Program-made: the position numbers and the translations under genes
Shown here: one piece after another, positions 1 to 64,000 of the stretch
Position numbering within the stretch: the first letter of the stretch is position 1
Layout: every line of letters begins with the position of its first letter
Notes under the pieces: model-generated
Seen by the model: only the letters and a program-made list of their open reading frames with translations
What the model was told of the DNA's origin: nothing
Databases searched by the model: none
DNA from: Patescibacteria group bacterium
Lineage (GTDB): Bacteria > Patescibacteriota > Patescibacteriia > Patescibacteriales > UBA12465
Assembly: GCA_041650715.1 (NCBI GenBank)
Contig: JBAZKQ010000001.1
Span: 587,146 to 651,145, forward strand
Length of the DNA: 64,000 nt
Reading direction: 5' to 3'

Positions 1-881
1 GCGCAAATTTTATCAGTAAAATTACTTAAATAATAATTGCGCGGTTCATAATTATTGCTCGCTGATAAACTATCTAATAATTCTGATAGCTCGTTTACGT
101 CTTTAAAAAACGCGCCACAATCAGATGTCAAATATGGAGCGGCTATTTTCTCGTCAACCCAAGAATAGTTTTTAAATTTATAAATCTTATTGTCGAGAAC
201 AAACGTAGGCACATTTTTTGCCCAAGCCTCAACGAGTGCAATGCCCTGAGATTCTGATTCCTGTAAATATATTAGCGCAGAACAATTATCAAGTAAGGAA
301 AAATAATCTTCACGACGAAATTCCCCATAGTTGATTACACTATATTTAATCCCCTTTTCTTTTAATTTATTAATGACAGCTTGAAAAACGTCCATGTTTA
401 TGTTTTTCTTATAAACCAAAATAGAATCTCTTGTTTCATAAGATAAGCTAAAGTCTTTAGCGCCCGCAGCCCAAACTTCTAAACGAGTTGCTAACTCTGG
501 CTTCAAGGATAACCACCAATTTTTTACCCATTCACTCGGTAATAAATATCGATCAATTTCCGAAGAACAAACCAAGGATTCGAATTCATCAGGCGAAACA
601 ACTAAATTTGGACCGGCTATTAACCTTCCTATTTTCCCCTTACGTTTCAATTCTATTGCCCATTGAAGAGCAGAAATACTTTCATTTACATATACAACAT
701 CGTCTTTTTCGATGCTTGTATTAATTTTAAAGGAATAATTTAGTTCATCAAGACCGCGCACCAAACTTGCAATCACGGCTTGCGGCCCGCGCTTCTTTTT
801 TAATATCATTCTCGTTATGCGCTTTAAATACTCTTGAGAAAAATAATTATTTGGTTTTTTTGTTATTATATGGAGGGACAT
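1..881 (-). CDS. glycosyltransferase (GT1/GT4-like), partial; start codon in window, C-terminus beyond window start
   Basis: Manual minus-strand translation from ATG at 881-879 gives MSLHIITKKPNNYF... with a ...ESQGIALVEAWA... GT4-type EX7E-like motif. The ORF is open to the window edge. Confidence 0.5.
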   Translation of the reverse strand, partial: MSLHIITKKPNNYFSQEYLKRITRMILKKKRGPQAVIASLVRGLDELNYSFKINTSIEKDDVVYVNESISALQWAIELKRKGKIGRLIAGPNLVVSPDEFESLVCSSEIDRYLLPSEWVKNWWLSLKPELATRLEVWAAGAKDFSLSYETRDSILVYKKNINMDVFQAVINKLKEKGIKYSVINYGEFRREDYFSLLDNCSALIYLQESESQGIALVEAWAKNVPTFVLDNKIYKFKNYSWVDEKIAAPYLTSDCGAFFKDVNELSELLDSLSASNNYEPRNYYLSNFTDKIC

Positions 882-882
882 T

Positions 883-2157
883 TTATTTTAGTGCATTTTT
901 TATTAACAATTCAAAGTCCTTTATACTATTTTTAATTAAAAAAATTTTTTCCGCTTTTTCTTTTGCTCGTTCACCAAACTCAATTAGTTTATTATTATTT
1001 TTTAGATCGGTGAATTCTTTCATAAATGAATAATATTGATCAATATTCCCCTGCTCGGCCACTCGACTAAAACTTTGGTCAAGATATTCTAAATGCGCAT
1101 TCCAAATATGAGAACGATGCGTTATGATCGGCTTTGCACATAGCATTGATTCGGCAATATTTAATCCACACGACTCTCCGTCTTTACGAAAATGAGCTAA
1201 GCAATCAATGGATTGATGGAAAGCCCAAACATCTTCTTCTTTCGCGCTTGTAGGCAAAAAGTGGACGTTAGGTATGTTTTCATCGGTAACTACTTTTTTT
1301 ATTACCGGCATAGGCGACATGATAATATAATGTACGTTACCGACTTCTCTACCTAATTTTTGAAATGCACGTATACCTATTTCATCATATATGTCGTCCG
1401 ATCCCCTGCCAATTCTTCCAAAAACCATATCCTCTTTCTGGATGCCTAATGATTTTCGTAATTTTAATCCAGCATCAGGGGAATCAGGACCGGGTCCTTC
1501 CGAAGGAATATACATAACGCTAATTTTGTTTTCAGGAACTATCGGCCTAATTTTATTTGCGACCGCATTCGAGATACAACAATTATAGACAAAATTTTTC
1601 TGGACATTGAACGAACCAAAAATATTTAACATTATTATCGGGATTTTCTTAATCAAATTTAACGGAAATTCAGTATAACCACTTCCAGTTGAAATAATTA
1701 GGTCAATATTTTCTTTATTTATAATATCAAAAATACTTGGCGATGCATTGTGTATAGTATAAGGATAAGCGGGATCCATTGAAGAGTAATCGAATGGAAT
1801 TAATTTAATATTCTGACCTTCTAAATATTGTTTTCTGCCATCCAATTGTATTTCTAGACCCGTCGCCTTCCGCGGTTTTGGCGAATACATAAAGAATATT
1901 TCATAATCATCTTTGTTTATGTGCTTAGCCAAAATTTGCAGGAATTTTTCTGTACCGCCGAAACTTAATCCTGATGGATGATAAAATAAAATCCTCGGCT
2001 TTTTATTTACCGTGCTTAATTTTAAGTTCGTATTAACGTCCTCTTTCTTAATAGCTTGCCATGATTTGAATGAATACCATTTTTCATAACACAAAGTAAG
2101 ATATCTTTGGATGCTAACTGGCAAACGAGGTAATATTTTTTTTACAAACTTTTTCAT
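883..2157 (-). CDS. glycosyltransferase family 4
   Basis: 424 aa. C-terminal DGESCGLNIAESMLCAKPII resembles the GT4 E-X7-E / Glycos_transf_1 motif. Confidence 0.6.
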   Translation of the reverse strand: MKKFVKKILPRLPVSIQRYLTLCYEKWYSFKSWQAIKKEDVNTNLKLSTVNKKPRILFYHPSGLSFGGTEKFLQILAKHINKDDYEIFFMYSPKPRKATGLEIQLDGRKQYLEGQNIKLIPFDYSSMDPAYPYTIHNASPSIFDIINKENIDLIISTGSGYTEFPLNLIKKIPIIMLNIFGSFNVQKNFVYNCCISNAVANKIRPIVPENKISVMYIPSEGPGPDSPDAGLKLRKSLGIQKEDMVFGRIGRGSDDIYDEIGIRAFQKLGREVGNVHYIIMSPMPVIKKVVTDENIPNVHFLPTSAKEEDVWAFHQSIDCLAHFRKDGESCGLNIAESMLCAKPIITHRSHIWNAHLEYLDQSFSRVAEQGNIDQYYSFMKEFTDLKNNNKLIEFGERAKEKAEKIFLIKNSIKDFELLIKNALK

Positions 2158-2171
2158 TAGTATGTAAATAA

Positions 2172-3089
2172 TTAATTATTATCCGAGCTACAAAATTTTA
2201 ATTTATCGAACAGATCAACATGCTTCACCGAATGAATAAACAAAAACATCCGCACTCCATCTATATGTTCTTCGCATTTATACTCTCGGAGACAAGGCCC
2301 ATCAACGATAAATGTCGAGTATCCCAATACCTCAAAATATTTAAAAGTCTCTTCGTAATTTTGATTGATAAATTTCCTGCCGATATTTTTAAGCGAATAG
2401 GCCACCTCCATAAATACAACGGGGAGACCGGTGCTTATCACTTTAAATGCGCCATTTAAAACTTTAAATTCGTGTCCTTCAACGTCTATTTTTATAAAAT
2501 CGGGTTGAGGAATTTTTTCCTCTAGAACAAGATCGTCAAGCTTGCACAGTTGAACCTCTCGTTTAGGCGCATTAATATCACCTAAAAAATTTTCATCAAA
2601 ACTTGTCCCTGACCCCGCAGTAAAAATAATATCAGTTTTATTTATATCGCTTAACGCTATTAAATGGCTCGTTAAACTATCATCCAGTCTGTTTAAACGA
2701 ACAGATTCATTAAGACAAGAAATATGCTCAACTAAGGGTTCAAACGAGTGCACTTTGATATTACCGCGGCCGAGCCAAGCGGCAACAATTCCATAGTACC
2801 CAGTATTCGCACCAATATCATAGAAAACCTGCTTCTCTGATTTTACCAAATTAGTTTCCAAAATCTGTTTAACAATATCCGTTTCTTCTGGTTCAACAAA
2901 GCCATTATTGGCAATTCCGTAGGCTATGTCAGATTGATCAAAAATATTGCCTACATACCAAAAGCCCAATTCGCTTTTGACTGCTGTTTTTCCCAAGGAG
3001 TTGTATTTATTTTTATTATAATAAATAACCGTCTTTTTTGTGACTAAACAAATAAGGTTTAAAAATTTAAATAGTAATTTTTTTATCAT
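2172..3089 (-). CDS. FkbM-family SAM-dependent methyltransferase
   Basis: YDIGANTGYYGIVAAWLG ... KVHSFEP matches the FkbM (TIGR01444-like) nucleotide-binding motif. Confidence 0.6.
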   Translation of the reverse strand: MIKKLLFKFLNLICLVTKKTVIYYNKNKYNSLGKTAVKSELGFWYVGNIFDQSDIAYGIANNGFVEPEETDIVKQILETNLVKSEKQVFYDIGANTGYYGIVAAWLGRGNIKVHSFEPLVEHISCLNESVRLNRLDDSLTSHLIALSDINKTDIIFTAGSGTSFDENFLGDINAPKREVQLCKLDDLVLEEKIPQPDFIKIDVEGHEFKVLNGAFKVISTGLPVVFMEVAYSLKNIGRKFINQNYEETFKYFEVLGYSTFIVDGPCLREYKCEEHIDGVRMFLFIHSVKHVDLFDKLKFCSSDNN

Positions 3090-4027
3090 ATTTTGAAATT
3101 AATTATTAAATTTTTTAAATTATTAATTATTACTATTACTTTAAAAAACGTTTTTGCCTTCGGTTTTCTGCCTGTTTTTTCAACAAACATGTCATGTAGT
3201 TTTTTAATGTCCCATATTTGCAGTGGCTCAAAAAAAGTAATTCCATATTTATCAAACCGGGAAAGTATTTCAACATAACGCCAGTCTTTCTCTTCTGAAT
3301 ATTCAAGAGTATCAACACTTACGCCATTCAACCATTCTTCGTTAATATCTTCGATTTGTAATTTATCAGTATTTGAAACGGAGTATTTATGATTAATTTT
3401 TTTTACTTGTGTGGGAGAGGCAATGAGCTCATTGCATCGATACCACGCCTGTTTAACAATATATCTTTCGTAAGAAATCGATTGTATATGCAGAAGCGGA
3501 TACTTGGCAATGTGTAATATTTTCGAGACTTGGGGGATTCTTGATGTGTGATCATTGATTACGAATTCTCTCTTATAATCAATCATTCGGTCATCATAGA
3601 ACCCGGCAACTTTAATATTATTACGCCAAACACCATCCACTCTATGCGTTTTCATTGATCCCCAAATTTGTATCCACTGAAAAGAAACCCCCATGCCAGG
3701 AAATAAAATATTATTAGAGATAAGTGTCTTAATTTCTCCAATAAATTTAGGGGATATTATTTCATCGGCGTCAATACAAAAAATAAAATTATTACCTTCT
3801 ATTTTTCTTGCCTCGTCAAGCAGCGCCCATCTTACCGAGTTACTATGTCCTTCGCTATTATTAATTACAACTCTAACCTTATCAAATTTTTTACAAATCT
3901 CTAGAGAACGGTCAGTCGATTGCTGGTCCGCAATAATTACATGGTCAGAAAAAGAACAAACATTTTCAAGAGTCTGCTCGAGAATCCAATCTTCATTTTT
4001 TATTGGAATGAGAGTTATTATTTTCAT
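3086..4027 (-). CDS. glycosyltransferase family 2
   Basis: N-terminal Rossmann-like ITLIPIKNE..., DxD-type CIDADEII, and a 4-bp overlap with neighbours (operonic). Confidence 0.6.
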   Translation of the reverse strand: MKIITLIPIKNEDWILEQTLENVCSFSDHVIIADQQSTDRSLEICKKFDKVRVVINNSEGHSNSVRWALLDEARKIEGNNFIFCIDADEIISPKFIGEIKTLISNNILFPGMGVSFQWIQIWGSMKTHRVDGVWRNNIKVAGFYDDRMIDYKREFVINDHTSRIPQVSKILHIAKYPLLHIQSISYERYIVKQAWYRCNELIASPTQVKKINHKYSVSNTDKLQIEDINEEWLNGVSVDTLEYSEEKDWRYVEILSRFDKYGITFFEPLQIWDIKKLHDMFVEKTGRKPKAKTFFKVIVIINNLKNLIINFKI

Positions 4028-4729
4028 TTAATTATTTCTTTTTATTATAATAGAGTTTTCCTCTTGCTGTAACTCGTCCTTTCGACCACTTAAGCCACTG
4101 CCATCGTTAGTAAAAACGCCAGCTATTTCTTTCGACAAATAAAAATCAGAATGCTGAGCAGCCCGAGCTTGCCATTCATAATCTCCGGCTATTTTAAAAC
4201 TATCATCGAAGGGCCCAACTTTATAAAAAAACTCTTTACGAAAAATAAAAAATGGACCAATTTGCATTTCCTTCTTAAATTTTTCCCTGCTGAATAAGGA
4301 TGGCGTAATCAAAACTCTTTTTACTAATATAGACAGCGATAAAATTTTAACAAAACGCTTGTATATAAATGGGAAATACACCAGGTCTTTACCATCTTCG
4401 ATTGCTTTCACGCCTCTTAAAATTGCTCTTGAAAAACGTTCGTCATCAACATTCCAAAAACCAATAATATCTCCTTCGGCAAGGCCCACTCCTCTATTCC
4501 AAGTTGCATATAAAGATTCCCTGGTTATTTCGTAATAACGGAAGTATTTATTTTCAGACAAAAAAGCACGCAAAAGTTTTTTTTCAAACTCCGATGGATC
4601 ATTGGCTATTGCTATTATTTCAAAATCAGTATTTTCTCGCTTTAAATTTAACGAAAAATCTTTTACTCGTTTTAAGTATTTTTGCAAATATTTTTCAGAG
4701 TGATAAATTGAGGTAATTAATGAAACCAT
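4028..4729 (-). CDS. small GT2-like glycosyltransferase / hypothetical
   Basis: 233 aa. MVSLITSIYHSEKYLQKYL... GFWNVDDERF resembles GT2 A-fold N-terminal halves. Weak. Confidence 0.35.
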   Translation of the reverse strand: MVSLITSIYHSEKYLQKYLKRVKDFSLNLKRENTDFEIIAIANDPSEFEKKLLRAFLSENKYFRYYEITRESLYATWNRGVGLAEGDIIGFWNVDDERFSRAILRGVKAIEDGKDLVYFPFIYKRFVKILSLSILVKRVLITPSLFSREKFKKEMQIGPFFIFRKEFFYKVGPFDDSFKIAGDYEWQARAAQHSDFYLSKEIAGVFTNDGSGLSGRKDELQQEENSIIIKRNN

Positions 4730-4768
4730 ATTCTCCTATCAAATTTAATAACACTAAATAGTATTTAT

Positions 4769-5635
4769 TCAACTCAAATGTTTTAAAAATTTTTTTATTT
4801 TTTTTAGAAACAGCATAATTACTATTACAACATAACTTAATATACCTAGCAGTTCATTACTATTGCCAAAACGCCCGATAAACTCAAGTTTACTATAATT
4901 CATTCGAAAATTCCAAATATACTGATCCTTATCCTCATGCCTATTACAATCAAAATATTTTACATCCTCAACAACCAATTCTTTAATATGCTTAATCAAA
5001 ATTAAACTTAATAGCGTGGTGTCATGTCTAAACATTTTTGCCTCTCTAACAAAATCAGTGCGGTTCACTCCTTTGTTTTTCCATTGTTCAGTCGGGGAAA
5101 ACCCCAAACATAGACCTGACTTTCCGGACGAGTACAAAATATTTGTAATATTTTTTAATTTATTACTGCGATCAAAACCAAAAATTCCAGCCGTTATTAT
5201 TTCTCTATCCGAATCTGATTCATTCATTCCAAATAAATCCATATATTCTTTCGGCGTAATGTCGGCAATATGTACTGTTCTTCCTTGGCTAACTGCTAAA
5301 TATCCATTAACCTCAATTTTTACAAATAAATCATCAAGTGGCCTAAGGACTTGATTGCCTGCATCTAAATATAGGTTTTGTTCAGCGAGAGGAGTGTTCA
5401 AAATATATGTTTTCCATGTATAGCATGACCGCCAAAATTCACAAAATTTTGGTATTTTTAAAACCTTTACATTATCCATTCTTTCAAGCTCTTTTTTGAA
5501 AAGATATAATAAGCCCAAATCATAAACGTAAATTGGTGGATGGTCTGGATAATTGACCTTCATTGACCCTATTAAATTTATTAGGGACGGAAAAAATTTA
5601 TTTGAGGCCGTTGTTATAATGCATTTTGTGATCAT
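4769..5635 (-). CDS. hypothetical protein, possibly a nucleotide-diphospho-sugar transferase
   Basis: 288 aa ORF inside the glycan cluster. No clear motif. Confidence 0.3.
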   Translation of the reverse strand: MITKCIITTASNKFFPSLINLIGSMKVNYPDHPPIYVYDLGLLYLFKKELERMDNVKVLKIPKFCEFWRSCYTWKTYILNTPLAEQNLYLDAGNQVLRPLDDLFVKIEVNGYLAVSQGRTVHIADITPKEYMDLFGMNESDSDREIITAGIFGFDRSNKLKNITNILYSSGKSGLCLGFSPTEQWKNKGVNRTDFVREAKMFRHDTTLLSLILIKHIKELVVEDVKYFDCNRHEDKDQYIWNFRMNYSKLEFIGRFGNSNELLGILSYVVIVIMLFLKKIKKFLKHLS

Positions 5636-5638
5636 ATA

Positions 5639-6961
5639 TTAAGTAATGAACACTATCTTTATAATATTTTTTCTGGTTTTACTAAATAGTAATATGCTTA
5701 TAGGCCCCAGTGAATAAGAAATTAAAGTCGCCCAGGCCGACCCAATTATTCCATAACGCGGAATAAATACAATATTTAAAATCACATTACTAATCATGGC
5801 AATAAAAGACGACGCAAAAAGTATTTTTCTGAAATTTTCGGCTACTAAATAGCTATTAATGAGACTTCCAACTGATACCCCAACACCCGCCCAAATATAT
5901 ATTTTCAAAATTATAATACTTCCAATGAAAGCTTCCCCATACAAAATCTTGATTATTAATGGTGCTAAAAAAGTAATTGGAATAGCGACAAACACAGCCA
6001 AAAGTAATAACAGCATCATTAATTTTCGCAATCTTTTAAGATATTGCTCTTTTGAGCCCATTTTGGCATTTATTATAGCTGGAAAAAGCGAGGTAACAAT
6101 TATTCCAGGGACAAAGTACCACGCCTCGGCAACTCGAACGGCCGCATCGTATAAACCTACCGAGCTCGCATCAATCATTTGTTTTATCATGACCTGATCG
6201 ATGCGTGAATAAATCAAAGCAAAGGCACTGGCAAAAATCATCGGCCAAGAGTCTCTGATTAAATTCCGAGCAATAATTTTATCATATTTCCAGTCTAAAA
6301 TGCTGCTTTTTATCTTAGTTTTATAAATAACGATAAAAAAAACAGCGTAAAGAACGGACTCAAGCAAAAGAATTAAAGCTAAATAAATTACCCCCCGTCC
6401 GGACACAATTACGAGAATTTTGAGAAGGCTCAGAATTAATACAACCAAAAGCGAAACAAGCGAAGGATATTTTGAGTTAACTCTGGCCTGAAATTCATAA
6501 TTAATAACCTGGAAGGCATTAAAAAGAAAGGTCGAAGAAATAATAAATATTAAAATGCTTGAGACATCTTTTTGGCTGAACAAAAGAGCTACTCCTAAAC
6601 ATAGCGCTATTGTGAATGAACCGGCAATTAATTTAATTATAAAAGCTGAACCAAGAAAAATATTTTTCTTTTCCGGATATTTAATCAAATCACGAAAAAG
6701 CACTTGATCAAGACCCAGAGTTGCAATAAATGAAAATATACCGACAAAACTTACGGCGTAACTCAACTGGCCATAATTTTCCGGGCCAAGACGACGAGCA
6801 ATGAACGCAGTAGTTAAAAAAGATATAATAAGACTTAAAATCTTTGCAAAAAACATCCACCCCGTGTTCTTGAAATACTTACGAAAACCCTCATGGTCTA
6901 AAATCCACTTCCATTTCTGTGGGACAAGGCGATTTATTTTGTTTAAACTTGCATCAATCAT
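5639..6961 (-). CDS. polysaccharide biosynthesis protein / Wzx-like flippase (MOP superfamily)
   Basis: 440 aa, roughly 12 predicted hydrophobic helices, N-terminal FAKILSLIISFLTTAFIARRLGPENYG typical of Polysacc_synt. Confidence 0.6.
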   Translation of the reverse strand: MIDASLNKINRLVPQKWKWILDHEGFRKYFKNTGWMFFAKILSLIISFLTTAFIARRLGPENYGQLSYAVSFVGIFSFIATLGLDQVLFRDLIKYPEKKNIFLGSAFIIKLIAGSFTIALCLGVALLFSQKDVSSILIFIISSTFLFNAFQVINYEFQARVNSKYPSLVSLLVVLILSLLKILVIVSGRGVIYLALILLLESVLYAVFFIVIYKTKIKSSILDWKYDKIIARNLIRDSWPMIFASAFALIYSRIDQVMIKQMIDASSVGLYDAAVRVAEAWYFVPGIIVTSLFPAIINAKMGSKEQYLKRLRKLMMLLLLLAVFVAIPITFLAPLIIKILYGEAFIGSIIILKIYIWAGVGVSVGSLINSYLVAENFRKILFASSFIAMISNVILNIVFIPRYGIIGSAWATLISYSLGPISILLFSKTRKNIIKIVFIT

Positions 6962-6979
6962 GCTATTAAAAAACCAGCT

Positions 6980-7228
6980 TTACCAATCGCTGGTCTTCTC
7001 AATTACTTTATTTTTTAAATTCAAATACGCACTCACCGCCTTCTCCTCGACGACAGGTGAGACTAACTTTAAAATCTCTAAGCCCAAGATGCGATATTGC
7101 TTCCCGACTTTATTGGCTTTAAGAATACCCTTCTTCAGCATACGCTTCAGGGTGCTATTGCTGATTTTAAGGAGAGCTTCCGTCTCACTCGTCGTATAAA
7201 CGGCATTAGGCTTGATTTCTTGGCTCAT
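6980..7228 (-). CDS. excisionase-family / MerR-like HTH DNA-binding protein
   Basis: 82 aa. TSETEALLKISNSTLKRMLKKGILKANKVGKQYRI matches the excisionase-family HTH (TIGR01764-like) pattern. Confidence 0.5.
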   Translation of the reverse strand: MSQEIKPNAVYTTSETEALLKISNSTLKRMLKKGILKANKVGKQYRILGLEILKLVSPVVEEKAVSAYLNLKNKVIEKTSDW

Positions 7229-7277
7229 AATTAAGCTTTAATACTAATACCCTTAGTATAAACCCCGCCGATAAACA

Positions 7278-7307
7278 GGTCAATAGGGGTCAATAAGGGT
7301 CAAAATT
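7278..7307. promoter_or_regulatory. three tandem 10-bp direct repeats GGTCAAWARK (iteron-like) plus nearby 7-bp inverted repeat ATACTAA-N5-TTAGTAT (7238-7256) upstream of HTH gene
   Basis: Read directly: ggtcaatagg ggtcaataag ggtcaaaatt at 7278-7307. Inverted repeat at ~7238-7256. Confidence 0.4.
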
Positions 7308-7416
7308 GGCATTAAATTTATCTAAAATTCCTGCGTATTACTTCTTAGTAGCGAGGCTGCCGATTTTTAAGATGCGCAGGAACGATACTATCTAATCAAT
7401 TTAAACCCAAAACTAT

Positions 7417-7980
7417 ATGAAAACGATAAAAATACTCGGTATTGTCGGTTCTTTACGCAAAGATTCCTATAACCTGGCCCTTCTAAAAGCGGCGCAAAAT
7501 CTATTGCCGCCGAACACAGAGCTTGAAATCTTCTCGCCGGCCAAGTTGCCTCTATTTGACCAAGACGGTGAAATGCAGCCGACTCCGGCCGTCATCGATT
7601 TAAAAAATAAAATCAGAAACGCTGACGCGATTCTTTTTTCCAGCCCGGAATATAATTATTCCATCCCCGGAGTTTTAAAAAACGCGATTGATCTCGCTTC
7701 CCGCCCCTACGGCGATAGCGCCTGGGCCGGTAAGCCGGCGGCGATTATGGGCGCTTCAATCGGCAATGTCGCGACCGCGCGCATGCAATATCATTTGCGC
7801 CAAGTGATGGTCTTCCTTGATATGCACCCGCTTAATCGGCCGGAAGTTATGGTCGCTATGGCCCAAAATAAAACTAATGAGAACGGCGAATTAACGGACG
7901 ATGAAACCAAAACAAAAATTTCGGAAATGCTCGTCGCGCTGGTAGATTGGACCAAAAAATTGGCTTCCCTTTCCGCTTAA
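7417..7980 (+). CDS. NAD(P)H-dependent FMN reductase
   Basis: MKTIKILGIVGSLRKDSYN...FSSPEYNYSIPGVLKNAIDLASR matches the FMN_red family. Confidence 0.7.
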   Translation: MKTIKILGIVGSLRKDSYNLALLKAAQNLLPPNTELEIFSPAKLPLFDQDGEMQPTPAVIDLKNKIRNADAILFSSPEYNYSIPGVLKNAIDLASRPYGDSAWAGKPAAIMGASIGNVATARMQYHLRQVMVFLDMHPLNRPEVMVAMAQNKTNENGELTDDETKTKISEMLVALVDWTKKLASLSA

Positions 7981-9068
7981 TGTAAGTATATCCGTCTATA
8001 TTCTTCAACCATTTCCTCAGAAGCGAAGCGCTTGGCTTCGCTTTTTGGCATATGGACACTCTTTAGTTTCTCTAAAAACTCCTCTTGATTATCAAGGGCA
8101 AAGCAATTCTCCGCGCCGATTATCTCCTCGTTCCCGCCTACTCGGCTTGCGAGCGCCGGAATTCCGGCCACAACCGCTTCCATTAAGCTTAAAGACATCC
8201 CTTCAAAAATAGAGGGCAGCACGAATAAATCAAAAGCCTTGAGATAGCGACTGGCGTCTTTTATTTCTCCCAAGAGATAAACTTCTTTTTCCAGGCGATA
8301 TGATTTAATTAAAGTTTCATATTTCGCCCGCTCCGGCCCTTCGCCAATCAGGATTAACTTCGCTTCCGGCTGCAGTTTTTTTATTTCAATATGCGAATTA
8401 ATCAAAAATTCATAGTTCTTCGGATAAGCCAGGCGGCCGATCGAGCCATAAATATAACTCGTACTCAAATCTATGCCGCTTTTTTCACTTAGAAACGCGC
8501 GCGCGGCCTCAGGCTCTGAAAAATAACCCGCCGCCTGATCAAGCCCGTTATATATTATTTCGCCTTTTTTCGTTAGTCCCTGCTTGAGGGCACTTGCGTA
8601 GTTTAGGCGGCTCACAAAAACTAAACGCTCAACTTTTTCCCAGGCAGATTTAAAAAATAAGCGGTAGGCGGATTTAAGCAAAATATTTGTATGGTGGTTA
8701 GCGTCTAAAAAAGATAAACCGTGCACGGTAAAAATGATTTTTACTTTTGGTCTTAATGCGGCCAAGCGCCAAACGCCGAACAAAGTATTGGTGCTATTTA
8801 AATGCACAACATCAAATTTTTCGGCGCCGACATAAGCCTTAAGTTCGGCCAGAAATTTGAAAATTTTAAAGGGATTATAGCTGCGCGCCAGATTTTTGAA
8901 GCGATAGAACGGAATACTCGCCGCCGCCAAGGACTCGGGCAAGAATTCGCCCGGTCCTCCGGCCACAAAGACTTCTTCCCCGCTCGCTTTTAGTCCCCGG
9001 GCTAAATTAAGCGCAAAAACCTGCGCTCCGCCCATTTCCGACCTCGTCACGACAATTAATATTTTCAT
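7977..9068 (-). CDS. glycosyltransferase family 4
   Basis: EGMSLSLMEAVVAGIPALASRVGGNEEII is the canonical GT4 C-terminal motif. Confidence 0.7.
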   Translation of the reverse strand: MKILIVVTRSEMGGAQVFALNLARGLKASGEEVFVAGGPGEFLPESLAAASIPFYRFKNLARSYNPFKIFKFLAELKAYVGAEKFDVVHLNSTNTLFGVWRLAALRPKVKIIFTVHGLSFLDANHHTNILLKSAYRLFFKSAWEKVERLVFVSRLNYASALKQGLTKKGEIIYNGLDQAAGYFSEPEAARAFLSEKSGIDLSTSYIYGSIGRLAYPKNYEFLINSHIEIKKLQPEAKLILIGEGPERAKYETLIKSYRLEKEVYLLGEIKDASRYLKAFDLFVLPSIFEGMSLSLMEAVVAGIPALASRVGGNEEIIGAENCFALDNQEEFLEKLKSVHMPKSEAKRFASEEMVEEYRRIYLH

Positions 9069-9152
9069 ATTTTAATTATGATGATATTTTTCTTTTCTTT
9101 ATTATAGCATCTTTGCCTTAAAATCTGCTATAATATAGCTTAGAAATAATAT

Positions 9153-9962
9153 ATGAATCATAAGTTAGATTTTTTTCTCTTAATCTTAGGGCGCTTCGGC
9201 TGGCTGGGCAACTGGCTGTTTTTGTTTATTGCCCTGGCCGAATGTGTCCCTTTTGTCGGCGGTATTTTCCCGGGCGGCACCCTAATATTCATCGCCGGCA
9301 TCTTGGCCGCCCAGGGTTATTTCCATGTGGGCGACGTGATTTTCTTTGCCTTTGCCGGGGCTCTCATCGGCGACTACTCCGGTTATTTCCTCGGCCGCTG
9401 GGGCGGCAATTGGTTCCGCCGCAAAAAATTTATTAAAGAGGAGCTCATTGCCAAAGGCGAAAACTTTTTCAATAAATACGGAGCTCCCAGTATTTTTTGG
9501 GGTCGCTTCATCGGCGCGACCCGCGCCATCGTTCCTTTCGTCGCCGGTACTACTCGCCTCAAGCCTTGGGTATTCTTTTCCTGGAACCTGGCCGGAGCGA
9601 TCGGCTGGGCCTTTAGCCATGTTTTGCTCGGCTACTTTTCCGGAAACATTATTGCGATAATTATCAAAAAATGGTCCGGACGCTTAAGCCTGATTATTAT
9701 TCTCGCCGTGGCCGCTTTCTTTATTTACTGGTTAATCCGTAAGCACCACCAAAATATTTGGTTATATTATATACGCTTGAGCCAAAAATTTACTATTTAT
9801 TTATTTTCCCGCGCCTGGTTTAAAAAACTGGCGAAGGATTATCCGGTCGTTGCTGAATTTTTTCAAACCCGCATCGGTCAGGAAAGAGTTTTCGGCGGCT
9901 TTCTCGGATTCGTAATTTTAATTGTCCTTTATGTTCTCGTCTTTATTCTTGATTTGATTTGA
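9153..9962 (+). CDS. DedA-family membrane protein
   Basis: VPFVGGIFPGGTLIFIAGILAA...GALIGDYSGYFLGRWGG matches the SNARE_assoc/DedA signature. Confidence 0.65.
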   Translation: MNHKLDFFLLILGRFGWLGNWLFLFIALAECVPFVGGIFPGGTLIFIAGILAAQGYFHVGDVIFFAFAGALIGDYSGYFLGRWGGNWFRRKKFIKEELIAKGENFFNKYGAPSIFWGRFIGATRAIVPFVAGTTRLKPWVFFSWNLAGAIGWAFSHVLLGYFSGNIIAIIIKKWSGRLSLIIILAVAAFFIYWLIRKHHQNIWLYYIRLSQKFTIYLFSRAWFKKLAKDYPVVAEFFQTRIGQERVFGGFLGFVILIVLYVLVFILDLI

Positions 9963-10002
9963 GTACATTTTCCTTCGCTTTTATTTACCCGCTGCGGACA
10001 AC

Positions 10003-10046
10003 TTTCCGTAAACGGAAAAAAAACACCTTTCGGTGTTTTTTTATTT
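10003..10046. terminator. bidirectional intrinsic terminator (two hairpins) between convergent genes
   Basis: ttccgtaaacggaa and aaaacacctttcggtgttttttt with flanking A/T runs. Confidence 0.5.
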
Positions 10047-10069
10047 ATCAAGTCTTAAAATGAATTCTC

Positions 10070-10597
10070 TTAAATTAGGGTACAGTATTGGCTGCGCAAA
10101 TTATCTTGCTGCGCTCTGAGATCTCCTTGGTCTGCCGCCCCGTCAAGGCCGAGAAAATGGTTTAGGATATCGACGCTGATTAGGCTTTTCGGCAGACTGC
10201 AGGACATCCCCGAGTTAATCAGGACGCCGTCTTTATAAAAACCACCCTGATAATAGCAATTAGTTCCGGCCGGCCCGACGACGCTAAAAATATAGTCGCC
10301 GCCGTTCGCCTTGGTCTTAAATTCAGCCGGTTGGCATTTCGTAAATGAGCTCATTAAACATGTTTTATCGCTTCCGCAATTACGGACCAAGCCGTCGTCG
10401 CCCGAATCAGTAATATTCGGTTCGCTGGCCGTACCCGTGGCCTTATTCGTAACCGCATCAATGGTTCCGACCTCAGTCACCGCCGGGCTTACGGACGAAT
10501 CGCTTACCGGCGTAAAATCGACCTTCTTGGGCGTGCAGGCGCTCAAAGTTAAAACCAGAAACGGCAATATAATCGGCATTAATATGGCTTTTTTCAT
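10070..10597 (-). CDS. lipoprotein, function unknown
   Basis: Signal peptide plus lipobox LTLSAC. Cys-containing mature part. Confidence 0.4.
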   Translation of the reverse strand: MKKAILMPIILPFLVLTLSACTPKKVDFTPVSDSSVSPAVTEVGTIDAVTNKATGTASEPNITDSGDDGLVRNCGSDKTCLMSSFTKCQPAEFKTKANGGDYIFSVVGPAGTNCYYQGGFYKDGVLINSGMSCSLPKSLISVDILNHFLGLDGAADQGDLRAQQDNLRSQYCTLI

Positions 10598-10682
10598 ATA
10601 TTTATACAGCTATTATTTGATAAAAATTAATCTTCCTTAATTATATCAAATAATAGACAAAAATACATGGATTATAAGCTCT

Positions 10683-12137
10683 TTATTTTATCTTGCTTAA
10701 ATCAAGCTCTTCCGTAATTTTTACCGAAGCGACAAATTCCGGCATATGGCTCACCATAATTAGGGCACCTTCATACTTATTAATCGCCTCAGCGATAACC
10801 GGGATATGACGGAAATTAATATGATTAGTCGGCTCGTCAAGAATGAGCAAACCGGGAGCCATTAAAACCAGGCGGGCAAAAGAGAGTAGCCCTTTCTGGC
10901 CTTCGGAGAGCGCTCCGATTTTGTGTCCCATCAAGTCCCCTGTAATTAAGAAGCCGGCGGCCACCGAACGCAAATCCTGTTCATCGAGCCCGTCAGCCAT
11001 AGCATTTTTTAAAGAGTCAAAAACCTTTTCGTCAAAATCAAGGGTGGAAAAATCTTGGCTATAATAGCCGACGTGCACACCCGCGCTAATTGTCTGGCCT
11101 TCCTGTTTACCGGAAACAAGCGAGCGTAAGAGCGTGCTCTTGCCTATTCCGTTCGGACCGATAACGAGCAGACGATCTTTCTTACGTAATGTTTTATTAA
11201 TATCTTTTAAAATCGGCTCATGATTAACGATTAGTTTTAATTTATGTAAAACGACAATATCGCCGGTAATGTCCTGCACCGGAATCGTGAAGTCGCGAAT
11301 AGTTCTATCTTCCTGGCGAACTTCGACTTTATTTTCTTCGAGGTCTTCGGTTTCATCTTTTAATTTCTTGGCGAGTTTGCGCATCTTGCCGCCTTTATGA
11401 GCGAAGAAATTAACTTTCTCTTTACGGTCTTTAATCTGCTTTTCGAGCTGGGCATTTTCGCGCTGTTCCCTTTCGACACGGCGGGATATTTCTTCGACGA
11501 CGGAATAATAATCGCCGACGTACATTTCCGTCTTATGGGTAAAATTATTTAAATAGACAACCCCTTCGGTAAAGCAATTCAAGAAATCGGCATCATGGGA
11601 AATAACCAAAACTGTTTTATCATACATCACCAAGAAAGTGATAAGATGATCAATCCCGGCCTTATCGAGATTATTCGTCGGCTCGTCCAATAATAAAATA
11701 TCCGGGTTTTGAATTAAGGAATAGGCGAGGAGGAGGCGCGCCTGCTGACCGCCGGATAATTTACCGACAATGCGGTCGAGCGGAATCGAAAAATTAACCG
11801 CTTCGAGCGCTTTGTTTATCCGGCTTTTAATATTACCCGGGACTTCGGCGAAGGCTTTAGAAAAATAAGCCTCGACCGTTAATTCCAGATCGCCTTGAGC
11901 TACGGTCTGACTCGCCGTGCCGATAGTCGCACCGTTCATTACCGATATCTGCCCGTCCTTCGGCACTAAATCTTTTTTTATCAAACCAAAAATCGTGCTT
12001 TTGCCGGCGCCGTTCTGGCCCATTAAGGTCATTTTTGCGCCCCGGCGCAAACTAAAACAAGCCTCGTCGAGAATCGGACGTTTATTTATATATTCGAATT
12101 TGACGTTATCAAATCTTAAGACTACTTCCTCTGCCAT
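10683..12137 (-). CDS. ABC-F family ATPase (tandem NBDs, no TMD)
   Basis: Two Walker A sites (GQNGAGKST, GPNGIGKST), two signature motifs (LSGGQQ, LSEGQK), two Walker B sites (LLLDEPTN, LILDEPTN) and a charged linker. Confidence 0.7.
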   Translation of the reverse strand: MAEEVVLRFDNVKFEYINKRPILDEACFSLRRGAKMTLMGQNGAGKSTIFGLIKKDLVPKDGQISVMNGATIGTASQTVAQGDLELTVEAYFSKAFAEVPGNIKSRINKALEAVNFSIPLDRIVGKLSGGQQARLLLAYSLIQNPDILLLDEPTNNLDKAGIDHLITFLVMYDKTVLVISHDADFLNCFTEGVVYLNNFTHKTEMYVGDYYSVVEEISRRVEREQRENAQLEKQIKDRKEKVNFFAHKGGKMRKLAKKLKDETEDLEENKVEVRQEDRTIRDFTIPVQDITGDIVVLHKLKLIVNHEPILKDINKTLRKKDRLLVIGPNGIGKSTLLRSLVSGKQEGQTISAGVHVGYYSQDFSTLDFDEKVFDSLKNAMADGLDEQDLRSVAAGFLITGDLMGHKIGALSEGQKGLLSFARLVLMAPGLLILDEPTNHINFRHIPVIAEAINKYEGALIMVSHMPEFVASVKITEELDLSKIK

Positions 12138-12153
12138 AGAATTTTTATATTAT

Positions 12154-13290
12154 TTAATACATCGCCGCCGCCACGACTTTGGCCGCTTCCTTATTAAAGG
12201 GGTCGGCTAAAATCAAGTCGGCTGTCGGTTCGCTAATAAGAGCTGCTAAATTTTCGGCCGCTCTAATTAACATCGCGTCAGTTATCTGCTTTATCTTATT
12301 ATCGAGTGCGCCACGGAATATTCCCGGGAACACCAAAACGTTATTAATTTGATTCGGATAATCGCTCCGGCCGCTCGCGACGATTAAAGCGCCGGCCGCC
12401 TTCGCCTCCTCCGGCATGATTTCCGGAACCGGGTTGGCCAACGCGAAAATTATCGGCTGAGCTTTCATAGTCTTAACCATGTCTCCGGTTAATATACCCG
12501 GCGCGCTCACACCGATAAAGATATCAGCGTCTTTAACCAGTTCAGATAGACTTCCTTTTTTAAGCTGGCGATTAGTAATAGCGGCTAAATCTTTTTTCGA
12601 GTCTGTTATGTCGGGCCGACCGGTATAAATCGCACCGGTACGGTCGCAGAGCGTAATATTTTTAAATCCGTAGGCCAACAAAAGCTTGGTTATGGCCGAA
12701 CCGGCGGCGCCGGAACCGTTAATTATAATTTCGACCTCTTCTTTTTTTGAACCGCGCACTTTAAGCGCGTTAATAAGCCCCGCTAAAACAACCGTGGCCG
12801 TCCCGTGCTGATCGTCATGCATGACCGGAATATCAAGCTCCGCTTTAAGGCGGTCTTCAATTTCAAAACAGCGTGGCGCGGAAATATCTTCAAGATTAAT
12901 ACCGCCGAATACCGGCGCTAAATATTTTACGGTTTTGATTATCTCTTCTGTGTCCTGAGTATCGAGGCAAATCGGAAAAGCGTCCACGCCGGCAAATTCT
13001 TTAAAAAGCACACATTTCCCTTCCATGACCGGGAGAGCCGCTTCGGCACCCAGATTGCCTAAACCGAGAATCGCACTCCCGTCCGTAATCACGGCGACGG
13101 TATTCCCTTTGAGCGTTAAAGCGCTTGTCTGGCTCTTATCTTTGGCAATCACGCGGCAAACTTCAGCCACGCCGGGCGTATAAGCCAAACTTAAATCTGC
13201 TTTATTGTTTACCGGTACCTTCGAGACGACTGCTAATTTACCCTGATGGGCGCGGTGCATGTCAACCGACTCTTGATAAACGTCTTTCAT
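12154..13290 (-). CDS. NAD(P)-dependent malic enzyme
   Basis: DMHRAHQGKLAVVSKVPVNNKADLSLAYTPGVAEVC... is the malic-enzyme N-terminal and NAD-binding domain pattern. Confidence 0.75.
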   Translation of the reverse strand: MKDVYQESVDMHRAHQGKLAVVSKVPVNNKADLSLAYTPGVAEVCRVIAKDKSQTSALTLKGNTVAVITDGSAILGLGNLGAEAALPVMEGKCVLFKEFAGVDAFPICLDTQDTEEIIKTVKYLAPVFGGINLEDISAPRCFEIEDRLKAELDIPVMHDDQHGTATVVLAGLINALKVRGSKKEEVEIIINGSGAAGSAITKLLLAYGFKNITLCDRTGAIYTGRPDITDSKKDLAAITNRQLKKGSLSELVKDADIFIGVSAPGILTGDMVKTMKAQPIIFALANPVPEIMPEEAKAAGALIVASGRSDYPNQINNVLVFPGIFRGALDNKIKQITDAMLIRAAENLAALISEPTADLILADPFNKEAAKVVAAAMY

Positions 13291-13384
13291 AAATTTTATA
13301 TATTTTAGCCAAAATTTTTAATAATTAAATAAGTCCCAACTAAGAAATTATCATAACACATAATTTCATTTAAAAAAAGAGCTA

Positions 13385-13445
13385 AAAAGCTGGCCCGGGG
13401 CGACTTAGCGCCCAGCGAAAAAGCTGGCCTCAGGGGCCAGCTAAA
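13385..13445 (-). terminator. tandem GC-rich hairpins with T-runs (minus-strand sense) after ABC-2 operon
   Basis: agctggcctcaggggccagct (8-bp stem) and gggcgacttagcgccc, each followed by T-runs on the minus strand. Confidence 0.5.
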
Positions 13446-13494
13446 ATCATATCATTATATAATCGCTATCTAATCGCTCTCAATTTAAATCTCT

Positions 13495-14241
13495 TTAAAT
13501 CTGAATTTTCGAGAAGGAATAGGCACCGACAGAAATAGCAATAAAAGATAAAACGAGCAAAGCCCCCAAATCCGTTAATAGACTAAACTGGCCGATACCG
13601 GCGAGAGCAAAGCGCAGGCCGTCAACGCCATAAGTTAGGGGATCAAAAAGGGCGATGTTTTTTAAAGTCGAGGGTGCGCTTGAAAGCGGGAAAATAGCGC
13701 CGGAAAGAAAAAAGAGAGGCATGATAAAAAAATTCACGATTAACTGGAAGCCCTGGAAATCTTTTAGGGCCGAGCCGATGGCCGTCCCGATGGCCGTAAA
13801 TAATAAAGCGATTAAAAACATAAACAAAACGGCGAGCGGTATCATGGCTAAACTATAAAAACGAAAACCGAAAATGAGCGCCAAGAGAATCACAATTATG
13901 CCCTGCGCCGTCGAAACAGTCGCTCCTCCCAAGGTGCGGCCAAGCATGATATTAAAGCGCGAAACCGGCGCCACCAGAGTTTCCTTTAAAAAACCGAATT
14001 GCCGATCAAAAATAATTTCCATGCCGGAAAAAACCGCCGAGAAAATTATACTCATCGCGACGACCCCCGGTGCTAAAAATTCTAAATAATTGCCCTGCCC
14101 CGCCTGCTGAAATACCGGTCCGAAGCCGAAGCCGAGCGCCACCAAAAAAAGTAAAGGTTGGCCGAGCGCCCCGACGATGCGCGACTTCGAGCGATAATAA
14201 CGTTTAATTTGTCGAATCCACAAGATATATATTGTCTGCAT
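13495..14241 (-). CDS. ABC-2 type transporter permease
   Basis: 248 aa, six hydrophobic helices, ABC2_membrane-like. Adjacent to an ATPase. Confidence 0.65.
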   Translation of the reverse strand: MQTIYILWIRQIKRYYRSKSRIVGALGQPLLFLVALGFGFGPVFQQAGQGNYLEFLAPGVVAMSIIFSAVFSGMEIIFDRQFGFLKETLVAPVSRFNIMLGRTLGGATVSTAQGIIVILLALIFGFRFYSLAMIPLAVLFMFLIALLFTAIGTAIGSALKDFQGFQLIVNFFIMPLFFLSGAIFPLSSAPSTLKNIALFDPLTYGVDGLRFALAGIGQFSLLTDLGALLVLSFIAISVGAYSFSKIQI

Positions 14242-14286
14242 ATTTTTTATTTAGAGCCCGCAATAAGACCGGGCCGCCGTAACACT

Positions 14287-15081
14287 TTAGCGGCGGCGCG
14301 CATTAACCATATTGCGCATATTTTCCATCGGACCGACTTCCTCGTCCCGAATCGTATGACCGGTCAGTTCAAGAAAGGCATCTTCTAAATTTGTTTTTTT
14401 AGTTTGGGTAATTAAATCCGCCGGCGTACCCGCGGCGACAATTTTGCCCGCATCGATCACCGCGACATAGTCCGCGCTTTTTTCCGCTTCTTCGATATAA
14501 TGCGTCGTGAAAAAAACTGTCAGGCCCTGTTCCTGATTAAGCTTCTTAACATAGGACCAAATATGATTGCGTGTCTGGGGGTCGAGCCCTTGCGTCGGTT
14601 CGTCTAAAAATAAAACCTGCGGCTTATGTAAGAATCCGCGCGCAATTTCGAGGCGGCGCTTCATGCCGCCGGAAAAAGTTTTGACGAATTTATCCTGCCG
14701 CTCCCAAAGCTCGACAAATTCGAGCAGACTTTTTATTTTTTCTTTTAAGTCCGACCGATCAAGCCCGTAGAGCCGCGCATGGATTTCCATATTTTCGTAA
14801 GCCGTTAGCTCATCATCAAGGCTCGGATCCTGAAAAACAATGCCTAAGCAGTTACGAATTTTATTTTGGTCATGCTCAATATCATAGCCGGCGATTTTTA
14901 TGGTCCCGCTACTTTTCGCAAGCAGAGTCGTCATTATTTTTATGGTCGTGCTTTTACCGGCCCCGTTCGGCCCGAGAAAAGCGAAAATCTGGCCACGCGG
15001 AATCGTGAAGCTGATATCGTTAACGGCACTAAAATCACCGAATTTTTTTACTAAATTTTTGACTTCAATTATATTGTCCAT
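14287..15081 (-). CDS. ABC transporter ATP-binding protein (ABC-2 partner)
   Basis: GPNGAGKST, LSGGMKRRLEIARG, VLFLDEPTQGLD. Confidence 0.8.
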   Translation of the reverse strand: MDNIIEVKNLVKKFGDFSAVNDISFTIPRGQIFAFLGPNGAGKSTTIKIMTTLLAKSSGTIKIAGYDIEHDQNKIRNCLGIVFQDPSLDDELTAYENMEIHARLYGLDRSDLKEKIKSLLEFVELWERQDKFVKTFSGGMKRRLEIARGFLHKPQVLFLDEPTQGLDPQTRNHIWSYVKKLNQEQGLTVFFTTHYIEEAEKSADYVAVIDAGKIVAAGTPADLITQTKKTNLEDAFLELTGHTIRDEEVGPMENMRNMVNARRR

Positions 15082-15125
15082 ATTTGTCGATTACTCCATT
15101 AATACGCACCCCGAGCAATTAAATT

Positions 15126-17108
15126 TTAAGGAGTGAGCTCAAATTGAACCAAGCTGGAAGATGCATTCCAATCGGTAATAAACATTTTCCCGTCCGCTGC
15201 ATAAAACATCTCATTCGGAGTTATGTCCGGTGTTGAAAAAACTTCGGGTGCAGCCGTATCAAAGTTCTTATATCTGGTAATGGTATGGTTAATTCCTAAG
15301 ACATATAAATCATTATCTTTGACAAAGGTGCCATACGAGTTCGCTCCGCCCAAAGCAAAAGTTGAGGTCGCCATAGTACGCGTATCGACTTTATAGCCCA
15401 TCGGAGTCGCCGAACCGTCATCGGTGCCCATATAACACATGGCTCCCGTTTCATCCAGATAGCGGCAAGCCATATCATCCGTTAAATAACTATTTGTTCC
15501 CAGGCTAACGCTGGTATAAGTTAAGTCGGTCAGACTCACTTTCGCGAATCGATTCGGCGCGTCGAAAACGCTGGAAACATACATCTCGCTGCGACCGCTA
15601 TAATTTACCAGAGTAGCGGCGTGCGGATAATAAACTTTATTTGGGGCCGTTCCCCAACCGCGCTGCGCGACTAAAACCCCGTCCGATATTCTAATCTTAA
15701 AGAATTGCGCGGGATTATAATTAAAGGTCGCACCATAAATATAGGTGCCGTCGGTCACAATCGGCGGCGACCAACCCGTATATAGGGGGCCATTATATAA
15801 TATCTCCCAATCGGCAATATTATTCGGATTGATTCTGAGGATTGTCATTTTAAGCGGAGATACATAAGCAACCCCATCATAACAGCTCGCGTAGAGTTGA
15901 TCGTGGACAGAATCATAAATCAGATATTCGAGATTGGCATGACCGGTTAAAGTGACTGTTTGACTATCGGATAAATCATCGGGATTATTAAAAACCGTAA
16001 TCGTCGCCGGATCAGTCCGTCCGCCGATAAAAAATTTATTGCCGGCGCGCACTGTGCCATGCGGATTAGAAAATAAGCCTTTGGCGCTTTGATTAATTTT
16101 ATAATTTGACGAGACCGTAGCAAAATTACTATAGTCGCTTTTCCAAGCGGTTGCCTTAATGGTTGCGTCGGCGTTAACATAAATCGGACTGGAATATTTC
16201 GGGCTTAAGGTCCCCGGATCGGAGCCATCGGTCGTATAATAAATATCGGCATCTGCCGCCGGTGTACTCGTTAAAGTTACCGGCGTCCCAATCGTAGCGC
16301 TCTCGCCTACTTTTTGAAAATAAACCGGAATTAAGCTGGCGGCGGGAGAAAAAGAAACCGATAAGAGCGCATCGTTTTTCGGAGGCACTATAAGCGGCCG
16401 GCCACTCGAAGGCACAAAAGTAAAAGGATTAAAATATAGATTTTGACCGCAGGCAATCTTAATATTATCAATATTGGCCCCATTTACAACGCCCGAATTG
16501 GCGTTCAGATAGCAGTTCTGACCGGCTAATTTCGAAATTGCCGTCACTAAATAATTATCCCCAGTATTTAATTTCTTCGGAAAAGTAAAATTACTGTTAT
16601 CACCGTTATTAATCGTAATTCCGTCGCCGCCGTTATTTTGCAAAAGAACCGGGCCGCTAATGCCGGTAATATTTCCGCCGATTGAATATTGGCCGCTCAC
16701 TGGATTTATAACGGGGCTAAGGGCTGGACTTACAACCGGACTCGCGACTGGATTCGTGATGCTTGGAGACAGCGACTTATTTATAAAACCACGTGTCAGC
16801 GGGCCGAAGAATCCCGAAGCCGGCGAAATTTTATTTGCTTTCTGAAATTTAATCAGGGCCGCTTTAGTGGCGGGACCGAAATAATTAGTTTCCTGCCCTG
16901 GTGCGCCGACTCCGCTTAAAGCGACCGGAGTGCCCTGAGCATTCAAATACTTCTGTAATGCTTTAACGTCAGAATTAACATTACCGATTTTTAGATTATT
17001 GTTAAAATTAGCGGCCGCCTGCGCGGAAAAATTAGTGCCTAATAAACTTAGACTGAGTAAAACTAAACTAAAAAATCCGCTGAGTATTAATTTTTTGCTA
17101 TTATTCAT
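15126..17108 (-). CDS. secreted protein with N-terminal peptidoglycan-binding (PG_binding_1) domain and large beta-rich C-terminal region
   Basis: Signal peptide. DVKALQKYLNAQGT...FGPATKAALIKFQKANKI matches PG_binding_1. Confidence 0.5.
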   Translation of the reverse strand: MNNSKKLILSGFFSLVLLSLSLLGTNFSAQAAANFNNNLKIGNVNSDVKALQKYLNAQGTPVALSGVGAPGQETNYFGPATKAALIKFQKANKISPASGFFGPLTRGFINKSLSPSITNPVASPVVSPALSPVINPVSGQYSIGGNITGISGPVLLQNNGGDGITINNGDNSNFTFPKKLNTGDNYLVTAISKLAGQNCYLNANSGVVNGANIDNIKIACGQNLYFNPFTFVPSSGRPLIVPPKNDALLSVSFSPAASLIPVYFQKVGESATIGTPVTLTSTPAADADIYYTTDGSDPGTLSPKYSSPIYVNADATIKATAWKSDYSNFATVSSNYKINQSAKGLFSNPHGTVRAGNKFFIGGRTDPATITVFNNPDDLSDSQTVTLTGHANLEYLIYDSVHDQLYASCYDGVAYVSPLKMTILRINPNNIADWEILYNGPLYTGWSPPIVTDGTYIYGATFNYNPAQFFKIRISDGVLVAQRGWGTAPNKVYYPHAATLVNYSGRSEMYVSSVFDAPNRFAKVSLTDLTYTSVSLGTNSYLTDDMACRYLDETGAMCYMGTDDGSATPMGYKVDTRTMATSTFALGGANSYGTFVKDNDLYVLGINHTITRYKNFDTAAPEVFSTPDITPNEMFYAADGKMFITDWNASSSLVQFELTP

Positions 17109-17276
17109 ACGAAAAACTTGCCCCCCGGGCTTAAATTATATTATTTTCCCCATCCTAAATATTATAGCATAATTCGCGAATTTTATAATATTACAGTAAA
17201 ACCCGCACGTCCGAAGGAAAAATAAAAAAAGGAAGCCGGTTTAAGGACTCCCTATAGTATTCTGAAATGCATTTTT

Positions 17277-17654
17277 TCATTTATTGATAATTCTGGCTTC
17301 ATCAACCGCCACCTGATTTATTTGCTGAGAATCATCAGTTAAATAAAACAACACGGGTCTGTCACATCCAATTGTTGGGTAAAGTCTTAACTGGGCATAA
17401 GTTACATTCTTAAGGTATTTTTTGCTTGTTAAGATTTCGCCATCTTTTTCTTCAACCACGGTTGTTTCAACTTCAAAATTACCGCAATGAGGAAGAAATA
17501 AGCTTGCCTGCCATTTATTTTCAAGGGACTCTGCTCTCGCCTTATCACGTGTCCATCGACTTAAAAAAGCCATACAGACTACAAACGAAAGTACCACAAG
17601 CATAAATTGAATAAAACCCCAATAATACCTAAATCCGCGATTAGTTTTTTCCAT
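17277..17654 (-). CDS. small membrane-anchored hypothetical protein
   Basis: 125 aa with one N-terminal TM helix. Confidence 0.3.
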   Translation of the reverse strand: MEKTNRGFRYYWGFIQFMLVVLSFVVCMAFLSRWTRDKARAESLENKWQASLFLPHCGNFEVETTVVEEKDGEILTSKKYLKNVTYAQLRLYPTIGCDRPVLFYLTDDSQQINQVAVDEARIINK

Positions 17655-17803
17655 GATTTCAATTATTTAAGATTAACAATATTGGATTAATTACTAAATC
17701 TACCTATGTTCAGATAAACTTGGTAATTAACCCAATTTAACCTTATTTTTGAAAGATCTATTTAACAAAAAAATATACCATCTTGGTATACTTTTGTCAA
17801 TAT

Positions 17804-17818
17804 GCGGAGAGGGTGGGA
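17804..17818. repeat. 15-bp copy of tRNA-Ser(UGA) 3'-end (gcggagagggtggga), copy 1 of 3
   Basis: Exact match to the 3' acceptor/T-arm end of the tRNA at 18597-18683. Also present at 18391-18407. Confidence 0.6.
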
Positions 17819-17835
17819 CACACATGCAATAGCAA

Positions 17836-17864
17836 TTGACAATTTACTTATATTATGATAATAT
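17836..17864 (+). promoter_or_regulatory. sigma70-like promoter (TTGACA-17nt-TAATAT) for HIT gene
   Basis: ttgaca at 17836-17841, taatat at 17859-17864. RBS aggagg at 17901-17906, GTG start at 17912. Confidence 0.5.
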
Positions 17865-17911
17865 GTCTATTCAACTATAATATTAACGAACTTTAAAAAA
17901 AGGAGGTTAAA

Positions 17912-18301
17912 GTGTGTGTATTTTGTAATTTAAATAAAGACCTGATTTTGCTTGAATCGAAATATACTGTCTTACTTGCTAATTATTTCCCACTAAGCGA
18001 TTTCAACCTATTAGCTATACCGAAAAGGCATGTTTATTCTATTACTGATTTATCTATTGAAGAATCGGCTGATATTATGCAAGTCATGGCTTTAGCGGTT
18101 AACAATATCAAAACAGCAATTAAACCAGAAGGGGTAAATATGTTTATCAACGAAGGCAAAATTGCCGGCCAAACAATACCGCATCTTCACTTTCACATAG
18201 TTGTCAGAAATACAAACGACAACTTAGAAAATTTTAAACGTAATGGTGAAAAAAAAGCTATTACAAAAGAAGATTTGGTATTAATTAAAACTATATTTTA
18301 A
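17912..18301 (+). CDS. HIT-family (histidine triad) hydrolase
   Basis: HLHFHIV histidine triad. N-terminal Cys cluster CVFC. Confidence 0.7.
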   Translation: MCVFCNLNKDLILLESKYTVLLANYFPLSDFNLLAIPKRHVYSITDLSIEESADIMQVMALAVNNIKTAIKPEGVNMFINEGKIAGQTIPHLHFHIVVRNTNDNLENFKRNGEKKAITKEDLVLIKTIF

Positions 18302-18355
18302 AAAGGAGTGAAAGCCCCTTTTTTTTATTTGCCTATTATTTTTACTTTTATCTAT

Positions 18356-18385
18356 AAAAAAACAAGGCTTTCGCCTTGTTTTTCG
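18356..18385 (+). terminator. intrinsic terminator after HIT gene
   Basis: aaaaacaaggctttcgccttgttttt hairpin plus T-run. Confidence 0.5.
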
Positions 18386-18390
18386 TACTT

Positions 18391-18407
18391 GCGGAGAGGG
18401 TGGGATT
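18391..18407. repeat. 17-bp copy of tRNA-Ser 3'-end (gcggagagggtgggatt), copy 2 of 3 (pseudo-tRNA fragment)
   Basis: Matches the tRNA 3' end through the T-arm start, then diverges into a CG-rich segment. Confidence 0.6.
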
Positions 18408-18564
18408 TCCGCGCTCGCTTTTCTATCGAAAAGCTCACTTGTCCAGACCGGCCGCTAAGCGCTACGCTCGCTCGCGCTTATCGTCGCTCGTCCAATAGTC
18501 GGAGCTTGCGCTCCTCCTATTGCCTCGCTCGCCGCTTGTTCGAATCGCCTTGTTGTATAAAATA

Positions 18565-18587
18565 AAACAGCCAAATTGGCTGTTTTA
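18565..18587 (-). terminator. hairpin terminator immediately 3' of tRNA-Ser(UGA)
   Basis: aacagccaaattggctgtt perfect stem flanked by A/T runs. Confidence 0.5.
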
Positions 18588-18596
18588 TTTTATACG

Positions 18597-18683
18597 CGGA
18601 GAGGGTGGGATTCGAACCCACGGTCGGCTTGCACCGACGACAGTTTTCAAGACTGTTCCATTCGACCGCTCTGGCACCTCTCC
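18597..18683 (-). tRNA. tRNA-Ser(UGA): tRNA-Ser (anticodon UGA), long variable arm
   Basis: Minus-strand cloverleaf: GGAGAGG acceptor, anticodon loop cuUGAaa, long variable arm, GGTTCGAATCC T-arm. No encoded CCA. Confidence 0.8.
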
Positions 18684-18774
18684 TGAGCGCTGTTTTTACC
18701 CTAACACTATAATAAATATTTCATTTTATGTCAAAAAATGCTATCATATAGATATAATAATTTAATTAAATAAT

Positions 18775-19188
18775 ATGGCCCTTATCACTTGGACCGATGA
18801 GTTTTCCGTCGGTGTGGCGGAGCTTGACGAGCAGCATAAAAAATTAATTGCTATCATCAACGAGCTTTTCATCTTGTACTCGGAAAAGAAGTTCGAAAAA
18901 ATTGACGTCGAACCAATTTTTCATGCGCTCTTGGATTACTGCGACCAACATCTCGCGACCGAAGAATATTATTTCAACCTTTATAACTACCCGAAAAAAG
19001 ACCAACATATTGAGATGCATAATAATTACCGCACAAAAATTGCCGAGCTTAAGGTCGGCTACGATCAAGAAAATAGTGAAAAAACTTTATTTGCCATTAA
19101 TGAGTTTCTAAATGAATGGTGGGTCTGGCATATTAATAATGTCGATAAAGAATACACCGCTTATTTTAACGCCAACGGTTTAAAATAA
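18775..19188 (+). CDS. bacteriohemerythrin (HHE cation-binding domain)
   Basis: ITWTDEFSVGVAELDEQHKKLIAIINEL plus downstream His/Glu ligands. Confidence 0.75.
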   Translation: MALITWTDEFSVGVAELDEQHKKLIAIINELFILYSEKKFEKIDVEPIFHALLDYCDQHLATEEYYFNLYNYPKKDQHIEMHNNYRTKIAELKVGYDQENSEKTLFAINEFLNEWWVWHINNVDKEYTAYFNANGLK

Positions 19189-19290
19189 GCGGCTTAAATA
19201 GTTATTATCAAAAAACATATATCGCCATTAACATAAAAGACCCGACATGGGCCTTTTATGTTATATATTAATCGGAGCGCTGGCTCCGGC

Positions 19291-19728
19291 TTATTGCTTC
19301 ATGATAGCGACATCGCGTAAAACTTCCTCGGCGTGTTCGGCCGGCTTCACTTTTTCATAGACTTTAGCGATCTTCCCAGCCGGATCGATTAAATATGAAA
19401 TACGCCGCACCAAGCCGTTCGCGCCATATGCTTTTACGATTTTTTTATCGTTATCGGAGAGCAAAGTAAAGGGCAAACCGAATTTTTGCACAAATTTCTC
19501 ATGGCTCGCCACCGAGTCCGTACTTACGCCTAAAATAACCGTCTCCGTTTTCGTGAAATGCGGGTAGTTGTCTCGTAAAGCACAGGCTTCGGTGGTGCAG
19601 CCCGGAGTATTATCACGCGGATAAAAATACAATAGAACCCATTTACCCTGATAATCCGATAATTTATGCGTTATTCCGTTTTGGTCTGGCGCCACAATTT
19701 CTGGGGCGCTCGTTCCTGCTTTTAACAT
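19291..19728 (-). CDS. bcp: peroxiredoxin Bcp (thiol peroxidase)
   Basis: GKWVLLYFYPRDNTPGCTTEACALRD is the Bcp/AhpC-TSA active-site motif. Confidence 0.8.
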   Translation of the reverse strand: MLKAGTSAPEIVAPDQNGITHKLSDYQGKWVLLYFYPRDNTPGCTTEACALRDNYPHFTKTETVILGVSTDSVASHEKFVQKFGLPFTLLSDNDKKIVKAYGANGLVRRISYLIDPAGKIAKVYEKVKPAEHAEEVLRDVAIMKQ

Positions 19729-19807
19729 ATATCAATAATTATTTTTCTTATAATCATATATACGCTTCGGGCCGAAAAAAAAGTTTAAAGATCAAATAAA
19801 ACTTTGA

Positions 19808-20314
19808 TTAAGCGAATATCCTGGCGAGCGCCAAGAAAATAAGAGCGGCGATGAGCCAAGTTAAATATGAAGTCGGCAAATATTTATCGCGGCCGATTTT
19901 AAGCCAATCTTTATGCCAAAAAATACTTCCCTTTGGCCCCTTGAGTAATTCCGTCCAGGAATGAAAATACCAATTGCAGATAAACCAAGTAAGATCGGCG
20001 AATAAGAGGGTCGTAAAAAAACTACCGATAACCAGAAAGATATTGCGCGTTCCAAATATATATTCGAGAATAAAAACCCCGCCAAAAACAAGATAGGATA
20101 GAATCAAATGATAATTTAGAGGCGGTTCAAGCTTAGTCGCCTTCGTCAGCACGTCGCCCAATTTTGTTCCCTTAAGAATTGACTTCGCATACCACTTATC
20201 TTTCGACCAGCCGCTGCCCCAACCATGGGACTTTTCAACCGAGATTTCAAAGAGGGCAAGCGGAATCGCAAAAAAAAGAATATTTAGTAGTGGATGCAAT
20301 AAATAAATAGACAT
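19808..20314 (-). CDS. integral membrane protein, unknown
   Basis: 168 aa, four hydrophobic segments. Confidence 0.35.
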   Translation of the reverse strand: MSIYLLHPLLNILFFAIPLALFEISVEKSHGWGSGWSKDKWYAKSILKGTKLGDVLTKATKLEPPLNYHLILSYLVFGGVFILEYIFGTRNIFLVIGSFFTTLLFADLTWFICNWYFHSWTELLKGPKGSIFWHKDWLKIGRDKYLPTSYLTWLIAALIFLALARIFA

Positions 20315-20379
20315 AAAAAATTATTAATTATGCATATATTTTAGCATTGTTGCATAAAATCTGCCATAAAAAGAATAAA

Positions 20380-21258
20380 TTAGGAAAGAATTATTACTTT
20401 CGCTAAATCGGCTTCCATGCTTTTCAGGCCGGCATAAGTCAGTTTATCCATCATCGCTCCGTCGAAGCAAATGGTTTTAATGGCGCGATAATATTTCTTT
20501 GACCAGGTAGTCCAAGTATAGGCCGAATGAAAAGACACGTTTTTAAGAGTTGCGCCCCTGAACGTGGCTTCATTGAGCGAGCACATATCGAATTTAACGT
20601 CGACGAAACTTAAGCCGTCGAGGCATTTCCCCCGCAGATCGGTATACTTAAAATTTACGGCGTCAAATGAGCAATTTTCCAAAACCGTTTTTCTCAGGTC
20701 GAGCATATTAAGTTTAAGATCACTAAATTTTACATCAATAAATTTCGCCCGAGCCAGCTCAGACACGCTAAATTCGGTGCGTACCAAAATAGCCTTATTA
20801 AAACTTGCCCCCGACAAATCAAGCGTAGTTAAGACACAGTCCGTTAAATTAGCGCCGTCGAAATTGGCCTCGCGCAGGTCGCTGGCTTTGAAAGAGCTGC
20901 CGCTTAAATCCGCGCCCGAAAAATTTGATCCGCGTAGCGCGCTCGCTTCGAATTTTCCTTTATGCGCGCTCACTCCCGCAAAGTCGCTCTTCACCAAATT
21001 ACCACCGCTAAAATTTATTAATAGATGCCGCTCAAGTGAGCGCGTAAGCCCAGCGGATTCCCGCACCGTCTCTTCGATATTGCCGATACTATCGATAGTG
21101 AGTTCAAAAGCCGTTTCTTCATCCTGGCCGGCAGCCACAAGTTCACGGAAACGTTCCTGCAAGTCGGAAAGTAAATCAGCCTTTAATTCGGCGACGCTTT
21201 TTACGCCGTCATAGGGAGCAAAGATTCCCTGTAAATAATCATTTAATTTCTCATTCAT
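20380..21258 (-). CDS. pentapeptide-repeat protein with N-terminal helical domain (PadR-associated)
   Basis: Long run of A(D/N)LxG-type pentapeptide repeats, e.g. ASDLREANFDGANLTDCVLTTLDLSGASF... Confidence 0.6.
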   Translation of the reverse strand: MNEKLNDYLQGIFAPYDGVKSVAELKADLLSDLQERFRELVAAGQDEETAFELTIDSIGNIEETVRESAGLTRSLERHLLINFSGGNLVKSDFAGVSAHKGKFEASALRGSNFSGADLSGSSFKASDLREANFDGANLTDCVLTTLDLSGASFNKAILVRTEFSVSELARAKFIDVKFSDLKLNMLDLRKTVLENCSFDAVNFKYTDLRGKCLDGLSFVDVKFDMCSLNEATFRGATLKNVSFHSAYTWTTWSKKYYRAIKTICFDGAMMDKLTYAGLKSMEADLAKVIILS

Positions 21259-21273
21259 ATAATTTAAATTAAT

Positions 21274-21687
21274 TTATAATAAGTTATCAAGTACGCGCTT
21301 GGCGTACTGCCAATTGCTTTTATTGCGGGCATAGGTCGCCTTGCCCCGGGCGGTAATCCGAAAATACTTACGCCGTCCGCCCTGCGATTCATCGCCCCAA
21401 TACCATTCGATATTCCCTTCTATTTCCAGGCGCCGGACGCTGGAGTACATCGTGGCCTCTTTCAACTCATACTTGCCGCCCGAACGCTCGGCTATCAGCT
21501 TAACAATCTCGTAGCCATAGCGGTCAGCTTCCGACAAAAGACCTAAAATCATCGTATCGGTATGACCGCGCAAGAGGTCGGATGTAATTTTGTTTTCACT
21601 CATATAATTTTTGTTTATTAGCTTCATGTTTCTATTGTACGTCATACTACTGTGCTTGTCAAGGTAGTGGGGATAAATTAATAACAC
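21274..21687 (-). CDS. PadR-family transcriptional regulator
   Basis: DTMILGLLSEADRYGYEIVKLIAERSGGKYELKEATMYSSVRRLEIEGNIEWYWGD is the PadR winged helix. Confidence 0.7.
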   Translation of the reverse strand: MLLIYPHYLDKHSSMTYNRNMKLINKNYMSENKITSDLLRGHTDTMILGLLSEADRYGYEIVKLIAERSGGKYELKEATMYSSVRRLEIEGNIEWYWGDESQGGRRKYFRITARGKATYARNKSNWQYAKRVLDNLL

Positions 21688-21769
21688 GGACTAATAATTA
21701 ATGAAAAATTTGACAAAAAATCATTATTCGTTATAGTATTGACGCAGAACTTTTAAAAAAACATATCCC

Positions 21770-22315
21770 ATGAAAAAAACTTTATGCCTTTTTTTATTGC
21801 TCGCAGCGATTGCCGGCTCGACCTTCGCCCAGTCAACCAGCGGCGAATGGCAATTACAGAATCCTTTCCTACCGTCTCTCAGCCTTTTAATGGGATTTGG
21901 CAATGAAAATTTTATTATTATGACGCTTGATCTCGCAAACAATTCGACAGGGATGTCTTCAGGCAAATGCCGAATTGAAGGCAGCCAAGTAACCTTTACG
22001 CCGACGAATGGGTCGCCCGAAGCATTTACTCTTACCTGGCTCAACCGGAACAAATTTAGCTTGGCCAATTCTGAACAAACTCTAATATTTGCCAAGTACC
22101 AATCATCCGAGGATAATTTTTTACAAAATTATAATAACAGACCAAAATATTATAATAGTAATGAAATTTGCCATGCCTGCAAAGGAACGGGGATATGTAA
22201 GGTCTGTGCCGGAACCGGTGAAGTCCATAACAAATATAACCCTCTGTGCCCATCATGTCTCGGTTCGGGATTATGCAAGTTCTGCGACGGGACGGGTAAA
22301 TTTATTCCTAAATAA
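21770..22315 (+). CDS. lipoprotein with C-terminal DnaJ-type CxxCxGxG zinc-finger repeats
   Basis: Signal peptide. CHACKGTGICKVCAGTGEV...CPSCLGSGLCKFCDGTG contains four CxxCxGxG units. Confidence 0.5.
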   Translation: MKKTLCLFLLLAAIAGSTFAQSTSGEWQLQNPFLPSLSLLMGFGNENFIIMTLDLANNSTGMSSGKCRIEGSQVTFTPTNGSPEAFTLTWLNRNKFSLANSEQTLIFAKYQSSEDNFLQNYNNRPKYYNSNEICHACKGTGICKVCAGTGEVHNKYNPLCPSCLGSGLCKFCDGTGKFIPK

Positions 22316-22339
22316 TCTTCAAAGCCATTTAAAAAGCCA

Positions 22340-22366
22340 CCGGATATACCAAATATCCGGTTTTTT
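22340..22366 (+). terminator. intrinsic terminator
   Basis: ccggatat-accaa-atatccgg plus tttttt. Confidence 0.55.
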
Positions 22367-22481
22367 ATTAATAATTATTTTGTCGATTATAGCCGCAAAG
22401 GCATCTTTGCCTTTTGCTACCTTGTATAAAAAGGTAGTATGTGATATATTAGTATTAAGATAAATTAAACATGGGAAAAAT

Positions 22482-22823
22482 ATGGAAGAAGAATATAAAA
22501 AATCATTGGAAAATGCCGCGGCCCAAATGCGCAAAGGCGTTTTAGAGTTTGCGATTCTACTGGTAATTGCCAAAAAGAAAACTTATGCTAACGAAATTAT
22601 TTCCCAATTAAAAGACGCGAAGCTTACCGTTGTCGAAGGTACGGTTTATCCCCTGCTCTCCCGGCTCAGAAACGCCGGATTATTAGACTACGACTGGGAA
22701 GAATCGAAATCGGGACCACCGCGAAAATATTATACTCTCACGGAAAAAGGCAAACAGTTTTTAAAAGGCTGCGAAGAACAATGGAAAAGTTTAACCCTCG
22801 CCATCATTAATTTAAAAAAATAA
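22482..22823 (+). CDS. PadR-family transcriptional regulator
   Basis: VIAKKKTYANEIISQLKD...EGTVYPLLSRLRNAGLL...PRKYYTLTEKG. Confidence 0.75.
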   Translation: MEEEYKKSLENAAAQMRKGVLEFAILLVIAKKKTYANEIISQLKDAKLTVVEGTVYPLLSRLRNAGLLDYDWEESKSGPPRKYYTLTEKGKQFLKGCEEQWKSLTLAIINLKK

Positions 22824-22827
22824 TTAT

Positions 22828-24867
22828 ATGGAAAAGACAATCTCAATAAATTTAAATAATCAAAATTTTCAAATCGAGGAAGAAGCTTACGAAAAACTGG
22901 CCCTCTATTTAGAAAGTATTAAACGCCACTGCGGCGCCGGCGCCGATTCCGCCGAAGTCATTTCTGATATTGAAAATAGCATCGCGGAAAAACTCAAATT
23001 AACTTTAAATTCTTATAAAGAAGTCATTACTATAGCGGATGTCGAGTCGCTAATTAAAATAATGGGGACGGTTGAAGATTTTGACCGTGAAGTCGGCAAT
23101 CCGAATCCTGAAGACTTGCAAAGTCCGGAAGACGAAAATGACAAAAGATTAAAACGCAAACTTTATCGCGATACTGATAACGCAGTCATCGGCGGCGTCG
23201 CAGCCGGCCTTGGCAATTACTTTAATATTGATCCCGTTCTTTTTCGAATTATTTTCTGCGCTCTAATATTTGCCGGCGGTAGCGCCGTGCCGATTTATAT
23301 CATATTATGGATAGTTATGCCGGAAGCTAAAAGCGCCCACCAAAAATTAGAGATGCAGGGACAAGCTCCGACCATAGCCGCCTTTAAAAACTTAGTCAAA
23401 ACCGGAAATAAAATAAAAGCCAATTGGAAAAACCGTTGGGAAAAACGCTCACCCTTAGGAAAAATTATTAGCCTGCCGCTTCTAATCATTAACGGAATAT
23501 TTCTCGCCCTGAAGAAAGTTTGGGAGGCTCTCTGGCCGATAATTGGAATGTTTTTCGGCTTACTTTTAATTTTGGTGGCCTTATCAGTTTTAGTTGGGGT
23601 TGGCATCGGCAGTTTATATTTACTCTTGCAAGCCCAATCCAATTATAGTTTTAATTTTATCCCCGTACGTGAATTAAGCGCGTCCATCCCTTTGGTTTGG
23701 CTGCTAATCACCGGTTTCTTATCGTTAGCCCTGCCGTCCTTTTTGGCAATTATCGGCGGCTTGGCAATAATCCAAAGGAAAAAATTAATCAGCTTCCAGT
23801 TGGCCGCTCTTATTTTCGGACTCTGGATTATCGCCGGCATCGCTTTTAGCGCCTTGGGTTTACGCTACGTGCCGGAATTAAAATATAAAGTAGATAATTA
23901 TCCCAGCCTTCAACAAACTACTAAAACTATTGATTTGGAAAACTTTAGCAATCTCAACGCGCGTGGCAATTCTCTTAAAGTCGTTATTAAGCCGGGCACC
24001 GGTACGAGCAGCCGCGCAGTGATAAGCGGACGCGCGGTCGATTTAGCTCAGATTGCTTTGCAGAAAAATAGTATTGATTTAAATATCGATGAAAATAGGA
24101 CCAACCGAGCCTACTGTCTTGGTTGCAACCTTGAGCAAGTTATTGTCAGAATATACGCGCCGGCTTTAAAAAGTCTGGATGTCAAAGCGGCTGATATCGA
24201 AATCTCATCCGAATTTAAACAAGCTCTTAAAATTACCGCATCGGGTACTTCAGTCATTAATTGGTCAGACGCAGCCGCTCCGAGTTTAGAGGCTAATCTA
24301 ACTGGTTATGCTGACTTATCAGTTGATGGCCGTATCGCCAGCACGAGCTTAATTATAAATAATGCCAATGCTCATTTTACTGATTTTAGTGGCAGTTCGC
24401 TTAGTTTAAGTATGAAAGGCGAGGCTAGTAAAACTGATTGGAAAGGCAAAGTCGATAATTTTAATATCAGTAGCGTTAAAGGAGAGGATTCGGACGGCTC
24501 GGTAGATGCTTCCGCCTTAACAGTCAAAAAAATGATAATCGATTCTCAGGGCGCTTTGATAATAGTGAGCGGCCCGAGTTCTGAAATCCAAACTAATTTA
24601 TCCGATAATTCCCGTCTCTATTATACTAAAGGAACTAAAATTAGCGGTGATCAAAAAAATAAGCCGCTTGTGCAATATATAAAGGTTAGCGCCGCGGAAT
24701 ATAATGACGCGGAAGACAATTATGACGATTCGCTGGGCCTTATTATAAATAGTGATAGCAGTTTAATTTCTGCAAGCAACGGTAAATATTTCCGTCTTCT
24801 CAAGGGAGAATTACCCAATACGCTTTTCCAAACCATAAGCGTTGATTTCAAGCGTTGGGTTGATTAA
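22828..24867 (+). CDS. PspC-domain membrane protein with large extracytoplasmic C-terminal domain (DUF4097-like)
   Basis: KLYRDTDNAVIGGVAAGLGNYFNIDPVLFRIIFCAL is a PspC domain, followed by TM helices. Coupled to the upstream PadR with a 4-bp gap. Confidence 0.65.
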   Translation: MEKTISINLNNQNFQIEEEAYEKLALYLESIKRHCGAGADSAEVISDIENSIAEKLKLTLNSYKEVITIADVESLIKIMGTVEDFDREVGNPNPEDLQSPEDENDKRLKRKLYRDTDNAVIGGVAAGLGNYFNIDPVLFRIIFCALIFAGGSAVPIYIILWIVMPEAKSAHQKLEMQGQAPTIAAFKNLVKTGNKIKANWKNRWEKRSPLGKIISLPLLIINGIFLALKKVWEALWPIIGMFFGLLLILVALSVLVGVGIGSLYLLLQAQSNYSFNFIPVRELSASIPLVWLLITGFLSLALPSFLAIIGGLAIIQRKKLISFQLAALIFGLWIIAGIAFSALGLRYVPELKYKVDNYPSLQQTTKTIDLENFSNLNARGNSLKVVIKPGTGTSSRAVISGRAVDLAQIALQKNSIDLNIDENRTNRAYCLGCNLEQVIVRIYAPALKSLDVKAADIEISSEFKQALKITASGTSVINWSDAAAPSLEANLTGYADLSVDGRIASTSLIINNANAHFTDFSGSSLSLSMKGEASKTDWKGKVDNFNISSVKGEDSDGSVDASALTVKKMIIDSQGALIIVSGPSSEIQTNLSDNSRLYYTKGTKISGDQKNKPLVQYIKVSAAEYNDAEDNYDDSLGLIINSDSSLISASNGKYFRLLKGELPNTLFQTISVDFKRWVD

Positions 24868-24964
24868 TGTAGCTGCTAATATCTAAGAAGAAAGATTGAT
24901 CCTATCTGCTTATTCTGATATAATATATTTGCAGACTTTAGGTCTGCCTGATTTTATTCAAATT

Positions 24965-24985
24965 CCGCCTTCCGGGCGGTTTTTT
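24965..24985 (+). terminator. intrinsic terminator after PspC-domain gene
   Basis: ccgcc-ttccg-ggcgg plus tttttt. Preceded by a second hairpin gcagactttaggtctgc. Confidence 0.5.
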
Positions 24986-25069
24986 GATATCTTTGGTAAT
25001 TTCTTTTTTGAATTTCATATTATAAAATCCTATCTTAACTCTTAAATCCGTTAACTTATTTCTTATCTC

Positions 25070-25282
25070 CTAGCCCATCGTTCTTTGCTGAATCCACTGT
25101 TGGCTTCGGCCCATCTTTTGCCAATAAGCTCTCGACCGATTTAGGGCTTTTTCCGGGTCAGCTATTTCCTGAACTCTTTCATAACCGACTTTTGCCAGCC
25201 AAAGTTTGAAAGGCTCGGCTTTAGGCGACGGAATAGATTGAATCAAACGAAAAATAGTTTCGACATCCCCAGCGTCACTCAA
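25070..25282 (-). pseudogene. Bro-N domain C-terminal fragment (truncated remnant)
   Basis: DAGDVETIFRLIQSIPSPKAEPFKLWLAKVGYERVQE is the conserved C-terminal half of Bro-N. Stops lie immediately upstream in frame, and the N-terminal half is missing. Confidence 0.45.
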
Positions 25283-25610
25283 ATAATATTTACCGTCTTT
25301 AGCTAAAAATTTCAGTTGGTTACAATTTGTAACCGACTGACTGCCCTCTTCTTTTAAGCGACTCTTTATAACTTTCCAATTTTTAAAATTGATTTACACT
25401 TATATTATAGCAAAAACACCCTTAAATTCCCATAAAATTTTGATAAAATTAAAATGAAATTAATAAAAATAAAAAACATTTAACGTTAGCACCTCAATGA
25501 ATTTTTAAGCCGGGGAAAGTCATCTTAATCTAAGCGACAGAAAATTGGATATTTTTATTTTAAAAAAATATATAAAAATTGCCGATTCGAGCCTTCTTTT
25601 TGAATATGCA

Positions 25611-25634
25611 AAAAACACCCAAACGGGTGTTTTA
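25611..25634 (-). terminator. hairpin terminator 3' of tRNA-Ser(GGA)
   Basis: acaccc-aaac-gggtgt flanked by A/T runs. Confidence 0.5.
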
Positions 25635-25641
25635 TTTTGTA

Positions 25642-25727
25642 CGCGGAGAGACAGGGATTCGAACCCTGGGTACCTTGCGGTACACAGACTTTCCAGGTCT
25701 GCCGATTAAACCACTCTCGCACCTCTC
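25642..25727 (-). tRNA. tRNA-Ser(GGA): tRNA-Ser (anticodon GGA), long variable arm
   Basis: Minus-strand cloverleaf with GGAGAGG acceptor, anticodon loop cuGGAaa, long variable arm and GGTTCGAATCC T-arm. Confidence 0.8.
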
Positions 25728-26377
25728 CATTCTTTATATATATTAGTAATTCGTGGATTTGATGACCCAAAAATACTCAAATATTTAATTATCGATTCTT
25801 CCTTATACAAATTTATCTGGTTTTCTTTTTTGTTAATATGCGGTTCTATGGCGAACTTACGAAAAATATCCGAAACCGAATGTATAATATTTTTTGAAAA
25901 ACTAACAAAACAAAAACCGATATTTTTATAAGTAACCCCGCCAACTATATGGTGATGAACATACAAACAACCATCCGTATCGACAAGACCTCTCACAAAT
26001 AGTTTTTCATACTTGTCATTTCTCCGTATCCAATCTGGAATATCAAAATTTTTTTTAATTTTATTACCTCTCACTGCGCCCTTCTTGACCAAAAAATCCA
26101 CCAATGACATGCTTGTTGATATCAACTGCAAAGCCCTTTCACCTCTTTTTCTAAACACTATATCTAAGCCAAAGAGCTTATTTATCATTTTTTCTATATA
26201 CAAAGCATATTCCGCATCCTTATCGGCATTTAAAGTAATAATCATCTGCCAAGGATTACCGATTCCTCCATCGCCAAACTCCGCTCCCATTAATTCAGCT
26301 AAACGGGCCGATTCTCGAGGGAGCTTAATAAGCTTCCGATGACTCTTTTTCGGATATTTTAGAAGAACCTTATCCAT
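25706..26377 (-). CDS. LAGLIDADG homing endonuclease (two-motif, free-standing)
   Basis: Two LAGLIDADG-type motifs: LAELMGAEFGDGGI and FVRGLVDTDGCLYV. The 3' end abuts or overlaps the tRNA-Ser(GGA) 5' end. Confidence 0.65.
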   Translation of the reverse strand: MDKVLLKYPKKSHRKLIKLPRESARLAELMGAEFGDGGIGNPWQMIITLNADKDAEYALYIEKMINKLFGLDIVFRKRGERALQLISTSMSLVDFLVKKGAVRGNKIKKNFDIPDWIRRNDKYEKLFVRGLVDTDGCLYVHHHIVGGVTYKNIGFCFVSFSKNIIHSVSDIFRKFAIEPHINKKENQINLYKEESIIKYLSIFGSSNPRITNIYKEWRGARVV

Positions 26378-26383
26378 TTTCGT

Positions 26384-27100
26384 TTATTGTAATTTCTTTT
26401 CAACAACCGTCTTCATGCCCTCGATATTATCGCCATTAGAATCGACATAATCCTCGTATGGCCGGGCGCCCAGAATCATCTCATCACCGATAAAGATTGT
26501 CGGTGCGCCTTGAACATTATATGTTTCGGCTTCGGCGCTTAGCCCCTCTATTTTTGCGGATTTCTCGTTATTAGTCAAGCAAGCAGTAAAAGTATTCTGA
26601 TCTAAACCGATTTCAGTCGCATAGGCGCCGAATTCGGCTTCATTTACATTACTATTTTTTGCCTTGGCAAATAAAAGCGCTCTCATCGCGGTCCATTTTC
26701 CCTGATCGCCGGCGCATTCAATAGCCAAAGCACTTTCGGCCGCTAAATTATTTTTCTTCGCCACAAAGGGGCGCACAATGATCGCCAATTTATCCGGAAA
26801 ATCAACATTAAGTTTATCAAGCGTATCGGCCAGTTGCGCGCTATAAAGGCTGGAATTATCTTCGTAAACAAAGATTTTGAGCGCTGCGTTTTTATCGCCA
26901 AAGATCATATCGTCCTTTTTAAACGCCGGCACCTTTGAGGTGCTATAACTTTGTGCCTGGGCGGAACCACCCGCTAAATTTTCCAATTTATTAGCATCGG
27001 AGTTAAGGCTGACATGCTTAGGACGGAGAAAAATTATCAGTAAAATAATAACTAACAAAATAATCAGCGCGGGGATGATAAATTTTTTAAATTTTTTCAT
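26384..27100 (-). CDS. DsbA-like thioredoxin-fold protein (CxxC apparently degenerate)
   Basis: N-terminal TM. Thioredoxin_4-like ...YNVQGAPTIFIGDEMILGA... with only one Cys at the expected active site (CAGD). Confidence 0.45.
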   Translation of the reverse strand: MKKFKKFIIPALIILLVIILLIIFLRPKHVSLNSDANKLENLAGGSAQAQSYSTSKVPAFKKDDMIFGDKNAALKIFVYEDNSSLYSAQLADTLDKLNVDFPDKLAIIVRPFVAKKNNLAAESALAIECAGDQGKWTAMRALLFAKAKNSNVNEAEFGAYATEIGLDQNTFTACLTNNEKSAKIEGLSAEAETYNVQGAPTIFIGDEMILGARPYEDYVDSNGDNIEGMKTVVEKKLQ

Positions 27101-27127
27101 ATTATTTTATTTCTATTTTAATTTTTT

Positions 27128-28588
27128 TTATTTTTCCAAAACGCCAATCACTTTAAATAATTTCCCCTCCTCAAGACGCGGTGCGATAAATTGCGCGCCA
27201 ACCGGCATCAAATTTCCCTCCTCGGTTTTAACCAAACCAGCCGGAATAGACATCGCCGGAAGCCCGGCGAGCGAAGCCCCAGTCACAAAAATATCTTCCA
27301 TATACATCGCTAAAGGATCATTAACCTGCTCGCCGATTTTAAAGGCGGGGTGCGGTGAGGTTGGCGTCAATAAGATATCAACTTCCGAAAATACTTTGGT
27401 AAAATCATTAATAATCAAAGTGCGCACGGCCTGTGCTTTTTTATAATAAGCATCATAATAGCCGGCACTCAGCGCGTAAGTCCCGAGCAGAATCCGGCGC
27501 TTCACTTCCGGCCCGAAGCCGAAGCCGCGATTCGTTTTATAAAATTCCTGTAAATTGGCCGTTTCATTTTTGGCGAGCCCCCAGCCGATACCGTCAAAGC
27601 GCGCCAAATTAGAACTAATTTCCGACGGCGTAATTAAATAATAAACCGGGATACCGTATTCAGTATAAGGCAGGCTCACGATTTTTAATTCCGCTCCGGC
27701 CGCTTTTAATTTCGCGCTCATTTCTTCGAGGCGCAGAGCGATGCCGGGATTAAGTTCAGACAAATAATATTCTTTCGGTAAACCGATTTTTATTCCTTTG
27801 AGCGCTTGACCCTCTTTCCCGCTCTTCGCATCGGTTATTTCTTTTTCATAAGCCATAATCGCTTCCGGCGCGCTCGTCGCGTCGCGATCATCCCGACCGG
27901 CGATTGTCTTTAAAATTAAAGCCGCGTCATAGGCCGATTTAGCGAGGGGCCCAATCACATCAGTCGAAGAGGTCATAGAGAGCAATCCGAAGCGTGAAAC
28001 GCGCCCATAGCTCGGTTTTAGGCCATATAAGCCACAGAAACTGGCGGGCTGTCTAATTGAGCCGCCTGTGTCCGTGCCAAGAGCAAAAATACACATATTG
28101 GCTGCCACGGCCGCTGCCGAGCCACCCGAAGAACCGCCCGGAACCCGGGTCAAATCAAGCGGGTTTTTCGTGACTCCGTAAGCGGAGTTTTCCGTCGAAG
28201 CGCCGTGGGCGAATTCGTCCAAATTTGTTTTTCCGAGCAAGACCGCGCCGGCCTCTTTTAATTTTTTTATAACCGTCGCGTCATAGGGCGCAATATAATT
28301 TTCTAAAATCTTGGAAGCGGCTGTTGTCCGGATTCCCTTGGTCATGATGATGTCTTTACATAAATACGGAATACCGAGCAAGTCGCCATCTTCCCCGTCT
28401 TTAATTCTTTTATCCGCCGCCCGCGCTTCGCTCCGGGCTTCGCTCTCGCAAATCGTCAAAACGGCATTTAATTCCGGATTAAGTTTATTTATAACCGCGA
28501 GACAGGCGTCCGTTAGTTCTAAAGACGTAATTTCGCCGGCGTCTAATTTCGCGCGCGCTTCTTTAATTGTAAGTTCATTTAAAATCAT
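27128..28588 (-). CDS. gatA: Asp-tRNA(Asn)/Glu-tRNA(Gln) amidotransferase subunit A
   Basis: Amidase signature GGSSGGSAAAVAA. Length 486 aa. Overlaps gatC by 4 bp. Confidence 0.85.
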   Translation of the reverse strand: MILNELTIKEARAKLDAGEITSLELTDACLAVINKLNPELNAVLTICESEARSEARAADKRIKDGEDGDLLGIPYLCKDIIMTKGIRTTAASKILENYIAPYDATVIKKLKEAGAVLLGKTNLDEFAHGASTENSAYGVTKNPLDLTRVPGGSSGGSAAAVAANMCIFALGTDTGGSIRQPASFCGLYGLKPSYGRVSRFGLLSMTSSTDVIGPLAKSAYDAALILKTIAGRDDRDATSAPEAIMAYEKEITDAKSGKEGQALKGIKIGLPKEYYLSELNPGIALRLEEMSAKLKAAGAELKIVSLPYTEYGIPVYYLITPSEISSNLARFDGIGWGLAKNETANLQEFYKTNRGFGFGPEVKRRILLGTYALSAGYYDAYYKKAQAVRTLIINDFTKVFSEVDILLTPTSPHPAFKIGEQVNDPLAMYMEDIFVTGASLAGLPAMSIPAGLVKTEEGNLMPVGAQFIAPRLEEGKLFKVIGVLEK

Positions 28589-28872
28589 AAAACTCTTTTT
28601 ACCTTTACTTGTCCGTTTTCAAGCTCGCCTTGCGCGAGGGCGGCGGCAACTTCTTCCCTATCCCAATCTTTAACGTCATCGCTGCGCATCACATCGCTCA
28701 GTCCGCTCACCTGCGCCGTCGGCTCAATATTTTTCGTGTTTACTTTATTTAATTTTTCAATATATTGCAAAATTGATCCGAGCTGTTCGCCGAATTTCGT
28801 TTCTTCCGTCGCGCTCAACTTTAAACGGGAGAGCTCGGCGATATGTTTGATGTCTGCCTGATTTATGGACAT
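28585..28872 (-). CDS. gatC: Asp-tRNA(Asn)/Glu-tRNA(Gln) amidotransferase subunit C
   Basis: 95 aa, IKHIAELSRLKLSATEETKF... Sits directly upstream of gatA. Confidence 0.75.
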   Translation of the reverse strand: MSINQADIKHIAELSRLKLSATEETKFGEQLGSILQYIEKLNKVNTKNIEPTAQVSGLSDVMRSDDVKDWDREEVAAALAQGELENGQVKVKRVL

Positions 28873-28875
28873 ATA

Positions 28876-31026
28876 TTATTGAATCAATTTCAAAAAATCT
28901 TCTTCGTTTAATATTTTAACCCCTAACTTTTTCGCTTTATCATATTTCGAGCCCGGTTTTTCACCAACCACGACATAGCTCGTCTCGCGGCTCACATTTT
29001 CATTGACTTTGCCGCCCAATGCTTTAATTCTATCTTTCGCTTCGTCGCGTGTCAAACCGGCCATGGTACCGGTTAAAACAAAGCTGGAACCGGATAATTT
29101 GGCGTTTAGCTGAGAGTTGGCGCTTAGTTTGGCGAGACTTAAAGAAACCCCGCTGGCAGCAAATTTATTCAATAATTCTAAACTATGTTCATTACTCCAA
29201 AAGTTATGAATACTACTCGCGACAATCGGACCGACATCCTCTAAATTTTCCAAATCGGCCAAATCTAATTTTTGAAAAGCCTTAATTAACTCGGTAATCG
29301 AAATAATTTCAGTTTTCCCCTGCCCCGGAAGCAAGGATTTTAATTTTGCGGCGAGTAGCTGCGCTGTTTCCTCCCCGACATGCCTAATTCCTAAACCATA
29401 AATAAATTTGGCGAGATCAAGCGTTTGGCGCGCCCCAATCATCGCGATTACATTATCGGCCTTCTTTTCGGCAAATCTATCTAAGCTTAATAAATCGGAT
29501 TTTTTAATACTATACAAGTCGGCCGCATCCTTAATTAAGCCTTCAGTTAAAAATTGCTCGATTAATTTCGGGCCCAAGCCCTCGAGGTCAGCGGCCCCTT
29601 TAGAAACGAAATGGATTATCTGGCGTAAATTTACGGCGTAGCATTTTTTGTTTTTACAACGATAGGCAACTTCATCACCCGTACGCTCAACTTTCCCGCC
29701 GCACATCGGACAAACTGCGGGCGGACTAATTTTCTTTTCCTTGCCCGTCCGTAAATTTTTCAAAACTGAAATTACTTTCGGAATCACATCGCCGGAACGC
29801 TCGATAATAACGGTATCGCCTAAACGTAGATCCAAGCGCTTAATTTCATCAAAATTATGCAGCGTGGAACGACCGATAGTCGCTCCCCCGACTTTAACCG
29901 GTTCAAGCACGGCGGTCGGCGTTAAGGCTCCGGTGCGCCCTACTTGCCAGACAATATCGTTTACTTTAGTCGTCGCTTGTTCCGCGGAAAATTTATAAGC
30001 CTGCATATAGCGCGGCGCCTTGCCGACGATGCCGAGCGTATTCCACATTTTTAAATCATTAATTTTAACGACCGTGCCGTCAATATCAAAAGGCAGCGCG
30101 GCTCGTTTTTTCTCGACGTCCCGATAGAAAGAAAAAACTTCATCTAAATTTCGACAAATCCGATTTTGAGCTAAAGTTTTAAGGCCAAGTAAGCGCGCGA
30201 GCGCATCGGCTTGATCACGGCGGCTAATAATTTCCCCACGTTCATAGGGGCGCCCGCCCGCCGTATCAAATAATAATAAATCATAGGCATAAAAGTCCAA
30301 CTTTCTTTCCGCGGTTATTTTGGCATTTAATTGCCGAATAGAGCCGGCCACGCCGTTGCGGGCGTTCGCGAGTTCCGCCTTCCCTTCACGCACGTATTTT
30401 TTATTTAAGTCCGCCAAAACCTTTTTACTCATAATGGCTTCCCCGCGCAACTCGATCGTACCAGCAATTACTAAATTTAATATCTGCTTAGTTGCAGTAC
30501 CTGGTAAACCAAGTGCACTCAATTCTTTTTCGCTTGGCACTCTAAGCTTAAGCGGAATACTGTTTATCGTTCGAATATTGCCGGTCACGTCTTCCCCGAC
30601 TTTGCCGTCACCGCGCGTCGCCCCGGCAACGAGCATTCCCTTTTCATAACGTAAATTAATCGCCAGGCCGTCGAGCTTTAATTCGCAATAGTAATCCGCT
30701 CGCAAGCTTCGCTTCAAATAATTATTATTTCTCTCTTCCCAAGCCGACATATCATCTTCAGTAAAAGCATCGAATAAAGAAATCATGGGTTGCGAGTGGA
30801 CCGCTTTTTTAAATTTAGATAAAGCCAGACCCGCTACGCGCTGCGTCGGCGAATCAGACGTAATCAAATCCGGAAACTCATTCTCAATCCGATAAAGCTC
30901 CATCTTTAAACTATCGAGCGCCGCCGGAGAAATACTTTCTTTGTCGAGGACGCTAAAATTATAGCGGTGAATATCTATTTCCGCCTTCAATTTATCCAAA
31001 CGAATTTTTGCCTCCGCTTTAGTCAT
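28876..31026 (-). CDS. ligA: NAD-dependent DNA ligase
   Basis: KxDG adenylation motif CELKLDGLA, Cys4 zinc finger CPMCGGKV...CKNKKC, HhH region and C-terminal BRCT. Confidence 0.9.
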   Translation of the reverse strand: MTKAEAKIRLDKLKAEIDIHRYNFSVLDKESISPAALDSLKMELYRIENEFPDLITSDSPTQRVAGLALSKFKKAVHSQPMISLFDAFTEDDMSAWEERNNNYLKRSLRADYYCELKLDGLAINLRYEKGMLVAGATRGDGKVGEDVTGNIRTINSIPLKLRVPSEKELSALGLPGTATKQILNLVIAGTIELRGEAIMSKKVLADLNKKYVREGKAELANARNGVAGSIRQLNAKITAERKLDFYAYDLLLFDTAGGRPYERGEIISRRDQADALARLLGLKTLAQNRICRNLDEVFSFYRDVEKKRAALPFDIDGTVVKINDLKMWNTLGIVGKAPRYMQAYKFSAEQATTKVNDIVWQVGRTGALTPTAVLEPVKVGGATIGRSTLHNFDEIKRLDLRLGDTVIIERSGDVIPKVISVLKNLRTGKEKKISPPAVCPMCGGKVERTGDEVAYRCKNKKCYAVNLRQIIHFVSKGAADLEGLGPKLIEQFLTEGLIKDAADLYSIKKSDLLSLDRFAEKKADNVIAMIGARQTLDLAKFIYGLGIRHVGEETAQLLAAKLKSLLPGQGKTEIISITELIKAFQKLDLADLENLEDVGPIVASSIHNFWSNEHSLELLNKFAASGVSLSLAKLSANSQLNAKLSGSSFVLTGTMAGLTRDEAKDRIKALGGKVNENVSRETSYVVVGEKPGSKYDKAKKLGVKILNEEDFLKLIQ

Positions 31027-31135
31027 ACTTATCGCCCTTAGCGTTAATTATTTAAGAGAATACTTCTCTATTATAACATAAAAGCCCCGCTCCGTCAGGC
31101 GACAGAGGCAAGGCTTTTAAACTCAGAAAAAATGC

Positions 31136-31417
31136 TTATTTAGTGGTGTCGGCCGGAGCAGTTGTGTCCGTGGCCGCTTTATTAGCACCAGTCGCTTGGT
31201 TGATGAAGGTAACAACATCATTAACCGTCTTCGTGTTTTGGGCGCTCGCAGTTTGCAATTGAACTAAAGCATTACCAGCGTTATTTAGACGAGCATTAAA
31301 TTGCCAAAAAAGCATAATTAATCCACCCGCGATAACACCGACAATTAGAGGAAATAAAAATTCTCTTCTCATAATGTTTTTATTATTATTTATTTTATTA
31401 TTTAGTAGGCGTGGCAT
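31136..31417 (-). CDS. small single-TM protein, unknown
   Basis: 93 aa, one TM helix. Overlaps the next small ORF. Confidence 0.3.
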   Translation of the reverse strand: MPRLLNNKINNNKNIMRREFLFPLIVGVIAGGLIMLFWQFNARLNNAGNALVQLQTASAQNTKTVNDVVTFINQATGANKAATDTTAPADTTK

Positions 31418-31601
31418 TGGCGGCAGAGTTAAAAAAATTAACGATGGCAGTTAGTTTCGTCGAGTCATCGACAATACTGGTTTGAACAGCCGTGATTTTC
31501 GCGTCCATGCGATTTAATGAAATGTAAAAGTAAACGAACAAAGCCGCTACCAACAAAACAATGATGCTTGTGATCAGCGGACCGACGAATGATTTTTTCA
31601 T
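31398..31601 (-). CDS. small single-TM protein, unknown
   Basis: 67 aa, one TM helix. Confidence 0.3.
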   Translation of the reverse strand: MKKSFVGPLITSIIVLLVAALFVYFYISLNRMDAKITAVQTSIVDDSTKLTAIVNFFNSAANATPTK

Positions 31602-31708
31602 ATTTTATAAAATTTACGTTTAATATTATTAATTATAACAAATATCAAAATCGGGGTCAATGATTTTTTCCAGAAATTTAAATCGAACCAGTACATTGCC
31701 TCTCTATA

Positions 31709-31737
31709 TTGACATTTATTAAAAAAAGTGCTATAAT
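31709..31737 (+). promoter_or_regulatory. near-consensus sigma70 promoter (TTGACA-17nt-TATAAT)
   Basis: ttgaca at 31709-31714 and tataat at 31732-31737, ~78 nt upstream of the GTG start at 31816. Confidence 0.55.
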
Positions 31738-31815
31738 GATATCATCGTTAATTTAGCCTAAATTGGCTATCAAAAAGACCTTTAAAAATTAGAAACAAAA
31801 AAAACAAACATAACC

Positions 31816-33075
31816 GTGAAAACTTTAATTTTATTACTTCTGTTGGCAGTAGCTCTTGCTTCATGCCAGTCCTGCGACAAGGACAAAACTCTTCCCGGCG
31901 TTGTAACCTCTCCAGTTTCTTCTATAACTAATAACTCAGTTATTAGTGGTGGAAGAGTGACGGATGACGGTAACGCTAAAATTATTGCTTGCGGTCTTGT
32001 TTATGGCTCAAGCTCAAATATAACAATTAACGGTCCTAAGACATCTGAAATAGTAGCAATTACTTTCAGCAGCCAAATCACAAGTTTGGAAGCCGGTAAA
32101 ACCTACTGCGTCAGGGCCTATGCTACCAACGAAGTTGGTACAAGTTACGGAGAAGCTATCTCTTTTCAGACCAGCGGTGCTACTACTAACGCCAGCACCC
32201 TCGACGCAACTAACATCGAGTTTGGCAACGCTACCCTCAACGGCAGCGTAACAACTGATAACGGTCAGACTGAAATCTCATTTATCTACGGAGAAAATGA
32301 GAATAATCTTGACCGAATCATCAGCGTGAACCCGACTAAAGGCGTAATTACTTACAGCGCAAGCGCCGTTATTTCCGGCCTGAATAAGAGTACCGTATAC
32401 TATTTCGCCATCAAGGCGGTTAATAATTACGGAACAAGTATCGGCGGAACCAAAAGTTTTAAGACTTTTGAAGGAAGCGCCAGCGATATTGACGGGAATG
32501 TTTATAAGACCGTTAAAATTGGCAACCAAGTCTGGATGACGGAGAACCTTAGAGTCAATCATTACAACGACGGTACTGAAATACCAAATGTTACCGACGG
32601 TAATACCTGGGCTACACTCACGAGTGGAGCTTGGTGCGACTACAAGAATGATCCGGCTAACGGAAAAGTATACGGCCACCTATACAACTGGTTTACCGTC
32701 GATACTAAAAAATTAGCTCCTCAAGGATATCACGTACCAAGTTATGAAGAGTTAGTCGCCTTAGCTGACTTTGTTATACAGCCCACTGGCGGCGGAAAAC
32801 TCCGGGAAATTGGAACAGCTCATTGGCCAAGTCCAAATGCGGACGCAACCAATGAAACTGGATTTACCGCTTTGCCGAATGGACAAAGGAGTAGCGATGA
32901 GCATAACGGTGGTATTGGTAATTTTAGCTACTTAAACGAGCTCGCAACCTTTTGGTCAGCAACAAAACTCGGAGATCCTCTTATCGGTATGTTAAATAAT
33001 TTCTATCCCGAGGCACTCACGTTTGGGACAATTTTTTCCCAATACGGTAATGGCGTTCGTCTTATAAAAGACTAA
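31816..33075 (+). CDS. lipoprotein with C-terminal Fibrobacter-succinogenes 'major paralogous' domain (DUF1566)
   Basis: Signal peptide plus LASC lipobox. C-terminal ...GHLYNWFTV...GYHVPSYEELVAL...GFTALPNGQRS...FWSAT...GNGVRLIKD matches TIGR02145/DUF1566. Confidence 0.7.
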   Translation: MKTLILLLLLAVALASCQSCDKDKTLPGVVTSPVSSITNNSVISGGRVTDDGNAKIIACGLVYGSSSNITINGPKTSEIVAITFSSQITSLEAGKTYCVRAYATNEVGTSYGEAISFQTSGATTNASTLDATNIEFGNATLNGSVTTDNGQTEISFIYGENENNLDRIISVNPTKGVITYSASAVISGLNKSTVYYFAIKAVNNYGTSIGGTKSFKTFEGSASDIDGNVYKTVKIGNQVWMTENLRVNHYNDGTEIPNVTDGNTWATLTSGAWCDYKNDPANGKVYGHLYNWFTVDTKKLAPQGYHVPSYEELVALADFVIQPTGGGKLREIGTAHWPSPNADATNETGFTALPNGQRSSDEHNGGIGNFSYLNELATFWSATKLGDPLIGMLNNFYPEALTFGTIFSQYGNGVRLIKD

Positions 33076-33095
33076 GCCCTCATGCATTCTTCCCA

Positions 33096-33126
33096 AAGCC
33101 TTCTATACTCTTGAAGGCTTTTTTTA
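33096..33126 (+). terminator. intrinsic terminator
   Basis: aagccttc-N9-gaaggctt plus ttttt. Confidence 0.55.
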
Positions 33127-33137
33127 TATTAATAAGC

Positions 33138-33170
33138 AAAAAAACCTCTTATAAACATAAGAGGTTTTTG
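33138..33170. terminator. bidirectional terminator hairpin
   Basis: aaaaaa-acctcttat-aaac-ataagaggt-ttttt. Confidence 0.5.
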
Positions 33171-33191
33171 TATTTCGGTTATTATTTGATT

Positions 33192-34124
33192 TTAAGGCAT
33201 GTAGGTGCAACCAGTTGCAAGTTCATGTTGATATGAACTTGTGGAACTTAACATATTACATCCCAAATGAACATACGCGTCCGGAATACATACAACCGGA
33301 GAAGCTTCAAGATTCTGACAAGTCGGCGATGAATTTGAAACCTGCGAATGAAGGCAGGTAAAGCCTGTCTGACAACCTAGACCCGCCCCATTCCCCGGGG
33401 GGGTGGCGCAAGCTACGGTGCGAGTGCAGCCACCGGTCGGAATGTAAGTCTGAGAGGAAGCCGCCGACGTCTGGACGCAAGTATAGGTAACCCGGCCACT
33501 CGGGTGGCAGACCATCGAATAATACACATAAGAACCGGAGCAATTATTGGTATTATAAAAGGTACTACCACTATAACAAGTATAACCAGTGTCGCAACCG
33601 CTAACTGTTCCGCAATTACAAGCCTGACTTAAAACCGGGCTACCACCCGTACAAGTCGCCGGCGTAGAACTGACAACAATTCTTGTTTGTGTGCCTAAAT
33701 AACATTCGCTCCAGCCAGAGTAAACAAATGAAGTACAGGTAGTACAGGCTCCGCAATCAGACGGGCAATTTGTACAATTTTCATTATTATCAGCTACATT
33801 GCAAACGCCTCCTCCAAAAATACCTTGAGCGCCGTCGCCGCAACACCAGATATCAACTCCATTTGTACTCGTCGCAAATTTACGAACGCTTAACCACTCT
33901 TGGCTAGTCTTGTTTGGAAGAAATAAATTCTTGCCGGAATGATTATCTATTTTACAATTATCACCATAGCTACTAATAACATCTGACTTTGTTTGACCAC
34001 TCGGGATAGAGTAAGAATCCAACCATGCACCTCCCCAAGAAAAGACAAGCACCGGCAAAACGATAGCGCTTATGACAATAATTAATATACTTATTAAATA
34101 GGATTTTTTAAAAAAGTTTTTCAT
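33192..34124 (-). CDS. Cys-rich secreted protein, unknown
   Basis: Signal-anchor N-terminus. More than 30 Cys in CxxC/CxC patterns across the mature part. Confidence 0.4.
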   Translation of the reverse strand: MKNFFKKSYLISILIIVISAIVLPVLVFSWGGAWLDSYSIPSGQTKSDVISSYGDNCKIDNHSGKNLFLPNKTSQEWLSVRKFATSTNGVDIWCCGDGAQGIFGGGVCNVADNNENCTNCPSDCGACTTCTSFVYSGWSECYLGTQTRIVVSSTPATCTGGSPVLSQACNCGTVSGCDTGYTCYSGSTFYNTNNCSGSYVYYSMVCHPSGRVTYTCVQTSAASSQTYIPTGGCTRTVACATPPGNGAGLGCQTGFTCLHSQVSNSSPTCQNLEASPVVCIPDAYVHLGCNMLSSTSSYQHELATGCTYMP

Positions 34125-34128
34125 GAAA

Positions 34129-34461
34129 TTAGTATTCTTTCAAAATATCACTTTCTTTTTTAATTATTTTATAACTTGTGATATTTCCATCCTTATCTCT
34201 CGCTAAAACCTGGATATTATCCACCGAACTCGTATTAATTGAAAAGTTATCCTTTTCTTTCGGTGTCATGAATTCAAGCTCAATCGGCTTAGGCATATTT
34301 ACAGTCGCTGATGGGACTGTCATTTCAGTAGGATTTTCAATCAGATTCACGTAGCCGGCGGGTGGCGTTTGACGATTACTGAAAAATTTGTAAAAAATAA
34401 AAATAGCAAGCAGCAAAAAAAGCGCTATAATTACTAAAACCATTAAGCGCCCTTTTTTCAT
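34129..34461 (-). CDS. small single-TM protein
   Basis: 110 aa with an N-terminal TM helix. Confidence 0.3.
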   Translation of the reverse strand: MKKGRLMVLVIIALFLLLAIFIFYKFFSNRQTPPAGYVNLIENPTEMTVPSATVNMPKPIELEFMTPKEKDNFSINTSSVDNIQVLARDKDGNITSYKIIKKESDILKEY

Positions 34462-34462
34462 G

Positions 34463-37400
34463 TTATTTAAGCTTATTTTTTAGTTCCAGTTTTTTGATTC
34501 TAGCTTCGAGAGTATCTATTTCCTTCTGCTGGGCTTTTACCGCTTCAATCAGAGGTGCAACTAAGTTACCATACTGAACGCCCTTTGCGCCTTCAGTCCC
34601 ACTAACTAATTCGGGATAAACTTTCTCTACTTCCTGAGCGACTAAACCGAGACTTGCAGCGCCGTCCGCCTTCCAATTAAAGGAAACCCCGCGCAGTTTC
34701 ATGATTTTATCCAAGGAATTATCCAAGGTTTTAATATTTTTCTTTAAATTACGATCGGAAGAATAAGTATAAGAAGTGGCCAGTACATTGCCGACGACCT
34801 CTAATTTACTGACCGGCGTCGTTGTGCCGATACCGACGTTAGCGCCCTTGACGTTTAATTGTCGATTGCCATAAAAATAAGTTCCGGTTGTTAAATTAAG
34901 CGCGGATATAACCTCGTCGGCGATCATGCTATACACGCCCATTTCCCCCTGATTATAGCCGTCCTGCATAATAATATCATTAGAGGTAAAGCCATAGGGG
35001 GCCGAAACGGCAGTACTTGCATATACGCTGCCAATGACCTGCAAGGCAGCCCCTGGATTCGTCGTCCCAATCCCAACTTTACCCAGCGATGTAATTGTCA
35101 CTTTGTCCGTTCCGCCGGTCTGTATTTTTAAAGTATCATTCACTCCATCCGCATTAATAATTGAGTAGCCGCCGGTATTGGAAAGCAAACTTAAAGTAGC
35201 GCTACCCGAGGTAGTCGGAGCAATATATAAAACGGCACCGCCCGCTTTATTAAGCGTTACGTCATTGCTAAGCAAAGTAGTACCGGCGACATTCAAGTTA
35301 TAGCTTCCCGTGGCAGTTGTGCCGATACCGACGTTGGAGCCAAAATAAGCTTTACCATCTAAACCGATAGCCGCGCCGATAGCACCGTTATTTGTAAAGA
35401 CGATTTGATGAGTATTAAGAAAGGGCGCACCGCCATTGGTGCTATAAGCATAGCCCATACCATATTGCGCACCAAAATTATCATTAGCTGTGCTCATCGG
35501 ATATGCTTCGGATATTGACCAAATGCCCTGAACCTCAGCCGCATTATAAGTTCCATAGCTGCCTAATCTTGATGTTTTGACGGCACCCAAAACGTCAAGC
35601 GCCACGGCTGGGTTTGTCGTACCTATCCCGACTTTACCATTCACGATCAAATTAGAAATATTACCATCAATAAAAGATCCGATTTCTACGGCCGGCCAAC
35701 CAGCGTCAACATTAATTTTTAAACTTGTATCTCCTCCTCCAGGACTCAAGGCGCCATAATTATCACCGGAAACATAGGTAGTCAAATTTAAAGAATGAAA
35801 GCTCGCAGAGCTGCCGCCAGTCACTGCCGCGGAAAAATTTGCCATCCCAGCAACATTTAATTTATAGGTGCCAGGGAGTGTTGTGCCAATACCTACGCCA
35901 GTGCCATTATCAAAAATAGAACTAATGGTTAAACCCGTAGAGCTTGCCCATTTTGTAACATAATTAGTTGTGCCAGTACCGGTAACTGTGCCGCTGCCAC
36001 CAGCCGGAAGAATAAGACAGCCTTCAGCATTTCCGGAAGCGTCAATACCCGCAGGATAATAGCCTGCCCCGCAATTAGTACCGTTAGCAGCCAAGGCGGT
36101 GGCTGTGCCTGACCGCAAACTGGCCGCCGTACCGGTTAACCCGGTACCGGCTCCGCTAAAAGATGAACCGGTTATCGTACTGGAGACATTTAAAGTTCCT
36201 AAAATATAACTATTGCCGTTTACATATAATCTATAGGCGCCCGGAGTTGTAGTGCCGATACCGACATTACCGGCGCCGGCGTCACCGTTATAAATAACGC
36301 CGTTTTTAGTCCCTTCCCAGAGATTACTGGCCGCAATTAAGGTCTTAACGTACCCTGTATTAGTCAGGGCGTAATCATCGGTGCCTAAATATGTACTTGT
36401 ATAATTATGACCTGTCGCGCTTGAACCGACCGGAGCATAGGCACCAACATTAGCGATTGAAAAACTATCATTCGGAGCACCGGTGCCACCGATACCGACA
36501 TTGCCGGCAGTCGGTTGCAAGAGGACATAACTCGTAGTTCTGGTGGCATTACTTGTTCCCTGCAAAGTTAGGTTTCCGCTCGCCACATCAGAACCATTTA
36601 TAGTCGCATTATCAGAAGTAAAAGTTAAAGAAGTCGGTCCGCCCCAATTAAAGGCGGCGCCGGTAGTAAGCGTAGTGAGTGATGAAGCGGTCAAAGATGT
36701 TTGCCCAGTTAAAGTCAGGGCGGTCGCCGTAAATAAAGCGCGCTGAACTCCGCCTAAAGTTAAGCCAATTTGACTTGCGGCCGGATGATACATGCCGGTT
36801 GTCAGGTCTCCGGTCCAAGCGAAGGAAGGTGTAGAAATAAGGTCAGCCGCTTGGCCTAAAAATTGAGTATCAGAACTAACTGAACTGGTAAATTTAGCAG
36901 GGCCGGAAACATTTAGGCGATATGCACCGGGAACGGATGTCCCAACACCGACATTGCCGGTAGAATCAACATAAACACCCTCATTACCACCGTCTCCCGA
37001 TAACCAATGAGTACTTAATTGAATATTTTGGGTTGCAATATGAGAACCTAAATCATCACCTCCGGTAGATGTTCCGCAGTCAACTCCTTTTGCCGAGACG
37101 ATACCGGTCGCATCAACATATAAACAGCGATTACCGGTACCGGCGAGCGTTGAATTGGTTATTTGGCCGTTAAAATAACTTGTACCGACGACCGCTAATT
37201 TCGCTAAGGGCGAAGTGGTGCCAATGCCGACATTGCCCGCGCCGGCGTCGCCATTATAAATAATACCATTATTGATGCCACTCCAGAGAAGCGAAGTGCA
37301 AGTTTCCGCATTGCCGGAAGCATCAATCCCGAGGGGGTAATTACCCGTCGTACAATTGTTCCCATTACCGGCAAGGGTGCTGGCCGAACCGGCCGTCGAT

Positions 37401-37669
37401 GCCGAAGAGGCAGTCAAGGCATAGCTCGAAGTTGAGGCATTTCCGGTATAGGTAGTAGCGTTGATTGAACCGCCCACACCGGCCGTCCAAGTTACTTTAT
37501 CGGCATTCGCGGCAAAATTTATTTTATACCCGCTGCCGATTCCTAAGCCGGTAACAAAGTTTGGCGTAGCCGCAAGAGCGTTTTGCGAAAAAGCAAAAAC
37601 AACCAGTAGGAATAAAATCGAAGCTGGAATAAGCAGGAATTTTTTATTATTCATATTATTATTCCTCAT
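34463..37669 (-). CDS. giant secreted tail-fibre-like protein with C-terminal intramolecular chaperone (peptidase S74) domain
   Basis: Signal peptide. Repeated NVGIGTTxPxxKLxVxG motifs and the ~90-aa module shared with the genes at 46052-64000. C-terminal SDRNLKKNIKTLDNSLDKIMKLRGVSFNWK...GLVAQEVEKVYPELV matches the self-cleaving chaperone domain of endosialidase/tail-fibre proteins. Confidence 0.7.
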   Translation of the reverse strand: MRNNNMNNKKFLLIPASILFLLVVFAFSQNALAATPNFVTGLGIGSGYKINFAANADKVTWTAGVGGSINATTYTGNASTSSYALTASSASTAGSASTLAGNGNNCTTGNYPLGIDASGNAETCTSLLWSGINNGIIYNGDAGAGNVGIGTTSPLAKLAVVGTSYFNGQITNSTLAGTGNRCLYVDATGIVSAKGVDCGTSTGGDDLGSHIATQNIQLSTHWLSGDGGNEGVYVDSTGNVGVGTSVPGAYRLNVSGPAKFTSSVSSDTQFLGQAADLISTPSFAWTGDLTTGMYHPAASQIGLTLGGVQRALFTATALTLTGQTSLTASSLTTLTTGAAFNWGGPTSLTFTSDNATINGSDVASGNLTLQGTSNATRTTSYVLLQPTAGNVGIGGTGAPNDSFSIANVGAYAPVGSSATGHNYTSTYLGTDDYALTNTGYVKTLIAASNLWEGTKNGVIYNGDAGAGNVGIGTTTPGAYRLYVNGNSYILGTLNVSSTITGSSFSGAGTGLTGTAASLRSGTATALAANGTNCGAGYYPAGIDASGNAEGCLILPAGGSGTVTGTGTTNYVTKWASSTGLTISSIFDNGTGVGIGTTLPGTYKLNVAGMANFSAAVTGGSSASFHSLNLTTYVSGDNYGALSPGGGDTSLKINVDAGWPAVEIGSFIDGNISNLIVNGKVGIGTTNPAVALDVLGAVKTSRLGSYGTYNAAEVQGIWSISEAYPMSTANDNFGAQYGMGYAYSTNGGAPFLNTHQIVFTNNGAIGAAIGLDGKAYFGSNVGIGTTATGSYNLNVAGTTLLSNDVTLNKAGGAVLYIAPTTSGSATLSLLSNTGGYSIINADGVNDTLKIQTGGTDKVTITSLGKVGIGTTNPGAALQVIGSVYASTAVSAPYGFTSNDIIMQDGYNQGEMGVYSMIADEVISALNLTTGTYFYGNRQLNVKGANVGIGTTTPVSKLEVVGNVLATSYTYSSDRNLKKNIKTLDNSLDKIMKLRGVSFNWKADGAASLGLVAQEVEKVYPELVSGTEGAKGVQYGNLVAPLIEAVKAQQKEIDTLEARIKKLELKNKLK

Positions 37670-37707
37670 CGCCCTAAATTCATAAAATAATCAAAGGCGA
37701 AGAAGGA

Positions 37708-38277
37708 CTATTTAACAATCATCGTGCCCGTGTTTCCGCGAAAGCCCGGAATATCATCACGGAAAGAATAGGATCCGGCGGCAGGAGCGGTAAATTCTAT
37801 AAGCTTGGTTTCACCACTTAAAATCATCATTGTCAGGCCCATTAAAGATGCGTTCGGAAAAATAAAAACATGAGTATTATTATCAACCGAACTGACGGCC
37901 AAGGATATCTTCTGACCGGCCGAAACGGTAAATTCTTTTGGGCTAAATCCTTCCGCAGAAACCGAAAGTTTTATGGCGCTCGTCGGAACATTACTCGTTT
38001 CGACAACCACCTGCTGGGGGGCATCGGCAGACCCGGGCAGTTCACCTAAAGTAGCGGGTATAACCGGAACTATCGTGCTGACATCAACTCCTTCAAGAGA
38101 GGCCGTCTTTGTTTCCGCTACCGGAGAAGTAGTAGCTTTACTCTCGCCGGCCGTATTTGATTGCGTTACGACGCCGGACGGTTTAAGCCAGTTTTTATTA
38201 CTTAAAAAAGCGAATAAAATTACTACTAAAATAATCACTAAAACAGCGATTAAAATAGTTAATTTTTTATTATTCAT
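37708..38277 (-). CDS. membrane-anchored cupredoxin-like protein (Cu ligands lost)
   Basis: Paralog of the 39878-40549 protein. The C-terminal motif is YSFRDDIPGFRGNTGTMIV, versus YTFRCDIPGHAARGEVGTMIV in the paralog. Confidence 0.45.
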   Translation of the reverse strand: MNNKKLTILIAVLVIILVVILFAFLSNKNWLKPSGVVTQSNTAGESKATTSPVAETKTASLEGVDVSTIVPVIPATLGELPGSADAPQQVVVETSNVPTSAIKLSVSAEGFSPKEFTVSAGQKISLAVSSVDNNTHVFIFPNASLMGLTMMILSGETKLIEFTAPAAGSYSFRDDIPGFRGNTGTMIVK

Positions 38278-38337
38278 AAGCTTAATATTCCCGCAAAAAA
38301 GAAGAAAAAGGAATAAATATTGATTATTAAAATTATA

Positions 38338-39888
38338 TCATTTTTGATAATAGAAATCAAATAAAACTTCATTTAAAAAGGGGGAATAAAAACTGTCCGT
38401 TTGCGCCGGAAAGTCGACGCGCAAAAAATAATTATTTTCTACCGTCGCCTTAAAAGTTTGGTTCAAATTTTGTCCGCTCGGCAGCTCTTGCCAAAAATTA
38501 TTGTCCGTCGAGAATGAAAGCTTCCCTTCCGAACAAGGATTATCGGGAGAACCTAACTTGCTGGCGGCCAATTTTTTAATAGTTATCCCCGGTTCGGCAA
38601 TAATGGCATTATAAATTAACTCACCCGGCATTCTACTCTCAAAACCACGATCAGTAAAAACCCGGTTCGTCTCCATATTGTCCTGCCTAATCGTGGCCAG
38701 CAAGACGAACTTATCGGCCGCTGCCGCGACAAGGCGGAAAGAGGCCGATTCCCCGGAATTACTAAAGATATTTTGATAATCAGCTTCACCACTAATTTTA
38801 CCATCACTATTTTGCCAAAGTTTAATGAGCCGCGGACGACCCAAGCTCGAGCTATAGATATACCAATTAACAACCCGTCCATTAGTGGCTTTGATAATTT
38901 CCGGCCTAAAACCGGTCGCCATTACCCGAAAATCAAAAAAAGTACTGATATCCGTTACCGTAGCAGCCTGAAAACGATAGGCCTCACCGCGATAAGCGCC
39001 ATAAATTACTAAATAATCAGTATCGGAACCGCCGAAGCCAAACTGCCCCAAATAAGGAGAACTAATTTTTTCGGTCTGGTCGCCGAAAATAAGCGGACTA
39101 AATTTATTGCCATCAAAAATGTAGACCCTCCCTTGATAAGCGTCGCCCTCTTTTAGAGTTAGTCCAAGCAACCAGCGGGTGTCAAGCGCGCCAATCGTTA
39201 AAGCGACCACGTCGGCGGCCTTAATTTCACCGGGCAAAGCGAGAGGCTTCCCCTGATAACTTAAATGCTTCCCCGTTTGTTCTAAACAATTTCCGCCGAG
39301 ACAGCGCCGGTCAGAAATAACGAGAGGCTCTAAAAAATCACTTATTTTATTTTGAGCTAATGAATTACTTTTAGCTAACTCCGCTTCATTTTTTAAACTT
39401 TGACCGGAAGATTCTTCTTCCCAGGTATAGCGCGGCGGAAAATAAACGGCCGCCGCCAAATCATCGCGATAAAGCGTGCTCGCCGCTGAATTTAGTAAAT
39501 AATCACTCGCGAAACTATCAAAAAACGAACTGAATATCTGCGGCTTATCATCCACAATAATCTCGGAACTTAAGCACGGAACGCCTCCGTCGAGATTATC
39601 CTGCTCAGATAAGCGGGTTTGGGACTGCTCTCGGCTTAAGATCCGTTCAGTCATCGAGCCGGAATTCGAACCTTGATTAGCGGCCGCAAAATAAGTCCGG
39701 CAGCAAAATATAGTCAAATAATAAACAGCAATTAAAAAAAGACTAAAAATAATTAAATAGCCTAAATTTAAAAAATATTTATTTTTAACAGTTTTTCGCA
39801 TAGCCCGCTTTATAGCGCTTAGACTCACTTTATGAAAATGCCCCGCTATAGAGCGGGGCATTTTATAAAAACCGAGATTATTGAACAA
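38338..39888 (-). CDS. membrane-anchored hypothetical protein
   Basis: 516 aa. N-terminal TM, no recognisable motifs. Confidence 0.35.
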   Translation of the reverse strand: MFNNLGFYKMPRSIAGHFHKVSLSAIKRAMRKTVKNKYFLNLGYLIIFSLFLIAVYYLTIFCCRTYFAAANQGSNSGSMTERILSREQSQTRLSEQDNLDGGVPCLSSEIIVDDKPQIFSSFFDSFASDYLLNSAASTLYRDDLAAAVYFPPRYTWEEESSGQSLKNEAELAKSNSLAQNKISDFLEPLVISDRRCLGGNCLEQTGKHLSYQGKPLALPGEIKAADVVALTIGALDTRWLLGLTLKEGDAYQGRVYIFDGNKFSPLIFGDQTEKISSPYLGQFGFGGSDTDYLVIYGAYRGEAYRFQAATVTDISTFFDFRVMATGFRPEIIKATNGRVVNWYIYSSSLGRPRLIKLWQNSDGKISGEADYQNIFSNSGESASFRLVAAAADKFVLLATIRQDNMETNRVFTDRGFESRMPGELIYNAIIAEPGITIKKLAASKLGSPDNPCSEGKLSFSTDNNFWQELPSGQNLNQTFKATVENNYFLRVDFPAQTDSFYSPFLNEVLFDFYYQK

Positions 39889-40549
39889 TCATTGTACCGA
39901 CTTCACCACGAGCGGCATGTCCAGGAATATCACAGCGGAAAGTATAGGTTCCCTTTTTCGGGGCGTTCCAGGACTTAACGCGTGTTTCTCCACCGGCAAC
40001 GCCAAGCGCAGTCGCAGTCAAAGCGGTGTCATCAGGCAAGAAAACGTGAGTAAAGCTATCAGTTGAAGTTAAAACAAAGTTAACCAATTGACCTTCCTTA
40101 ACCGTAAAGGTGTTCGGCACAAAACCAGCACCGCTCACTGATAATTTAACGGTATTAGCACCGGTCGGAACTTGGCTCGCAGAAATTGGAGCTGATTCTT
40201 TAGGGGCATCGGCTGAGGACGGCATAACATTCAATTTAACCGGCGTGCCTTCCGGGGTCACAACTTTATTCTCCTTTGTAACTAAGCTGGTTCCAGTCGC
40301 AACTGAAACGGACGAGGCGATAATTTCCGGAGTAGCCGTCGCCGTTGAAACGACATCCTTCGAAGGAGCGATTTCTTCAGGCGAAGTTGTCGCGTTGCTC
40401 GCTTCCTGAGTAGGAGTAGTTATCCCCCCAGTCGGCAATTGGATTTTCTTGCTTTGGCTAATCGCGACAATAATGATAATCACCACCACCGCAATAACTC
40501 CAAGCAAAATAAACACTTTTTTCTTGTTTGTTTGCATAGATTTAAACAA
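39878..40549 (-). CDS. membrane-anchored cupredoxin (plastocyanin/azurin-like blue-copper domain)
   Basis: N-terminal TM, Thr/Ser/Pro linker, C-terminal C-x2-PGH-x4-GxM copper-site motif (FRCDIPGHAARGEVGTM). Confidence 0.55.
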   Translation of the reverse strand: MFKSMQTNKKKVFILLGVIAVVVIIIIVAISQSKKIQLPTGGITTPTQEASNATTSPEEIAPSKDVVSTATATPEIIASSVSVATGTSLVTKENKVVTPEGTPVKLNVMPSSADAPKESAPISASQVPTGANTVKLSVSGAGFVPNTFTVKEGQLVNFVLTSTDSFTHVFLPDDTALTATALGVAGGETRVKSWNAPKKGTYTFRCDIPGHAARGEVGTMIVQ

Positions 40550-40566
40550 TTTATATTTTAATTAAT

Positions 40567-41151
40567 TTAACGGCTTGACGTATAATCGTACTTTACTTTT
40601 AAATTCAATCTCTGCTGTAAAAGATTCGCCTGCTTAAGTTTGCCCTGGGCGATTAACTTATAGGTTTCACCAAATTGCACAAAATTATCGGCATTGACCT
40701 CCGGTTTCCAGCCCTGGCCGACGATACTCCGCCAAGCCTGATAATCACCCGCCATAATAGCGGCATCAATCTCACTGATTTTAGTCGTCAATACTTGAAA
40801 ATCTTGCTTTAAATTTAATTGCTTTTTGATTAGATTCGCCTCTTCGACTTTACCTTGCTGCAAAAGACGATAAACTTCTGTAAATTGAGAAAAATTGTCG
40901 CTCGTAATCTTTGCCTTGAGACTTTTATCGGTAACAAGACTGCTCCAGGTAGCGTAATCATTATTCATAATCGCCTCCTCAATCGCCACATTCTTTTCTT
41001 GAATGATGGCATCGCGAGCCGCATTAGCCTCGACCATCGCTTTAACAAAGAGCGGGGTGAGGGCAGCCAAACAAAGAAGAATAAATCCGATGGCTGAAAA
41101 AATTAATAATTTTTTGTGGTCGTGGAGATAGTTTTTAAATCTCTGCGTCAT
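40567..41151 (-). CDS. membrane-anchored protein with two ~55-aa internal repeats
   Basis: DYATWSSLVTD...ANLIKKQLNLKQ and DYQAWRSIVGQ...ANLLQQRLNLKVK. Confidence 0.35.
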   Translation of the reverse strand: MTQRFKNYLHDHKKLLIFSAIGFILLCLAALTPLFVKAMVEANAARDAIIQEKNVAIEEAIMNNDYATWSSLVTDKSLKAKITSDNFSQFTEVYRLLQQGKVEEANLIKKQLNLKQDFQVLTTKISEIDAAIMAGDYQAWRSIVGQGWKPEVNADNFVQFGETYKLIAQGKLKQANLLQQRLNLKVKYDYTSSR

Positions 41152-41269
41152 AGATTTTTTTTAAATTAATTTTTGCGAAGTTATATAAAATTTAATATAT
41201 ACTAATTATAGCATTTCGCCTTTTGATTGGCAACAAGTTTAAGCAAGCCCGCTTGGTTCACCACCGTTT

Positions 41270-42556
41270 TTAGCGAAGCTGGTTCTTCTGATAATTATAG
41301 TCAAAAGACTGGTTAAAACTCGTAATTATCTTCCGGTCGTCAGTTACCAGAGCCGACTCATCGTTATTGTAGGCGCCGGCCCGGCTCCAATTATTCGTTC
41401 CGAAAAAAATCTTTTGATTATCCACAATCAGCAGATGGTAATGCAGGAAGGGATCGAGACTCTCTACCGAGCTGGAAGCTAAAGCACTTGCCTCGTCGCC
41501 ACGCGGCGCGTCACTTATAATCTCTAAATTATTTAATTGATATTTCTGCTTGGCGGCTATTAGATTCTGAAAAACCGAGCTTTTATTATATAAATTACGA
41601 TTATCGGTAATTATTGTCACTTTTACCCCGGCGCGGGCGCGGGTGATTATTTCGTTCGCCAAACCAGAATCGGTAAAATCCCAAATCATAATTCTGATTT
41701 CCTGTTTGGCGCTATGCAATAATGTATAAATTCGATTGCTTAGACTATTACCCGGTACGCCTGGACCAAACCAAACTTCATAATTAGAGCCGCCGGCCGT
41801 CATGCTTAAATCCCAGGGATTATATTTTTTATCGCTGAGTTTTTTCGGTCCCGATTCCCCCTTAGCTAAGCGCTCAAACTCTCGCCCAAAACTCTTGATA
41901 AATTCGGCGTTACTCGTAATCAAGATAAAGCTGGGGTCATACTTTTCTTGAAGTTCAGTCCAATTATAGGAACCAAAAATTAATTTCTGGTTAGCTTCCC
42001 CACGATCGATGAGCGCAAATTTATGATGCATCAAAATGGTCTTGCCACTCTTCTCTTCCCCCAAGTCTAAGCGCTTAATGTTCGCCGGCATATCGGGCAG
42101 AGCTTCGTCATGCACTTCCTTTTTTCGAAAATCAAGAACCAGGGTAACCTTAACGCCACGCTTGGCAGCCGCATAAATCGCGTCTCTGATGCGCGGCGAC
42201 TTTAAAGAGTAGACCGCAATCTCCAACGATTTTTGCGCCTGATTTATTTCCGCCTCAATCCGATCGGAAAAAACTGTTGTGCCAAGTTCGTCATTAAACA
42301 GAAGATCAGCAGAAACCGGTTCATTAGATTGGATAATACGCGCCGGTTTATTATTGGTCGCTAAATAATTAGTCACCGGCTCGGACCAGCGCCGGGTCAG
42401 CTGGGCGACGAAAAATAAAAGTCCTAAAACCAGAAAGACGAGCAGTGTAATCCGAACTGATTTTTTCTTGATAATTTTTCTAAGTGTTTTTTTAAATTTC
42501 ATAGTGTTCGCTAAAAGTATCTTTCCCGCTATCTTCCGTCGCGAAGAAAACGACAA
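41270..42556 (-). CDS. phospholipase-D-family protein (two HKD-like motifs, N-terminal TM anchor)
   Basis: First motif HHKFALIDx12GSYN (HxKx4D...GSxN). Second motif HYHLLIVDNQKIFFGTNN, with K->H substitution. N-terminal hydrophobic anchor. Confidence 0.6.
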   Translation of the reverse strand: MSFSSRRKIAGKILLANTMKFKKTLRKIIKKKSVRITLLVFLVLGLLFFVAQLTRRWSEPVTNYLATNNKPARIIQSNEPVSADLLFNDELGTTVFSDRIEAEINQAQKSLEIAVYSLKSPRIRDAIYAAAKRGVKVTLVLDFRKKEVHDEALPDMPANIKRLDLGEEKSGKTILMHHKFALIDRGEANQKLIFGSYNWTELQEKYDPSFILITSNAEFIKSFGREFERLAKGESGPKKLSDKKYNPWDLSMTAGGSNYEVWFGPGVPGNSLSNRIYTLLHSAKQEIRIMIWDFTDSGLANEIITRARAGVKVTIITDNRNLYNKSSVFQNLIAAKQKYQLNNLEIISDAPRGDEASALASSSVESLDPFLHYHLLIVDNQKIFFGTNNWSRAGAYNNDESALVTDDRKIITSFNQSFDYNYQKNQLR

Positions 42557-44195
42557 TACTGGTCGGCAAATTAACTCGCAGCAAGTTCAAAAGCGCGTCG
42601 CAGTCGGCGTCATGCAAATCCGCCCAATAATTATCCACCGCGACGAAATAGGGGCGATTAGCCAAACAGTAAGCGACTTGCAATAATAGATTATTCTTCG
42701 GACTCTTGGTAAATTTATGCGCCTTAAGGCGCCAATCTTCTTTTTCAAAAAATATTTCTTTCAATTCCGGGTGGCCGTTAACTAAAGCCGAGATGCTGGC
42801 AAAATCTTCTTGGCTAATACGACTTTTCTCCCGGCCAGCGACTACCTCGAGCAAGGTGCGTTCGCTTTTAAATTTAGGGTCAATAAAATAAAAGCTGGCA
42901 TAGTGCTGAAAAAAATCATTATAAAAATATCGTTTGTCACGCGCTTTAATAATCCAGGCCCGTCGTCCGTATTCCCCGCGTCCGCAGAAAAGAGTGGCGA
43001 GCGTGCTTTTACCGCTCCGCCGGGCGCCGCTTATTAAATACTGCTTCCCGACCTTAAAAATAAATCGTAAATTTTTATAATAAGGCGATTTCTTAAATAA
43101 TTTTACTTTCGCGGACTTAAAAATCAATTCTTTAAAGCGCGGTTTCAGGTCACGGCCGATTTCCGGTGCCGTATTTTTCGGAACCGACAAAGAAAGGCCG
43201 AAGGTAAACGGTACGGAATAGAGACCGATACGCAAACTTTCATAAAGCAGGCGGGAAAAATAAACCGTGAAAATAACTAAAGCAAATTTATCGTTCGAAT
43301 CCGTCGTGGCGATAAAGTTAGAAATCTGCTGGTCATAAACGCTAAAAATCCAACCGAAAAAGATAATCAAAATAAAGACAACGCTGGCGCCGAAGCGCAG
43401 CCAAATATCGCGGCGCACCCGGAAATACGAATCAAGATCGACGAGATTATTAAAATCATTTAGCGTGGCCCGCTCACGATGGAAATATTTAGTAAATTGC
43501 CAATCCGATAAAGTAAAGTCAACCAATTTAATTATCTTGGAATAAAAAGTCGTTTCCCGCGAAACATAATAACGGGAAATGAAATAAGCGATGCCGGCAA
43601 TAATTATATTGATAATGAGGCCCGCGACGTAAAAAATTATCAGATGAGTACTGAAAACAAAACATAAAAACAAAAGAATAAGCGAATATAATAGCCAGCG
43701 AAGCGATCCCGCCAGACTATTGGTGAATCCCATGGCGAGCAGCGGGAGATGATACGATATTTTAGCTAATAATAGCCCTTTACTGTCAAGGTTCGCCGCC
43801 GCCGCTTCAGAATTAAGAGAAAGCTTGAACCACTTTAAACGCAGATTATTAATTAATTTTATAACCAGCGTCCGTTCCAATTTGATCGCAAAATAAGAAG
43901 CAAATAAATAAATAAGAGCGCCAACGGCAATAAAAACGAAAACCCGGCTATTGCTCATGAGGCCATAAATTTGCCCGCCGTTCTTTAAATAACGATGGCT
44001 CAGCAAAATCAAAATAACTTCCAGTATTCCCTGCACCAGCAAAAAAACCAAGGCGCGGGTAATTAGTTTTTTATGGCGGCCAAAGAATCTAAAAAGAAAA
44101 GCAAAATCATCGCGCGTCGGCCAGAGCGGCGAATTCTCCATGCGCTCGCCACGGCGGCGGCGCATTAAACTAATTTTTTTTGAGTCGATTGACAT
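42492..44195 (-). CDS. ABC-exporter-like protein (6-TM domain + degenerate NBD)
   Basis: N-terminal ~300 aa with ~6 TM helices. C-terminal Walker A GARRSGKST. Degenerate signature (NNLLLQVAYCLA instead of LSGGQ) and Walker B (VAVDN, no catalytic Glu). Overlaps the RT stop by 26 nt and the PLD start by 65 nt. Confidence 0.55.
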   Translation of the reverse strand: MSIDSKKISLMRRRRGERMENSPLWPTRDDFAFLFRFFGRHKKLITRALVFLLVQGILEVILILLSHRYLKNGGQIYGLMSNSRVFVFIAVGALIYLFASYFAIKLERTLVIKLINNLRLKWFKLSLNSEAAAANLDSKGLLLAKISYHLPLLAMGFTNSLAGSLRWLLYSLILLFLCFVFSTHLIIFYVAGLIINIIIAGIAYFISRYYVSRETTFYSKIIKLVDFTLSDWQFTKYFHRERATLNDFNNLVDLDSYFRVRRDIWLRFGASVVFILIIFFGWIFSVYDQQISNFIATTDSNDKFALVIFTVYFSRLLYESLRIGLYSVPFTFGLSLSVPKNTAPEIGRDLKPRFKELIFKSAKVKLFKKSPYYKNLRFIFKVGKQYLISGARRSGKSTLATLFCGRGEYGRRAWIIKARDKRYFYNDFFQHYASFYFIDPKFKSERTLLEVVAGREKSRISQEDFASISALVNGHPELKEIFFEKEDWRLKAHKFTKSPKNNLLLQVAYCLANRPYFVAVDNYWADLHDADCDALLNLLRVNLPTSIVVFFATEDSGKDTFSEHYEI

Positions 44196-45390
44196 GCTGG
44201 CTTGATAAGAAATGTTTATAAATCGAGACTAAGGGGATGCCTTTTAACTTTTCGTTAAGAAGGCGCCGGTTTTTAGGGGTATAGGTACCAAAAAAATAAC
44301 GGGTTAAAATATGGAAGAAAGCTTCGGAAACCGCTCGGACTTCTTCGGACTTAGTCACTAACTTTTTTTGCTCGGCAATTTGCTTAAACTGTTCGTATAA
44401 ATTATTGCGCTCTCTTTTCAAGGACTTAGTGATAAAATCCTTTTTCCTTTGCTCGTCATGCACGCGGTAATAATCAAATTGTGCACTCCAGCGCTTCAGC
44501 ATCTGCTTTAGGAAGCCCGGCTCCAGCCCGATAGCACCCGCGTTAAAATTATAACCTAAAAAATTAAAAACATCGTTAGCGCGGCCCAGTCTGGTTTTCT
44601 TTTCATTAATTTTTAAACCCAGTTCTCCCGCCGCCATTACCAAATGCTCATATAAAGGCTGCAGCCGTTCCGCTTTTTGATCAAAAATAATTAAATCATC
44701 GCCGACGCGGCGATAAAAGTCGGCTCGTGGGCCCGAGTATTTATCAAAATCATCCAAATATAAATTATTAAATAGAGCGACGAGCGGGACGCCCTGAATG
44801 ATACCCACTTCCCGGTTAACGACTTTGCCGTCCTTAATAATTTTATTGCCGATAAAGAGCTTTAAAAGTTTATAGACGTCACCCTCAAAATTCAGTTTCT
44901 CGATTTTTTTGAGCAGCAATACGGGGCTGATATAATTGGAGTAATCCGTTAAATCGGCGACCAGCGCAAAATCGCGATTATGATATTTTTTATAATGACG
45001 CACAACGCTGCGCGCGGCGAAATAACTTTGGTGCGAAGAACGATAGGAAAATAACCACTCGGAAAAATAAGCGTCGAAAAAGGGTTCAACTATTTGATAA
45101 ATCGCCTGCGCTTTGACTCTTTCCTTGAGATTATAAATATAGATCTCCCGCATTTTCTGGGGATTGTTTTTTTTCGGAATCGTAAAAAGAACGGCCGGCG
45201 AAAGCTCTTTAAAGGCAATCATTTCGCGGCGCACTTCCTTAATTAATTTAGCGGGATCAACCTCTAAATCACCTTGTTTCAAACCGTCATAACCCGCATA
45301 GCGCCCGGCGCGGCCGTCTGCATCCATTTGCTCGGCCAATTTCAAATAAGCCTTTTCGAGATTATCACGGGAAATTATTTCTTTAAACAT
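44170..45390 (-). CDS. reverse transcriptase (group-II-intron-like / retron-like RT domain, no maturase or intron RNA)
   Basis: Motif 0 ISRDNLEKAYLKL. Motifs 1-2 IPKKNNPQKMREIYIYNLKERVKAQAIYQIVEPFF. Motif 2a SYRSSHQSYFAA. Motif 3 FALVADLTDYSNYI. Motif 4 GIIQGVPLVALFNNLYL. Motif 5 FYRRVGDDLIIF (VGDD in place of YADD). Motif 6 LGLKINEKKTRLG. Motif 7 FNFLGY. ATG at 45390. The ORF track extends to a TTG at 45402. Confidence 0.8.
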   Translation of the reverse strand: MFKEIISRDNLEKAYLKLAEQMDADGRAGRYAGYDGLKQGDLEVDPAKLIKEVRREMIAFKELSPAVLFTIPKKNNPQKMREIYIYNLKERVKAQAIYQIVEPFFDAYFSEWLFSYRSSHQSYFAARSVVRHYKKYHNRDFALVADLTDYSNYISPVLLLKKIEKLNFEGDVYKLLKLFIGNKIIKDGKVVNREVGIIQGVPLVALFNNLYLDDFDKYSGPRADFYRRVGDDLIIFDQKAERLQPLYEHLVMAAGELGLKINEKKTRLGRANDVFNFLGYNFNAGAIGLEPGFLKQMLKRWSAQFDYYRVHDEQRKKDFITKSLKRERNNLYEQFKQIAEQKKLVTKSEEVRAVSEAFFHILTRYFFGTYTPKNRRLLNEKLKGIPLVSIYKHFLSSQHVNRLKKN

Positions 45391-45414
45391 AAAAAAAATC
45401 AAATACCCTGGTCG

Positions 45415-45684
45415 CTACTTCTAAGCTGACCGAACCTTAACGGACGGCCATCATTTAAATGACAATGAGTCTTTCCCTTGATAAGGGAGAGATTTTCTTT
45501 TCGACTATTACATATCTAATATGTGATAGTCTTTTCGCACGGCCGTAAGGCTTTGCGATTTTTCGCGGACGTAAGTCTGCGTTTTTTCGGATTTAATTAA
45601 TTCATAAAATGCCACCGGCACTAGCGGTTTTTTTATGGCATCAACCGATTAATTCTTAATGCCTCTTTCGAGTTTTAGAAGTAG
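45415..45684. ncRNA. structured non-coding unit 1 (~270 nt) flanked by 10-bp terminal inverted repeat ctacttctaa/ttagaagtag; candidate RT-associated ncRNA
   Basis: No ORF. At least four hairpins, including GNRA-type loops (ggcc-gtaa-ggct). Contains the 12-bp palindrome tcatttaaatga. Homologous to unit 2 with compensatory changes. Confidence 0.55.
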
Positions 45685-45743
45685 TCGCCAGGATATTTAA
45701 TTTTAAAATTACTAAAAACTGTTAACTATAAATATCCTGATAA

Positions 45744-45988
45744 CTACTCCTAAGCTGGTCAAACCTTTACGGACGACCATCATTTAAATGACAATGAGTC
45801 CTCTTCTTGAGAAGGAGAGGATTTTCTTTCGCTATTGCATAGTTTACTATGCAGTAGTCTTATACGTGAAGCCGCAAGGCAACATGTATAATTCGGATTT
45901 AATTAATTCATGAGCGTCACCGGCATTAGCGGTTTTTTGCGGCGCCGACCGATTAATTCTTAATGCCTCTTACGAGTTTTAGAAGTAG
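45744..45988. ncRNA. structured non-coding unit 2 (~245 nt), tandem copy of unit 1 (~80% identity), flanked by ctactcctaa/ttagaagtag
   Basis: Same hairpins as unit 1 with covarying stems (acatat/atatgt -> gcatag/ctatgc; tctttccctt/aagggagaga -> tcctcttctt/aaggagagga). One hairpin deleted relative to unit 1. Confidence 0.55.
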
Positions 45989-46051
45989 TTGTCAGGATAT
46001 TTAATTTTAAAAATACAGAGACTTTACGATCGCTCTAATTTATTATGTCAT

Positions 46052-49000
46052 CTACCGATTAACGATAACTCCCGTTTGCGCTTGGTCATGCGCTCGCGTC
46101 GGCCAATTCTGCCAATCGTAGCGTTTGCCGATTAAACGATAAGAAATTTCCACCGCTTCGTTTGAGCGGAAAATTAATTTATTATTTTCAATAACATAAT
46201 AGACATTAGCGAATTTACCCGACGGGGTAATAAATACTTGGACATTATCATTATTATAATCAACAACTTTATGCCAGAGCCAGAGGTCGCTGCCCTCGTC
46301 TTCAAGCGCAAAATTTATAATATATTCATATTCCCGCGTCTTGGCATTAAAACGCTGAATATCTGCCTTCCCGACATATTCCTCCTTAACGCCACCGGCG
46401 ATTGAAGGCGCGAAAGTAGAATAATTAACATCATTAATATTATACAAAGGATCGATTGTCGTAGCGGTAATCTTAGTGACGGTCAAATTATTCAAGTTAG
46501 TAATATTTTTGGCACCAAAATTTACGTCACCCAGCATTGTGCCGCCGGTAAGCGGTAAATAATTACCGGTGGGCATTGAGCTGGTCGCAGCCGCAATTAA
46601 TGTTTTCACAATTCCATAATTAGCAAGAGCATAGTCATCAGTACTCAAATATGTGCTCGCATAATTATGCCCGGTATTTAATGAGCCGGCCGGAGCGGTG
46701 CCCGCGTTGCCGATAGAGAAAATATCGTTAGGAGCGGTCGTACCGATACCAACTTTACCCGTGCCTCCCGGCATTAAAGCGAGGTTAACACCCGAAGCGG
46801 TAGTAATAGAGTTGGGACCGGTTCCGGAGAAGGCTAAATCAGCACCGGCACCAGAGAGAGTAATGCCGGTTGTCCCGGCTAAGGCTAAATTGGCGGCGCC
46901 ATAAATATCACCACCGGCAATATTCAAACGATAGGCACCCGGCAGAGATGTCCCAATACCGACGTTCCCGGTAGCGTTAACAAAAACACCTTCATTACCG
47001 CCGTCTCCCGATAACCAATAATTACCAAGTAAAATATTTTGTGTGGCCGTATGGTCGCCTAAATTATCGCCACCAGTTGCCGTACCGCAATCTGTCGTTT
47101 TAGCGGAAACGTTTCCGGTCGCATCGACATATAAACAGCGATTGCCCACCCCGGATAAAGCGGTGGTAATTTGACCATTTAAATAACTGGTCCCGACGAC
47201 AGCCAATTTATAAGCCGGTGTCGTTGTACCGATGCCGACGTTGCCCAAACTTTCACTAACATAAAATAATGAAGACCCGCTTCGATTATTAATATGGAAA
47301 CCAACGTTTGTGGAATCATAACCGACGCTCATTCGTTCCAGACCGGATGAATTCAAAAATTTCAGCATTTTGTCATTGGACGTCGCGGAGTTAGATTGAA
47401 TAGCTATTTGTCCACCGGTAACCGTTAATTTGCTGCCGGGTGTTGTCGTCCCAATCCCGACATTCCCTGCTCCGGCCGCACCGTTCCAAATATTACTGTT
47501 TAAAGTTCCACCCCAAAAATTTGTTCCTCCGGCGGGCAGCGAGCTCGTTGCGGCCGCAATCAAGGTTTGAACGATGCCATAGTTAGCAAGCGCATATACA
47601 TCAGAACTTAAATAAGTGCTCGTATAATTATGGCCAGTTGCGCTGGACCCAGCCGGAGCCGAACCGGAGTTGCCGATAGAGAAAATATCGTTAGGAGCGG
47701 TGGTACCAATACCAACGTTGCCGGAAGTTCCTAATATAGTCATTCTTATATTTGCATAACCATCCGTAGAAAAATATATTGGCTTGGCAGCAACATCATT
47801 TGAAAAATATAAATCAGTAGCATTTAATCCGTATCCGAACCAACCTAATCTTATTCCAGAATTATTAAAAAATTCAGCATAAGGCGTTGCAGCTTTTAGT
47901 CCCAGCGTATGACCAACCCCTTGAATCATTGTAACAACACTGTTAGCGGAGCTGTAAACATGTAATGGATAAGCGGGGCTAGTGGTGCCAATTCCAACAC
48001 TCCCGGCAGCATTTACAAAAACACCTTCATTGCCGCCATCGCCTGATAACCAATAATTACTTAATTGAATATTTTGCGTTGCAATATGAGAACCTAAATC
48101 ATCGCCCCCGGTCGCCGTACCGCAATCCGTTGTTTTCGCGGACATATTGCCACTCGCATCAACATATAAACAGCGGTTGCCTACTCCGGATAAAGCGGTG
48201 GTAATTTGACCATTTAAATAACTGGTCCCGACGACAGCCAATTTATAAGCCGGTGTCGTTGTGCCGATACCGACGTTACCGAAAGAATTAATAAACTGGC
48301 GGGTAACGCCATTGCTTACAAAACTAAGTGTTTTATTTGTACCATCAAATAATACTTGTGCTTCTGTACCGCCTAAAGTACTTGACAAAGTGTTAACCTC
48401 AAGCGTTGTTCCATAATAAACCGAACCGCTTTCTGTTCTAAATTGGGCCGCTCTAATATTTCCGGCCACCTGTAACTTATCTATCGGAGCAGTTGTCCCG
48501 ATTCCCACATTTCCCGCTCCGGCATCGCCATTCCAAATATTTACATTCTTAGTACCTCCCCAAAAATTTGTTCCTCCGGCGGGCAGCGAGCTCGTTGCGG
48601 CTGCGATTAAAGTATTAACGATTCCATAATTTGCCAGAGCGTAATTATCCGTACTTAAATATGTATTTGTAAAATTATGTCCGGTATTTGCCGACCCGGC
48701 CGGAGCCGAACCGGAGTTGCCAATGGAAAATCTATCGTTAGGAACGGTCGTCCCGATCCCAACATTGCCGGAAGCAATAATGCGCATAGCCTCTGTTCCC
48801 TGATTTACAAAAAATGCATGCTGGCCATTAACACCCGCTTGATATTCCATTACATTAAGCGACATGCCGATACCATATCGATTGCCGGTAGAACCATTGG
48901 TAAACATGTCCCACTTTAAGTTATTTACACTTCCCGCGACACTCGAACCATAAGTACCGCCGAAGGAAACGTTTAATGGCGTCGGAGTTGATACCGATAC

Positions 49001-49843
49001 CGTAGTACCAAATAAGGCGCTACCATTAACGTTCAATAATCTTGTCGGATTCGTTATTCCAATCCCGACATTATCCGTGATTGTACTCGGATATAAATAG
49101 GGTGCTGTTCGTGTCCAACCGCCCGCTCCACCGCTAACTGAAGCCCAATCAGTTCGACAGTCATCCTGAAAACATAAACGATTAGCTTTTAAATCACCCT
49201 CGATTCCGAGTGAAACCACATCGCCGGTGCCATAAGCAAAAGGAGTCGCACCGTTATAATTCCCAAACCAAAGCGAGGTCGTCCCGACTCCGGTTAAGGC
49301 AATCGATTTATTATTAGTTAATTGTAAATCTCCTGTCGGTGCTAAATTACCAAGACTATCAAGCGTTAAAGAAGGAGTGACAACCTGCTTAATAAACCCA
49401 CTGACATTTGATAAATTTGAAATTTTGAGCGGCGCGGAAACGCAAGCACCGGATATTAAATCATAACCGGCGACACAAGAGGTGCAGGAATTGCTCGTAC
49501 AAGTATCGCAAGTGGCACAATTCGATCCGGCCGTACAATTTGAAACGCAAGCGCCGCTACAATTCGTATATCCGCTACTACAAGTTAAAGCACAGCCGCA
49601 AATATTACAGTCAAAAGCATAAGTACCATTGGCCGGATTAGAGGGACATGCGGCCGTCGGCTCGATTGTACAGGCAAGCGTATTACTGCCGCACCAAGAC
49701 TTGCCACCATCCGCCCAGGAGCATAATTCCCCGTTTTTCATCGTATCGGTAATACAACCTTTAGGCGAAGTGGTCGCAAAAACTCCGGTAGCTATGAACA
49801 GCCCGGAGAATACGACAATGGCGAGCAAAAATTTCTTCGTCAT
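46052..49843 (-). CDS. giant secreted tail-fibre-like repeat protein (1263 aa) with Cys-rich N-terminal region
   Basis: Signal peptide. Cys-rich region (~60-140). Three copies of the ~90-aa module NVGIGTTAPNDIFSIGNSGSAPAGS.NTGHNYT.TYLSTDDYALANYGIV.TLIAAATSSLPAGGTNFWGGT.N.NIWNG.AGAGNVGIGTT. Also carries the NGQITTALSGVGNRCLYVDA.GN.SAKTTDCGTATGGD module. Confidence 0.7.
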   Translation of the reverse strand: MTKKFLLAIVVFSGLFIATGVFATTSPKGCITDTMKNGELCSWADGGKSWCGSNTLACTIEPTAACPSNPANGTYAFDCNICGCALTCSSGYTNCSGACVSNCTAGSNCATCDTCTSNSCTSCVAGYDLISGACVSAPLKISNLSNVSGFIKQVVTPSLTLDSLGNLAPTGDLQLTNNKSIALTGVGTTSLWFGNYNGATPFAYGTGDVVSLGIEGDLKANRLCFQDDCRTDWASVSGGAGGWTRTAPYLYPSTITDNVGIGITNPTRLLNVNGSALFGTTVSVSTPTPLNVSFGGTYGSSVAGSVNNLKWDMFTNGSTGNRYGIGMSLNVMEYQAGVNGQHAFFVNQGTEAMRIIASGNVGIGTTVPNDRFSIGNSGSAPAGSANTGHNFTNTYLSTDNYALANYGIVNTLIAAATSSLPAGGTNFWGGTKNVNIWNGDAGAGNVGIGTTAPIDKLQVAGNIRAAQFRTESGSVYYGTTLEVNTLSSTLGGTEAQVLFDGTNKTLSFVSNGVTRQFINSFGNVGIGTTTPAYKLAVVGTSYLNGQITTALSGVGNRCLYVDASGNMSAKTTDCGTATGGDDLGSHIATQNIQLSNYWLSGDGGNEGVFVNAAGSVGIGTTSPAYPLHVYSSANSVVTMIQGVGHTLGLKAATPYAEFFNNSGIRLGWFGYGLNATDLYFSNDVAAKPIYFSTDGYANIRMTILGTSGNVGIGTTAPNDIFSIGNSGSAPAGSSATGHNYTSTYLSSDVYALANYGIVQTLIAAATSSLPAGGTNFWGGTLNSNIWNGAAGAGNVGIGTTTPGSKLTVTGGQIAIQSNSATSNDKMLKFLNSSGLERMSVGYDSTNVGFHINNRSGSSLFYVSESLGNVGIGTTTPAYKLAVVGTSYLNGQITTALSGVGNRCLYVDATGNVSAKTTDCGTATGGDNLGDHTATQNILLGNYWLSGDGGNEGVFVNATGNVGIGTSLPGAYRLNIAGGDIYGAANLALAGTTGITLSGAGADLAFSGTGPNSITTASGVNLALMPGGTGKVGIGTTAPNDIFSIGNAGTAPAGSLNTGHNYASTYLSTDDYALANYGIVKTLIAAATSSMPTGNYLPLTGGTMLGDVNFGAKNITNLNNLTVTKITATTIDPLYNINDVNYSTFAPSIAGGVKEEYVGKADIQRFNAKTREYEYIINFALEDEGSDLWLWHKVVDYNNDNVQVFITPSGKFANVYYVIENNKLIFRSNEAVEISYRLIGKRYDWQNWPTRAHDQAQTGVIVNR

Positions 49844-49861
49844 ATAAAAATTATAGCAAAT

Positions 49862-52800
49862 TTATTTACAGCAAGCGAATTTTCGCGCAACGTTACAGCG
49901 GTTAAGCGAACCGAAACCATCAGCATACCCGGTCGGACGATTCCAGACCGCGCCGAAATCAGTACTAACATTACTTGTCCACCCGATACAGTCATTGGCA
50001 TTAGCCGTATAGGCCGGCGGACCATTATTAATCCAGAGTGTAGAGGTGAGCGGAATACTCGCCCCGCTGCCCTGATTGACCGTATATAAAATTTCTTCAG
50101 AAGTACAAACATGCGTATCGGCAACAGTCGCCGCACATAAAGCATTGGCCGCGCTATAGCTGCCGACGTTGCCGGCATAGGTTAAAGCGGTTGAAGTAGA
50201 ATAGGTCGCTAAACCACCGCCGGTCGAACCCGAGATCAATGACTTCACTACGCCGTAATTAACTAAAGCGTAATCGTCTGTGCTTAAATAAGTATTCGTA
50301 AAGTTATGACCGGTGTTCGTTGAACCGGCTGGAGCGGAGCCCGAGTTGCCGATTGAGAATATATCATTCGGTACGGCGGTACCAATGCCGATATTGCCGG
50401 TGCTTAGTATGGTCATTCGATCAGAAAGTGAGTTAAACAAGGACCCGGAACTGCCGGCATCCGCTGTTTGAAAAGTGATGTTGCCACCGATAGCCGAGCC
50501 GGTTCCCGGACCGCCCGCAATGACTAAATTCGCGCCCGCATTATTTGTGCCGAGACCGCCCGTAGCGAATAAAGAAATCGTGCCCGGGTTCGAAGCATAA
50601 ACTCCCTTCCCTAAATAGATATCATTTTGATTCGCACCTAAGATTATCTGATTACTCTTTAAAGCCTTTGCGTTATACCCGACCACAATTGAATTGGCCG
50701 AATCGGCAATAACGCTTGTAAGCGAAGCATCGGCCGTCGTATCGGAATAGGTGGTCGTTGAATTATCATTAATAGTTGCCACTAAATAATATGGCCCCTT
50801 ACCATAAACGCCTGACTTAGTACGATAAATTTTTCGAGCTGTACAAAGATACGGCCCCGTGTAGGTCGGAATTGCACTCAAATTAACCGCTTGATTACCG
50901 GACGTCGTATTTATGCTTCCTAAGTGCCCGCTATTTGTTTCCCCAATAGACAAAACAAAGCTCACTCGATAATAATATGGGCCGACGCCCAGATTACTCC
51001 CGGCGGCCAAAGCGAGAGAACCGGTGCCGGGGCTAAGATAATCTGCACCGCTCCCCAAGGCAATATTATAAGAACCGTTTACCGTACTGACAAGAGAATT
51101 AGTACCCAGCGCCAAAGTATCGCTATTGGCATTTCCATAATAATTTGAGTTAAAGCCCAAAATAACATTACTATTTCCCGTAGAATTCCAGCGCCCGGCG
51201 TAATAGCCCATCATGACCGCACCGGCGCCGGTCCAAGATTCGCCCGCGCCCAGACCGACTAAAGTATTATTGCTGCCGGTCGTAATTTGGTTACCAGTTT
51301 GACGACCAATTAAAGTATTCATCGTTCCGGTCGTTATGGCTGAACCGGCGCCGCGGCCAATAGCCACGTTATAACTACCAGTCGTTAGATTCTGACCCGC
51401 CTGAGCTCCGATAAAGGTATTTTCGGTAGCGGTTGTCAAAGTTGTGTTACCGGCCTGATAACCGACAAAAATATTATTAGTATTTCCAAAAGAATGAATA
51501 TATCTTTGCCCGCCCATCTTAATTATACCTTCAGTAGAGGAAGATAAAGGTAGGCCAAGATTACCTTGAACATATAATTTATCAGCCGGGGTGCTTGTGC
51601 CAATACCAACATTCCCTGCGCCCGCAGTCCCGTTCCAAATATTTCCGTTAAAAGTGCCTCCCCAGAAATTCGTTCCCCCGGCCGGTAGTGAACTGGTCGC
51701 GGCGGCGATTAAGGTTTGAACAATTCCGTAGTTAGTAAGAGCATAATCATCTGTGCTCAAATATGTGTTTGTATAGTTATGGCCAGTATTACCCGATCCA
51801 GCCGGAGCGGAGCCGGAATTACCGATTGAGAATGTATCGTTAGGAACATTTGTGCCGATACCGATATTGCCCAATGAATCGATAAACTCGCGTGTGGCAC
51901 CGTTTGTTACGAAACTTAGTGTCTTGCCAGGGCCATCAAACAATATTTGTGCTTCTGTACCGCCTAAAGTACTTGACAAAGTGTTAACCTCAAGCGTCGT
52001 TCCATAATAAAACGAACCGCCATCCGTTCTAAATTGGGTTGCCCGTATATTTCCTGCGACTTGTAGTTTGTCACCTGGCGCTGTCGTCCCAATCCCGATG
52101 TTGCCTCCGGCCGCTATTCTCATTCTTTCAACATTTGTAGACTGAGTAAATGTTATTGGCTGGTCACCTGAAGTTGCAAAACCAAGAGGATAAGTAGTTA
52201 TAGTTTGAAATAAAGATCTGGCAGTATCCTTCCCATTAATTCTAAACCCATTTAAATAAGTATAGCCGTCTACATATAAGGCCCACGGTTGAGCGCCCGT
52301 CCAGGCGGTATTTTGTTTAACATAAAGAGCGGAGCCTCCGCCATTATTAGTTCCGCCATCTCCAGCCGTAGCCGAATTTATCGTCAAGGCTGAGCCCGGT
52401 GTCGTCGTCCCAATGCCAACATTCCCCGCCCCAGCGTCGCCGTTCCAAATATTACCGTTTAAAGTCCCACCCCAGAAATTCGTTCCCCCGGCCGGTAGTG
52501 AACTGGTCGCGGCGGCGATTAAAGAATTTACGTAACCAACATTAGTTAAGGCATAATCATCGGTTGCTAAATATGTACTCGTAAAGTTATGGCCAGTGTT
52601 CGAGGAACCAGCCGGAGCGGTACCGGAATTACCAATAGAAAAGATATCGTTTGGCACAGTTGTGCCAATCCCGACGTTGCCATTAGCAAGGATCATCATA
52701 TTATATCTGACAGCTGAGTTATACCAACTACTAAAAGTAAAATTTGAAGCGGAAGAATAAAAAGTGTTTGCGGAAAAAGCGGATGCACCAACGATAAACT

Positions 52801-55800
52801 GTGAGCTACTTTTAACGGCGCCAACCACATCCAAGGGGTACGTAGGAGCGGTCGTTCCAATCCCGACGTTGCCGTTACCAAGAATAGTTAATAAATTAGA
52901 GGTAAAAAAGGAAGCCATTCCCCCATTAGCGGTGCTAGCGGGCGAATATTTAATTTGAAAAGCAGGAGAAGTAGACGCTGTGCTTGGGCTCATGAAAATT
53001 GCCGCCGACGAATAAGTAGTGTTACCTTTCGACCACGTATCAGCCCCCAGCGTGCCCTGATAAGCATTTCCCGCCAAAAAAGTATCAGCACCAGAATATC
53101 GCGTGCCTACCGATGCGCTATAGCCGTCTCCAATACGAATTTGAATACCGGAGGGGTTAGAGCCATCAATTTTTAAGCCTGTTGGTTCTATCGATCCTGT
53201 CGGGCCGGCTATTTCCAATTTATACCCCGGATTAGTTACTCCAATCCCGACATTATTTGCCCCATTTAAAGTCCAAATATTACTGGCCGTTGTTCCTCCC
53301 CATAGAGCCGTAATAGAACCTGTCGCCGTCCCAATCATTGTTTTCACTAAACCATAATTAGCCAAAGCATAATCATCAGTACTTAAGTAAGTGTTTGTAT
53401 AATTATGACCAGTGTTAGAAGATCCAGCCGGCGCGGAACCAGCGTTACCAATAGAAAATTTATCGTTCGGAGTCAGCGTTCCGATGCCGACGTTACCTTG
53501 ACCTGCTCTCGAAAAAATTGATAAATTACCGGCCTGAGTATATTCTTCCGCACTACCATTAAAATAGCGTACACCATCAACTAAAACTTTATAGCCGGTT
53601 CCGCCCTGATAATTAAAAAGGAATAATGGTTTTATGTATTTAGTCCCGACAGGAAATTGGTAAGTACCGGTTCCTTCACCGTGTAAAGTACAGGTATACT
53701 TAGTCCAAGTGTTTGGCACGGCGGCGGCAGAAGCCGCACAATAACCATAAGAGCCGCCATTCCCGGACAACGCACCTTTGGCTGAATTATAGGCAGCTGT
53801 ACCAAAATAAATTGTGCTCAAACCTGATGCGCCGACGCTCTTAAACCAACCCTCAAGATAAAAATAACCATCCGAATCAACTGGAATAAACTCAGTGCCC
53901 ATACCAACCGTTAGGCTCGTATCGCTATAAGCTGAATATTTGCCATCTTTGCTATCCGTCGATTCAATCCCATTAAAACCTGCTCCGGTAAAACCATCTA
54001 AAGACCCCGTTTCAAAATCACCATTCGGGGTTAAATTAATCGCTGCATAATTAGCCACTAAAGAACCGGCAACTTGTAATTTCGCCTGTGGGCTTGAAGT
54101 GCCGATACCAACGTTGCCGTTTCCTGATATTCTCATTTTTTCTGATAGCTGGGTGCCGTGCGCTCTGGTGTTAAATGATAAATAACCCCCATACTCTCCT
54201 GCAGTAGCACTTTCTTTCGCTCCTTTAATTACAGCAAAACCGGCTTGCGAAGTAGAGTTATATCTTCCACCAAAACCTATTGAACCGCCAATATTAATTC
54301 CTAAAGCGTCATTAGTCGCAATATTTAATACACCAGCGTTAACTGAGACGGCGCCAACTATCACATTTGGTCCGGTAATAGACGCTGTAGGAGCCGTTAA
54401 ACTATCTGCCGCCGCATTAACTGTTCCGCTTAATATATCTAATTTTGTATTTGGATTTATTGTCCCAATCCCGACGTTGCCATCTGATTTTAAATACAAA
54501 GCTGGCGTTGTATAATTATTATTTACAACAAAAGCAATTGGGATAGCCCCGTTTGTGGCGAACTCAAATCTATTTGTTCTTTGCGGTTGCGCGACATAGC
54601 CGGTGCCAAAATAATTTATAAAACCTTTTTCTACGTTTAGTTCATCACGGAAGCTCAAGCTATTATAACCAGCTGAAGTTTTTAAACTCATTGCCAAGCT
54701 ACCAGCATTAGCGGAGATATGCAAAGGCAAACTTGGAGTTGTCGTTCCAATCCCAACGTTCCCTGCTCCCGCCGCGCCATTCCAAATGTTACCGTTTAAA
54801 GTTCCACTCCAATAATTTGTAACAGTCGGTAAAGAACTGGTCGCATCAGAAATTAAAGACTTAACAATTCCATAATTAGTCAAAGCGTAATTATCAGTCG
54901 TCAAATATGTGCTTGTAAAGTTATGGCCCGTGTTCGCTGAACCAGCCGGAGCTTGGCCTGAGTTACCGATTGAAAAAATATCATTCGGAGCAGTCGTGCC
55001 AATACCGATATTTCCGGAACTTAAAATAGACATTTTTATACTACTGGCGGATAAAAATGAAAGGGTGGACGGGGAGTTGAAAAATATCGTATCGCCCGAA
55101 GAACCTACGACATTAAAAGGTGTTCCCCCGCTATTTTTTATTTGCAAATTATAATTATTATCCAATAATATATTTCCACCACTAACTTGTAATTTAGCCA
55201 CGGGCCCAGCATTACCAATGCCAACATTACCATCAAAATAGGCGTTCTTATTAGGATACAATCTAAACGTATTATTATTGTAGGCAGCGTTTGTTTCGGC
55301 CCCAAAGTACATATAGCTAACGGTTGAGATTGCAGGATCAAGAACCACGCTTCCTAAAACACCAATCACGCCGGCACGAGTCAAATTGGTCGATACATTG
55401 CCGATATATCCTTCAAACATATTATATGCAATACCTGACACATCGGGTCGTAAAGCAACTTGTTTTATGCCTGGTCTGGACGTCGCACTATTCGCACTAA
55501 GATTTAGCGCATAGCTGCCTCCACTATTAAATACATCAAGAATTGTAGTCGGATTCGTCGTCCCGATCCCCACATTTCCTGCTCCCGCGGCTCCGTTCCA
55601 AATATTACCGTTTAAAGTTCCGCCCCAAAGTGCGGCCAAAGTGCTGGTGGCCGAACCAATTAATGTTTTGACTACACCATAATTAGCTAAAGCATAGTCA
55701 TCTGATGCTAAATATGTGCTCGTGAAATTATGTCCCGTATTACCGGAGCCGGCCGGAGCCGCGCCCGCGTTACCAATGGAAAAAATATCGTTAGGTAAAG

Positions 55801-56452
55801 ATGTACCGATACCGACGTTTAAACCGTTAACAAAAATCATCGAGGCCGCGCCGCCCTGAATAACACTATTGCCCGATAGTGAATCGGCCCCTAATTTCAA
55901 AACCGTACCGACGCAGACGCAATTCTGGTAAGTACCCGGTAGGCTCAAACTCGTCGTACAAGCGACGCCATCATGCTCGGTCGCGCCGGAACAACCGTTA
56001 ACCGCATTGCCATCGCAATCATGATAGCCGACCTTACAATCGCCGCAGGTCGAATTTGCCCATTGTGCCGCCGTACAGCTAGTGACTTTTTGCAAAGTAT
56101 TACAGGTATTATTTTGCAAACAACTATAGGCGCCATTATTATTACAATAAGGAGAAGCACTATCAAAGGCGTAGCAATCAACATAATAGCCGCCTGTCGT
56201 CGTTGCCGTTCCACCGGAAACTAAAGCGCTCGAAGCGGGCGGGTTAAAGGTTGAGGTATCATAACAACTAACGACATTAGAAGGATTAACACCGCAAACT
56301 TTATTGACGCCGACGCAGCTTTGGCTAAAGGCCTCAGTCGGACAGAGCGCCGGATCACTCACATAATAAGGCGTGGCCGCCCAAGACGACCCGGCCATAA
56401 ACAAGCCGAGAATGATAACTGATATTCTGATGTAGAAACTCGTCGTCTTCAT
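49862..56452 (-). CDS. giant secreted tail-fibre-like repeat protein (2196 aa)
   Basis: Signal peptide and Cys-rich N-terminus. At least 8 copies of the ~90-aa module. Beta-helix-like Gly/Asn/Thr repeats. Cys-containing C-terminal domain ending ...FACCK. Confidence 0.7.
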   Translation of the reverse strand: MKTTSFYIRISVIILGLFMAGSSWAATPYYVSDPALCPTEAFSQSCVGVNKVCGVNPSNVVSCYDTSTFNPPASSALVSGGTATTTGGYYVDCYAFDSASPYCNNNGAYSCLQNNTCNTLQKVTSCTAAQWANSTCGDCKVGYHDCDGNAVNGCSGATEHDGVACTTSLSLPGTYQNCVCVGTVLKLGADSLSGNSVIQGGAASMIFVNGLNVGIGTSLPNDIFSIGNAGAAPAGSGNTGHNFTSTYLASDDYALANYGVVKTLIGSATSTLAALWGGTLNGNIWNGAAGAGNVGIGTTNPTTILDVFNSGGSYALNLSANSATSRPGIKQVALRPDVSGIAYNMFEGYIGNVSTNLTRAGVIGVLGSVVLDPAISTVSYMYFGAETNAAYNNNTFRLYPNKNAYFDGNVGIGNAGPVAKLQVSGGNILLDNNYNLQIKNSGGTPFNVVGSSGDTIFFNSPSTLSFLSASSIKMSILSSGNIGIGTTAPNDIFSIGNSGQAPAGSANTGHNFTSTYLTTDNYALTNYGIVKSLISDATSSLPTVTNYWSGTLNGNIWNGAAGAGNVGIGTTTPSLPLHISANAGSLAMSLKTSAGYNSLSFRDELNVEKGFINYFGTGYVAQPQRTNRFEFATNGAIPIAFVVNNNYTTPALYLKSDGNVGIGTINPNTKLDILSGTVNAAADSLTAPTASITGPNVIVGAVSVNAGVLNIATNDALGINIGGSIGFGGRYNSTSQAGFAVIKGAKESATAGEYGGYLSFNTRAHGTQLSEKMRISGNGNVGIGTSSPQAKLQVAGSLVANYAAINLTPNGDFETGSLDGFTGAGFNGIESTDSKDGKYSAYSDTSLTVGMGTEFIPVDSDGYFYLEGWFKSVGASGLSTIYFGTAAYNSAKGALSGNGGSYGYCAASAAAVPNTWTKYTCTLHGEGTGTYQFPVGTKYIKPLFLFNYQGGTGYKVLVDGVRYFNGSAEEYTQAGNLSIFSRAGQGNVGIGTLTPNDKFSIGNAGSAPAGSSNTGHNYTNTYLSTDDYALANYGLVKTMIGTATGSITALWGGTTASNIWTLNGANNVGIGVTNPGYKLEIAGPTGSIEPTGLKIDGSNPSGIQIRIGDGYSASVGTRYSGADTFLAGNAYQGTLGADTWSKGNTTYSSAAIFMSPSTASTSPAFQIKYSPASTANGGMASFFTSNLLTILGNGNVGIGTTAPTYPLDVVGAVKSSSQFIVGASAFSANTFYSSASNFTFSSWYNSAVRYNMMILANGNVGIGTTVPNDIFSIGNSGTAPAGSSNTGHNFTSTYLATDDYALTNVGYVNSLIAAATSSLPAGGTNFWGGTLNGNIWNGDAGAGNVGIGTTTPGSALTINSATAGDGGTNNGGGSALYVKQNTAWTGAQPWALYVDGYTYLNGFRINGKDTARSLFQTITTYPLGFATSGDQPITFTQSTNVERMRIAAGGNIGIGTTAPGDKLQVAGNIRATQFRTDGGSFYYGTTLEVNTLSSTLGGTEAQILFDGPGKTLSFVTNGATREFIDSLGNIGIGTNVPNDTFSIGNSGSAPAGSGNTGHNYTNTYLSTDDYALTNYGIVQTLIAAATSSLPAGGTNFWGGTFNGNIWNGTAGAGNVGIGTSTPADKLYVQGNLGLPLSSSTEGIIKMGGQRYIHSFGNTNNIFVGYQAGNTTLTTATENTFIGAQAGQNLTTGSYNVAIGRGAGSAITTGTMNTLIGRQTGNQITTGSNNTLVGLGAGESWTGAGAVMMGYYAGRWNSTGNSNVILGFNSNYYGNANSDTLALGTNSLVSTVNGSYNIALGSGADYLSPGTGSLALAAGSNLGVGPYYYRVSFVLSIGETNSGHLGSINTTSGNQAVNLSAIPTYTGPYLCTARKIYRTKSGVYGKGPYYLVATINDNSTTTYSDTTADASLTSVIADSANSIVVGYNAKALKSNQIILGANQNDIYLGKGVYASNPGTISLFATGGLGTNNAGANLVIAGGPGTGSAIGGNITFQTADAGSSGSLFNSLSDRMTILSTGNIGIGTAVPNDIFSIGNSGSAPAGSTNTGHNFTNTYLSTDDYALVNYGVVKSLISGSTGGGLATYSTSTALTYAGNVGSYSAANALCAATVADTHVCTSEEILYTVNQGSGASIPLTSTLWINNGPPAYTANANDCIGWTSNVSTDFGAVWNRPTGYADGFGSLNRCNVARKFACCK

Positions 56453-56459
56453 AAATTAA

Positions 56460-59400
56460 TTATTTGCAGCACGTTATCTTCTTTATTGTATCACAACTAC
56501 TGAGAGATCCGCGACCCCCACCGGCGGAAGCGAATATCCAAAAATGTCCTAATTTACTATTGGTGCTATCAACCCAGCCGCCGCAATCATCCGCCGAGAC
56601 AACCCCTGTATATCCTGGGGGCCCATCCGCAATCCAGGCATCCTGGCCATTGATAGAACTAAAGCCGGCCGAACCGTTAGCCTGAATCAAATAAATAATT
56701 TCATCTGTCCGGCAGAAATGGCTACCGGTCGAAACCGCGTTACAAATTTTATTGCCTGCATCGTAGCCGACATAGCCGCCTGTATAGGTTAAGCTGCCAC
56801 CGGAGCTTGAACTCGTCAAGAAAATTGAAGTGACTGCTGTGCTCGTCGAAATTGTGCTCGTGGCGGCCGCTATCAAACTTTTAACATAACCGGTATTGGC
56901 CAGTGCGTAATCATCCGTATTTAAATAAGTGCTTGTAAAATTATGGCCCGTATTGAGAGAGCCAGCGAGTGCAGCCAGACCGCCATTACCAATCGAGAAT
57001 ATATCATTCGGAGCGGTTGTACCGATACCGACATAATTCGTACTATTATCAATCGTGATACCGCTACCATATAATAGGAGAGAATTTTGATAATCATAAA
57101 CCGCTAAACGGGTGTCGCCTAAAGCATCATATAAACCGAATTCTTCCCCGGAAAAAGTAGCGCCGTTACCGAGATAACCGGAGTAAAGTCCGCCGTTTAG
57201 TTTACTGGTAAATAGAGCAACCGGCCCTTGCGGCGTTTCAACATGGAGGCGGACAGTCGTTGAAACTCCCCCGCCGATACTGACGCTGCCGTTCGATTGT
57301 AAACGCATGACTTCGGTATTGTTAACTATAAACGGGAGCGGATGGTCGGTAAGGGTACCGAAAAGTTCAGTACGCGTGACATTATTTCCGCCCTTAATCC
57401 AAGCAATACTACTGGTCGCGGTGTCGATTAAGGTTTTGACCATTCCGTAATTAACCAAAGCATAGTCATCCGAACTTAAATAGGTATTCGTGAAGTTATG
57501 CCCGGTATTGGATGATCCGCCTGGAGCAGAGTCGCCATTATTACCAATTGAGAATATATCATTCGGAGCGGTTGTACCGATACCGACATAGTTTAAATTA
57601 TTATCGATTGCGAGTGCGCCACCATATAATAAGAGTGAGTTTTGATAATCATAAACCGCTAAACGGGTATCACTCAAAGAATCATATAAACCAAATTCTT
57701 CGCCGGAGAAGGTGGCGCCGTTACCAATATACCCAGAGTAAAGTCCACCGTTTAATTTGCTGGTAAATAGAGCAACCGGTCCTTGCGGCGTTTCAACGTG
57801 TAAACGAACCGTGGTAGATGTTCCTCCGCCCAAGCTGAGACTGCCGTTGGCCTGGAGGCGCATAACCTCATTATTATTAACAATAAATGGAATGGGATAA
57901 TTAGTGTGGGTCCCGAAAGTTTCCGTTTGGGAAACATTATTTCCGCCCTTAATCCAAGCATTACTAATAGAGGTCTCAATACTGCTGGTCGCGATTGCGA
58001 GCACGGAGTTTACATAACCGACGTTGGTCAGAGCGTAATCATCGGAGGACAAATATGTGCTGGTGAAATTATGGCCAGTATTGCCCGACCCAGCAGGAGC
58101 TGCGCCAGCATTGCCGATAGAAAATATGTCGTTTGGCTCGGTCGTGCCGATGCCGACGTTGCCAAATTTTCCTAAAATATCAAGGCCATCACCAGTCGTG
58201 TAGAGTATTCTTCCCCATTCATGATCAGTTGCTCCATATTTAACTAAAGCCTCTCCGCCACCTACTCCATATGAACCCAATCTACCAGGATAACCAGCTG
58301 ATAAATTTTCATCCGAAAGAACAAAGTCCATCCCCTGCCCGACACCGGAATTATATAAACTAAGAATATTATAGCTATTTGCTTCTACCGATAGAGGGGC
58401 GGTAGGATTCGTCGTCCCAATCCCGACATTGCCACTTAATATATTTAAAGTATTATCTCCGTATCCAAATACTCCGGAGGTATCGGAATAATTAGCCATG
58501 TTTCCGCCTGGGGTATTAATAAAAGTATTTCCGTCTACATCGGAAAGAGTAAGAGTGTAAGCACTTATACCTCCGGCTACGCCCAATTTATTTCCTGGAG
58601 CAGTTGTTCCGATACCGACATTATTGGCGCTATTTAAATTCCAAATATTTCCGCCGGTTGATCCGCCCCAAAGAGCCGCACCGCTTGTGGCTGTTCCGAT
58701 CATCGTTTTCACTAAACCATAGTTAGCTAAAGCGTAATCATCAGAGCTTAAATATGTGTTTGTAAAATTATGCCCAGTGTTTCCTGAACCGGCCGGAGCC
58801 GAACCCGCGTTACCGATAGAAAATATATCATTCGGAACGGTGGTGCCGATACCGACGTTAGCGTCCGATTTTATAAATAAAGCGCTTGTCCCCGGGTTGC
58901 CAGAGCCCGTCGTATTATTAACTCTAAAATTATGTTCAAGCGCTGTATACCTAAGAGCTGGGCGAATCCCTCCCCAAGTATTTGCTGCGATAGAAAAAGT
59001 TCCTAAATCAATAATATCCGTGGTCCCCCAGCCAACAGATGGTGATCTTTGAGGAGTACCGATAGCTAAAGATTTATGTGTACCCCCAGCAAAACCATCC
59101 TCTCCAAAAATTGGAGCACCCAATATTGTTTCATCTCCGCGGAAAAAAATATTTCCTGGAACGCCCCAGCCATGAACCCAAGAAGATGGGCCAATGCCCA
59201 TCGCCTGAAAGGCTCCACCAAGAGTGCTACCACGAGCCGTTAAAACTCTAGACTCCCCCTCTGAAGAATTAACATACAGGGTCATTGTCTTATAATTATC
59301 AGCATAAGCTCTAATATTAAAATAATTTGAAGAATTTAGTTCACTTCTAAAAATACTATTACCATTTACATCTAACTTTGCAATTGGTGTTGTCGTCCCA

Positions 59401-61262
59401 ATTCCGACATTATTGGCTGTATTTAAATTCCAAATATTTCCACCCGTTGTGCCGCCCCAAAGAGCCGCGCCGCTTGTGGCTGTTCCGATCATTGTTTTCA
59501 CTAAACCATAATTAGCTAAAGCGTAATCATCAGAGCTTAAATATGTGTTCGTAAAATTATGACCTGTACTGCCCGAACCAGCCGGAGCCGCACCGGCGTT
59601 GCCTATGGACAATAAATCATTCGGAGCGGTTGTACCGATGCCAACGTTGCCGGCGTTTGTCAGGACAAAAGGTGTTTTATAAGCCGTACCATCATAATAA
59701 ATATATTTCCAACCCTTCCATTGGCTTGGAGCTATATAACTATTACTGCTATTTTTTTCCATTACTGTCTGAGTTATCCAACCTTGGTCTCCGGAATTGC
59801 CATTAAAATTTCCTACTTGCCAGGCAAAAATTGCTCGATTTCCAGTCGAGCCTATTTTACTATCCGCAGTAATCAATCCTCGATTATCTGTCGATGTGTC
59901 ATTAAAACTAAATCCGGTAATAGCATTAACTGGTAAATTTATATTAAAAAGAGTTGAATATGCTGCTAACCCCGTGCCGTCAAGACTTAATTTTGCCCCC
60001 GGATTAGTCGTCCCAATCCCGACATTGCCTAAATCGTCAATTCTCATCTTTTCCGAAGCATTGTTTTTGAATATGATATTTGAATATGTTGCGTTTGAGT
60101 TGTTATCGCTATCACCTTCTAAAATTAAATTTCCAATAGACTGGGCTGCAAACTGTGTCGTTGAATTTCCATCCAAAATACCGATACCCCCCATATACAA
60201 TTTTCCATTATTTGTAGTCCCAATACGTGTGCTAGTGGCAACATCTAAAGTATACAAAGGATTAGTCGTCCCAATTCCGACGTTGCCATTCTGAAGTCTC
60301 ATAACTTCTGAAAATGATGACCCCTTTGTCCAAAATGCTGTATCAATATTACTACCACCAGAAGAAGTAGGAAAACGTATAGCTGCATAATTTGTAGCAG
60401 TTCCCGTATTCATAAAATCAATAGAGGGAACAGTTGCCGAGTTACCATTATACCCCCCATGAATCCGCATAATTGAAACTGTCTGTCCTGCAGTAAGTTG
60501 ACCCGCATCTACATCCAATTTAGCTGCCGGTGTTATCGTCCCAATCCCCACATTCCCCGCCCCCGCCGCACCATTCCAAATATTTCCGTCATATGTTCCG
60601 CCCCATAAAGATAGAATTGATCCGGTGGCCGAGCCAATCATTGTCTTAACCAAGCCATAATTAGCCAAAGCATAATCATCGGATGATAAATATGTGCTGG
60701 TAAAGTTATGGCCAGTGTTGGCTGATCCGGCCGGAGCGACACCGGCATTGCCGATGGAAAAAATATCATTAACGGCCGTTGTCCCAATACCGACTCCCTT
60801 ATTAGTTATCCCTCCGAGGCCGTTAGACTGAGCAATAATAGACATGATATTTTCTCCGTCCAATTTAAATACATAGGCTTCCGGGGTACCATTAAGCGCG
60901 GCTGAGGTAACCGGCATATCGACAAAAGTTACCAAGCCGGAGTCCGGACTAAATTCAAAGCTCCCGATATTAAGCGGCGCGCCGACCTCGATTTGATCGT
61001 TGGCGTTAACTTTAAACATATTAACAACGCCTGTGCCCGCCGCGTTATTCGCGGAAATCCAACCATTATTTAATATCTGGAAAAGAGCTGTTGGATTCGT
61101 CATGCCGATGCCGACGTTTCCGTTCGTGCCGTTAACCGTAAAATAAGGCTGATTAATATTGGCCGCGTTATAAATGGTGAAATTCTTCGCTGCGGCAACT
61201 GAAAAAGACAGCAGTGAGCCGATTATTACCATCAATATTATTTTGTTGCCTTGATATTTCAT
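56460..61262 (-). CDS. giant secreted tail-fibre-like repeat protein (1600 aa)
   Basis: Signal peptide. At least 6 copies of the module. An internal ~190-aa tandem duplication. C-terminal domain ending ...ITCCK, homologous to the C-terminus of the 2196-aa protein. Confidence 0.7.
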   Translation of the reverse strand: MKYQGNKIILMVIIGSLLSFSVAAAKNFTIYNAANINQPYFTVNGTNGNVGIGMTNPTALFQILNNGWISANNAAGTGVVNMFKVNANDQIEVGAPLNIGSFEFSPDSGLVTFVDMPVTSAALNGTPEAYVFKLDGENIMSIIAQSNGLGGITNKGVGIGTTAVNDIFSIGNAGVAPAGSANTGHNFTSTYLSSDDYALANYGLVKTMIGSATGSILSLWGGTYDGNIWNGAAGAGNVGIGTITPAAKLDVDAGQLTAGQTVSIMRIHGGYNGNSATVPSIDFMNTGTATNYAAIRFPTSSGGSNIDTAFWTKGSSFSEVMRLQNGNVGIGTTNPLYTLDVATSTRIGTTNNGKLYMGGIGILDGNSTTQFAAQSIGNLILEGDSDNNSNATYSNIIFKNNASEKMRIDDLGNVGIGTTNPGAKLSLDGTGLAAYSTLFNINLPVNAITGFSFNDTSTDNRGLITADSKIGSTGNRAIFAWQVGNFNGNSGDQGWITQTVMEKNSSNSYIAPSQWKGWKYIYYDGTAYKTPFVLTNAGNVGIGTTAPNDLLSIGNAGAAPAGSGSTGHNFTNTYLSSDDYALANYGLVKTMIGTATSGAALWGGTTGGNIWNLNTANNVGIGTTTPIAKLDVNGNSIFRSELNSSNYFNIRAYADNYKTMTLYVNSSEGESRVLTARGSTLGGAFQAMGIGPSSWVHGWGVPGNIFFRGDETILGAPIFGEDGFAGGTHKSLAIGTPQRSPSVGWGTTDIIDLGTFSIAANTWGGIRPALRYTALEHNFRVNNTTGSGNPGTSALFIKSDANVGIGTTVPNDIFSIGNAGSAPAGSGNTGHNFTNTYLSSDDYALANYGLVKTMIGTATSGAALWGGSTGGNIWNLNSANNVGIGTTAPGNKLGVAGGISAYTLTLSDVDGNTFINTPGGNMANYSDTSGVFGYGDNTLNILSGNVGIGTTNPTAPLSVEANSYNILSLYNSGVGQGMDFVLSDENLSAGYPGRLGSYGVGGGEALVKYGATDHEWGRILYTTGDGLDILGKFGNVGIGTTEPNDIFSIGNAGAAPAGSGNTGHNFTSTYLSSDDYALTNVGYVNSVLAIATSSIETSISNAWIKGGNNVSQTETFGTHTNYPIPFIVNNNEVMRLQANGSLSLGGGTSTTVRLHVETPQGPVALFTSKLNGGLYSGYIGNGATFSGEEFGLYDSLSDTRLAVYDYQNSLLLYGGALAIDNNLNYVGIGTTAPNDIFSIGNNGDSAPGGSSNTGHNFTNTYLSSDDYALVNYGMVKTLIDTATSSIAWIKGGNNVTRTELFGTLTDHPLPFIVNNTEVMRLQSNGSVSIGGGVSTTVRLHVETPQGPVALFTSKLNGGLYSGYLGNGATFSGEEFGLYDALGDTRLAVYDYQNSLLLYGSGITIDNSTNYVGIGTTAPNDIFSIGNGGLAALAGSLNTGHNFTSTYLNTDDYALANTGYVKSLIAAATSTISTSTAVTSIFLTSSSSGGSLTYTGGYVGYDAGNKICNAVSTGSHFCRTDEIIYLIQANGSAGFSSINGQDAWIADGPPGYTGVVSADDCGGWVDSTNSKLGHFWIFASAGGGRGSLSSCDTIKKITCCK

Positions 61263-61333
61263 TGCGCTTTTTACTTCTATATTATATCACAGAAAATTGA
61301 TTTTTTTGTTTTGTCTACCGACTTTTATTTTTC

Positions 61334-63874
61334 CTATCGGCCTTTATCGTACAGCGACTGAACTTCGGCGGCGGAAAGTGCGCGATCATAAATGCGCAAA
61401 CTGGAAATCGAACCTAAAAAATAATCTGACATAGTCGTTCTACCCACATAAACATTATCTCCGCTTACTGCAATCGGGTATTTGGCCGGCGTCCCCGGCT
61501 GTCCGTTAACATAAAATGTACCATTTGAATTGGCGACATAAACCCAATCGCTGCTGGTCCCCTCGGCGTACCAAAAAGAATAACTTACTTTATTCCCCGG
61601 CACAGTAATTTTAATATTATTGCCATAGCTATCATAGCCGTTGAGTAAATCCTGAACGGAGGGTTCAGTGCCGTCGACGACATCAAAGCGAGGGTAAACC
61701 GTATAATGCACTATATTTGCATCATTCCCTTGATAGACAGCAAGTGTTCTGCCTCTGGCCGTAGTTGTTTCCGGTGCCCACTTAAAATCGACGGTTGTAT
61801 TTGCAAAAAAACCGCTCGTTTTATAAACTCCGGAATCGGGATGACGGGTCGTGCCGGTATAAGTATACGGAAAAACATGAGCAACCACTAAAACCCATTG
61901 CCCGACCGGTAACTGCGCCTCTGAAGGGACTGTATTTGTGCTCCAAAAATAAGGATTCGTATTATAAGTGCCCGCGGCCAAATTTATCACCCCACTGACC
62001 GAACCATAACCGTTTAACCCCGCATAATAACGTGCCGAGGTCGCACCGGCATTAGTCACTCTTTTTTCCCACCAAGACATACGATAGAGTTTTGTATTAT
62101 CAATCGGTATCGCACTATTATATATCCCCCCTGTAATGCCACTCTTCCAAACCGGAACTTCTCTACCCCAAGGGTCGGCGGCAATAACGCGACTATTTGC
62201 AGCTCCGTAAAGAGCGAAGGTGCCGATAGAACCCGTCTGTCCGTCTTTCCAGACGCGATAATTTAAGGTTAAATTTTCTAAATTATCTGCGGATAGAGTT
62301 GTGGCGTCTTCGGTAAAATTTGCGCCATAATTAATTCCACTATTTTCATAAGGTGTTTTATCCGCGACCTTACCCGTGGTGGCGCTATAATTATCACTAT
62401 CGAGCGGCCAATAGCCGAGCAGACCTTTCTGCAAAGAATCGGAAACAACTTTTGGTCTATTAGAATTATAAAGAGCGCTAACTTCATCTAAAGAAAGGGC
62501 GCGGTTATAAATGCGAACATCGCTAATGGCGGCCATTCCCCATTGCGCAGGAGAGGTTCCATTCCCCCAAGCGCCTATCCCAAAATTTGAATTATCGCAA
62601 GCAGTCGCCGGAACGGTTAAAGTAGAAATAACCTGTCCGCCGTTACCAATAATTGTTTCCGTTGTACCTTGTCTCATGATAACGATGTGATTCCATTGTC
62701 CATCTGGCAAGGTGACAAAAACTCCATATGGAGCGCTGGCTTGTTTTATGCCTCCGCCCCATGAATTTGCCACACTACTATTTCTTCCTAACCAAAAACA
62801 ATTAGTAAAATTTTTATCGGCCAATCTTTCATAGGCCCGGATATTGCCGTCATCTTTAAACCATAAAGCAACGGTGAAGTCCGTCAATTGGTTGGTAAAA
62901 TTAGTTGAAATTCTATTGCTTCCGTCAAAACTCATCGCTCCGTCCGCTTTGCCGTTCCGATCCGTTGTCAAAGTTGCTCCGTAATTTGTGCCGTTATTTT
63001 CATATGGCGTTTTATCGGAAACTCGGTTTGAAGTCGCATCAAAATTAGCGCCGTCGAGTGGCCAATAAGCGACCAGGCCGGTTTGTGTTGAACCGACAGT
63101 TAGTTTTGGTTTAGAGGAATTATAAAGCGCTTTAACCTCGGAGGCCGACAGAGCACGATTGTATATTTTTACTGCCCCGATACTACCTCCAAAATATTGA
63201 GACACGGGGCCCCGACCGATAATGACATTCGTCGCGTTTACGGCGGGAACTATTGTTTGCGCGCCAGACGTTTTATAGATTCCATCCTGATAAAGCGTCA
63301 CTGTTGTGCCGTTCCAGGTAGCAACAATATGTGTCCATTGATCTTTTACTGTATTGGGAAAAGAGCGGCTGAGGACGCTTCCGCCGTTTCTCATACCAAT
63401 ACCAATGACATTACTGGAAAAAGCATAGATGCCCCAACCGTCGGTATCCCAGCCGGCACTCGCCCCCTTACTAACCAGGTTGGGGTACGTATTCCCCGAC
63501 CATGTGGACGGTATTTTTACCCAAATGCTTACAGTCGCTCCTGCCTGTAGATTATAAATAGAGCTATTCCCCTGATTAATATAATCCGTCGTTCCATTAA
63601 AACTCATCGCGCCTGTGCTTTTACCATAATTATCCGGGACGAAGTTGGCGGCGTTAGCCGAAACACCATTATTGCCGATGGCGTTATCAGAAAAAACTTT
63701 AGTACTGGAATTATAATTATTCTGAGATAAACTTAGATCTAAAATTAAGCCATCATTATCATCCTGATAAGCATTGCCTCCAAATAAATTAAGCCCGGAA
63801 GCACTGGCAAAATAAGCCGCACCGGCCGCAATAATAATTAATCCAAGAATGATTGTCAGTTTTTTCTTCATCAT
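61334..63874 (-). CDS. secreted protein with three LamG/concanavalin-A-like jelly-roll repeats
   Basis: Signal peptide. Three ~220-aa repeats each ending in RALSxxEVxxLYNSxxPK (LamG-like lectin/glucanase superfamily pattern). Confidence 0.6.
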   Translation of the reverse strand: MMKKKLTIILGLIIIAAGAAYFASASGLNLFGGNAYQDDNDGLILDLSLSQNNYNSSTKVFSDNAIGNNGVSANAANFVPDNYGKSTGAMSFNGTTDYINQGNSSIYNLQAGATVSIWVKIPSTWSGNTYPNLVSKGASAGWDTDGWGIYAFSSNVIGIGMRNGGSVLSRSFPNTVKDQWTHIVATWNGTTVTLYQDGIYKTSGAQTIVPAVNATNVIIGRGPVSQYFGGSIGAVKIYNRALSASEVKALYNSSKPKLTVGSTQTGLVAYWPLDGANFDATSNRVSDKTPYENNGTNYGATLTTDRNGKADGAMSFDGSNRISTNFTNQLTDFTVALWFKDDGNIRAYERLADKNFTNCFWLGRNSSVANSWGGGIKQASAPYGVFVTLPDGQWNHIVIMRQGTTETIIGNGGQVISTLTVPATACDNSNFGIGAWGNGTSPAQWGMAAISDVRIYNRALSLDEVSALYNSNRPKVVSDSLQKGLLGYWPLDSDNYSATTGKVADKTPYENSGINYGANFTEDATTLSADNLENLTLNYRVWKDGQTGSIGTFALYGAANSRVIAADPWGREVPVWKSGITGGIYNSAIPIDNTKLYRMSWWEKRVTNAGATSARYYAGLNGYGSVSGVINLAAGTYNTNPYFWSTNTVPSEAQLPVGQWVLVVAHVFPYTYTGTTRHPDSGVYKTSGFFANTTVDFKWAPETTTARGRTLAVYQGNDANIVHYTVYPRFDVVDGTEPSVQDLLNGYDSYGNNIKITVPGNKVSYSFWYAEGTSSDWVYVANSNGTFYVNGQPGTPAKYPIAVSGDNVYVGRTTMSDYFLGSISSLRIYDRALSAAEVQSLYDKGR

Positions 63875-64000
63875 ATCCCAATCATGAAATTACCGTTTGC
63901 ATCGAGCAGGATCGAACTCGAACTTGCGCTTGCCTTAAAAGTACCGACTATTTCCATTTTCTGGGTCGGTGTCGAGGTTCCAACGCCGACGTTCCCACTA
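63871..64000 (-). CDS. C-terminal end of another tail-fibre-like repeat protein (partial; N-terminus beyond window end)
   Basis: Minus-strand translation ...SGNVGVGTSTPTQKMEIVGTFKASASSSSILLDANGNFMIGI* carries the NVG(I/V)GT motif. The stop TGA overlaps the ATG of the downstream gene (ATGA). Confidence 0.5.
   Translation of the reverse strand, partial: SGNVGVGTSTPTQKMEIVGTFKASASSSSILLDANGNFMIGI

Follow-up and report, generated by a model that had tools for sequence, protein, structure and literature searches.

A structured RNA, a reverse transcriptase, a degenerate ABC-exporter-like protein and a PLD-family protein form an invariant four-part genetic module in Patescibacteria

Characterized prokaryotic operons that combine a domesticated reverse transcriptase (RT), a noncoding RNA (ncRNA), and an effector, among them retrons, DRTs, and Abi RTs, are defense systems (PMC9226505, PMC8632793). 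The 64-kb window (the whole stretch of DNA analyzed here) encodes, downstream of an RT, an ABC-exporter-like protein and a PLD-family protein. These two are parts of one invariant four-part genetic module, in the order ncRNA, RT, ABC-like, and PLD, which is confined to CPR/Patescibacteria (ultra-small bacteria) and of which no earlier description was found in the searchable literature. As in retrons, an RT of about 400 aa is directly preceded by a structured ncRNA with long closing inverted repeats, probably cotranscribed with the RT, the 5' domain of this RNA is conserved while its central hairpins vary, and effector genes follow the RT in one operon; some retron effectors are membrane proteins as well. 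However, the module RT falls outside the retron clade (its family profile matches Ec86 at 3e-6 and a group II intron RT at 1e-33), no conserved priming G is visible beside the 5' arm of the ncRNA, and the RNA includes a pseudoknot as well as a 3' domain that is conserved. We know of no retron whose effector has an ABC fold or is an outward-facing PLD, and a search of the literature returned none.

Other domesticated RTs offer partial parallels. The DRT/UG-Abi RTs (DRT2, DRT9, and RT_UG26) also have a dedicated upstream ncRNA, and the best PADLOC match of the module RT is RT_UG26 (E = 1.9e-35), although a generic RT model scores equally well and only part of the RT_UG26 profile is covered. Unlike the module, these systems are not known to have ABC-fold or PLD partners; the Vsr-like endonuclease reported as the UG26 partner (PMC9226505) is absent from the module, and the RT profile matches the DRT2 and DRT9 structures weakly (1e-13 and 3e-17, respectively). 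Nearest by sequence are the G2L and CRISPR-associated RTs: TIGR04416 matches at 2.6e-33 (115.6 bits, below its cutoff of 300), the closest solved structure to the family profile is the GsI-IIC RT (1e-33), and Cas6-RT-Cas1 follows at 5e-29. The module RT resembles G2L RTs in having no intron ribozyme, but its family is discrete (single-sequence E values fall from 1e-65 to 1e-14 outside it), its unusual motif C reads R-V-G-D-D (xVGDD in the family, rather than YADD), and it comes with its own ncRNA and fixed membrane partners. Assignment to G2L4 was rejected, as that match reached only 7e-10.

The RT is group-II-intron-like (G2L-type), with neither an endonuclease nor a DNA-binding domain, and it is matched by Pfam RVT_1 at 6.9e-16. 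Of 100 sequences, 99 to 100 keep the catalytic D, xGDD, K, and LGY residues; with all polymerase motifs retained, the protein is an active-type polymerase. Its longest open reading frame begins at TTG 45402, but the start is most likely ATG 45390, as in most close homologs. The coordinates of all features are collected in Table 1.

Table 1. Features of the module and its immediate surroundings, in positions of the window
Feature	Position	Strand	Basis
TM-anchored repeat protein, 194 aa; clade-specific neighbor, not a core part	40567..41151	(-)	Adjacency in loci
Promoter-like site, 11/12 match with TG extension	41205-41233		Consensus match
PLD-family phosphodiesterase, 410 aa	41270..42502	(-)	Pfam PLDc_2, AF2, Foldseek, family profile
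HKD motif 2 variant, F352-L-H-Y-H-L-L-I-V-D361 (FLHYHLLIVD...GTNN)	41420..41449	(-)	Sequence
HKD motif 1, M158-H-H-K-F-A-L-I-D166, canonical (MHHKFALID...GSYN)	42005..42031	(-)	Sequence
Predicted PLD signal-anchor TM helix, residues 18-36, 9 K/R before helix	42395..42451	(-)	Positive-inside rule
ABC-exporter-like half-transporter, 567 aa	42492..44195	(-)	AF2 model, Foldseek, family profile, motif frequencies
Walker-B-like strand FVAVDN	42630..42647	(-)	Sequence and family alignment
Walker A GARRSGKST, residues 390-398, canonical in this copy	43002..43028	(-)	Sequence
Reverse transcriptase, 406 aa from ATG 45390	44170..45390	(-)	Pfam RVT_1, TIGR04416, structure profile match
ncRNA copy B (RT-proximal), ~310 nt	45395..45704	(-)	Fold z-score, covariance model
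ncRNA copy A (distal), ~290 nt, 32-nt closing inverted repeat	45722..46010	(-)	Fold z-score, covariance model

With the RT alone as bait, the order and strand of the RT, ABC-like, and PLD genes were identical in 61/61 genome loci, where the contig allowed, and 49 metagenome loci baited with ABC-like motifs kept the same order throughout where their length sufficed, the RT lying upstream of the ABC-like gene in all 46 with enough DNA. The original prediction had held that the two proteins are obligately coexpressed with the RT and had proposed conservation across genomes as a check; obligate coexpression is supported, as the trio is present in every locus of sufficient length. When 1.84 billion representatives were searched exhaustively with a profile, only about 90 members of the ABC-like family emerged; below these came a handful of weak, distantly related sequences and fragments (E = 1e-26 to 1e-11), followed from about E = 1e-10 by ordinary ABC exporters. 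Neither this search nor the metagenome loci contained a family member without an RT. The proteins are real and go beyond chance: database clusters of matching length number 60 to 100 for each of the three, whose pairwise identities correlate at r = 0.91 to 0.93 (Mantel test, 0/999); the three co-diverge as a unit.

These data bear on a simpler account, part of which had been offered in the original prediction, namely, that ordinary envelope ABC-like and PLD proteins share an operon with an unrelated RT or that a DGR RT acts on neighboring giant surface proteins. All genes from 25.7 to 64 kb of the window lie on one strand, giant surface proteins flank the module, and DGRs make up about 80% of the RTs in CPR bacteria (PMC8632793). 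However, the trio is invariant and never separates in about 110 loci whose flanks differ by clade, so that coincidental association is already refuted by the co-occurrence data. Against a DGR, the RT carries the QGxP...N motif of group II-type RTs and not a DGR signature, and no template/variable repeat is present within the 64-kb window, where, the tandem copy aside, there is no match of more than 30 nt to the ncRNA region. We consider either form of this account exceedingly improbable.

The ncRNA had been missed by the original prediction. It lies directly upstream of the RT, measures about 170 to 330 nt across loci (290 to 310 nt in this window, in two tandem copies), and has homologs upstream of the RT in other loci. 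Copy A, with its 5' core (P2, pseudoknot, P3, and P4) at 45886-45986, has a fold z-score of -7.1 and scores 99.8 bits (E = 1.6e-20) with the covariance model; copy B, with its 5' core at 45580-45682, has a fold z-score of -8.5 and scores 99.0 bits (E = 2.6e-20). The two copies share a mean column identity of 83% (75% by blastn), with compensatory differences, and the 3' arm of the closing stem of copy B stops about 5 to 10 nt ahead of the RT ATG. In the alignment, 95.4% of cells are paired versus 27 to 45% in slid controls, compensatory change is seen at 46/53 pairs, and the pseudoknot, which is absent from the covariance model, is 99.6% paired with covariation at 6/6 pairs. A search of 0.95 Mb on both strands with the 5'-core model gave 47 matches, all 60 to 270 nt upstream of an RT and on its strand, with one weak off-target match. 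In most loci, a closing stem of about 11 to 31 bp stops 0 to 25 nt short of the RT start. The ncRNA is under strong structural selection.

Some of these properties would also suit a selfish mobile retroelement in which the ncRNA and RT retrotranspose as a unit and carry the two membrane genes as cargo. The RT has its origin in the group II intron RT lineage, inverted repeats lie at the ends of the RNA, tandem duplication of the ncRNA occurs in the window and in two other loci (L013 and L053), the module together with the 194-aa gene is placed differently on a shared LigA-GatA-DsbA backbone in the window and in locus L001, and some genomes hold several copies, with as many as three complete but divergent paralogous modules in a single small genome, each accompanied by an ncRNA of its own. 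However, copies within a genome share only 34 to 63% identity, and their comparison revealed no recent identical ones; searches of the sequence found no ribozyme or Rfam intron match, the module is without endonuclease or integrase, synteny is conserved within clades, and 2.9 million viral contigs contained only one match. A mobile element is therefore a very unlikely explanation. The rare, patchy occurrence and divergent multicopy paralogs are a pattern typical of specificity-driven conflict systems.

The ABC-like protein has six long TM helices at residues 42 to 337 and a degenerate NBD at 356 to 566. Its AlphaFold2 model (pLDDT 82.7) finds MsbA, BmrCD, TM287/288, TAP, and TmrAB as best Foldseek matches, with TM-scores of 0.6 to 0.7 for the predicted fold, and the family profile matches ABC exporters in the PDB at 6e-10, although sequence identity is only 13 to 16%. 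The model thus predicts a full MsbA/TM287-288-type half-transporter, a type I exporter (type IV in newer nomenclature). The motifs quoted in the original prediction for both proteins are all in the sequence, those of the ABC-like protein being GARRSGKST, NNLLLQVAYCLA, and VAVDN (D521-N522), and its view of an exporter-type 6-TM domain with an NBD lacking canonical ATP hydrolysis is borne out by the fold and by motif losses across the family. The Walker B Asp (D521) is kept in 100/100 covering sequences (two of 102 are gapped), Asn stands in place of the catalytic Glu in 94/102 members, and the LSGGQ signature, H-loop His, and Q-loop Gln are missing family-wide. Walker A, said to be kept, is so in this copy but is no family constant: it is canonical (GxxxxGK[ST]) in 69 of 102 distinct members, GK[ST] is present in 86, and one distant member (L124) has lost it entirely. 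The NBD is catalytically dead in that it cannot hydrolyze ATP in the canonical way, and given these substitutions, canonical ATP-driven alternating access is not expected. Known degenerate-site ABC heterodimers retain one competent site, whereas the module protein would have none. Its conservation peaks in the cytoplasmic extensions of TM3 to TM6 (ISYHLPLL, RETTFYS, DSYFRVRRDxWLRF, and YFSRLLYES). The 26-nt overlap with the RT stop codon reported earlier stands, since homologs start at the same position.

The PLD-family protein consists of a K/R-rich N terminus, a single TM helix, and two PLD lobes. The 428-aa TTG-start gene assumed previously is only the longest open reading frame and was rejected; the start conserved in homologs is ATG 42502 (MKFKK...), which gives 410 aa with 100% identity to a database protein (P0064). 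The overlap with the ABC-like gene is accordingly 11 nt (ATGAAATTTAA) rather than 65 nt, likewise in homologs. Pfam PLDc_2 matches at 6e-40 across two stretches, the AlphaFold2 model (pLDDT 93.5) finds two-lobed PLD folds with Foldseek, and the family profile matches Zucchini (3e-17), NucT (4e-16), and Nuc (7e-14). These and the DISARM protein DrmC (model match, 1.8e-25) are the best sequence matches; the PLD3/4 nucleases of the PLD superfamily are also among the closest known systems. The protein is a two-lobed HKD enzyme of the Nuc/NucT/Zucchini (MitoPLD) type, with a nuclease-type sequence. Unlike that group, however, it fuses two lobes in one chain and its second Lys is invariably His; all NCBIfam nuclease and DrmC models score far under their cutoffs, and no other DISARM genes are near the module. 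Motif 1 (H-x-K-x4-D) is found in 90/91 sequences and motif 2 (H-x-H-x4-D; H354, H356, and D361) in 88/88 covering sequences, the other 3 of 91 being gapped. The K-to-H change noted earlier is thus real, and a local mutation is ruled out. The TM anchor also held up, and Zucchini and PLD3 have an N-terminal TM helix too. An N-in/C-out topology is predicted for 46/46 family members, so the catalytic domain is predicted, from the positive-inside rule only, to face outward, much as the two-lobed structural match PLD3 faces the noncytoplasmic side. The lobes start only about 15 residues past the TM helix in the AF2 model, which would place them at the membrane surface.

Such a location might suit a lipid-acting pair, with the ABC-like protein as an MsbA-like, ATP-independent scramblase or scaffold, the outward PLD remodeling or harvesting phospholipids, e.g., those of a host (since many CPR bacteria are believed to lack lipid synthesis), and the RT and ncRNA acting as regulators or chaperones. 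The closest structural matches of the ABC-like protein include the lipid flippases MsbA, PglK, and ABCB4, the PLD fold also matches PssA, PLD1/2, and the 388-aa phospholipase D 7e0m, its best sequence match (MitoPLD/Zucchini) is deposited as "cardiolipin hydrolase," and L001 has a PAP2 lipid phosphatase downstream of the module. However, that neighbor occurs in one lineage only, cardiolipin and phosphatidylserine synthase models score far under their cutoffs, and this scheme does not explain why an RT that is invariant and catalytically intact, and an elaborate, covarying ncRNA, should be translationally coupled to the pair at every locus; we regard it as distinctly unlikely. The original prediction had named, as evidence against a sensor/effector pair, an extracytoplasmic PLD clustering with cardiolipin synthases and an ABC-like protein widespread without RTs: the first of these is predicted, but there is no such clustering (TIGR04265, 23 bits versus a cutoff of 290), and the ABC-like protein never occurs without the RT.

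The 268 immediate neighbors of the module have housekeeping or envelope functions (cupredoxins, sigma factors, pilins/T2SSE, RNase III, RecG, GatA, and LigA); no defense-island signal was found among them, and their PADLOC matches are generic cross-hits. Giant surface proteins, cupredoxin-like exoproteins, and pilus genes surround the module in the near clade. Flanks vary between clades, but synteny is conserved within them, a picture closer to cell machinery under vertical inheritance than to a mobile defense cassette. This context would fit a trans-envelope nucleic acid machine with a role in the surface biology or host interactions of episymbiotic CPR cells rather than in defense. The RT product (cDNA or RNA-DNA) made from the ncRNA might be threaded out through the ABC-fold dimer, driven by polymerization or by nucleotide binding without hydrolysis, and trimmed by the PLD nuclease; in reverse, the ectonuclease and channel might import foreign nucleic acid for processing by the RT. 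The predicted outward PLD is of a type whose nucleases include secreted, membrane-tethered, and luminal ones, the predicted structure retains the whole exporter fold over its 567 aa, most members have Walker A, and in locus L125 a catalytically intact ABC exporter adjoins one related RT. However, the last is a single convergent gene pair, and the family-wide absence of ATP hydrolysis motifs leaves no obvious energy source for transport. We know of no passage of nucleic acids through type I exporter cavities, and a module rare in CPR and multicopy in some genomes is a poor fit to a basic physiological role. This explanation seems unlikely.

The reading that we favor, tentatively and at a little short of even probability, is a new retron/DRT-like RT system with a membrane complex as its effector. 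The ncRNA would be cotranscribed with the RT, bound by it, and probably partly copied into cDNA, with the central hairpins, which vary and are framed by conserved 5' and 3' domains, as the template. The cytoplasmic RT-RNA ribonucleoprotein may dock on the cytoplasmic face of the ABC-like dimer, formed by the pseudo-NBDs together with the intracellular helical extensions, which are highly conserved. Having lost its pumping role, the ABC-like protein would be a transmembrane scaffold or transducer, holding and controlling a PLD with catalytic lobes that lie outward near the membrane surface. A changed RT-RNA/cDNA state, e.g., upon phage infection or another invasion signal, could then switch the complex and release phosphodiesterase activity on nucleic acid or membrane phospholipid, the outcome being a conflict or defense function such as exclusion or abortive infection. 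The missing defense-island context, the within-clade synteny, and the outward-facing PLD count against defense; to our knowledge, no RT-system effector described so far works as an outward-facing phosphodiesterase. The abortive-infection sensor/effector pair originally suggested is plausible, but the predicted outward PLD and the lack of a defense-island context misfit a classical cytoplasmic nuclease effector. The 194-aa protein beside the module has no Pfam match; its gene adjoins the module in 21 fetched loci (17 without duplicate loci), all in the near clade.

The reverse transcriptase (RT), the 567-amino-acid ABC-like protein and the phospholipase D (PLD)-family protein form, together with a structured noncoding RNA (ncRNA), an obligate four-part module that is inherited as a unit and is specific to the CPR. 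In seven family members taken from across the identity range, the three genes occurred together in every case with differing flanks. Fishing species-representative genomes with the RT alone recovered 61 loci, all in CPR/Patescibacteria-type MAGs (a few labelled otherwise), and in every locus long enough for gene order to be judged the RT was followed directly by the ABC-like gene and then by the PLD gene. The reciprocal search of metagenome contigs, using ABC-like motifs, gave 49 loci; the RT was upstream in 46/46 of those with enough DNA, and the PLD gene was downstream wherever this was possible. When 1.84 billion representatives were searched exhaustively by HMM, about 90 members of the ABC-like family were found, beneath which came a few weak distant relatives or fragments and then, from about E=1e-10, ordinary ABC exporters. 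One distant relative (database protein P0390) sits at the start of its contig, and another (P0392) is an ordinary exporter in a glycosyltransferase context. The three proteins have codiverged, with pairwise identities across 86 loci correlating at r=0.91-0.93 (Mantel test, 0/999), and where a genome has two or three copies, each is a complete module, the paralogs being divergent at 34-63% identity. Coincidental linkage is largely excluded as an explanation, as is a diversity-generating retroelement (DGR), and both together are exceedingly improbable; no template or variable repeat was found in the window, the RT QGxP motif is of the group II type, and the only repeat longer than 30 nt that the ncRNA region has elsewhere in the 64-kb window is its own tandem copy.

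Two other loci show related arrangements. The first (L124, positions 1-3921) is a very divergent complete module with an upstream RNA bearing a closing stem, a 386-amino-acid RT with VGDD, a 535-amino-acid ABC-like protein and a TM-anchored PLD; Pfam returned no match for its RT or its ABC-like protein. In the second (L125, positions 1709-4905), a relative of the RT, which scores 180 bits against the family RT profile and carries the motif YGDD, is convergent with an ABC exporter, with a 4-nt overlap. That exporter is catalytically intact, having Walker A, an LSGGQ-like signature, a Walker B DE and an H-loop, and it counts among the ordinary exporters most closely related to the pseudo-ABC family. 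This single locus may represent a sister or ancestral arrangement.

The three minus-strand open reading frames overlap one another, and all of the sequence motifs quoted in the original prediction were found in the window. The 26-nt overlap that it gave for the RT and ABC-like genes was confirmed and was seen again in homologs. Its 65-nt overlap between the ABC-like and PLD genes needs correction to 11 nt, because the PLD gene starts, as in homologs, at ATG 42502 (MKFKK...), which gives a 410-amino-acid product that is 100% identical to a database protein (P0064). The RT most likely starts at ATG 45390, which would yield 406 amino acids, the length of most close homologs.

Coordinates of the module and of other features in the window
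Feature	Position (nt)	Strand	Remark
tRNA	18597-18683	minus	
ORF with weak LAGLIDADG_3 match	25706-26377	minus	
Very large proteins	34463-37669 and 46052-63874	minus	five proteins, 846-2196 aa
Two TM-anchored cupredoxin-like proteins	37708-38277 and 39878-40549	minus	just downstream of the module
194-aa protein, N-terminal TM helix	40567-41151	minus	no Pfam match
Promoter-like site before 194-aa gene	41205-41233		11/12 consensus match
PLD-family protein, longest ORF	41270-42556	minus	
ABC-like protein, 567 aa	42492-44195	minus	
RT, longest ORF	44170-45402	minus	
Two tandem structured, pseudoknotted ncRNA copies	45395-46010	minus	directly upstream of RT; A (distal) 45722-46010, B (RT-proximal) 45395-45704
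ncRNA-like segment	46039-46062		24 nt

The 650-nt gap upstream of the RT is occupied by two tandem copies of an element of about 300 nt. The copies have a mean column identity of 83% (75% by blastn) and their differences are compensatory; each is closed by a 30-32-nt inverted repeat, and both fold far better than shuffled sequences (z-scores of -8.5 and -7.1). Rfam was scanned with the complete window at gathering thresholds and with 41.0-46.2 kb at E≤1; no family matched the element, and the scans returned solely a tRNA elsewhere and miRNA-like chance matches on the long stems. In the near clade, the RT is preceded by homologous RNAs. In an alignment of 19 near-clade sequences, 95.4% of cells pair, versus 27-45% in slid controls, and compensatory changes occur in 46/53 pairs, including those of a pseudoknot in which the strand after P2 pairs with the P4 loop; all 19 pairs of the closing stem covary. 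Searches by nhmmer with the ncRNA sequence or profile reached the near clade alone, and the remaining RNAs were recovered by a covariance model and a closing-stem search. The model, built from the nested pairs of the 5' core with the pseudoknot left out, was run over both strands of 0.95 Mb and gave 48 matches, 47 of which lie 60-270 nt upstream of an RT and on its strand, distant clades included. Across these matches the pseudoknot is 99.6% paired, with covariation in 6/6 pairs and at least 12 sequence variants. The closing stem is about 11-31 bp long, with 160-350 nt enclosed by it, and in most loci its end falls 0-25 nt before the RT start. The tandem duplication also occurs in two other loci (L013 and L053). 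In the window, the last 24 nt around the stop of the upstream gene (1263 amino acids) resemble a part of the ncRNA (TTAATCGGTAGATGACATAATAAA versus TTAATCGGTTGATGCCATAAAAAA, 88%), which may be the remnant of a third copy or chance.

The layout of this RNA is retron-like: domains conserved at the 5' and 3' ends flank central hairpins that vary, and a long stem closes the whole. The module shares with retrons an ncRNA placed directly upstream of the RT and closed by inverted repeats (a1/a2). Beside the 5' arm, the position of the conserved branching G in retrons, the family has a conserved AAAAC and no conserved G. The RT itself is outside the retron clade, since the family profile matches the group II intron RT GsI-IIC at 1e-33 and a Cas6-RT-Cas1 protein at 5e-29 but retron Ec86 at only 3e-6, with DRT2 at 1e-13 and G2L4 at 7e-10 likewise far away; RT_II-A (9e-7) was the sole retron model among the top PADLOC matches listed. 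The family is discrete, as E-values from single-sequence searches fall from 1e-65 to 1e-14 beyond it. The polymerase motifs are each kept in 99-100 of 100 sequences, and motif C has the unusual form xVGDD. The RT carries every motif expected of an active enzyme.

A group II intron was rejected: there are no ribozyme domains, Rfam gave no intron match at the gathering threshold or at E≤1, and the RT scores 115.6 bits against the cutoff of 300 for the group II intron RT/maturase equivalog (TIGR04416). Nor is there room for domains V/VI, because the downstream gene overlaps the RT. A selfish retroelement is largely excluded and would be a very improbable identity for the module. Under an operational definition of G2L RTs, as those closest to group II intron RTs and without intron RNA, the RT belongs in this category, though not in G2L4. 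The PADLOC RT_UG26 model matched at 120 bits over profile positions 47-326 of 398, in a tie with a generic RT model, and UG38 was not among the best 25 of 34 PADLOC matches. The reported partner of UG26 is a Vsr-like endonuclease (PMC9226505), which is absent among the neighbor genes of the module. No description of an RT + ABC + PLD system was found in the literature, including two specialist reviews and with thin coverage of subscription journals.

The ABC-like protein was modeled with AlphaFold2 (pLDDT, 82.7; pTM, 0.76) as six long TM helices and a nucleotide-binding domain (NBD), the exporter transmembrane domain fused to an NBD that defines type I exporters. Foldseek placed MsbA, BmrCD, TM287/288 and TAP as the best matches (E down to 8e-18), and the full-length structural matches, which also included TmrAB and PglK, were 13-16% identical. 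A profile of 54 family members found Pgp-1, MsbA and TM288 among solved structures (6e-10 to 5e-8, transmembrane domain) and the NBD of PCAT1 (1e-5); the single sequence was below threshold in Pfam (15 bits versus a cutoff of 28). Motifs were counted in 102 distinct family sequences. The Walker A of the window protein (GARRSGKST) fits the canonical GxxxxGK[ST], which is kept in 69/102 sequences, with GK[ST] in 86/102; in the very divergent L124 module it is wholly lost. The Walker B Asp is kept in 100/100 sequences covering the position, and the residue after it is Asn in 94/102 and Glu in none, which leaves no sequence in the family with the catalytic Glu of the hhhhDE motif. The LSGGQ signature, the H-loop His and the Q-loop Gln are all missing across the 102 sequences; the signature position reads x-x-[FL]-[AL]-[LIV]-[QH], and no His follows the β-strand IIVF[SA]. 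On these motif frequencies, nucleotide binding may survive in most members and canonical ATP hydrolysis cannot; the fold has none of the ATP-hydrolysis motifs. Conservation is strongest where TM3-TM6 extend into the cytoplasm and in the linker that leads to the NBD (ISYHLPLL, RETTFYS, DSYFRVRRDxWLRF and YFSRLLYES..GLYSVP), and selection seems to act mainly at the cytoplasmic face.

The PLD gene product matched PLDc_2 over two stretches (6e-40), and its AlphaFold2 model (pLDDT, 93.5) has two lobes forming one active site, as in the PLD superfamily. Structural matches were two-lobed PLDs (E down to 6.5e-21), namely, PLD 7e0m, the single-stranded DNA exonuclease PLD3, vaccinia F13 and PssA. The closest PDB entries to the family profile were of the small nuclease type (Zucchini/MitoPLD, 3e-17; NucT, 4e-16; Nuc, 7e-14), with the NCBIfam NucT model at 87.8 bits versus a cutoff of 297. 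A lipid-acting pair under RT control would be a rather improbable reading, and the curated models for the cardiolipin/phosphatidylserine synthase branch scored low (TIGR04265, 23 bits versus 290; ClsB, 16.6 versus 281). The protein also matched PADLOC DrmC models; identity as the DrmC of DISARM was rejected (NF038319, 54.4 bits versus a cutoff of 133), and no Drm partner genes were found among the neighbors of module loci. Lobe 1 has HxKx4D in 90/91 sequences and lobe 2 has HxHx4D in all 88 of the 91 that cover the motif, in place of the HxKx4D that superfamily members have in both lobes. By fold and homology, the protein is assigned to the superfamily with a derived second motif. The active-site motifs (MHHKFxxxD...GSxNxT and FLHxHxxxxD...GTNNWS...NDE) are kept in 88-90/91 sequences, so the K-to-H change is a constant of the family that selection maintains and is not a product of decay. 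All members have an N terminus rich in K/R and then one strongly hydrophobic helix, with flanks of net charge +5.9 (N) versus +1.1 (C) and the N side more positive in 46/46. From this charge difference, the rule-based prediction is an N-in/C-out topology with the catalytic lobes outside near the membrane. The nuclease-type relationships and the predicted placement bear on a trans-envelope machine for handling nucleic acids, which is a possible but unlikely identity for the module.

The genomic surroundings do not form a defense island. Pfam and PADLOC scans of 268 immediate neighbor genes showed housekeeping or envelope functions, and the PADLOC matches among them were generic (helicases, DprA, ABC ATPases, Fic and MBL). 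Clustering of neighbors revealed no gene besides the trio that is conserved across the family, only clade-specific synteny (a 194-amino-acid protein in 17 loci, an ECF sigma/anti-sigma pair in 6 and RNase III/T2SSE/MBL in 5). A prophage or phage origin was also rejected, with a single IMG/VR contig carrying the RT and no phage structural genes in the window except an S74 chaperone domain.

We tentatively favor, at somewhat less than an even chance, a retron/DRT-like system in which a ribonucleoprotein controls a membrane complex with a function in conflict or defense. The RT-ncRNA (or cDNA) complex would be the cytoplasmic sensing or regulating part, and the ABC-fold dimer would not pump but would give the PLD effector a transmembrane scaffold or transducer. 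The chief competitors of this reading are the trans-envelope nucleic-acid machine and the lipid-acting pair described above. Caution is due mainly to the lack of a defense-island context and to the outward-facing enzyme. It is conceivable, although doubtful, that the module represents a new class of RT machine that couples cytoplasmic reverse transcription to an event at the outer face of the membrane. In a conduit form, DNA made on an RNA template, or the RNA itself, would be passed to or through the ABC fold and processed by the ecto-PLD nuclease; in a transducer form, the RT-RNP would switch the extracellular enzyme through the dead ABC protein acting mechanically. If this is true, the module would work across the envelope as an RT system peculiar to episymbiotic CPR bacteria and would fall outside the retron, DRT, DGR and intron categories.

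Each kind of domesticated bacterial RT (retrons, DRTs, DGRs and CRISPR RTs) has brought new biochemistry and new tools, and the module would be a further such family. Its RT comes from the thermostable-RT-like lineage of group II and has an unusual active site, VGDD, and its strongly covarying pseudoknotted RNA is a new candidate Rfam family. Among RT systems, we found no precedent for a partner with a catalysis-lost ABC exporter fold or for an HKD/HxH PLD partner predicted to face outward. The module offers a concrete, testable case of an ABC fold reused as a non-pumping scaffold or transducer and adds to the few CPR-specific multicomponent systems open to heterologous reconstitution.

The 194-amino-acid protein, which has two internal repeats (DYxxW...NFxQF...GKxxxAN), adjoins the module in 21 fetched loci (17 without duplicates), all in the near clade. 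Its gene is downstream of the PLD gene in most loci and upstream of the ncRNA in two (L014 and L027). In the window it seems to have its own promoter, the site before it being the only noteworthy one in a scan whose number of sites was not above chance. In one clade (L010, L061, L064, L067 and L068), a TM-anchored metallo-β-lactamase-fold protein matching the PADLOC "RTasMBL" model is encoded just upstream of the ncRNA on the opposite strand, divergent to the module and within the conserved RNase III-T2SSE-MBL synteny. In another (L008, L032, L035, L038, L057 and L073), the PLD gene is followed by genes for an ECF sigma factor and a likely anti-sigma factor, the latter a TM protein of about 255 amino acids.

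The window also encodes LigA, GatA, a DsbA-like protein, cupredoxin-like proteins and giant surface proteins. Repeats of the GNVGIGTT type recur in the giants; at the end of one is a Peptidase_S74 intramolecular chaperone domain of the tail-fiber type, another has Laminin_G_3 domains, and similar proteins are seen on the flanks of the module in many loci of the near clade. Among the neighbor genes in that clade, Cupredoxin_1 is the most frequent Pfam family (12/140 genes). The ORF with the LAGLIDADG_3 match lies beside the DsbA-like gene, and the tRNA listed in the table is unusually long at 87 nt.

Follow-up and report, generated by a model that had tools for sequence, protein, structure and literature searches.

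A free-standing VGDD reverse transcriptase of the group II intron type with a pseudoknotted upstream RNA and two conserved membrane-protein genes in Patescibacteria

The window analyzed here, a 64-kb stretch of DNA from a Patescibacteria genome, encodes a reverse transcriptase (RT) that resembles those of group II introns. However, mobile group II introns carry intron RNA domains (D1–D4, D5/D6), GIIM and En, all of which are missing here, and their YADD box is replaced by VGDD. The features of the locus are collected in Table 1.

Table 1. Features of the RT locus (positions in the window)
Feature	Position	Strand	Basis or remark
Membrane-anchored cupredoxin-like protein, 223 aa	39878..40549	-	Pfam Cupredoxin_1; with the cassette in the subclade only
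Single-pass membrane protein, 194 aa, internal duplication	40567..41151	-	
PLD/Nuc-like protein, 428 aa, or 410 aa from 42502	41270..42556	-	N-terminal signal-anchor, two PLDc_2 domains
ABC-exporter-like membrane protein, 567 aa, or 557 aa from ATG 44165	42492..44195	-	~6 TM helices, degenerate NBD
RT gene, group-II-intron-like, free-standing	44170..45390	-	ORF, Pfam, profile and fold matches
RT motif C (RT5 box) RRVGDDLIIF, aa 231-240	44683..44712	-	V-G for the usual Y/F-A; D235 and D236 catalytic
RT motif B (RT4) QGVPLVALF, aa 203-211	44770..44796	-	family alignment
RT motif A (RT3) ADLTDYSNYI, aa 149-158	44929..44958	-	holds catalytic D150
ncRNA unit 2, 314 nt	45395..45708	-	fold z, CM matches, covariation
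Pseudoknot 3' half, unit 2, UAGUGC, in the loop of conserved hairpin 45614-45628	45618..45623	-	unit 1: 45923-45928
Pseudoknot 5' half, unit 2, GCAUUA, junction after P2	45657..45662	-	unit 1 equivalent: 45961-45966
ncRNA unit 1, 291 nt	45722..46012	-	tandem paralogue of unit 2, 86% identical, compensatory helix changes
Partial third copy (21/24 nt) of ncRNA segment UUAAUCGGU.GAUG.CAUAA.AAA	46039..46062	-	repeat family D3

A remodelled pocket around intact catalytic aspartates

The RT reading frame opens at a TTG at 45402 (44170..45402, minus strand, 410 aa). The ATG at 45390 is likely the true start, yielding a 406-aa protein (MFKEII...), and gene prediction carried out independently on the source contig arrives at this protein as well. 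Pfam RVT_1 matches it above the cut-off (6.9e-16). Its closest sequence is the GsI-IIC RT (PDB 6AR1; profile E 8e-34), with the E. rectale IIC RT at 2.5e-31, and its closest fold is again GsI-IIC (Foldseek TM 0.81), in agreement with the group-II-intron-like character proposed in the preliminary description. The fold match extends over the full length (~410 residues) and takes in the N-terminal extension, fingers, palm, thumb, and a small C-terminal domain. The roughly 130 aa that follow motif 7 had been described as non-RT sequence devoid of En or maturase signatures; the lack of signatures stands, whereas the non-RT label does not. Because the structural match spans the whole protein, it implies that the last ~120 aa are not foreign and comprise a thumb/X equivalent and a small C-terminal domain, without a maturase sequence signature.

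No GIIM/maturase or endonuclease Pfam matches the RT protein (E<=0.1) or any of 51 members of its family (E<=1), and Rfam detects no group II intron domain at the gathering threshold in the 64-kb window, nor at E<=10 in 45300-46150. With neither intron RNA, maturase Pfam domain, nor endonuclease, the RT is best regarded as free-standing and domesticated, as had been suggested. The overlap with the next coding sequence, also described before, amounts to 26 nt if the ABC-like gene starts at ATG 44195; if it starts at ATG 44165, it lies 4 nt downstream of the RT stop codon instead.

The active site harbors D150, D235, and D236, which, together with G234, are invariant in an alignment of 51 family sequences, so that both catalytic aspartates ascribed to the VGDD box are indeed retained. 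The box itself reads [VICML]GDD in 139 of 141 family sequences (124 VGDD, 8 IGDD, 3 CGDD, 3 MGDD, and 1 LGDD); VGDD is a family trait and not an error. Two alternatives raised earlier, a sequencing or strain variant among uniformly YADD orthologs and a maturase or En domain within reach of a sensitive profile search, therefore fail. In motif B, G204, P206, and N213 are invariant, while the leading glutamine varies (Q/T/A/S); the resulting family pattern, [QTAS]G[VT]PL, bears out the view that this motif is not of the SQ type found in diversity-generating retroelements (DGRs).

A second change in the pocket was absent from the preliminary description. In the HMM alignment to 6AR1, S155 falls without indels on the steric-gate residue F143 of GsI-IIC, a position that is normally aromatic in all RTs and is Ser or Thr in 121 of the 141 family sequences. 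Among 236 aligned RTs, a non-aromatic residue occurs at this position in 133 xGDD enzymes versus 2 others, and in none of the 65 xADD enzymes. F143 packs on the dNTP sugar and acts as a steric gate (PMC8363836), and the x residue of the YxDD box packs on the sugar as well (bioRxiv 2025.01.14.632616). All three catalytic aspartates are intact in a pocket whose sugar contacts have been remodelled, the relaxed glutamine of motif B counting among the changes.

It is conceivable, albeit quite improbable, that the pocket no longer excludes ribonucleotides and that the enzyme is a cellular RNA-templated RNA (or mixed/modified-nucleotide) polymerase derived from a group II intron RT. Such an enzyme would use its own pseudoknotted RNA, represent a bacterial RT-to-RdRp conversion, and make a product sensed by, or passed to, the pseudo-ABC membrane protein with its extracellular PLD nuclease. 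The features named for this reading are the invariant glycine, as in the GDD of RdRps, the Ser/Thr steric gate, and the relaxed glutamine of the QG motif. Pfam RdRP_1 matches 6 of the 51 family members, two of them above the cut-off (28.3 and 24.4 vs 23.9 bits, over motifs B–D). All members score far higher on RVT_1 than on RdRP_1, and the fold is of the group II RT type.

A conserved pseudoknotted RNA upstream

The RT is bounded upstream by two tandem structured RNA units, as described previously, with fold z-scores of −7.2 and −9.6, the latter belonging to unit 2. A closing helix of 25–30 bp, a core of several stems, and a pseudoknot make up unit 2, which ends ~5 nt before the RT start codon; a U8 run follows it. 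A partial third copy further upstream overlaps the stop codon of a gene for a giant protein. In the RT family, the RNA measures 205–315 nt and lies directly 5' of the RT, adjoining its start in at least 23 loci (CM search). Wherever the upstream sequence is long enough, the RT is preceded by a non-coding gap of about 130 nt or more, typically 200–320 nt from the true ATG and containing a long closing helix. Tandem duplication of the unit arose independently in a further locus (L041).

Covariation strongly supports the structure. In an alignment fitted to the model, which leaves the pseudoknot outside, 93.8% of cells are paired, compared to 74% in shuffles and ~40% in slid controls, and 72 of 80 pairs exhibit compensatory changes. 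For the pseudoknot, all 120 cells are paired, all six pairs covary, and the geometry recurs in 53 of 59 upstream regions (10–21 in shuffles) in at least 12 sequence versions.

Comparison with named RT classes

The RT shares the motif B framework G-x-P-L...N with group II intron RTs. In contrast to their YADD and F143, it has VGDD and S/T, and its motif B glutamine is not conserved; it scores 115 bits on NCBIfam group_II_RT_mat, for which the cut-off is 300. The RT type would thus fit a mobile group II intron, but the lack of intron RNA and GIIM/En, together with the VGDD box, led us to reject that assignment. The group-II-like (G2L) RTs are defined as nearest to group II RTs and without intron RNA (PMC8632793), and both features are present here. 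In G2L4, the box is YIDD, a diagnostic YxDD-box change that tunes function (bioRxiv 2025.01.14.632616), and a knot insertion at RT3a is the second mark of the class. The pocket changes of the present RT are different (Y to V, A to G, F to S/T), and the match to G2L4 (9D4S) is distant, with an E of 1e-9 over residues 148-310 only; membership in G2L4 is therefore rejected. Moreover, no RNA or operon partner of G2L4 is described in the literature searched, whereas the present RT is accompanied by an ncRNA of its own and by two fixed partner genes.

The closest working analogy is DRT10 (UG17, formerly G2L3), which combines an ncRNA, an RT whose product derives from a defined region of it, and a co-evolving membrane protein (bioRxiv 2025.10.16.682844). 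The architecture of ncRNA, RT, and membrane protein is common to both. The DRT10 effector is SLATT, while the candidates here are the ABC-like and PLD proteins, for which no SLATT appears among the PADLOC matches listed. This, together with a weak UG17 HMM score (78 bits, E 1e-22), excludes the RT from DRT10/UG17. Serine priming and tandem-repeat cDNA are further features of DRT10.

DRT2 and DRT9 likewise have a structured ncRNA directly upstream of an RT of ~400–500 aa without extra domains. The DRT2 ncRNA is pseudoknotted (PMC12039810). A looped template within it yields a concatemeric ORF free of stops. DRT2 needs no partner genes, in contrast to the two found here; the NCBIfam Drt2 score (39 bits vs a cut-off of 390) and the lack of any conserved stop-free frame for a Neo-like gene on either strand of 25 RNA units argue against it. 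DRT9 (UG28) supplies the second-best structural match, yet PADLOC Drt9 gives only 54 bits and the ncRNA alignment contains no conserved U-tract of the kind that serves as the DRT9 template, and this class was rejected too. The best PADLOC RT-group model is UG26 (120 bits, E 1.9e-35; 51/51 members match), but the match is not diagnostic because the generic RT model PDLC01136 scores just as high and the group II model similarly, and PADLOC models have no curated cut-off. UG26 RTs (Class 2 UG/Abi) are ~400 aa long without an added domain; a Vsr-like endonuclease accompanies them in 9/35 cases, and no ABC or PLD genes are reported (PMC9226505). No ncRNA is reported for UG26, in contrast to the RT described here.

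Retrons share with the locus the order of ncRNA, RT, and effector genes, as well as long inverted repeats closing the RNA and variable internal hairpins. The inverted repeats that close the msr-msd are paralleled by the 25–30-bp helix as a resemblance only; retron RNA is smaller, and the RNA here is in addition pseudoknotted. Retron RTs match at E 3e-6 or worse, and no branching or priming G is conserved at the 5' junction of the closing helix, which reads CUAAAAC; hence, a retron was rejected. Similarly, a DGR was rejected on the grounds that motif 4 is not of the SQ type, that across the 64-kb window the RNA region matches nothing but itself, with no template/variable repeat pair (marked in DGRs by A-specific mismatches) and no matches elsewhere in 22 loci, and that the cassette loci have no conserved neighbor of Avd size. 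The DGR bRT also fits the RT structure less well than GsI-IIC does.

The four-part cassette and what it may do

In the preliminary description, the RT and its RNA units were not recognized as forming one module with the two genes downstream. The ABC-like gene follows the RT in 60 of 61 genome loci and the PLD gene is present in 58, with order and strand kept while the flanks vary; xGDD RTs that are far more distant still occur in a triad with ABC-like and PLD genes. The ncRNA and these three genes are thus conserved as a single portable module, of which no description was found in the literature searched. The 61 loci, a lower bound obtained with a single peptide pattern, come from 185,579 species genomes and lie nearly all in Patescibacteria. 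Their distribution is patchy, with 2–3 divergent copies in several MAGs. The cassette has mostly housekeeping genes as its neighbors (sigma factor, tRNA synthetase, NusB, RNase III, pilins, PilT, ComEC-like), and no defence islands are seen around it.

The ABC-like protein belongs to a family as narrow as that of the RT. Its NBD keeps Walker A, carries D-N in place of D-E in Walker B, and has lost the signature motif and the H-loop; judging from these motifs, it probably still binds ATP without hydrolysis. Its TMD is closest to the lipid floppases/exporters MsbA, ABCB4, and PCAT1, and distant members have lost Walker A altogether. The PLD protein has a canonical HKD motif 1 and H-x-H as motif 2, and its closest solved relatives are NucT, Nuc, and Zucchini/MitoPLD. 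In almost all homologues, the signal-anchor has a positively charged N-flank, so that, by the positive-inside rule, the PLD domains are predicted to be extracytoplasmic. PADLOC matches the PLD protein with DrmC/NucT-type models only, and none of its system models matches the ABC-like protein. Association of the 194-aa membrane protein with the cassette is confined to the nearest subclade; in L002 and L015, it is located upstream of the cassette.

We tentatively favor the view that the RT is an RNA-partnered polymerase controlling a membrane effector pair within this portable system, possibly for defence. The RT would bind its own upstream RNA, as group II RTs do with their introns and the RTs of DRT2, DRT9, and DRT10 with their ncRNAs, and would polymerize on part of it as a template. 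The ABC-like protein may then read the product, or the state of the RNP, through its cytoplasmic pseudo-ATPase domain and would act together with the PLD nuclease/phospholipase at the membrane. The most likely role appears to be an accessory one in CPR bacteria, directed against phages or mobile elements. Counting against defence are the housekeeping flanks and the lack of a PADLOC system model for the ABC-like protein; outward PLD domains would also sit uneasily with an effector whose target is cytoplasmic nucleic acid.

That last trait, together with the nuclease relatives of the PLD protein and the floppase-like TMD, speaks for an envelope or scavenging operon, in which the ABC-like and PLD proteins would serve an episymbiotic CPR cell by acquiring nucleic acids or lipids or by remodelling its envelope, with a regulatory or accessory role for the RT and its RNA. 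In the subclade of the window, the cassette is found among secreted giant surface proteins and membrane-anchored proteins, and ~10 loci have pilin, PilT, and ComEC-like genes in its vicinity. We nevertheless consider this explanation unlikely. The patchy distribution argues against a core function, the degenerate ATPase, with Asn for the catalytic Glu, argues against active transport, the RT and RNA are present in every case, and the genes abut or overlap.

The RNA could instead be a cis-acting operon leader, either riboswitch-like or an autoregulatory RT-binding site, rather than a template or stable RNP partner. It always occupies the position of a 5' UTR, its end reaching or overlapping the RT start codon, and terminator-like GC hairpins with U-runs separate it from the RT ATG in seven loci (L005, L008-L011, L016, L017); tandem arrangements are known for riboswitches. 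Against a leader, which we deem improbable, the long closing helix with variable inserted hairpins is unlike ligand aptamers, few nucleotides are fixed (of the columns in 25 sequences, 4 are invariant and 16 nearly so), and the characterized relatives of this RT type all work as RNPs. Furthermore, the pseudoknot sequence varies freely between clades, which fits a co-evolving protein-binding scaffold.

A novel mobile retroelement, in which the RT and RNA move and carry the ABC and PLD genes as cargo, would account for the variable flanks, the several copies in some genomes, the tandem RNA duplications in two lineages, and the 21/24-nt partial copy just upstream. It is nonetheless very improbable: the paralogous cassettes of one MAG are 36–60% identical and therefore not recent copies, no terminal repeats, target-site duplications, endonuclease, or integrase were found, 2.9 million viral contigs yield a single match, and the RT ORF is not part of the RNA. 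A decayed or misread group II intron, DGR, or retron is scarcely tenable, since the group-II-like RT, the giant variable-looking surface proteins next door, and the inverted-repeat-closed upstream RNA are outweighed by the lack of intron RNA domains, TR/VR pairs, SQ-type motif 4, and a conserved G after the 5' strand of the closing helix, by the weak retron RT similarity (E ~1e-6), and by a family that is intact and conserved in >100 clusters.

The cassette is a candidate new RT–ncRNA system from the group-II-like branch. Each of its counterparts (retrons, DRT2, DRT9, DRT10, and DRT3) has brought to light an unexpected way of synthesizing nucleic acid. In CPR/Patescibacteria, known defence systems are reported to be scarce. 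For a computational find, the system is unusually well defined by its covarying pseudoknotted RNA, its fixed partner genes, and a testable active-site signature (xGDD and loss of the steric gate). If the change in the pocket alters sugar selectivity, it would bear on RT/RdRp interconversion and might provide a new enzyme for biotechnology. Should the two membrane proteins turn out to be the effector, the known nucleic-acid-controlled membrane effectors would be joined by a pseudo-ABC protein and a PLD that faces outward.

The RT and its nucleotide pocket

A dedicated structured, pseudoknotted RNA adjoins the RT of the window, and two fixed membrane-associated partners, an ABC-like protein and a PLD protein, follow it. 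Gene calling carried out independently on the source contig (ENA ERZ27247363, 758 kb) returns the identical RT. The coordinates and motif readings (VGDD, QGVPLVALF) of the preliminary description are borne out.

Coordinates of the cassette and of neighboring features in the window
Feature	Position	Strand	Remarks
ncRNA unit 1	45722-46012	minus	upstream of RT; tandem, 86% identical to unit 2
ncRNA unit 2	45395-45708	minus	upstream of RT; followed by a U8 run
RT ORF	44170..45402	minus	ORF call; likely start ATG at 45390, giving 406 aa
RT motif A, ADLTDYSNYI	aa 149-158		
RT motif B, QGVPLVALF	aa 203-211		
RT motif C box, RRVGDDLIIF	aa 231-240		
ABC-like gene	42492-44195	minus	
PLD gene	41270-42556	minus	HKD motif 2 at aa 372-374
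Single-pass membrane protein	40567-41151		194 aa; internal duplication
Cupredoxin-like protein	39878-40549		membrane-anchored
Giant secreted proteins	46052-49843, 49862-56452, further upstream to about 64000; also 34800-37300		1263, 2196 aa
Partial ncRNA copy	46039-46062	minus	21/24 nt
tRNA-Ser (tga)	18596-18683		
tRNA-Ser (gga)	25643-25728		

The RT passes Pfam RVT_1 at 6.9e-16. Its nearest solved proteins by sequence profile are, in order, GsI-IIC RT (E 8e-34), E. rectale IIC RT (2.5e-31), RT-Cas1 (2e-28), DRT9 (6.5e-17), DRT2 (1.4e-13), G2L4 (1e-9), and retron RTs (about 1e-6). The AlphaFold model (pLDDT 90.6) matches GsI-IIC RT with a TM of 0.81 along nearly the full length of each protein, and on the basis of this match, the C-terminal ~120 aa are predicted to form a group II-type thumb and a small C-terminal domain. 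The C-terminus had earlier been described as thumb-like, which stands, and as non-RT sequence, which does not, since the structural match to GsI-IIC covers the whole length. A sensitive search of 51 family members found neither the GIIM maturase model nor an endonuclease (En) domain in any of them, in keeping with the earlier reading. Rfam detected no group II intron domains (whole window at gathering threshold; RNA region at E<=10) and returned one tRNA elsewhere in the window plus chance-level matches. The RT scores 115 bits with the NCBIfam group II model against a cut-off of 300; its best PADLOC RT-group model, UG26 (120 bits), scores the same as a generic RT model, so no membership is assigned. 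With GsI-IIC nearest by both profile and fold, and with neither an Rfam intron domain nor GIIM, the proposed free-standing or domesticated group-II-like RT is upheld. G2L denotes by definition group-II-like free-standing RTs (PMC8632793), a definition that the RT fits.

A search of 5.8 billion proteins yielded 102 close RT clusters, all of ~400–410 aa and almost all from Patescibacteria MAGs. The family is discrete, as the E-value jumps from 1e-65 to 1e-14 beyond these clusters. G234, D235, D236, and D150 of motif A are invariant in a 51-sequence alignment, with V, I, or C just before the glycine. When 1.84 billion representatives were searched exhaustively by profile and 248 RTs were then aligned by hmmalign, 141 sequences proved family-like, and among these motif C reads VGDD in 124, IGDD in 8, CGDD in 3, MGDD in 3, and LGDD in 1. 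The box is thus kept as xGDD in 139 of these 141 sequences, contrary to the refuting case of orthologs with YADD. The nearest non-family matches to the RT profile are of unusual architecture: in P0208, P0210, and P0217 (~830–860 aa), one complete group-II-like RT domain follows another, and each of the two has YADD or YCDD.

A second change lies in motif A. In GsI-IIC RT, F143 is described as the aromatic residue conserved in all RTs, stacking against the sugar of the dNTP and clashing with a 2′-OH (PMC8363836). S155 of the window RT lies opposite F143, with no indel from the catalytic aspartate to the end of motif A, and is the predicted steric-gate position on the basis of this gap-free profile alignment rather than superposition. 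The equivalent residue is S or T in 121/141 family sequences and F in 12/141. Across 236 aligned RTs, whose counts are phylogenetically non-independent, the position is non-aromatic in 133 xGDD enzymes, in 0/65 xADD enzymes, and in 2 others. The glutamine of the QG motif is relaxed to Q, T, A, or S. The more distant relatives P0212, P0220, and P0222 combine YGDD with Y-T or Y-V and look like intermediates. Pfam RdRP_1 is matched across motifs B–D by 6 of 51 members, and two of these narrowly exceed its curated cut-off. As read from these alignments, the enzyme is an RT polymerase whose catalytic triad is intact and whose putative sugar pocket is remodeled. That these changes would relax or reverse sugar selectivity, yielding an RT-derived RNA polymerase, is considered improbable.

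The upstream ncRNA

Each of the two ncRNA units is closed by a 25–30-bp helix and folds far better than shuffled sequences (z −7.2 and −9.6). A covariance model trained on the pair of window units recovers this RNA right up against the RT start at 23 or more of the 61 related loci, reaching down to about 40% RT identity. In almost every locus with sufficient upstream sequence, a non-coding gap of some 200–320 nt with a long closing helix precedes the true RT start; the few shorter ORF-to-ORF gaps reflect RT starts placed too far upstream by the ORF finder. In an alignment of 20 units fitted to the model, 93.8% of cells are paired, compared with 74% after shuffling and about 40% after sliding, and compensatory changes are present at 72 of the 80 pairs. 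These counts are inflated by relatedness and by the fitted alignment, which is mitigated by the shuffle and slide controls and by a pseudoknot test.

The pseudoknot lies outside the model. GCAUUA, a 6-nt stretch following helix P2, pairs with UAAUGC in a conserved hairpin loop; 120/120 cells are paired, and 6/6 pairs covary. Its geometry (35–43 nt spacing) is found in 53/59 upstream regions against 10–21 in shuffles, and at least 12 different sequence pairs are in use. This spacing-constrained detector replaced an unconstrained version that was unspecific (58/59 real vs ~43/59 shuffled). A small C:G pair predicted in the conserved loop (model R1) was dropped in favor of the pseudoknot.

The variable region of the RNA holds 0–3 extra hairpins. 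Besides the window, tandem duplication is present in L001, its nearest relative, and arose separately in L041, a Parcubacteria MAG locus with a distant family member (39% RT identity), where the units at 4638-4910 are spaced by 188–189 nt and are 73–83% identical. In seven loci (L005, L008, L009, L010, L011, L016, and L017), a GC-rich hairpin and then a U-run lie within the 30–60 nt that precede the RT ATG. Such a terminator-like hairpin between the ncRNA end and the RT ATG suggests that the RNA is a discrete transcript and that the RT is expressed by read-through. A promoter and terminator scan of 41000-46300 gave counts no higher than shuffles and was uninformative. Just 5′ of unit 1, an internal ncRNA segment (UUAAUCGGU.GAUG.CAUAA.AAA) recurs as a partial copy that runs over the stop codon of the upstream giant-protein gene; this copy could be all that is left of a third unit, or else a target-like site, and falls below significance by blastn-short in the 64 kb context.

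Membrane-associated partners and genomic setting

By tblastn and an ORF-cluster map, the ABC-like gene follows the RT on the same strand in 60/61 loci and the PLD gene comes next in 58/61; the missing cases are contig ends. The flanks of the cassette vary by lineage. The ABC-like proteins form a family just as narrow as that of the RT, and their profile matches exporter-fold ABC proteins (pgp-1, PCAT1, TM287/288, MsbA, and ABCB4). Walker A is retained, Walker B has an invariant D-N in place of D-E, and the signature motif and H-loop are absent; Walker A is lost as well in more distant cassettes. Judged by these motifs, the partner is a predicted pseudo-ATPase. The PLD protein has two PLDc_2 domains, with NucT, Zucchini, and Nuc as best solved relatives. 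HKD motif 1 is canonical; motif 2 reads H-x-H, with His for Lys, invariantly in 22 homologues. The strongly positive N-flank of its N-terminal hydrophobic anchor predicts, by the positive-inside rule, outward-facing catalytic domains.

The order RT, ABC-like, PLD is retained with far more distant xGDD RTs (P0205, P0216, and P0201). At L064, the GC-rich, non-CPR context of P0212 (YGDD), the RT relative adjoins a canonical ABC exporter whose Walker B D-E and H-loop are intact, the two genes being convergent and overlapping by about 90 nt. This locus may show the RT–ABC link in its ancestral form or in a rearranged one.

Other neighbors are confined to close relatives. The 194-aa and cupredoxin-like proteins accompany the cassette in the nearest subclade only (15 and 7 loci by tblastn), sometimes upstream of it (L002 and L015). 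The giant secreted proteins, with 12–27 copies of diverged repeat modules and Cys-rich ends, have relatives adjoining the cassette in 9–11 of the nearest loci, within the window's subclade only, an association that may reflect synteny or a functional link. No DGR-type repeat relation connects them to the ncRNA.

The 61 loci come from a one-genome-per-species GTDB set and are a lower bound, the scan having been seeded by a single peptide pattern. Nearly all records either bear the names Falkowbacteria, Magasanikbacteria, Paceibacteria, Parcubacteria, or Patescibacteria or have implausible “uncultured Gammaproteobacteria” titles. The latter titles, borne by many MAG records with this CPR-type cassette (L002, L005, L010, L012–L014, and others), are probably placeholder or mislabeled taxonomy. 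Five MAGs have 2 or 3 cassette copies, just 36–60% identical to the query RT. A phage origin was rejected, the sole IMG/VR match being one contig. Elsewhere in the window, each of two tRNA-Ser genes, only the first of which Rfam returned at gathering threshold, is followed by a similar terminator-like hairpin, the two copies of this 86-nt repeat sharing 73% identity.

Proposed mechanism and competing explanations

It is hypothesized that the RT would bind the ncRNA and copy part of it, that the product or an RNP state would act on the ABC-like protein via its cytoplasmic domain, and that the ABC-like and PLD pair would form the output of the system. An RNA-partnered polymerase system with a defence-type role is a tentative reading, with slightly less than even confidence; the four-part anatomy itself is far more certain.

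The flanking clusters, read by eye, are mainly housekeeping genes, and a defence-island setting was rejected on this ground. That the cassette is an envelope or scavenging operon is unlikely. More doubtful is that the conserved upstream RNA acts as a cis-regulatory leader of the genes behind it. A novel retroelement is very unlikely, and a degenerate known element is scarcely credible.

As to known RT–RNA systems, a DGR was rejected, as neither a whole-window repeat search nor a blastn-short comparison of every RNA with its own locus revealed a template/variable pair, and so was a DRT2-like hidden gene, as 25 RNA units share no conserved stop-free frame. No segment of the ncRNA recurs elsewhere in the loci. 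DRT10 (UG17, once G2L3) combines an ncRNA and an RT with a co-evolving membrane effector; in the authors' proposal, the membrane protein is under the control of the cDNA (bioRxiv 2025.10.16.682844). It is the closest analogy to the cassette, which likewise joins an ncRNA, an RT, and a membrane partner. Full-text literature searches found no description of the combination of RT, ncRNA, ABC, and PLD; the system may still sit unnamed within one of the G2L clades expanded in previous surveys of RTs. The cassette is rated as belonging with the domesticated RT–ncRNA systems.

What the first reader, a model, noticed from the sequence alone, without database searches (positions are those of the whole stretch)
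45415..45988. Tandem non-coding units show compensatory (covarying) stem changes, GNRA loops and terminal inverted repeats; G-U wobbles all fall on the plus strand
Aligning unit 1 and unit 2 (~80% identity, one ~25-nt hairpin indel) shows that their differences preserve base pairing. Hairpin A is tctttccctt-gat-aagggagaga in unit 1 and tcctcttctt-gag-aaggagagga in unit 2. Hairpin B is gactattacatat-cta-atatgtgatagtc in unit 1 and ctattgcatag-ttta-ctatgcagtag in unit 2. Hairpin C is a gcc-gNaa-ggc stem with GTAA in unit 1 and GCAA in unit 2 (both GNRA loops), enclosed by an outer 9-bp stem in unit 2. Both units keep the 12-bp palindrome tcatttaaatga near the 5' side. This is the signature of selection on RNA (or ssDNA) secondary structure rather than on coding potential. 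In all five stems where a single non-Watson-Crick pair occurs, the pair is G-T when read on the plus strand, which would be a C-A mismatch on the minus strand. That weakly suggests the folded molecule has plus-strand polarity, opposite to the RT mRNA. An msDNA-like cDNA copy of a minus-strand RNA would also have plus polarity. Units are separated by a 59-nt spacer that contains an 11-bp inverted repeat (caggatattta...taaatatcctg).
Basis: seen in the sequence. Interest (0 to 1): 0.8.

Follow-up and report, generated by a model that had tools for sequence, protein, structure and literature searches.

The report
RNA partner of a reverse transcriptase
The two tandem repeats are copies of an undescribed, highly structured non-coding RNA that always sits just upstream of a reverse transcriptase gene in tiny 'candidate phyla' bacteria, and its variable middle part looks built to fold as the DNA copy the enzyme would make.

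Summary

- **Conservation.** The same element lies upstream of homologous RT genes in over 60 Patescibacteria loci, singly or in arrays of 2-3. It is always followed by RT, a degenerate ABC-exporter-like protein and a membrane-anchored PLD/Nuc-like protein.
- **Structure.** Covariation is very strong. 28 of 29 pairs in the 5' domain show compensatory change, including a pseudoknot that is 99.7% paired. Rfam has no match, and I found no paper describing it.
- **Strand.**
  - The scaffold (terminal stem, pseudoknot domain, 3' hairpin) folds as minus-strand, RT-sense RNA. G·U outnumbers A·C 157 to 27, and RT-sense promoters and terminators flank the units.
Tetraloops are GNRA/UUCG 22 to 2 in favour of plus, mismatches favour plus 12 to 3, and the plus strand folds better in 29 of 36 units.
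- **Best reading.** This is a retron-like system: an RT-sense scaffold RNA whose central template is copied into hairpin-forming single-stranded DNA. The cDNA itself is inferred, not shown.

The parts
45395..45704 (-). ncRNA unit 1 (proximal to the RT gene), from the outer end of one closing-stem arm to the other
   Evidence: Inverted repeat I2. The CM R1 hit at 45590-45700 on the minus strand scores 113.9 bits, E = 1e-24.
45724..46008 (-). ncRNA unit 2 (distal), with the same architecture and one fewer central hairpin
   Evidence: Inverted repeat I1. The CM R1 hit at 45896-46004 on the minus strand scores 112 bits.
45675..45704 (-). Unit 1, P1 5' arm (closing stem); pairs with 45395-45424
   Evidence: 25 aligned P1 pairs, nearly all with compensatory changes. 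In the RT sense G·U = 59 and A·C = 15.
45595..45672 (-). Unit 1, 5' domain. Pa hairpin 45663-45672 (GAAA loop). Pseudoknot strand H1 45657-45662, pairing with 45618-45623 in the loop of the S2 hairpin (45614-45628). Long X/Y helix: 45637-45654 paired with 45595-45613.
   Evidence: On A5, 95.6% of cells are paired and 22 of 29 pairs covary. On A7 (58 distinct sequences), 92.4% are paired, 28 of 29 pairs covary, and H1 is 99.7% paired with 6 of 6 pairs covarying.
45470..45581 (-). Unit 1, variable central region and proposed template. Four hairpins: C' 45564-45581, C 45536-45557, B 45503-45531, A 45470-45492. Their best-folding polarity is plus, i.e. that of a cDNA.
   Evidence: In unit 1 the plus-strand mismatches are T·G, T·G and G·T. 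Family-wide, tetraloops are GNRA/UUCG 22 antisense versus 2 RT-sense, and 1x1 mismatches are A·C 12 versus G·U 3 in the RT sense. The antisense strand is more stable in 29 of 36 units.
45428..45469 (-). Unit 1, 3' domain.
   Evidence: P2 pairs covary, with G·U 21 versus A·C 1 in the RT sense. The CUCRUUG motif is conserved in distant clades as well.
45395..45424 (-). Unit 1, P1 3' arm. It ends 5 nt before the RT start codon.
45901..45976 (-). Unit 2, 5' domain. Pa 45967-45976 (GUAA loop). H1 45961-45966 paired with 45923-45928. S2 hairpin 45919-45933. X/Y helix 45941-45958 paired with 45901-45918.
45799..45890 (-). Unit 2, variable central region. Hairpins C 45861-45890, B 45832-45857 and A 45799-45821.
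45724..45798 (-). Unit 2, 3' domain (single-stranded motif 45779-45798, P2 45757-45778) and P1 3' arm 45724-45753. The P1 5' arm is 45979-46008.
45708..45714 (-). Putative -10 box (TAGTAAT) for unit 1, between the two units. A weaker equivalent (TGTATTT) lies at about 46010-46016 for unit 2.
   Evidence: Read from the sequence. At least 5 of 6 matches to TATAAT occur upstream of 43 of 60 unique units, and 14 of these carry TGn-extended boxes. Each of the three units in L141 has its own TATAAT box and terminator. The window's own boxes are weak.
44170..45390 (-). Reverse transcriptase, 406 aa, group-II-intron-like. Motif C is RVGDD. The steric-gate residue Y150 is retained.
   Evidence: RVT_1 at 7e-16. 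TIGR04416 scores 115 bits, below its cut-off. The family profile matches GsI-IIC RT at 7e-32 and retron Ec86 only at 2e-6. There are 104 homologous clusters, and nearly all named ones are Patescibacteria.
42492..44195 (-). ABC exporter-like half-transporter, 567 aa (transmembrane domain plus degenerate nucleotide-binding domain). It overlaps the end of the RT gene by 26 nt.
   Evidence: PF00664 is found in 25 of 30 homologues and PF00005 in 9 of 30. The profile matches MsbA, TM288 and Pgp. Walker A is kept and Walker B is D-N. A homologue follows the RT in 60 of 61 genome loci.
41270..42505 (-). Membrane-anchored PLD/Nuc-like protein with two HKD domains; the second is HxH.
   Evidence: PLDc_2 at 6e-40 in two stretches. 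Hits to NucT and DrmC fall below their cut-offs. A basic N-terminus followed by a transmembrane helix is present in 14 of 14 homologues checked. A homologue is present in 58 of 61 loci.
40567..41151 (-). 194-aa membrane-anchored repeat protein. It is an accessory gene found only in the near clade.
   Evidence: tblastn finds it only in L001-L015. It has no family or PDB match.

Best explanation
Each unit is a stand-alone non-coding RNA transcribed from the minus strand, the same sense as the RT gene. It is the dedicated RNA partner of the downstream group-II-intron-like RT.

**Architecture.** A ~25-30-bp closing stem (P1) brings two conserved parts together. The 5' domain holds the small hairpin Pa and a long helix whose apical hairpin loop forms a pseudoknot with the strand just after Pa. 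The 3' domain holds the CUCRUUG single-stranded motif and hairpin P2. These parts fold as RNA and presumably form the RT-binding scaffold.

**Proposed template.** Between the two domains lies a hypervariable insert of one to four hairpins. I propose this insert is the template. The RT would start in or near the conserved 3' single-stranded motif, copy the insert, and stop at the pseudoknot domain. The product would be a ~50-130-nt single-stranded DNA of plus polarity that folds into GNRA-capped hairpins, analogous to a retron msDNA.

**Role.** The RNA/DNA-RT complex would act together with the co-translated ABC-exporter-like protein and the extracytoplasmic PLD/Nuc-like protein. The most likely role is a retron- or DRT-style anti-phage or abortive-infection module. 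Tandem units with different inserts would yield different DNA products.

**Shown here (computationally):** RNA strand, architecture, covariation, promoter and terminator context, strict linkage to the three genes, and the reversed polarity of the insert.

**Inferred:** that cDNA is made, its start and stop points, the priming mode, and the biological role.
For: - **Linkage.** nhmmer and the CM find the element directly upstream of the RT gene, on the RT strand, in every locus with an RT at least 50% identical and in about 40 more distant loci. All hits with E below 0.02 are on the RT strand upstream of the RT gene, in 0.88 Mb searched on both strands.
- **Covariation.** 49 of 56 RNAalifold pairs show compensatory change. 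On A7, 28 of 29 pairs covary; 92.4% of cells are paired against 29-50% for slid controls; 0 of 500 shuffles reach the observed values. Pseudoknot H1 was not part of the CM, yet it is 99.7% paired with 6 of 6 pairs covarying.
- **RNA strand.**
  - The scaffold has G·U 157 versus A·C 27 in the RT sense.
  - The 5' domain is more stable in the RT sense in 33 of 36 units.
  - TATAAT or TGnTATAAT boxes lie upstream of the units.
  - Hairpin plus T-run terminators follow the unit in the RT sense in L005, L008-L011, L017, L073, L077, L083 and L086. In L141 all three units have them.
- **Reversed polarity of the insert.**
  - Among unique central hairpins, GNRA/UUCG tetraloops number 22 antisense versus 2 RT-sense (binomial p = 3.6e-5). 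Base composition predicts only about 1.3 to 1.
  - 1x1 mismatches are A·C 12 versus G·U 3 in the RT sense.
  - Mean MFE is -25.4 (antisense) versus -18.1 kcal/mol with RNA parameters, and -12.5 versus -9.9 with DNA parameters. The antisense strand is better in 29 of 36 units.
  - GC skew is -0.12 in the insert and +0.12 to +0.14 in the 5' domain, in both near and distant clades.
- **The enzyme should make DNA.** Motif A aromatic Y150 aligns with the steric gate F143 of GsI-IIC RT.
- **Operon.** RT, ABC-like and PLD-like genes overlap in the window and co-occur in 58-60 of 61 loci.
Against: - No expression, cDNA or phenotype data exist; the cDNA is an inference from sequence polarity alone.
- Some plus-polarity loops are UUCG (4 of 22). 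That loop is exceptionally stable in RNA but, from my own recollection of the literature, not in DNA. This leaves room for an antisense RNA.
- The polarity statistics count unique hairpins but are not corrected for phylogeny. At least two lineages go the other way: L041 has a GGGA loop in the RT sense, and L077 has G·U pairs in the RT sense.
- The priming site and mode are unknown, and no RNase H gene was found in the cassette.
- Helices H1 and S2 abut with no linker, so both may not form at once.
- The partner proteins are membrane or extracytoplasmic, which does not obviously fit a cytosolic msDNA-guarded effector.
- The two neighbourhoods examined contain surface-protein genes, not recognisable defence islands.
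Confidence: 0.55

Rival explanations
1. The unit is an RT-sense structured RNA that is never reverse-transcribed across its central part. It could be a cis-acting leader or riboswitch-like attenuator of the RT-ABC-PLD operon, an RT-binding autoregulatory site, or a scaffold RNA used with a very short template, as in telomerase-like or DRT9/DRT10-type systems. On this view the variable hairpins are only spacers.
For: - The unit sits in the 5' leader, ending 5-10 nt before the RT start codon.
- Some clades have a terminator between the unit and the RT, like an expression platform.
- Tandem copies recall tandem riboswitches.
- The conserved parts are all of RT-sense polarity.
Against: - It does not explain why the insert's loops and mismatches are systematically those of the complementary strand: 22 versus 2, 12 versus 3, and 29 of 36 units.
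- A 25-30-bp P1 is too stable for a switching helix.
- Each unit can have its own promoter and terminator (L141), which indicates a trans-acting RNA.
- Association with an RT gene is strict.
Confidence: 0.2
2. The central region functions as a plus-strand (antisense) RNA. It could be made from a separate antisense promoter, or by RNA-templated RNA synthesis by the GDD-motif polymerase. It would pair with or regulate the minus-strand RNA.
For: - The plus polarity of the insert includes RNA-type UUCG loops.
- Motif C is RVGDD, the form typical of viral RNA-dependent RNA polymerases. Two family members carry weak PF00680 hits.
Against: - No antisense promoter was found.
- T-runs after the plus-sense hairpins are not conserved in relatives, so these are not antisense terminators.
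- The steric-gate aromatic residue (Y150 aligning with F143) is nearly invariant, which argues for dNTP use.
Confidence: 0.08
3. The whole unit is a plus-strand RNA, transcribed divergently from the RT gene.
For: Whole-unit MFE is slightly better on the plus strand: -112.1 versus -109.6, and -103.4 versus -90.6 kcal/mol. The internal hairpins show plus-strand G·T.
Against: - The scaffold has G·U 157 versus A·C 27 in the RT sense.
- The 5' domain is better in the RT sense in 33 of 36 units.
- The Pa loop is GNRA or UUCG in the RT sense.
- Promoters and terminators are in the RT sense.
Confidence: 0.03
4. The units are DNA-level repeats: a MITE-like element with terminal inverted repeats, a transposon end, or the template repeat of a diversity-generating retroelement (DGR).
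For: The units have terminal inverted repeats and are tandemly duplicated. DGRs are reported to be the commonest RT type in CPR bacteria (PMC8632793).
Against: - No other copy and no VR-like partner exists in 64 kb.
- The element is found only next to this RT family.
- Compensatory changes with strand-specific G·U indicate selection on RNA.
- The RT is most similar to group II intron RTs; DGR RTs were not compared. No Avd homologue was identified.
Confidence: 0.02

Closest known systems
Retrons (msr-msd ncRNA, retron RT and effector)
   Same: - The ncRNA lies immediately upstream of the RT on the same strand.
- The two ends of the RNA pair in a long closing stem, comparable to a1/a2.
- Conserved RNA stem-loops accompany a hypervariable hairpin region, comparable to msd.
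- The variable region is selected to fold as the complementary DNA.
- Effector-type genes are conserved in the same operon, and the system diversifies into paralogues.
   Different: - The RT is not of the retron clade. The profile matches Ec86 only at 2e-6, against 7e-32 for a group II intron RT.
- No VTG or NAxxH motifs are visible in the sequence (read by eye).
- The 5' domain is pseudoknotted.
- The variable region sits in the middle of the RNA, not at the 3' side next to the closing stem.
- Units occur in arrays of 1-3.
- The partner genes (ABC-exporter-like and extracytoplasmic PLD-like) are, as far as I know, not among described retron effectors.
- The host range is Patescibacteria.
- A 2'-5' branch and msDNA have not been demonstrated.
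DRT2/DRT9/DRT10-type defence RTs (UG/Abi lineage) with upstream ncRNA
   Same: A stand-alone RT works with a structured upstream ncRNA, pseudoknotted in DRT2, that supplies the template (abstracts of PMC12039810, PMC12483538 and PMC12632851).
   Different: - The RT scores only weakly against UG/DRT models: UG26 120 bits, Drt9 54 bits, Drt2 40 bits.
- The template region here is hypervariable and hairpin-rich, not a conserved repeat or homopolymer template.
- The partner genes differ.
Group II-like (G2L) RTs and CRISPR-associated RTs
   Same: These are the closest protein relatives: GsI-IIC RT at 7e-32 and Cas6-RT-Cas1 at 6e-28. As in G2L RTs, there is no group II intron ribozyme around the gene.
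   Different: G2L RTs are described as lacking the characteristic intron RNA structure (PMC8632793). This family has a dedicated, covarying ~190-300-nt RNA of its own. No cas genes were identified among the neighbouring genes examined.

Membership tests
Retron | RT belongs to the retron/retron-like clade | tested here: not met
   The family profile matches group II intron RTs at 7e-32 to 9e-30, and retron Ec86 RT only at 2e-6 over the palm/thumb region. No retron RT model appears among the top 25 PADLOC hits.
Retron | Upstream ncRNA whose ends pair (a1/a2) and enclose conserved stem-loops plus a variable template hairpin | tested here: met
   P1 is 25-30 bp and covaries. The 5' and 3' domains are conserved and the central hairpins are hypervariable. 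The order of elements differs from msr-msd.
Retron | RT-made single-stranded DNA (msDNA), 2'-5' branched to a conserved G | not testable with these tools
   Only indirect evidence is available: the plus polarity of the central hairpins.
Diversity-generating retroelement | Template repeat with a near-identical variable repeat in a target gene | tested here: not met
   Sensitive BLAST of 45391-46051 against the whole window finds only the two units themselves.
Group II intron | Ribozyme domains (for example domain V/VI) flanking the RT ORF | tested here: not met
   Rfam 15 gives no intron hit around the RT gene (43500-47500) even at E up to 10, nor in the whole window at gathering score. The RNA lies entirely upstream of the ORF.
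UG/Abi defence RTs (DRT) | RT matches a UG/Abi or DRT family model at family level | tested here: not met
   The best PADLOC hit is RT_UG26 at 120 bits, tied with a generic RT model. NCBIfam Drt2 scores 39 bits against a cut-off of 390, and Drt3a scores 30 against 200. UG26 is reported with a Vsr-like endonuclease neighbour, not ABC/PLD (PMC9226505).
G2L (group II-like) RT lineage | RT most similar to group II intron RTs but without the intron RNA | tested here: met
   Searches show the similarity. Searches show the absence of an intron RNA. Phylogenetic placement within G2L was not tested.
Any Rfam 15 RNA family | Covariance-model match at or near the gathering score | tested here: not met
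   The best hits are miRNA or sRNA models at 18-30 bits, against gathering scores of 50-94 bits.
Riboswitch / cis-regulatory leader | Aptamer with a switching helix that competes with an expression platform | tested here: inconclusive
   Terminators follow the unit in some clades. However, P1 is 25-30 bp, units can be autonomous promoter-terminator cassettes, and no alternative pairing was examined.

The most novel reading that the evidence does not exclude
The RT copies the variable insert into compact, GNRA-capped DNA hairpins that do not stay in the cytoplasm. The co-encoded ABC-type exporter would hand them across the membrane. Outside the cell, the membrane-anchored Nuc/PLD-like domains and, in this clade, the adjacent giant surface proteins would process or display them. 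This would be programmed secretion of structured single-stranded DNA by an episymbiotic bacterium.

The evidence does not exclude this. The RT, the exporter-like protein and the extracytoplasmic PLD-like protein are the invariant core. The PLD domains are predicted to lie outside the cell in all 14 homologues checked. The neighbourhood is made of surface-protein genes rather than defence genes.
Probability: 0.06. Interest if true: 0.95.

Novelty: new variant of a known kind. Interest (0 to 1): 0.78.

Why it matters
- **A new kind of RT partnership.** Group-II-like bacterial RTs are described as RTs that lost their RNA partner. This family has a dedicated, pseudoknotted RNA of its own, in the under-explored Patescibacteria, where DGRs are reported to make up about 80% of RTs (PMC8632793).
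- **A third lineage.** If the central insert is reverse-transcribed, this lineage would be independent of retrons and UG/Abi DRTs, yet would have arrived at the 'RT plus structured ncRNA makes a small functional DNA' solution. It would also come with unprecedented membrane partners.
- **A reusable test.** Within one ~300-nt element, the scaffold shows RNA-sense signatures and the insert shows complement-sense signatures. This polarity switch is a purely computational fingerprint of a templated product. It could be used to find template regions in other RT-associated RNAs.
- **A compact candidate tool.** The ~400-aa RT and its programmable hairpin insert are also a small candidate for DNA-writing applications.

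Tried and rejected
- **Tandem Repeats Finder** found nothing. The two copies are too divergent and carry an indel, so I used the repeat finder and MAFFT instead.
- **Rfam** at permissive E-values gave only spurious miRNA and sRNA matches to the AT-rich closing stems.
I modelled the 110-position 5' domain only. A 3' domain model was not built.
- **The simple promoter and terminator scan** of the window region was uninformative. The two plus-strand 'terminators' it lists are central hairpins A and C'. Their T-runs are not conserved in relatives, so I rejected the idea that they are antisense terminators.
- **DGR, MITE and group II intron readings** were rejected.
- **UG26 membership** was rejected.
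- **The association with giant upstream ORFs** holds only in the near clade, so I do not treat them as part of the core system.
- **Six literature searches** found no description of an RT-ABC-PLD cassette or its RNA. The library lacks most subscription journals, so absence of a prior description is not proven.
- **IMG/VR** holds only one related contig, so I did not pursue a phage-borne origin.
- **Not used:** structure prediction, fold search and the 1.84-billion-protein scan. The ABC and PLD identities were already clear from profile searches.
Full report
**1. The observation**

The interval 45391-46051 lies between the stop codon of a 1263-aa ORF (46052..49843, minus strand) and the start codon of a reverse transcriptase (RT) gene. 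The RT gene is 44170..45390 on the minus strand, with its ATG at 45390.

- The interval holds two direct repeats. MAFFT gives 85% column identity with one 23-nt indel. BLAST gives 75% identity over 315 nt.
- Each repeat is bounded by a 30-32-nt inverted repeat that is 83-84% complementary (I1 and I2).
- Both strands of both units fold far better than shuffled sequence, with z between -7 and -10.
- No further copy exists in the window.
- True unit limits are 45395-45704 and 45724-46008.

**2. The element is conserved next to one RT family**

- The RT has 104 homologous clusters, and nearly all named ones are Patescibacteria (CPR).
- I fetched 61 genome loci and 77 metagenome loci.
- nhmmer finds the unit immediately upstream of the RT gene in every locus whose RT is at least 50% identical.
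- A covariance model of the 5' domain (R1) finds the unit in about 40 more loci with RTs 36-46% identical. Every hit is on the RT strand and upstream of the RT.
- Units in distant clades are shorter, about 190 nt, but have the same architecture.
- Arrays recur in separate clades: two units in the window, L001, L041 and L032, and three in L141.
- Rfam 15 has no matching family.

**3. Architecture and covariation (read 5' to 3' in the RT sense, i.e. the window minus strand)**

- P1 5' arm.
- Linker AAAAC.
- Pa, a 3-bp hairpin.
- H1 strand (GGCAUUA).
- A long helix X/Y, capped by the small hairpin S2 (ACCG-CUAAUGC-CGGU). The S2 loop is complementary to H1, which makes a pseudoknot.
- A variable insert of one to four hairpins. 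Hairpin A, with a conserved UCA-containing loop, comes last.
- The conserved single-stranded motif CUCRUUGUCA...AAAU.
- Hairpin P2.
- P1 3' arm.
- The RT start codon, within 5-10 nt, or a terminator first.

Support for this structure:
- RNAalifold on 27 full-length units predicts 56 pairs, and 49 of them show compensatory changes.
- On the 26-sequence 5' domain alignment, 95.6% of cells are paired against 26-51% for slid controls. 22 of 29 pairs covary, and 0 of 500 shuffles reach this.
- On 58 distinct CM-aligned sequences from all clades, 92.4% of cells are paired and 28 of 29 pairs covary.
- H1 was not part of the model. It is nevertheless 99.7% paired, and all six of its pairs covary (GGCAUUA/UAAUGCC becomes GAUAUUA/UAAUAUC, and so on).
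- H1 and S2 abut with no linker, so they may be alternative states. I could not resolve this.

**4. Which strand**

*The scaffold is RT-sense RNA.*
- In P1, X/Y, S2, P2 and H1, G·U cells number 157 and A·C cells 27.
- The 5' domain is more stable in the RT sense in 33 of 36 unique units, at -20.1 versus -14.2 kcal/mol.
- By my count on the alignment, Pa loops are GNRA or UUCG in the RT sense in about half of the 26 sequences, and never in the opposite sense.
- A TATAAT-like box (at least 5 of 6 matches) precedes 43 of 60 unique units. 14 of these have a TGn extension.
- In L005, L008-L011, L017, L073, L077, L083 and L086, a GC hairpin plus T-run separates the unit from the RT start codon.
- In L141, each of three units has its own TATAAT box and its own terminator.

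The units are therefore transcribed in the RT sense. At least in some clades they are independent small RNAs.

*The variable insert has the opposite signature.*
- Among unique central hairpins from all clades, 53 have tetraloops. 22 are GNRA or UUCG when read antisense, appearing as UUGC, UUUC, UUAC or CGAA in the RT sense.
- Only 2 are GNRA or UUCG in the RT sense (binomial p = 3.6e-5). Base composition predicts roughly 1.3 to 1.
- 1x1 mismatches inside these stems are A·C 12 versus G·U 3 in the RT sense.
- Fisher's exact test against the scaffold gives p = 2e-7. This is not corrected for phylogeny.
- The antisense strand of the insert is more stable in 29 of 36 units. Means are -25.4 versus -18.1 kcal/mol with RNA parameters, and -12.5 versus -9.9 with DNA parameters.
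- GC skew flips from about +0.13 in the 5' domain to -0.12 in the insert, in both near and distant clades.

**5. Proteins**

- *RT.* The family profile is closest to group II intron RTs (GsI-IIC at 7e-32) and to Cas6-RT-Cas1 (6e-28). It is far from retron Ec86 (2e-6) and weak against DRT models. Motif C is RVGDD, but the steric-gate aromatic Y150 aligns with F143 of GsI-IIC RT. A DNA product is therefore expected.
- *ABC-like protein.* The next gene, 567 aa, overlaps the RT gene by 26 nt. It is a divergent MsbA/ABCB-type half-transporter. Walker A is intact, Walker B is D-N in place of D-E, and the signature motif is degenerate.
- *PLD-like protein.* The third gene overlaps the second. It has a basic N-terminus and one transmembrane helix, conserved in 14 of 14 homologues, followed by two Nuc/NucT-like HKD domains. 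These domains are predicted to be extracytoplasmic.
- *Conservation.* RT plus ABC-like is found in 60 of 61 genome loci, and the PLD-like gene in 58 of 61; the rest are mostly cut by contig ends.
- *Accessory genes.* A 194-aa membrane protein and giant upstream ORFs accompany the cassette only in the near clade.
- *Neighbourhood.* The two neighbourhoods examined and the window itself are rich in giant ORFan, LamG, cupredoxin and tail-spike-chaperone-domain proteins. They are not rich in recognisable defence genes.
- *Other points.* Several genomes hold two or three divergent paralogous cassettes. Only one related contig is in IMG/VR.

**6. Interpretation**

The scaffold is an RT-sense RNA made to be bound by the RT. 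The insert lies inside that RNA, because P1 encloses it, yet it is optimised to fold as its complement.

In a locus whose one invariant enzyme is a DNA-making RT, the simplest explanation is that the insert is the template and the selected product is a hairpin-forming plus-polarity cDNA. This is the retron logic (msd to msDNA), reached by a non-retron RT.

This is an inference. The priming mode, the start and stop points and the fate of the product are unknown. The UUCG loops and the GDD motif keep an antisense-RNA reading alive at low probability. A purely RNA-level role as a leader or scaffold remains possible, but it leaves the polarity switch unexplained.

The role of the ABC-like and PLD-like partners is open. 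I favour a defence or abortive-infection effector by analogy with retrons and DRTs. Their membrane and extracytoplasmic location also allows an export scenario.

**7. Comparison and novelty**

- The element fails the membership tests for retron (RT clade), DGR (no VR), group II intron (no ribozyme), UG/Abi DRT (weak model scores) and every Rfam family.
- The RT fits the loose 'G2L' description, but unlike described G2L RTs it has a dedicated RNA.
- Six full-text searches found no description of this cassette or RNA.
- I rate it a new variant of a known kind (RT plus structured ncRNA plus accessory proteins), with high interest. The interest rests mainly on the clear covariation, the new RT lineage and partners, and the within-element polarity switch that points to a templated DNA product.

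Noticed in passing
L141:9085-10001 (also L041:5614-5914 and L032:5513-5931): Arrays of the ncRNA unit recur in unrelated clades. L141 has three units in a row, each with its own TATAAT box and its own hairpin plus T-run terminator, and each with a different central insert. L041 and L032 have two units each.
   Followed up: partly
window 44170-45390 (-), RT residues ~226-232: The catalytic motif C of the whole RT family is F-Y-R-R-V-G-D-D. This is a 'GDD' form, as in viral RNA-dependent RNA polymerases, rather than YxDD. Two family members (P0089, P0101) carry weak precomputed PF00680 (RdRP_1) hits. The steric-gate aromatic Y150 is nevertheless conserved.
   Followed up: partly
window 42492-44195 (-): In the ABC-exporter-like protein, the Walker B catalytic Glu is replaced by Asn (D521-N522, nearly invariant across 30 homologues). 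The signature motif is degenerate, while Walker A is intact. It probably binds nucleotide but hydrolyses poorly or not at all.
   Followed up: partly
window 46039-46062: A 24-nt stretch overlapping the stop codon of the 1263-aa ORF is 88% identical to part of the units' Y/X region (45629-45652). It could be a remnant of a third unit, or chance. The same sequence is present upstream of the units in L001.
   Followed up: no
window 46052-63874 (-): Four co-oriented large ORFs (1263, 2196, 1600 and 846 aa) lie directly upstream of the units. The three largest have no Pfam match. The 846-aa ORF has three LamG-like (Laminin_G_3) stretches. Homologous giant ORFs end immediately before the ncRNA in L008-L011 and L014, but not in distant clades.
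   Followed up: partly
window 34463-37669 (-): A 1068-aa ORF has a C-terminal Peptidase_S74 domain (the intramolecular chaperone of endosialidase and tail-spike proteins). This suggests a phage-tail-fibre-like or surface fibre protein.
   Followed up: no
window 45470-45492 and 45450-45469; homologous positions in A4: The loop of hairpin A (UAUCAAG, UGUCAGG or GGUCAAAG) and the conserved single-stranded motif just 3' of it (CAUUGUCAA) share a (U)GUCA/AUCA core across the near clade. This could be a repeated protein-recognition or initiation signal.
   Followed up: no
L001/L004, L003/L022, L015/L043, L033/L055, L044/L051/L053: Single small CPR genomes carry two or three divergent paralogous copies of the whole ncRNA-RT-ABC-PLD cassette, with RTs 35-60% identical to one another's clades. 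This pattern is typical of diversifying systems.
   Followed up: no
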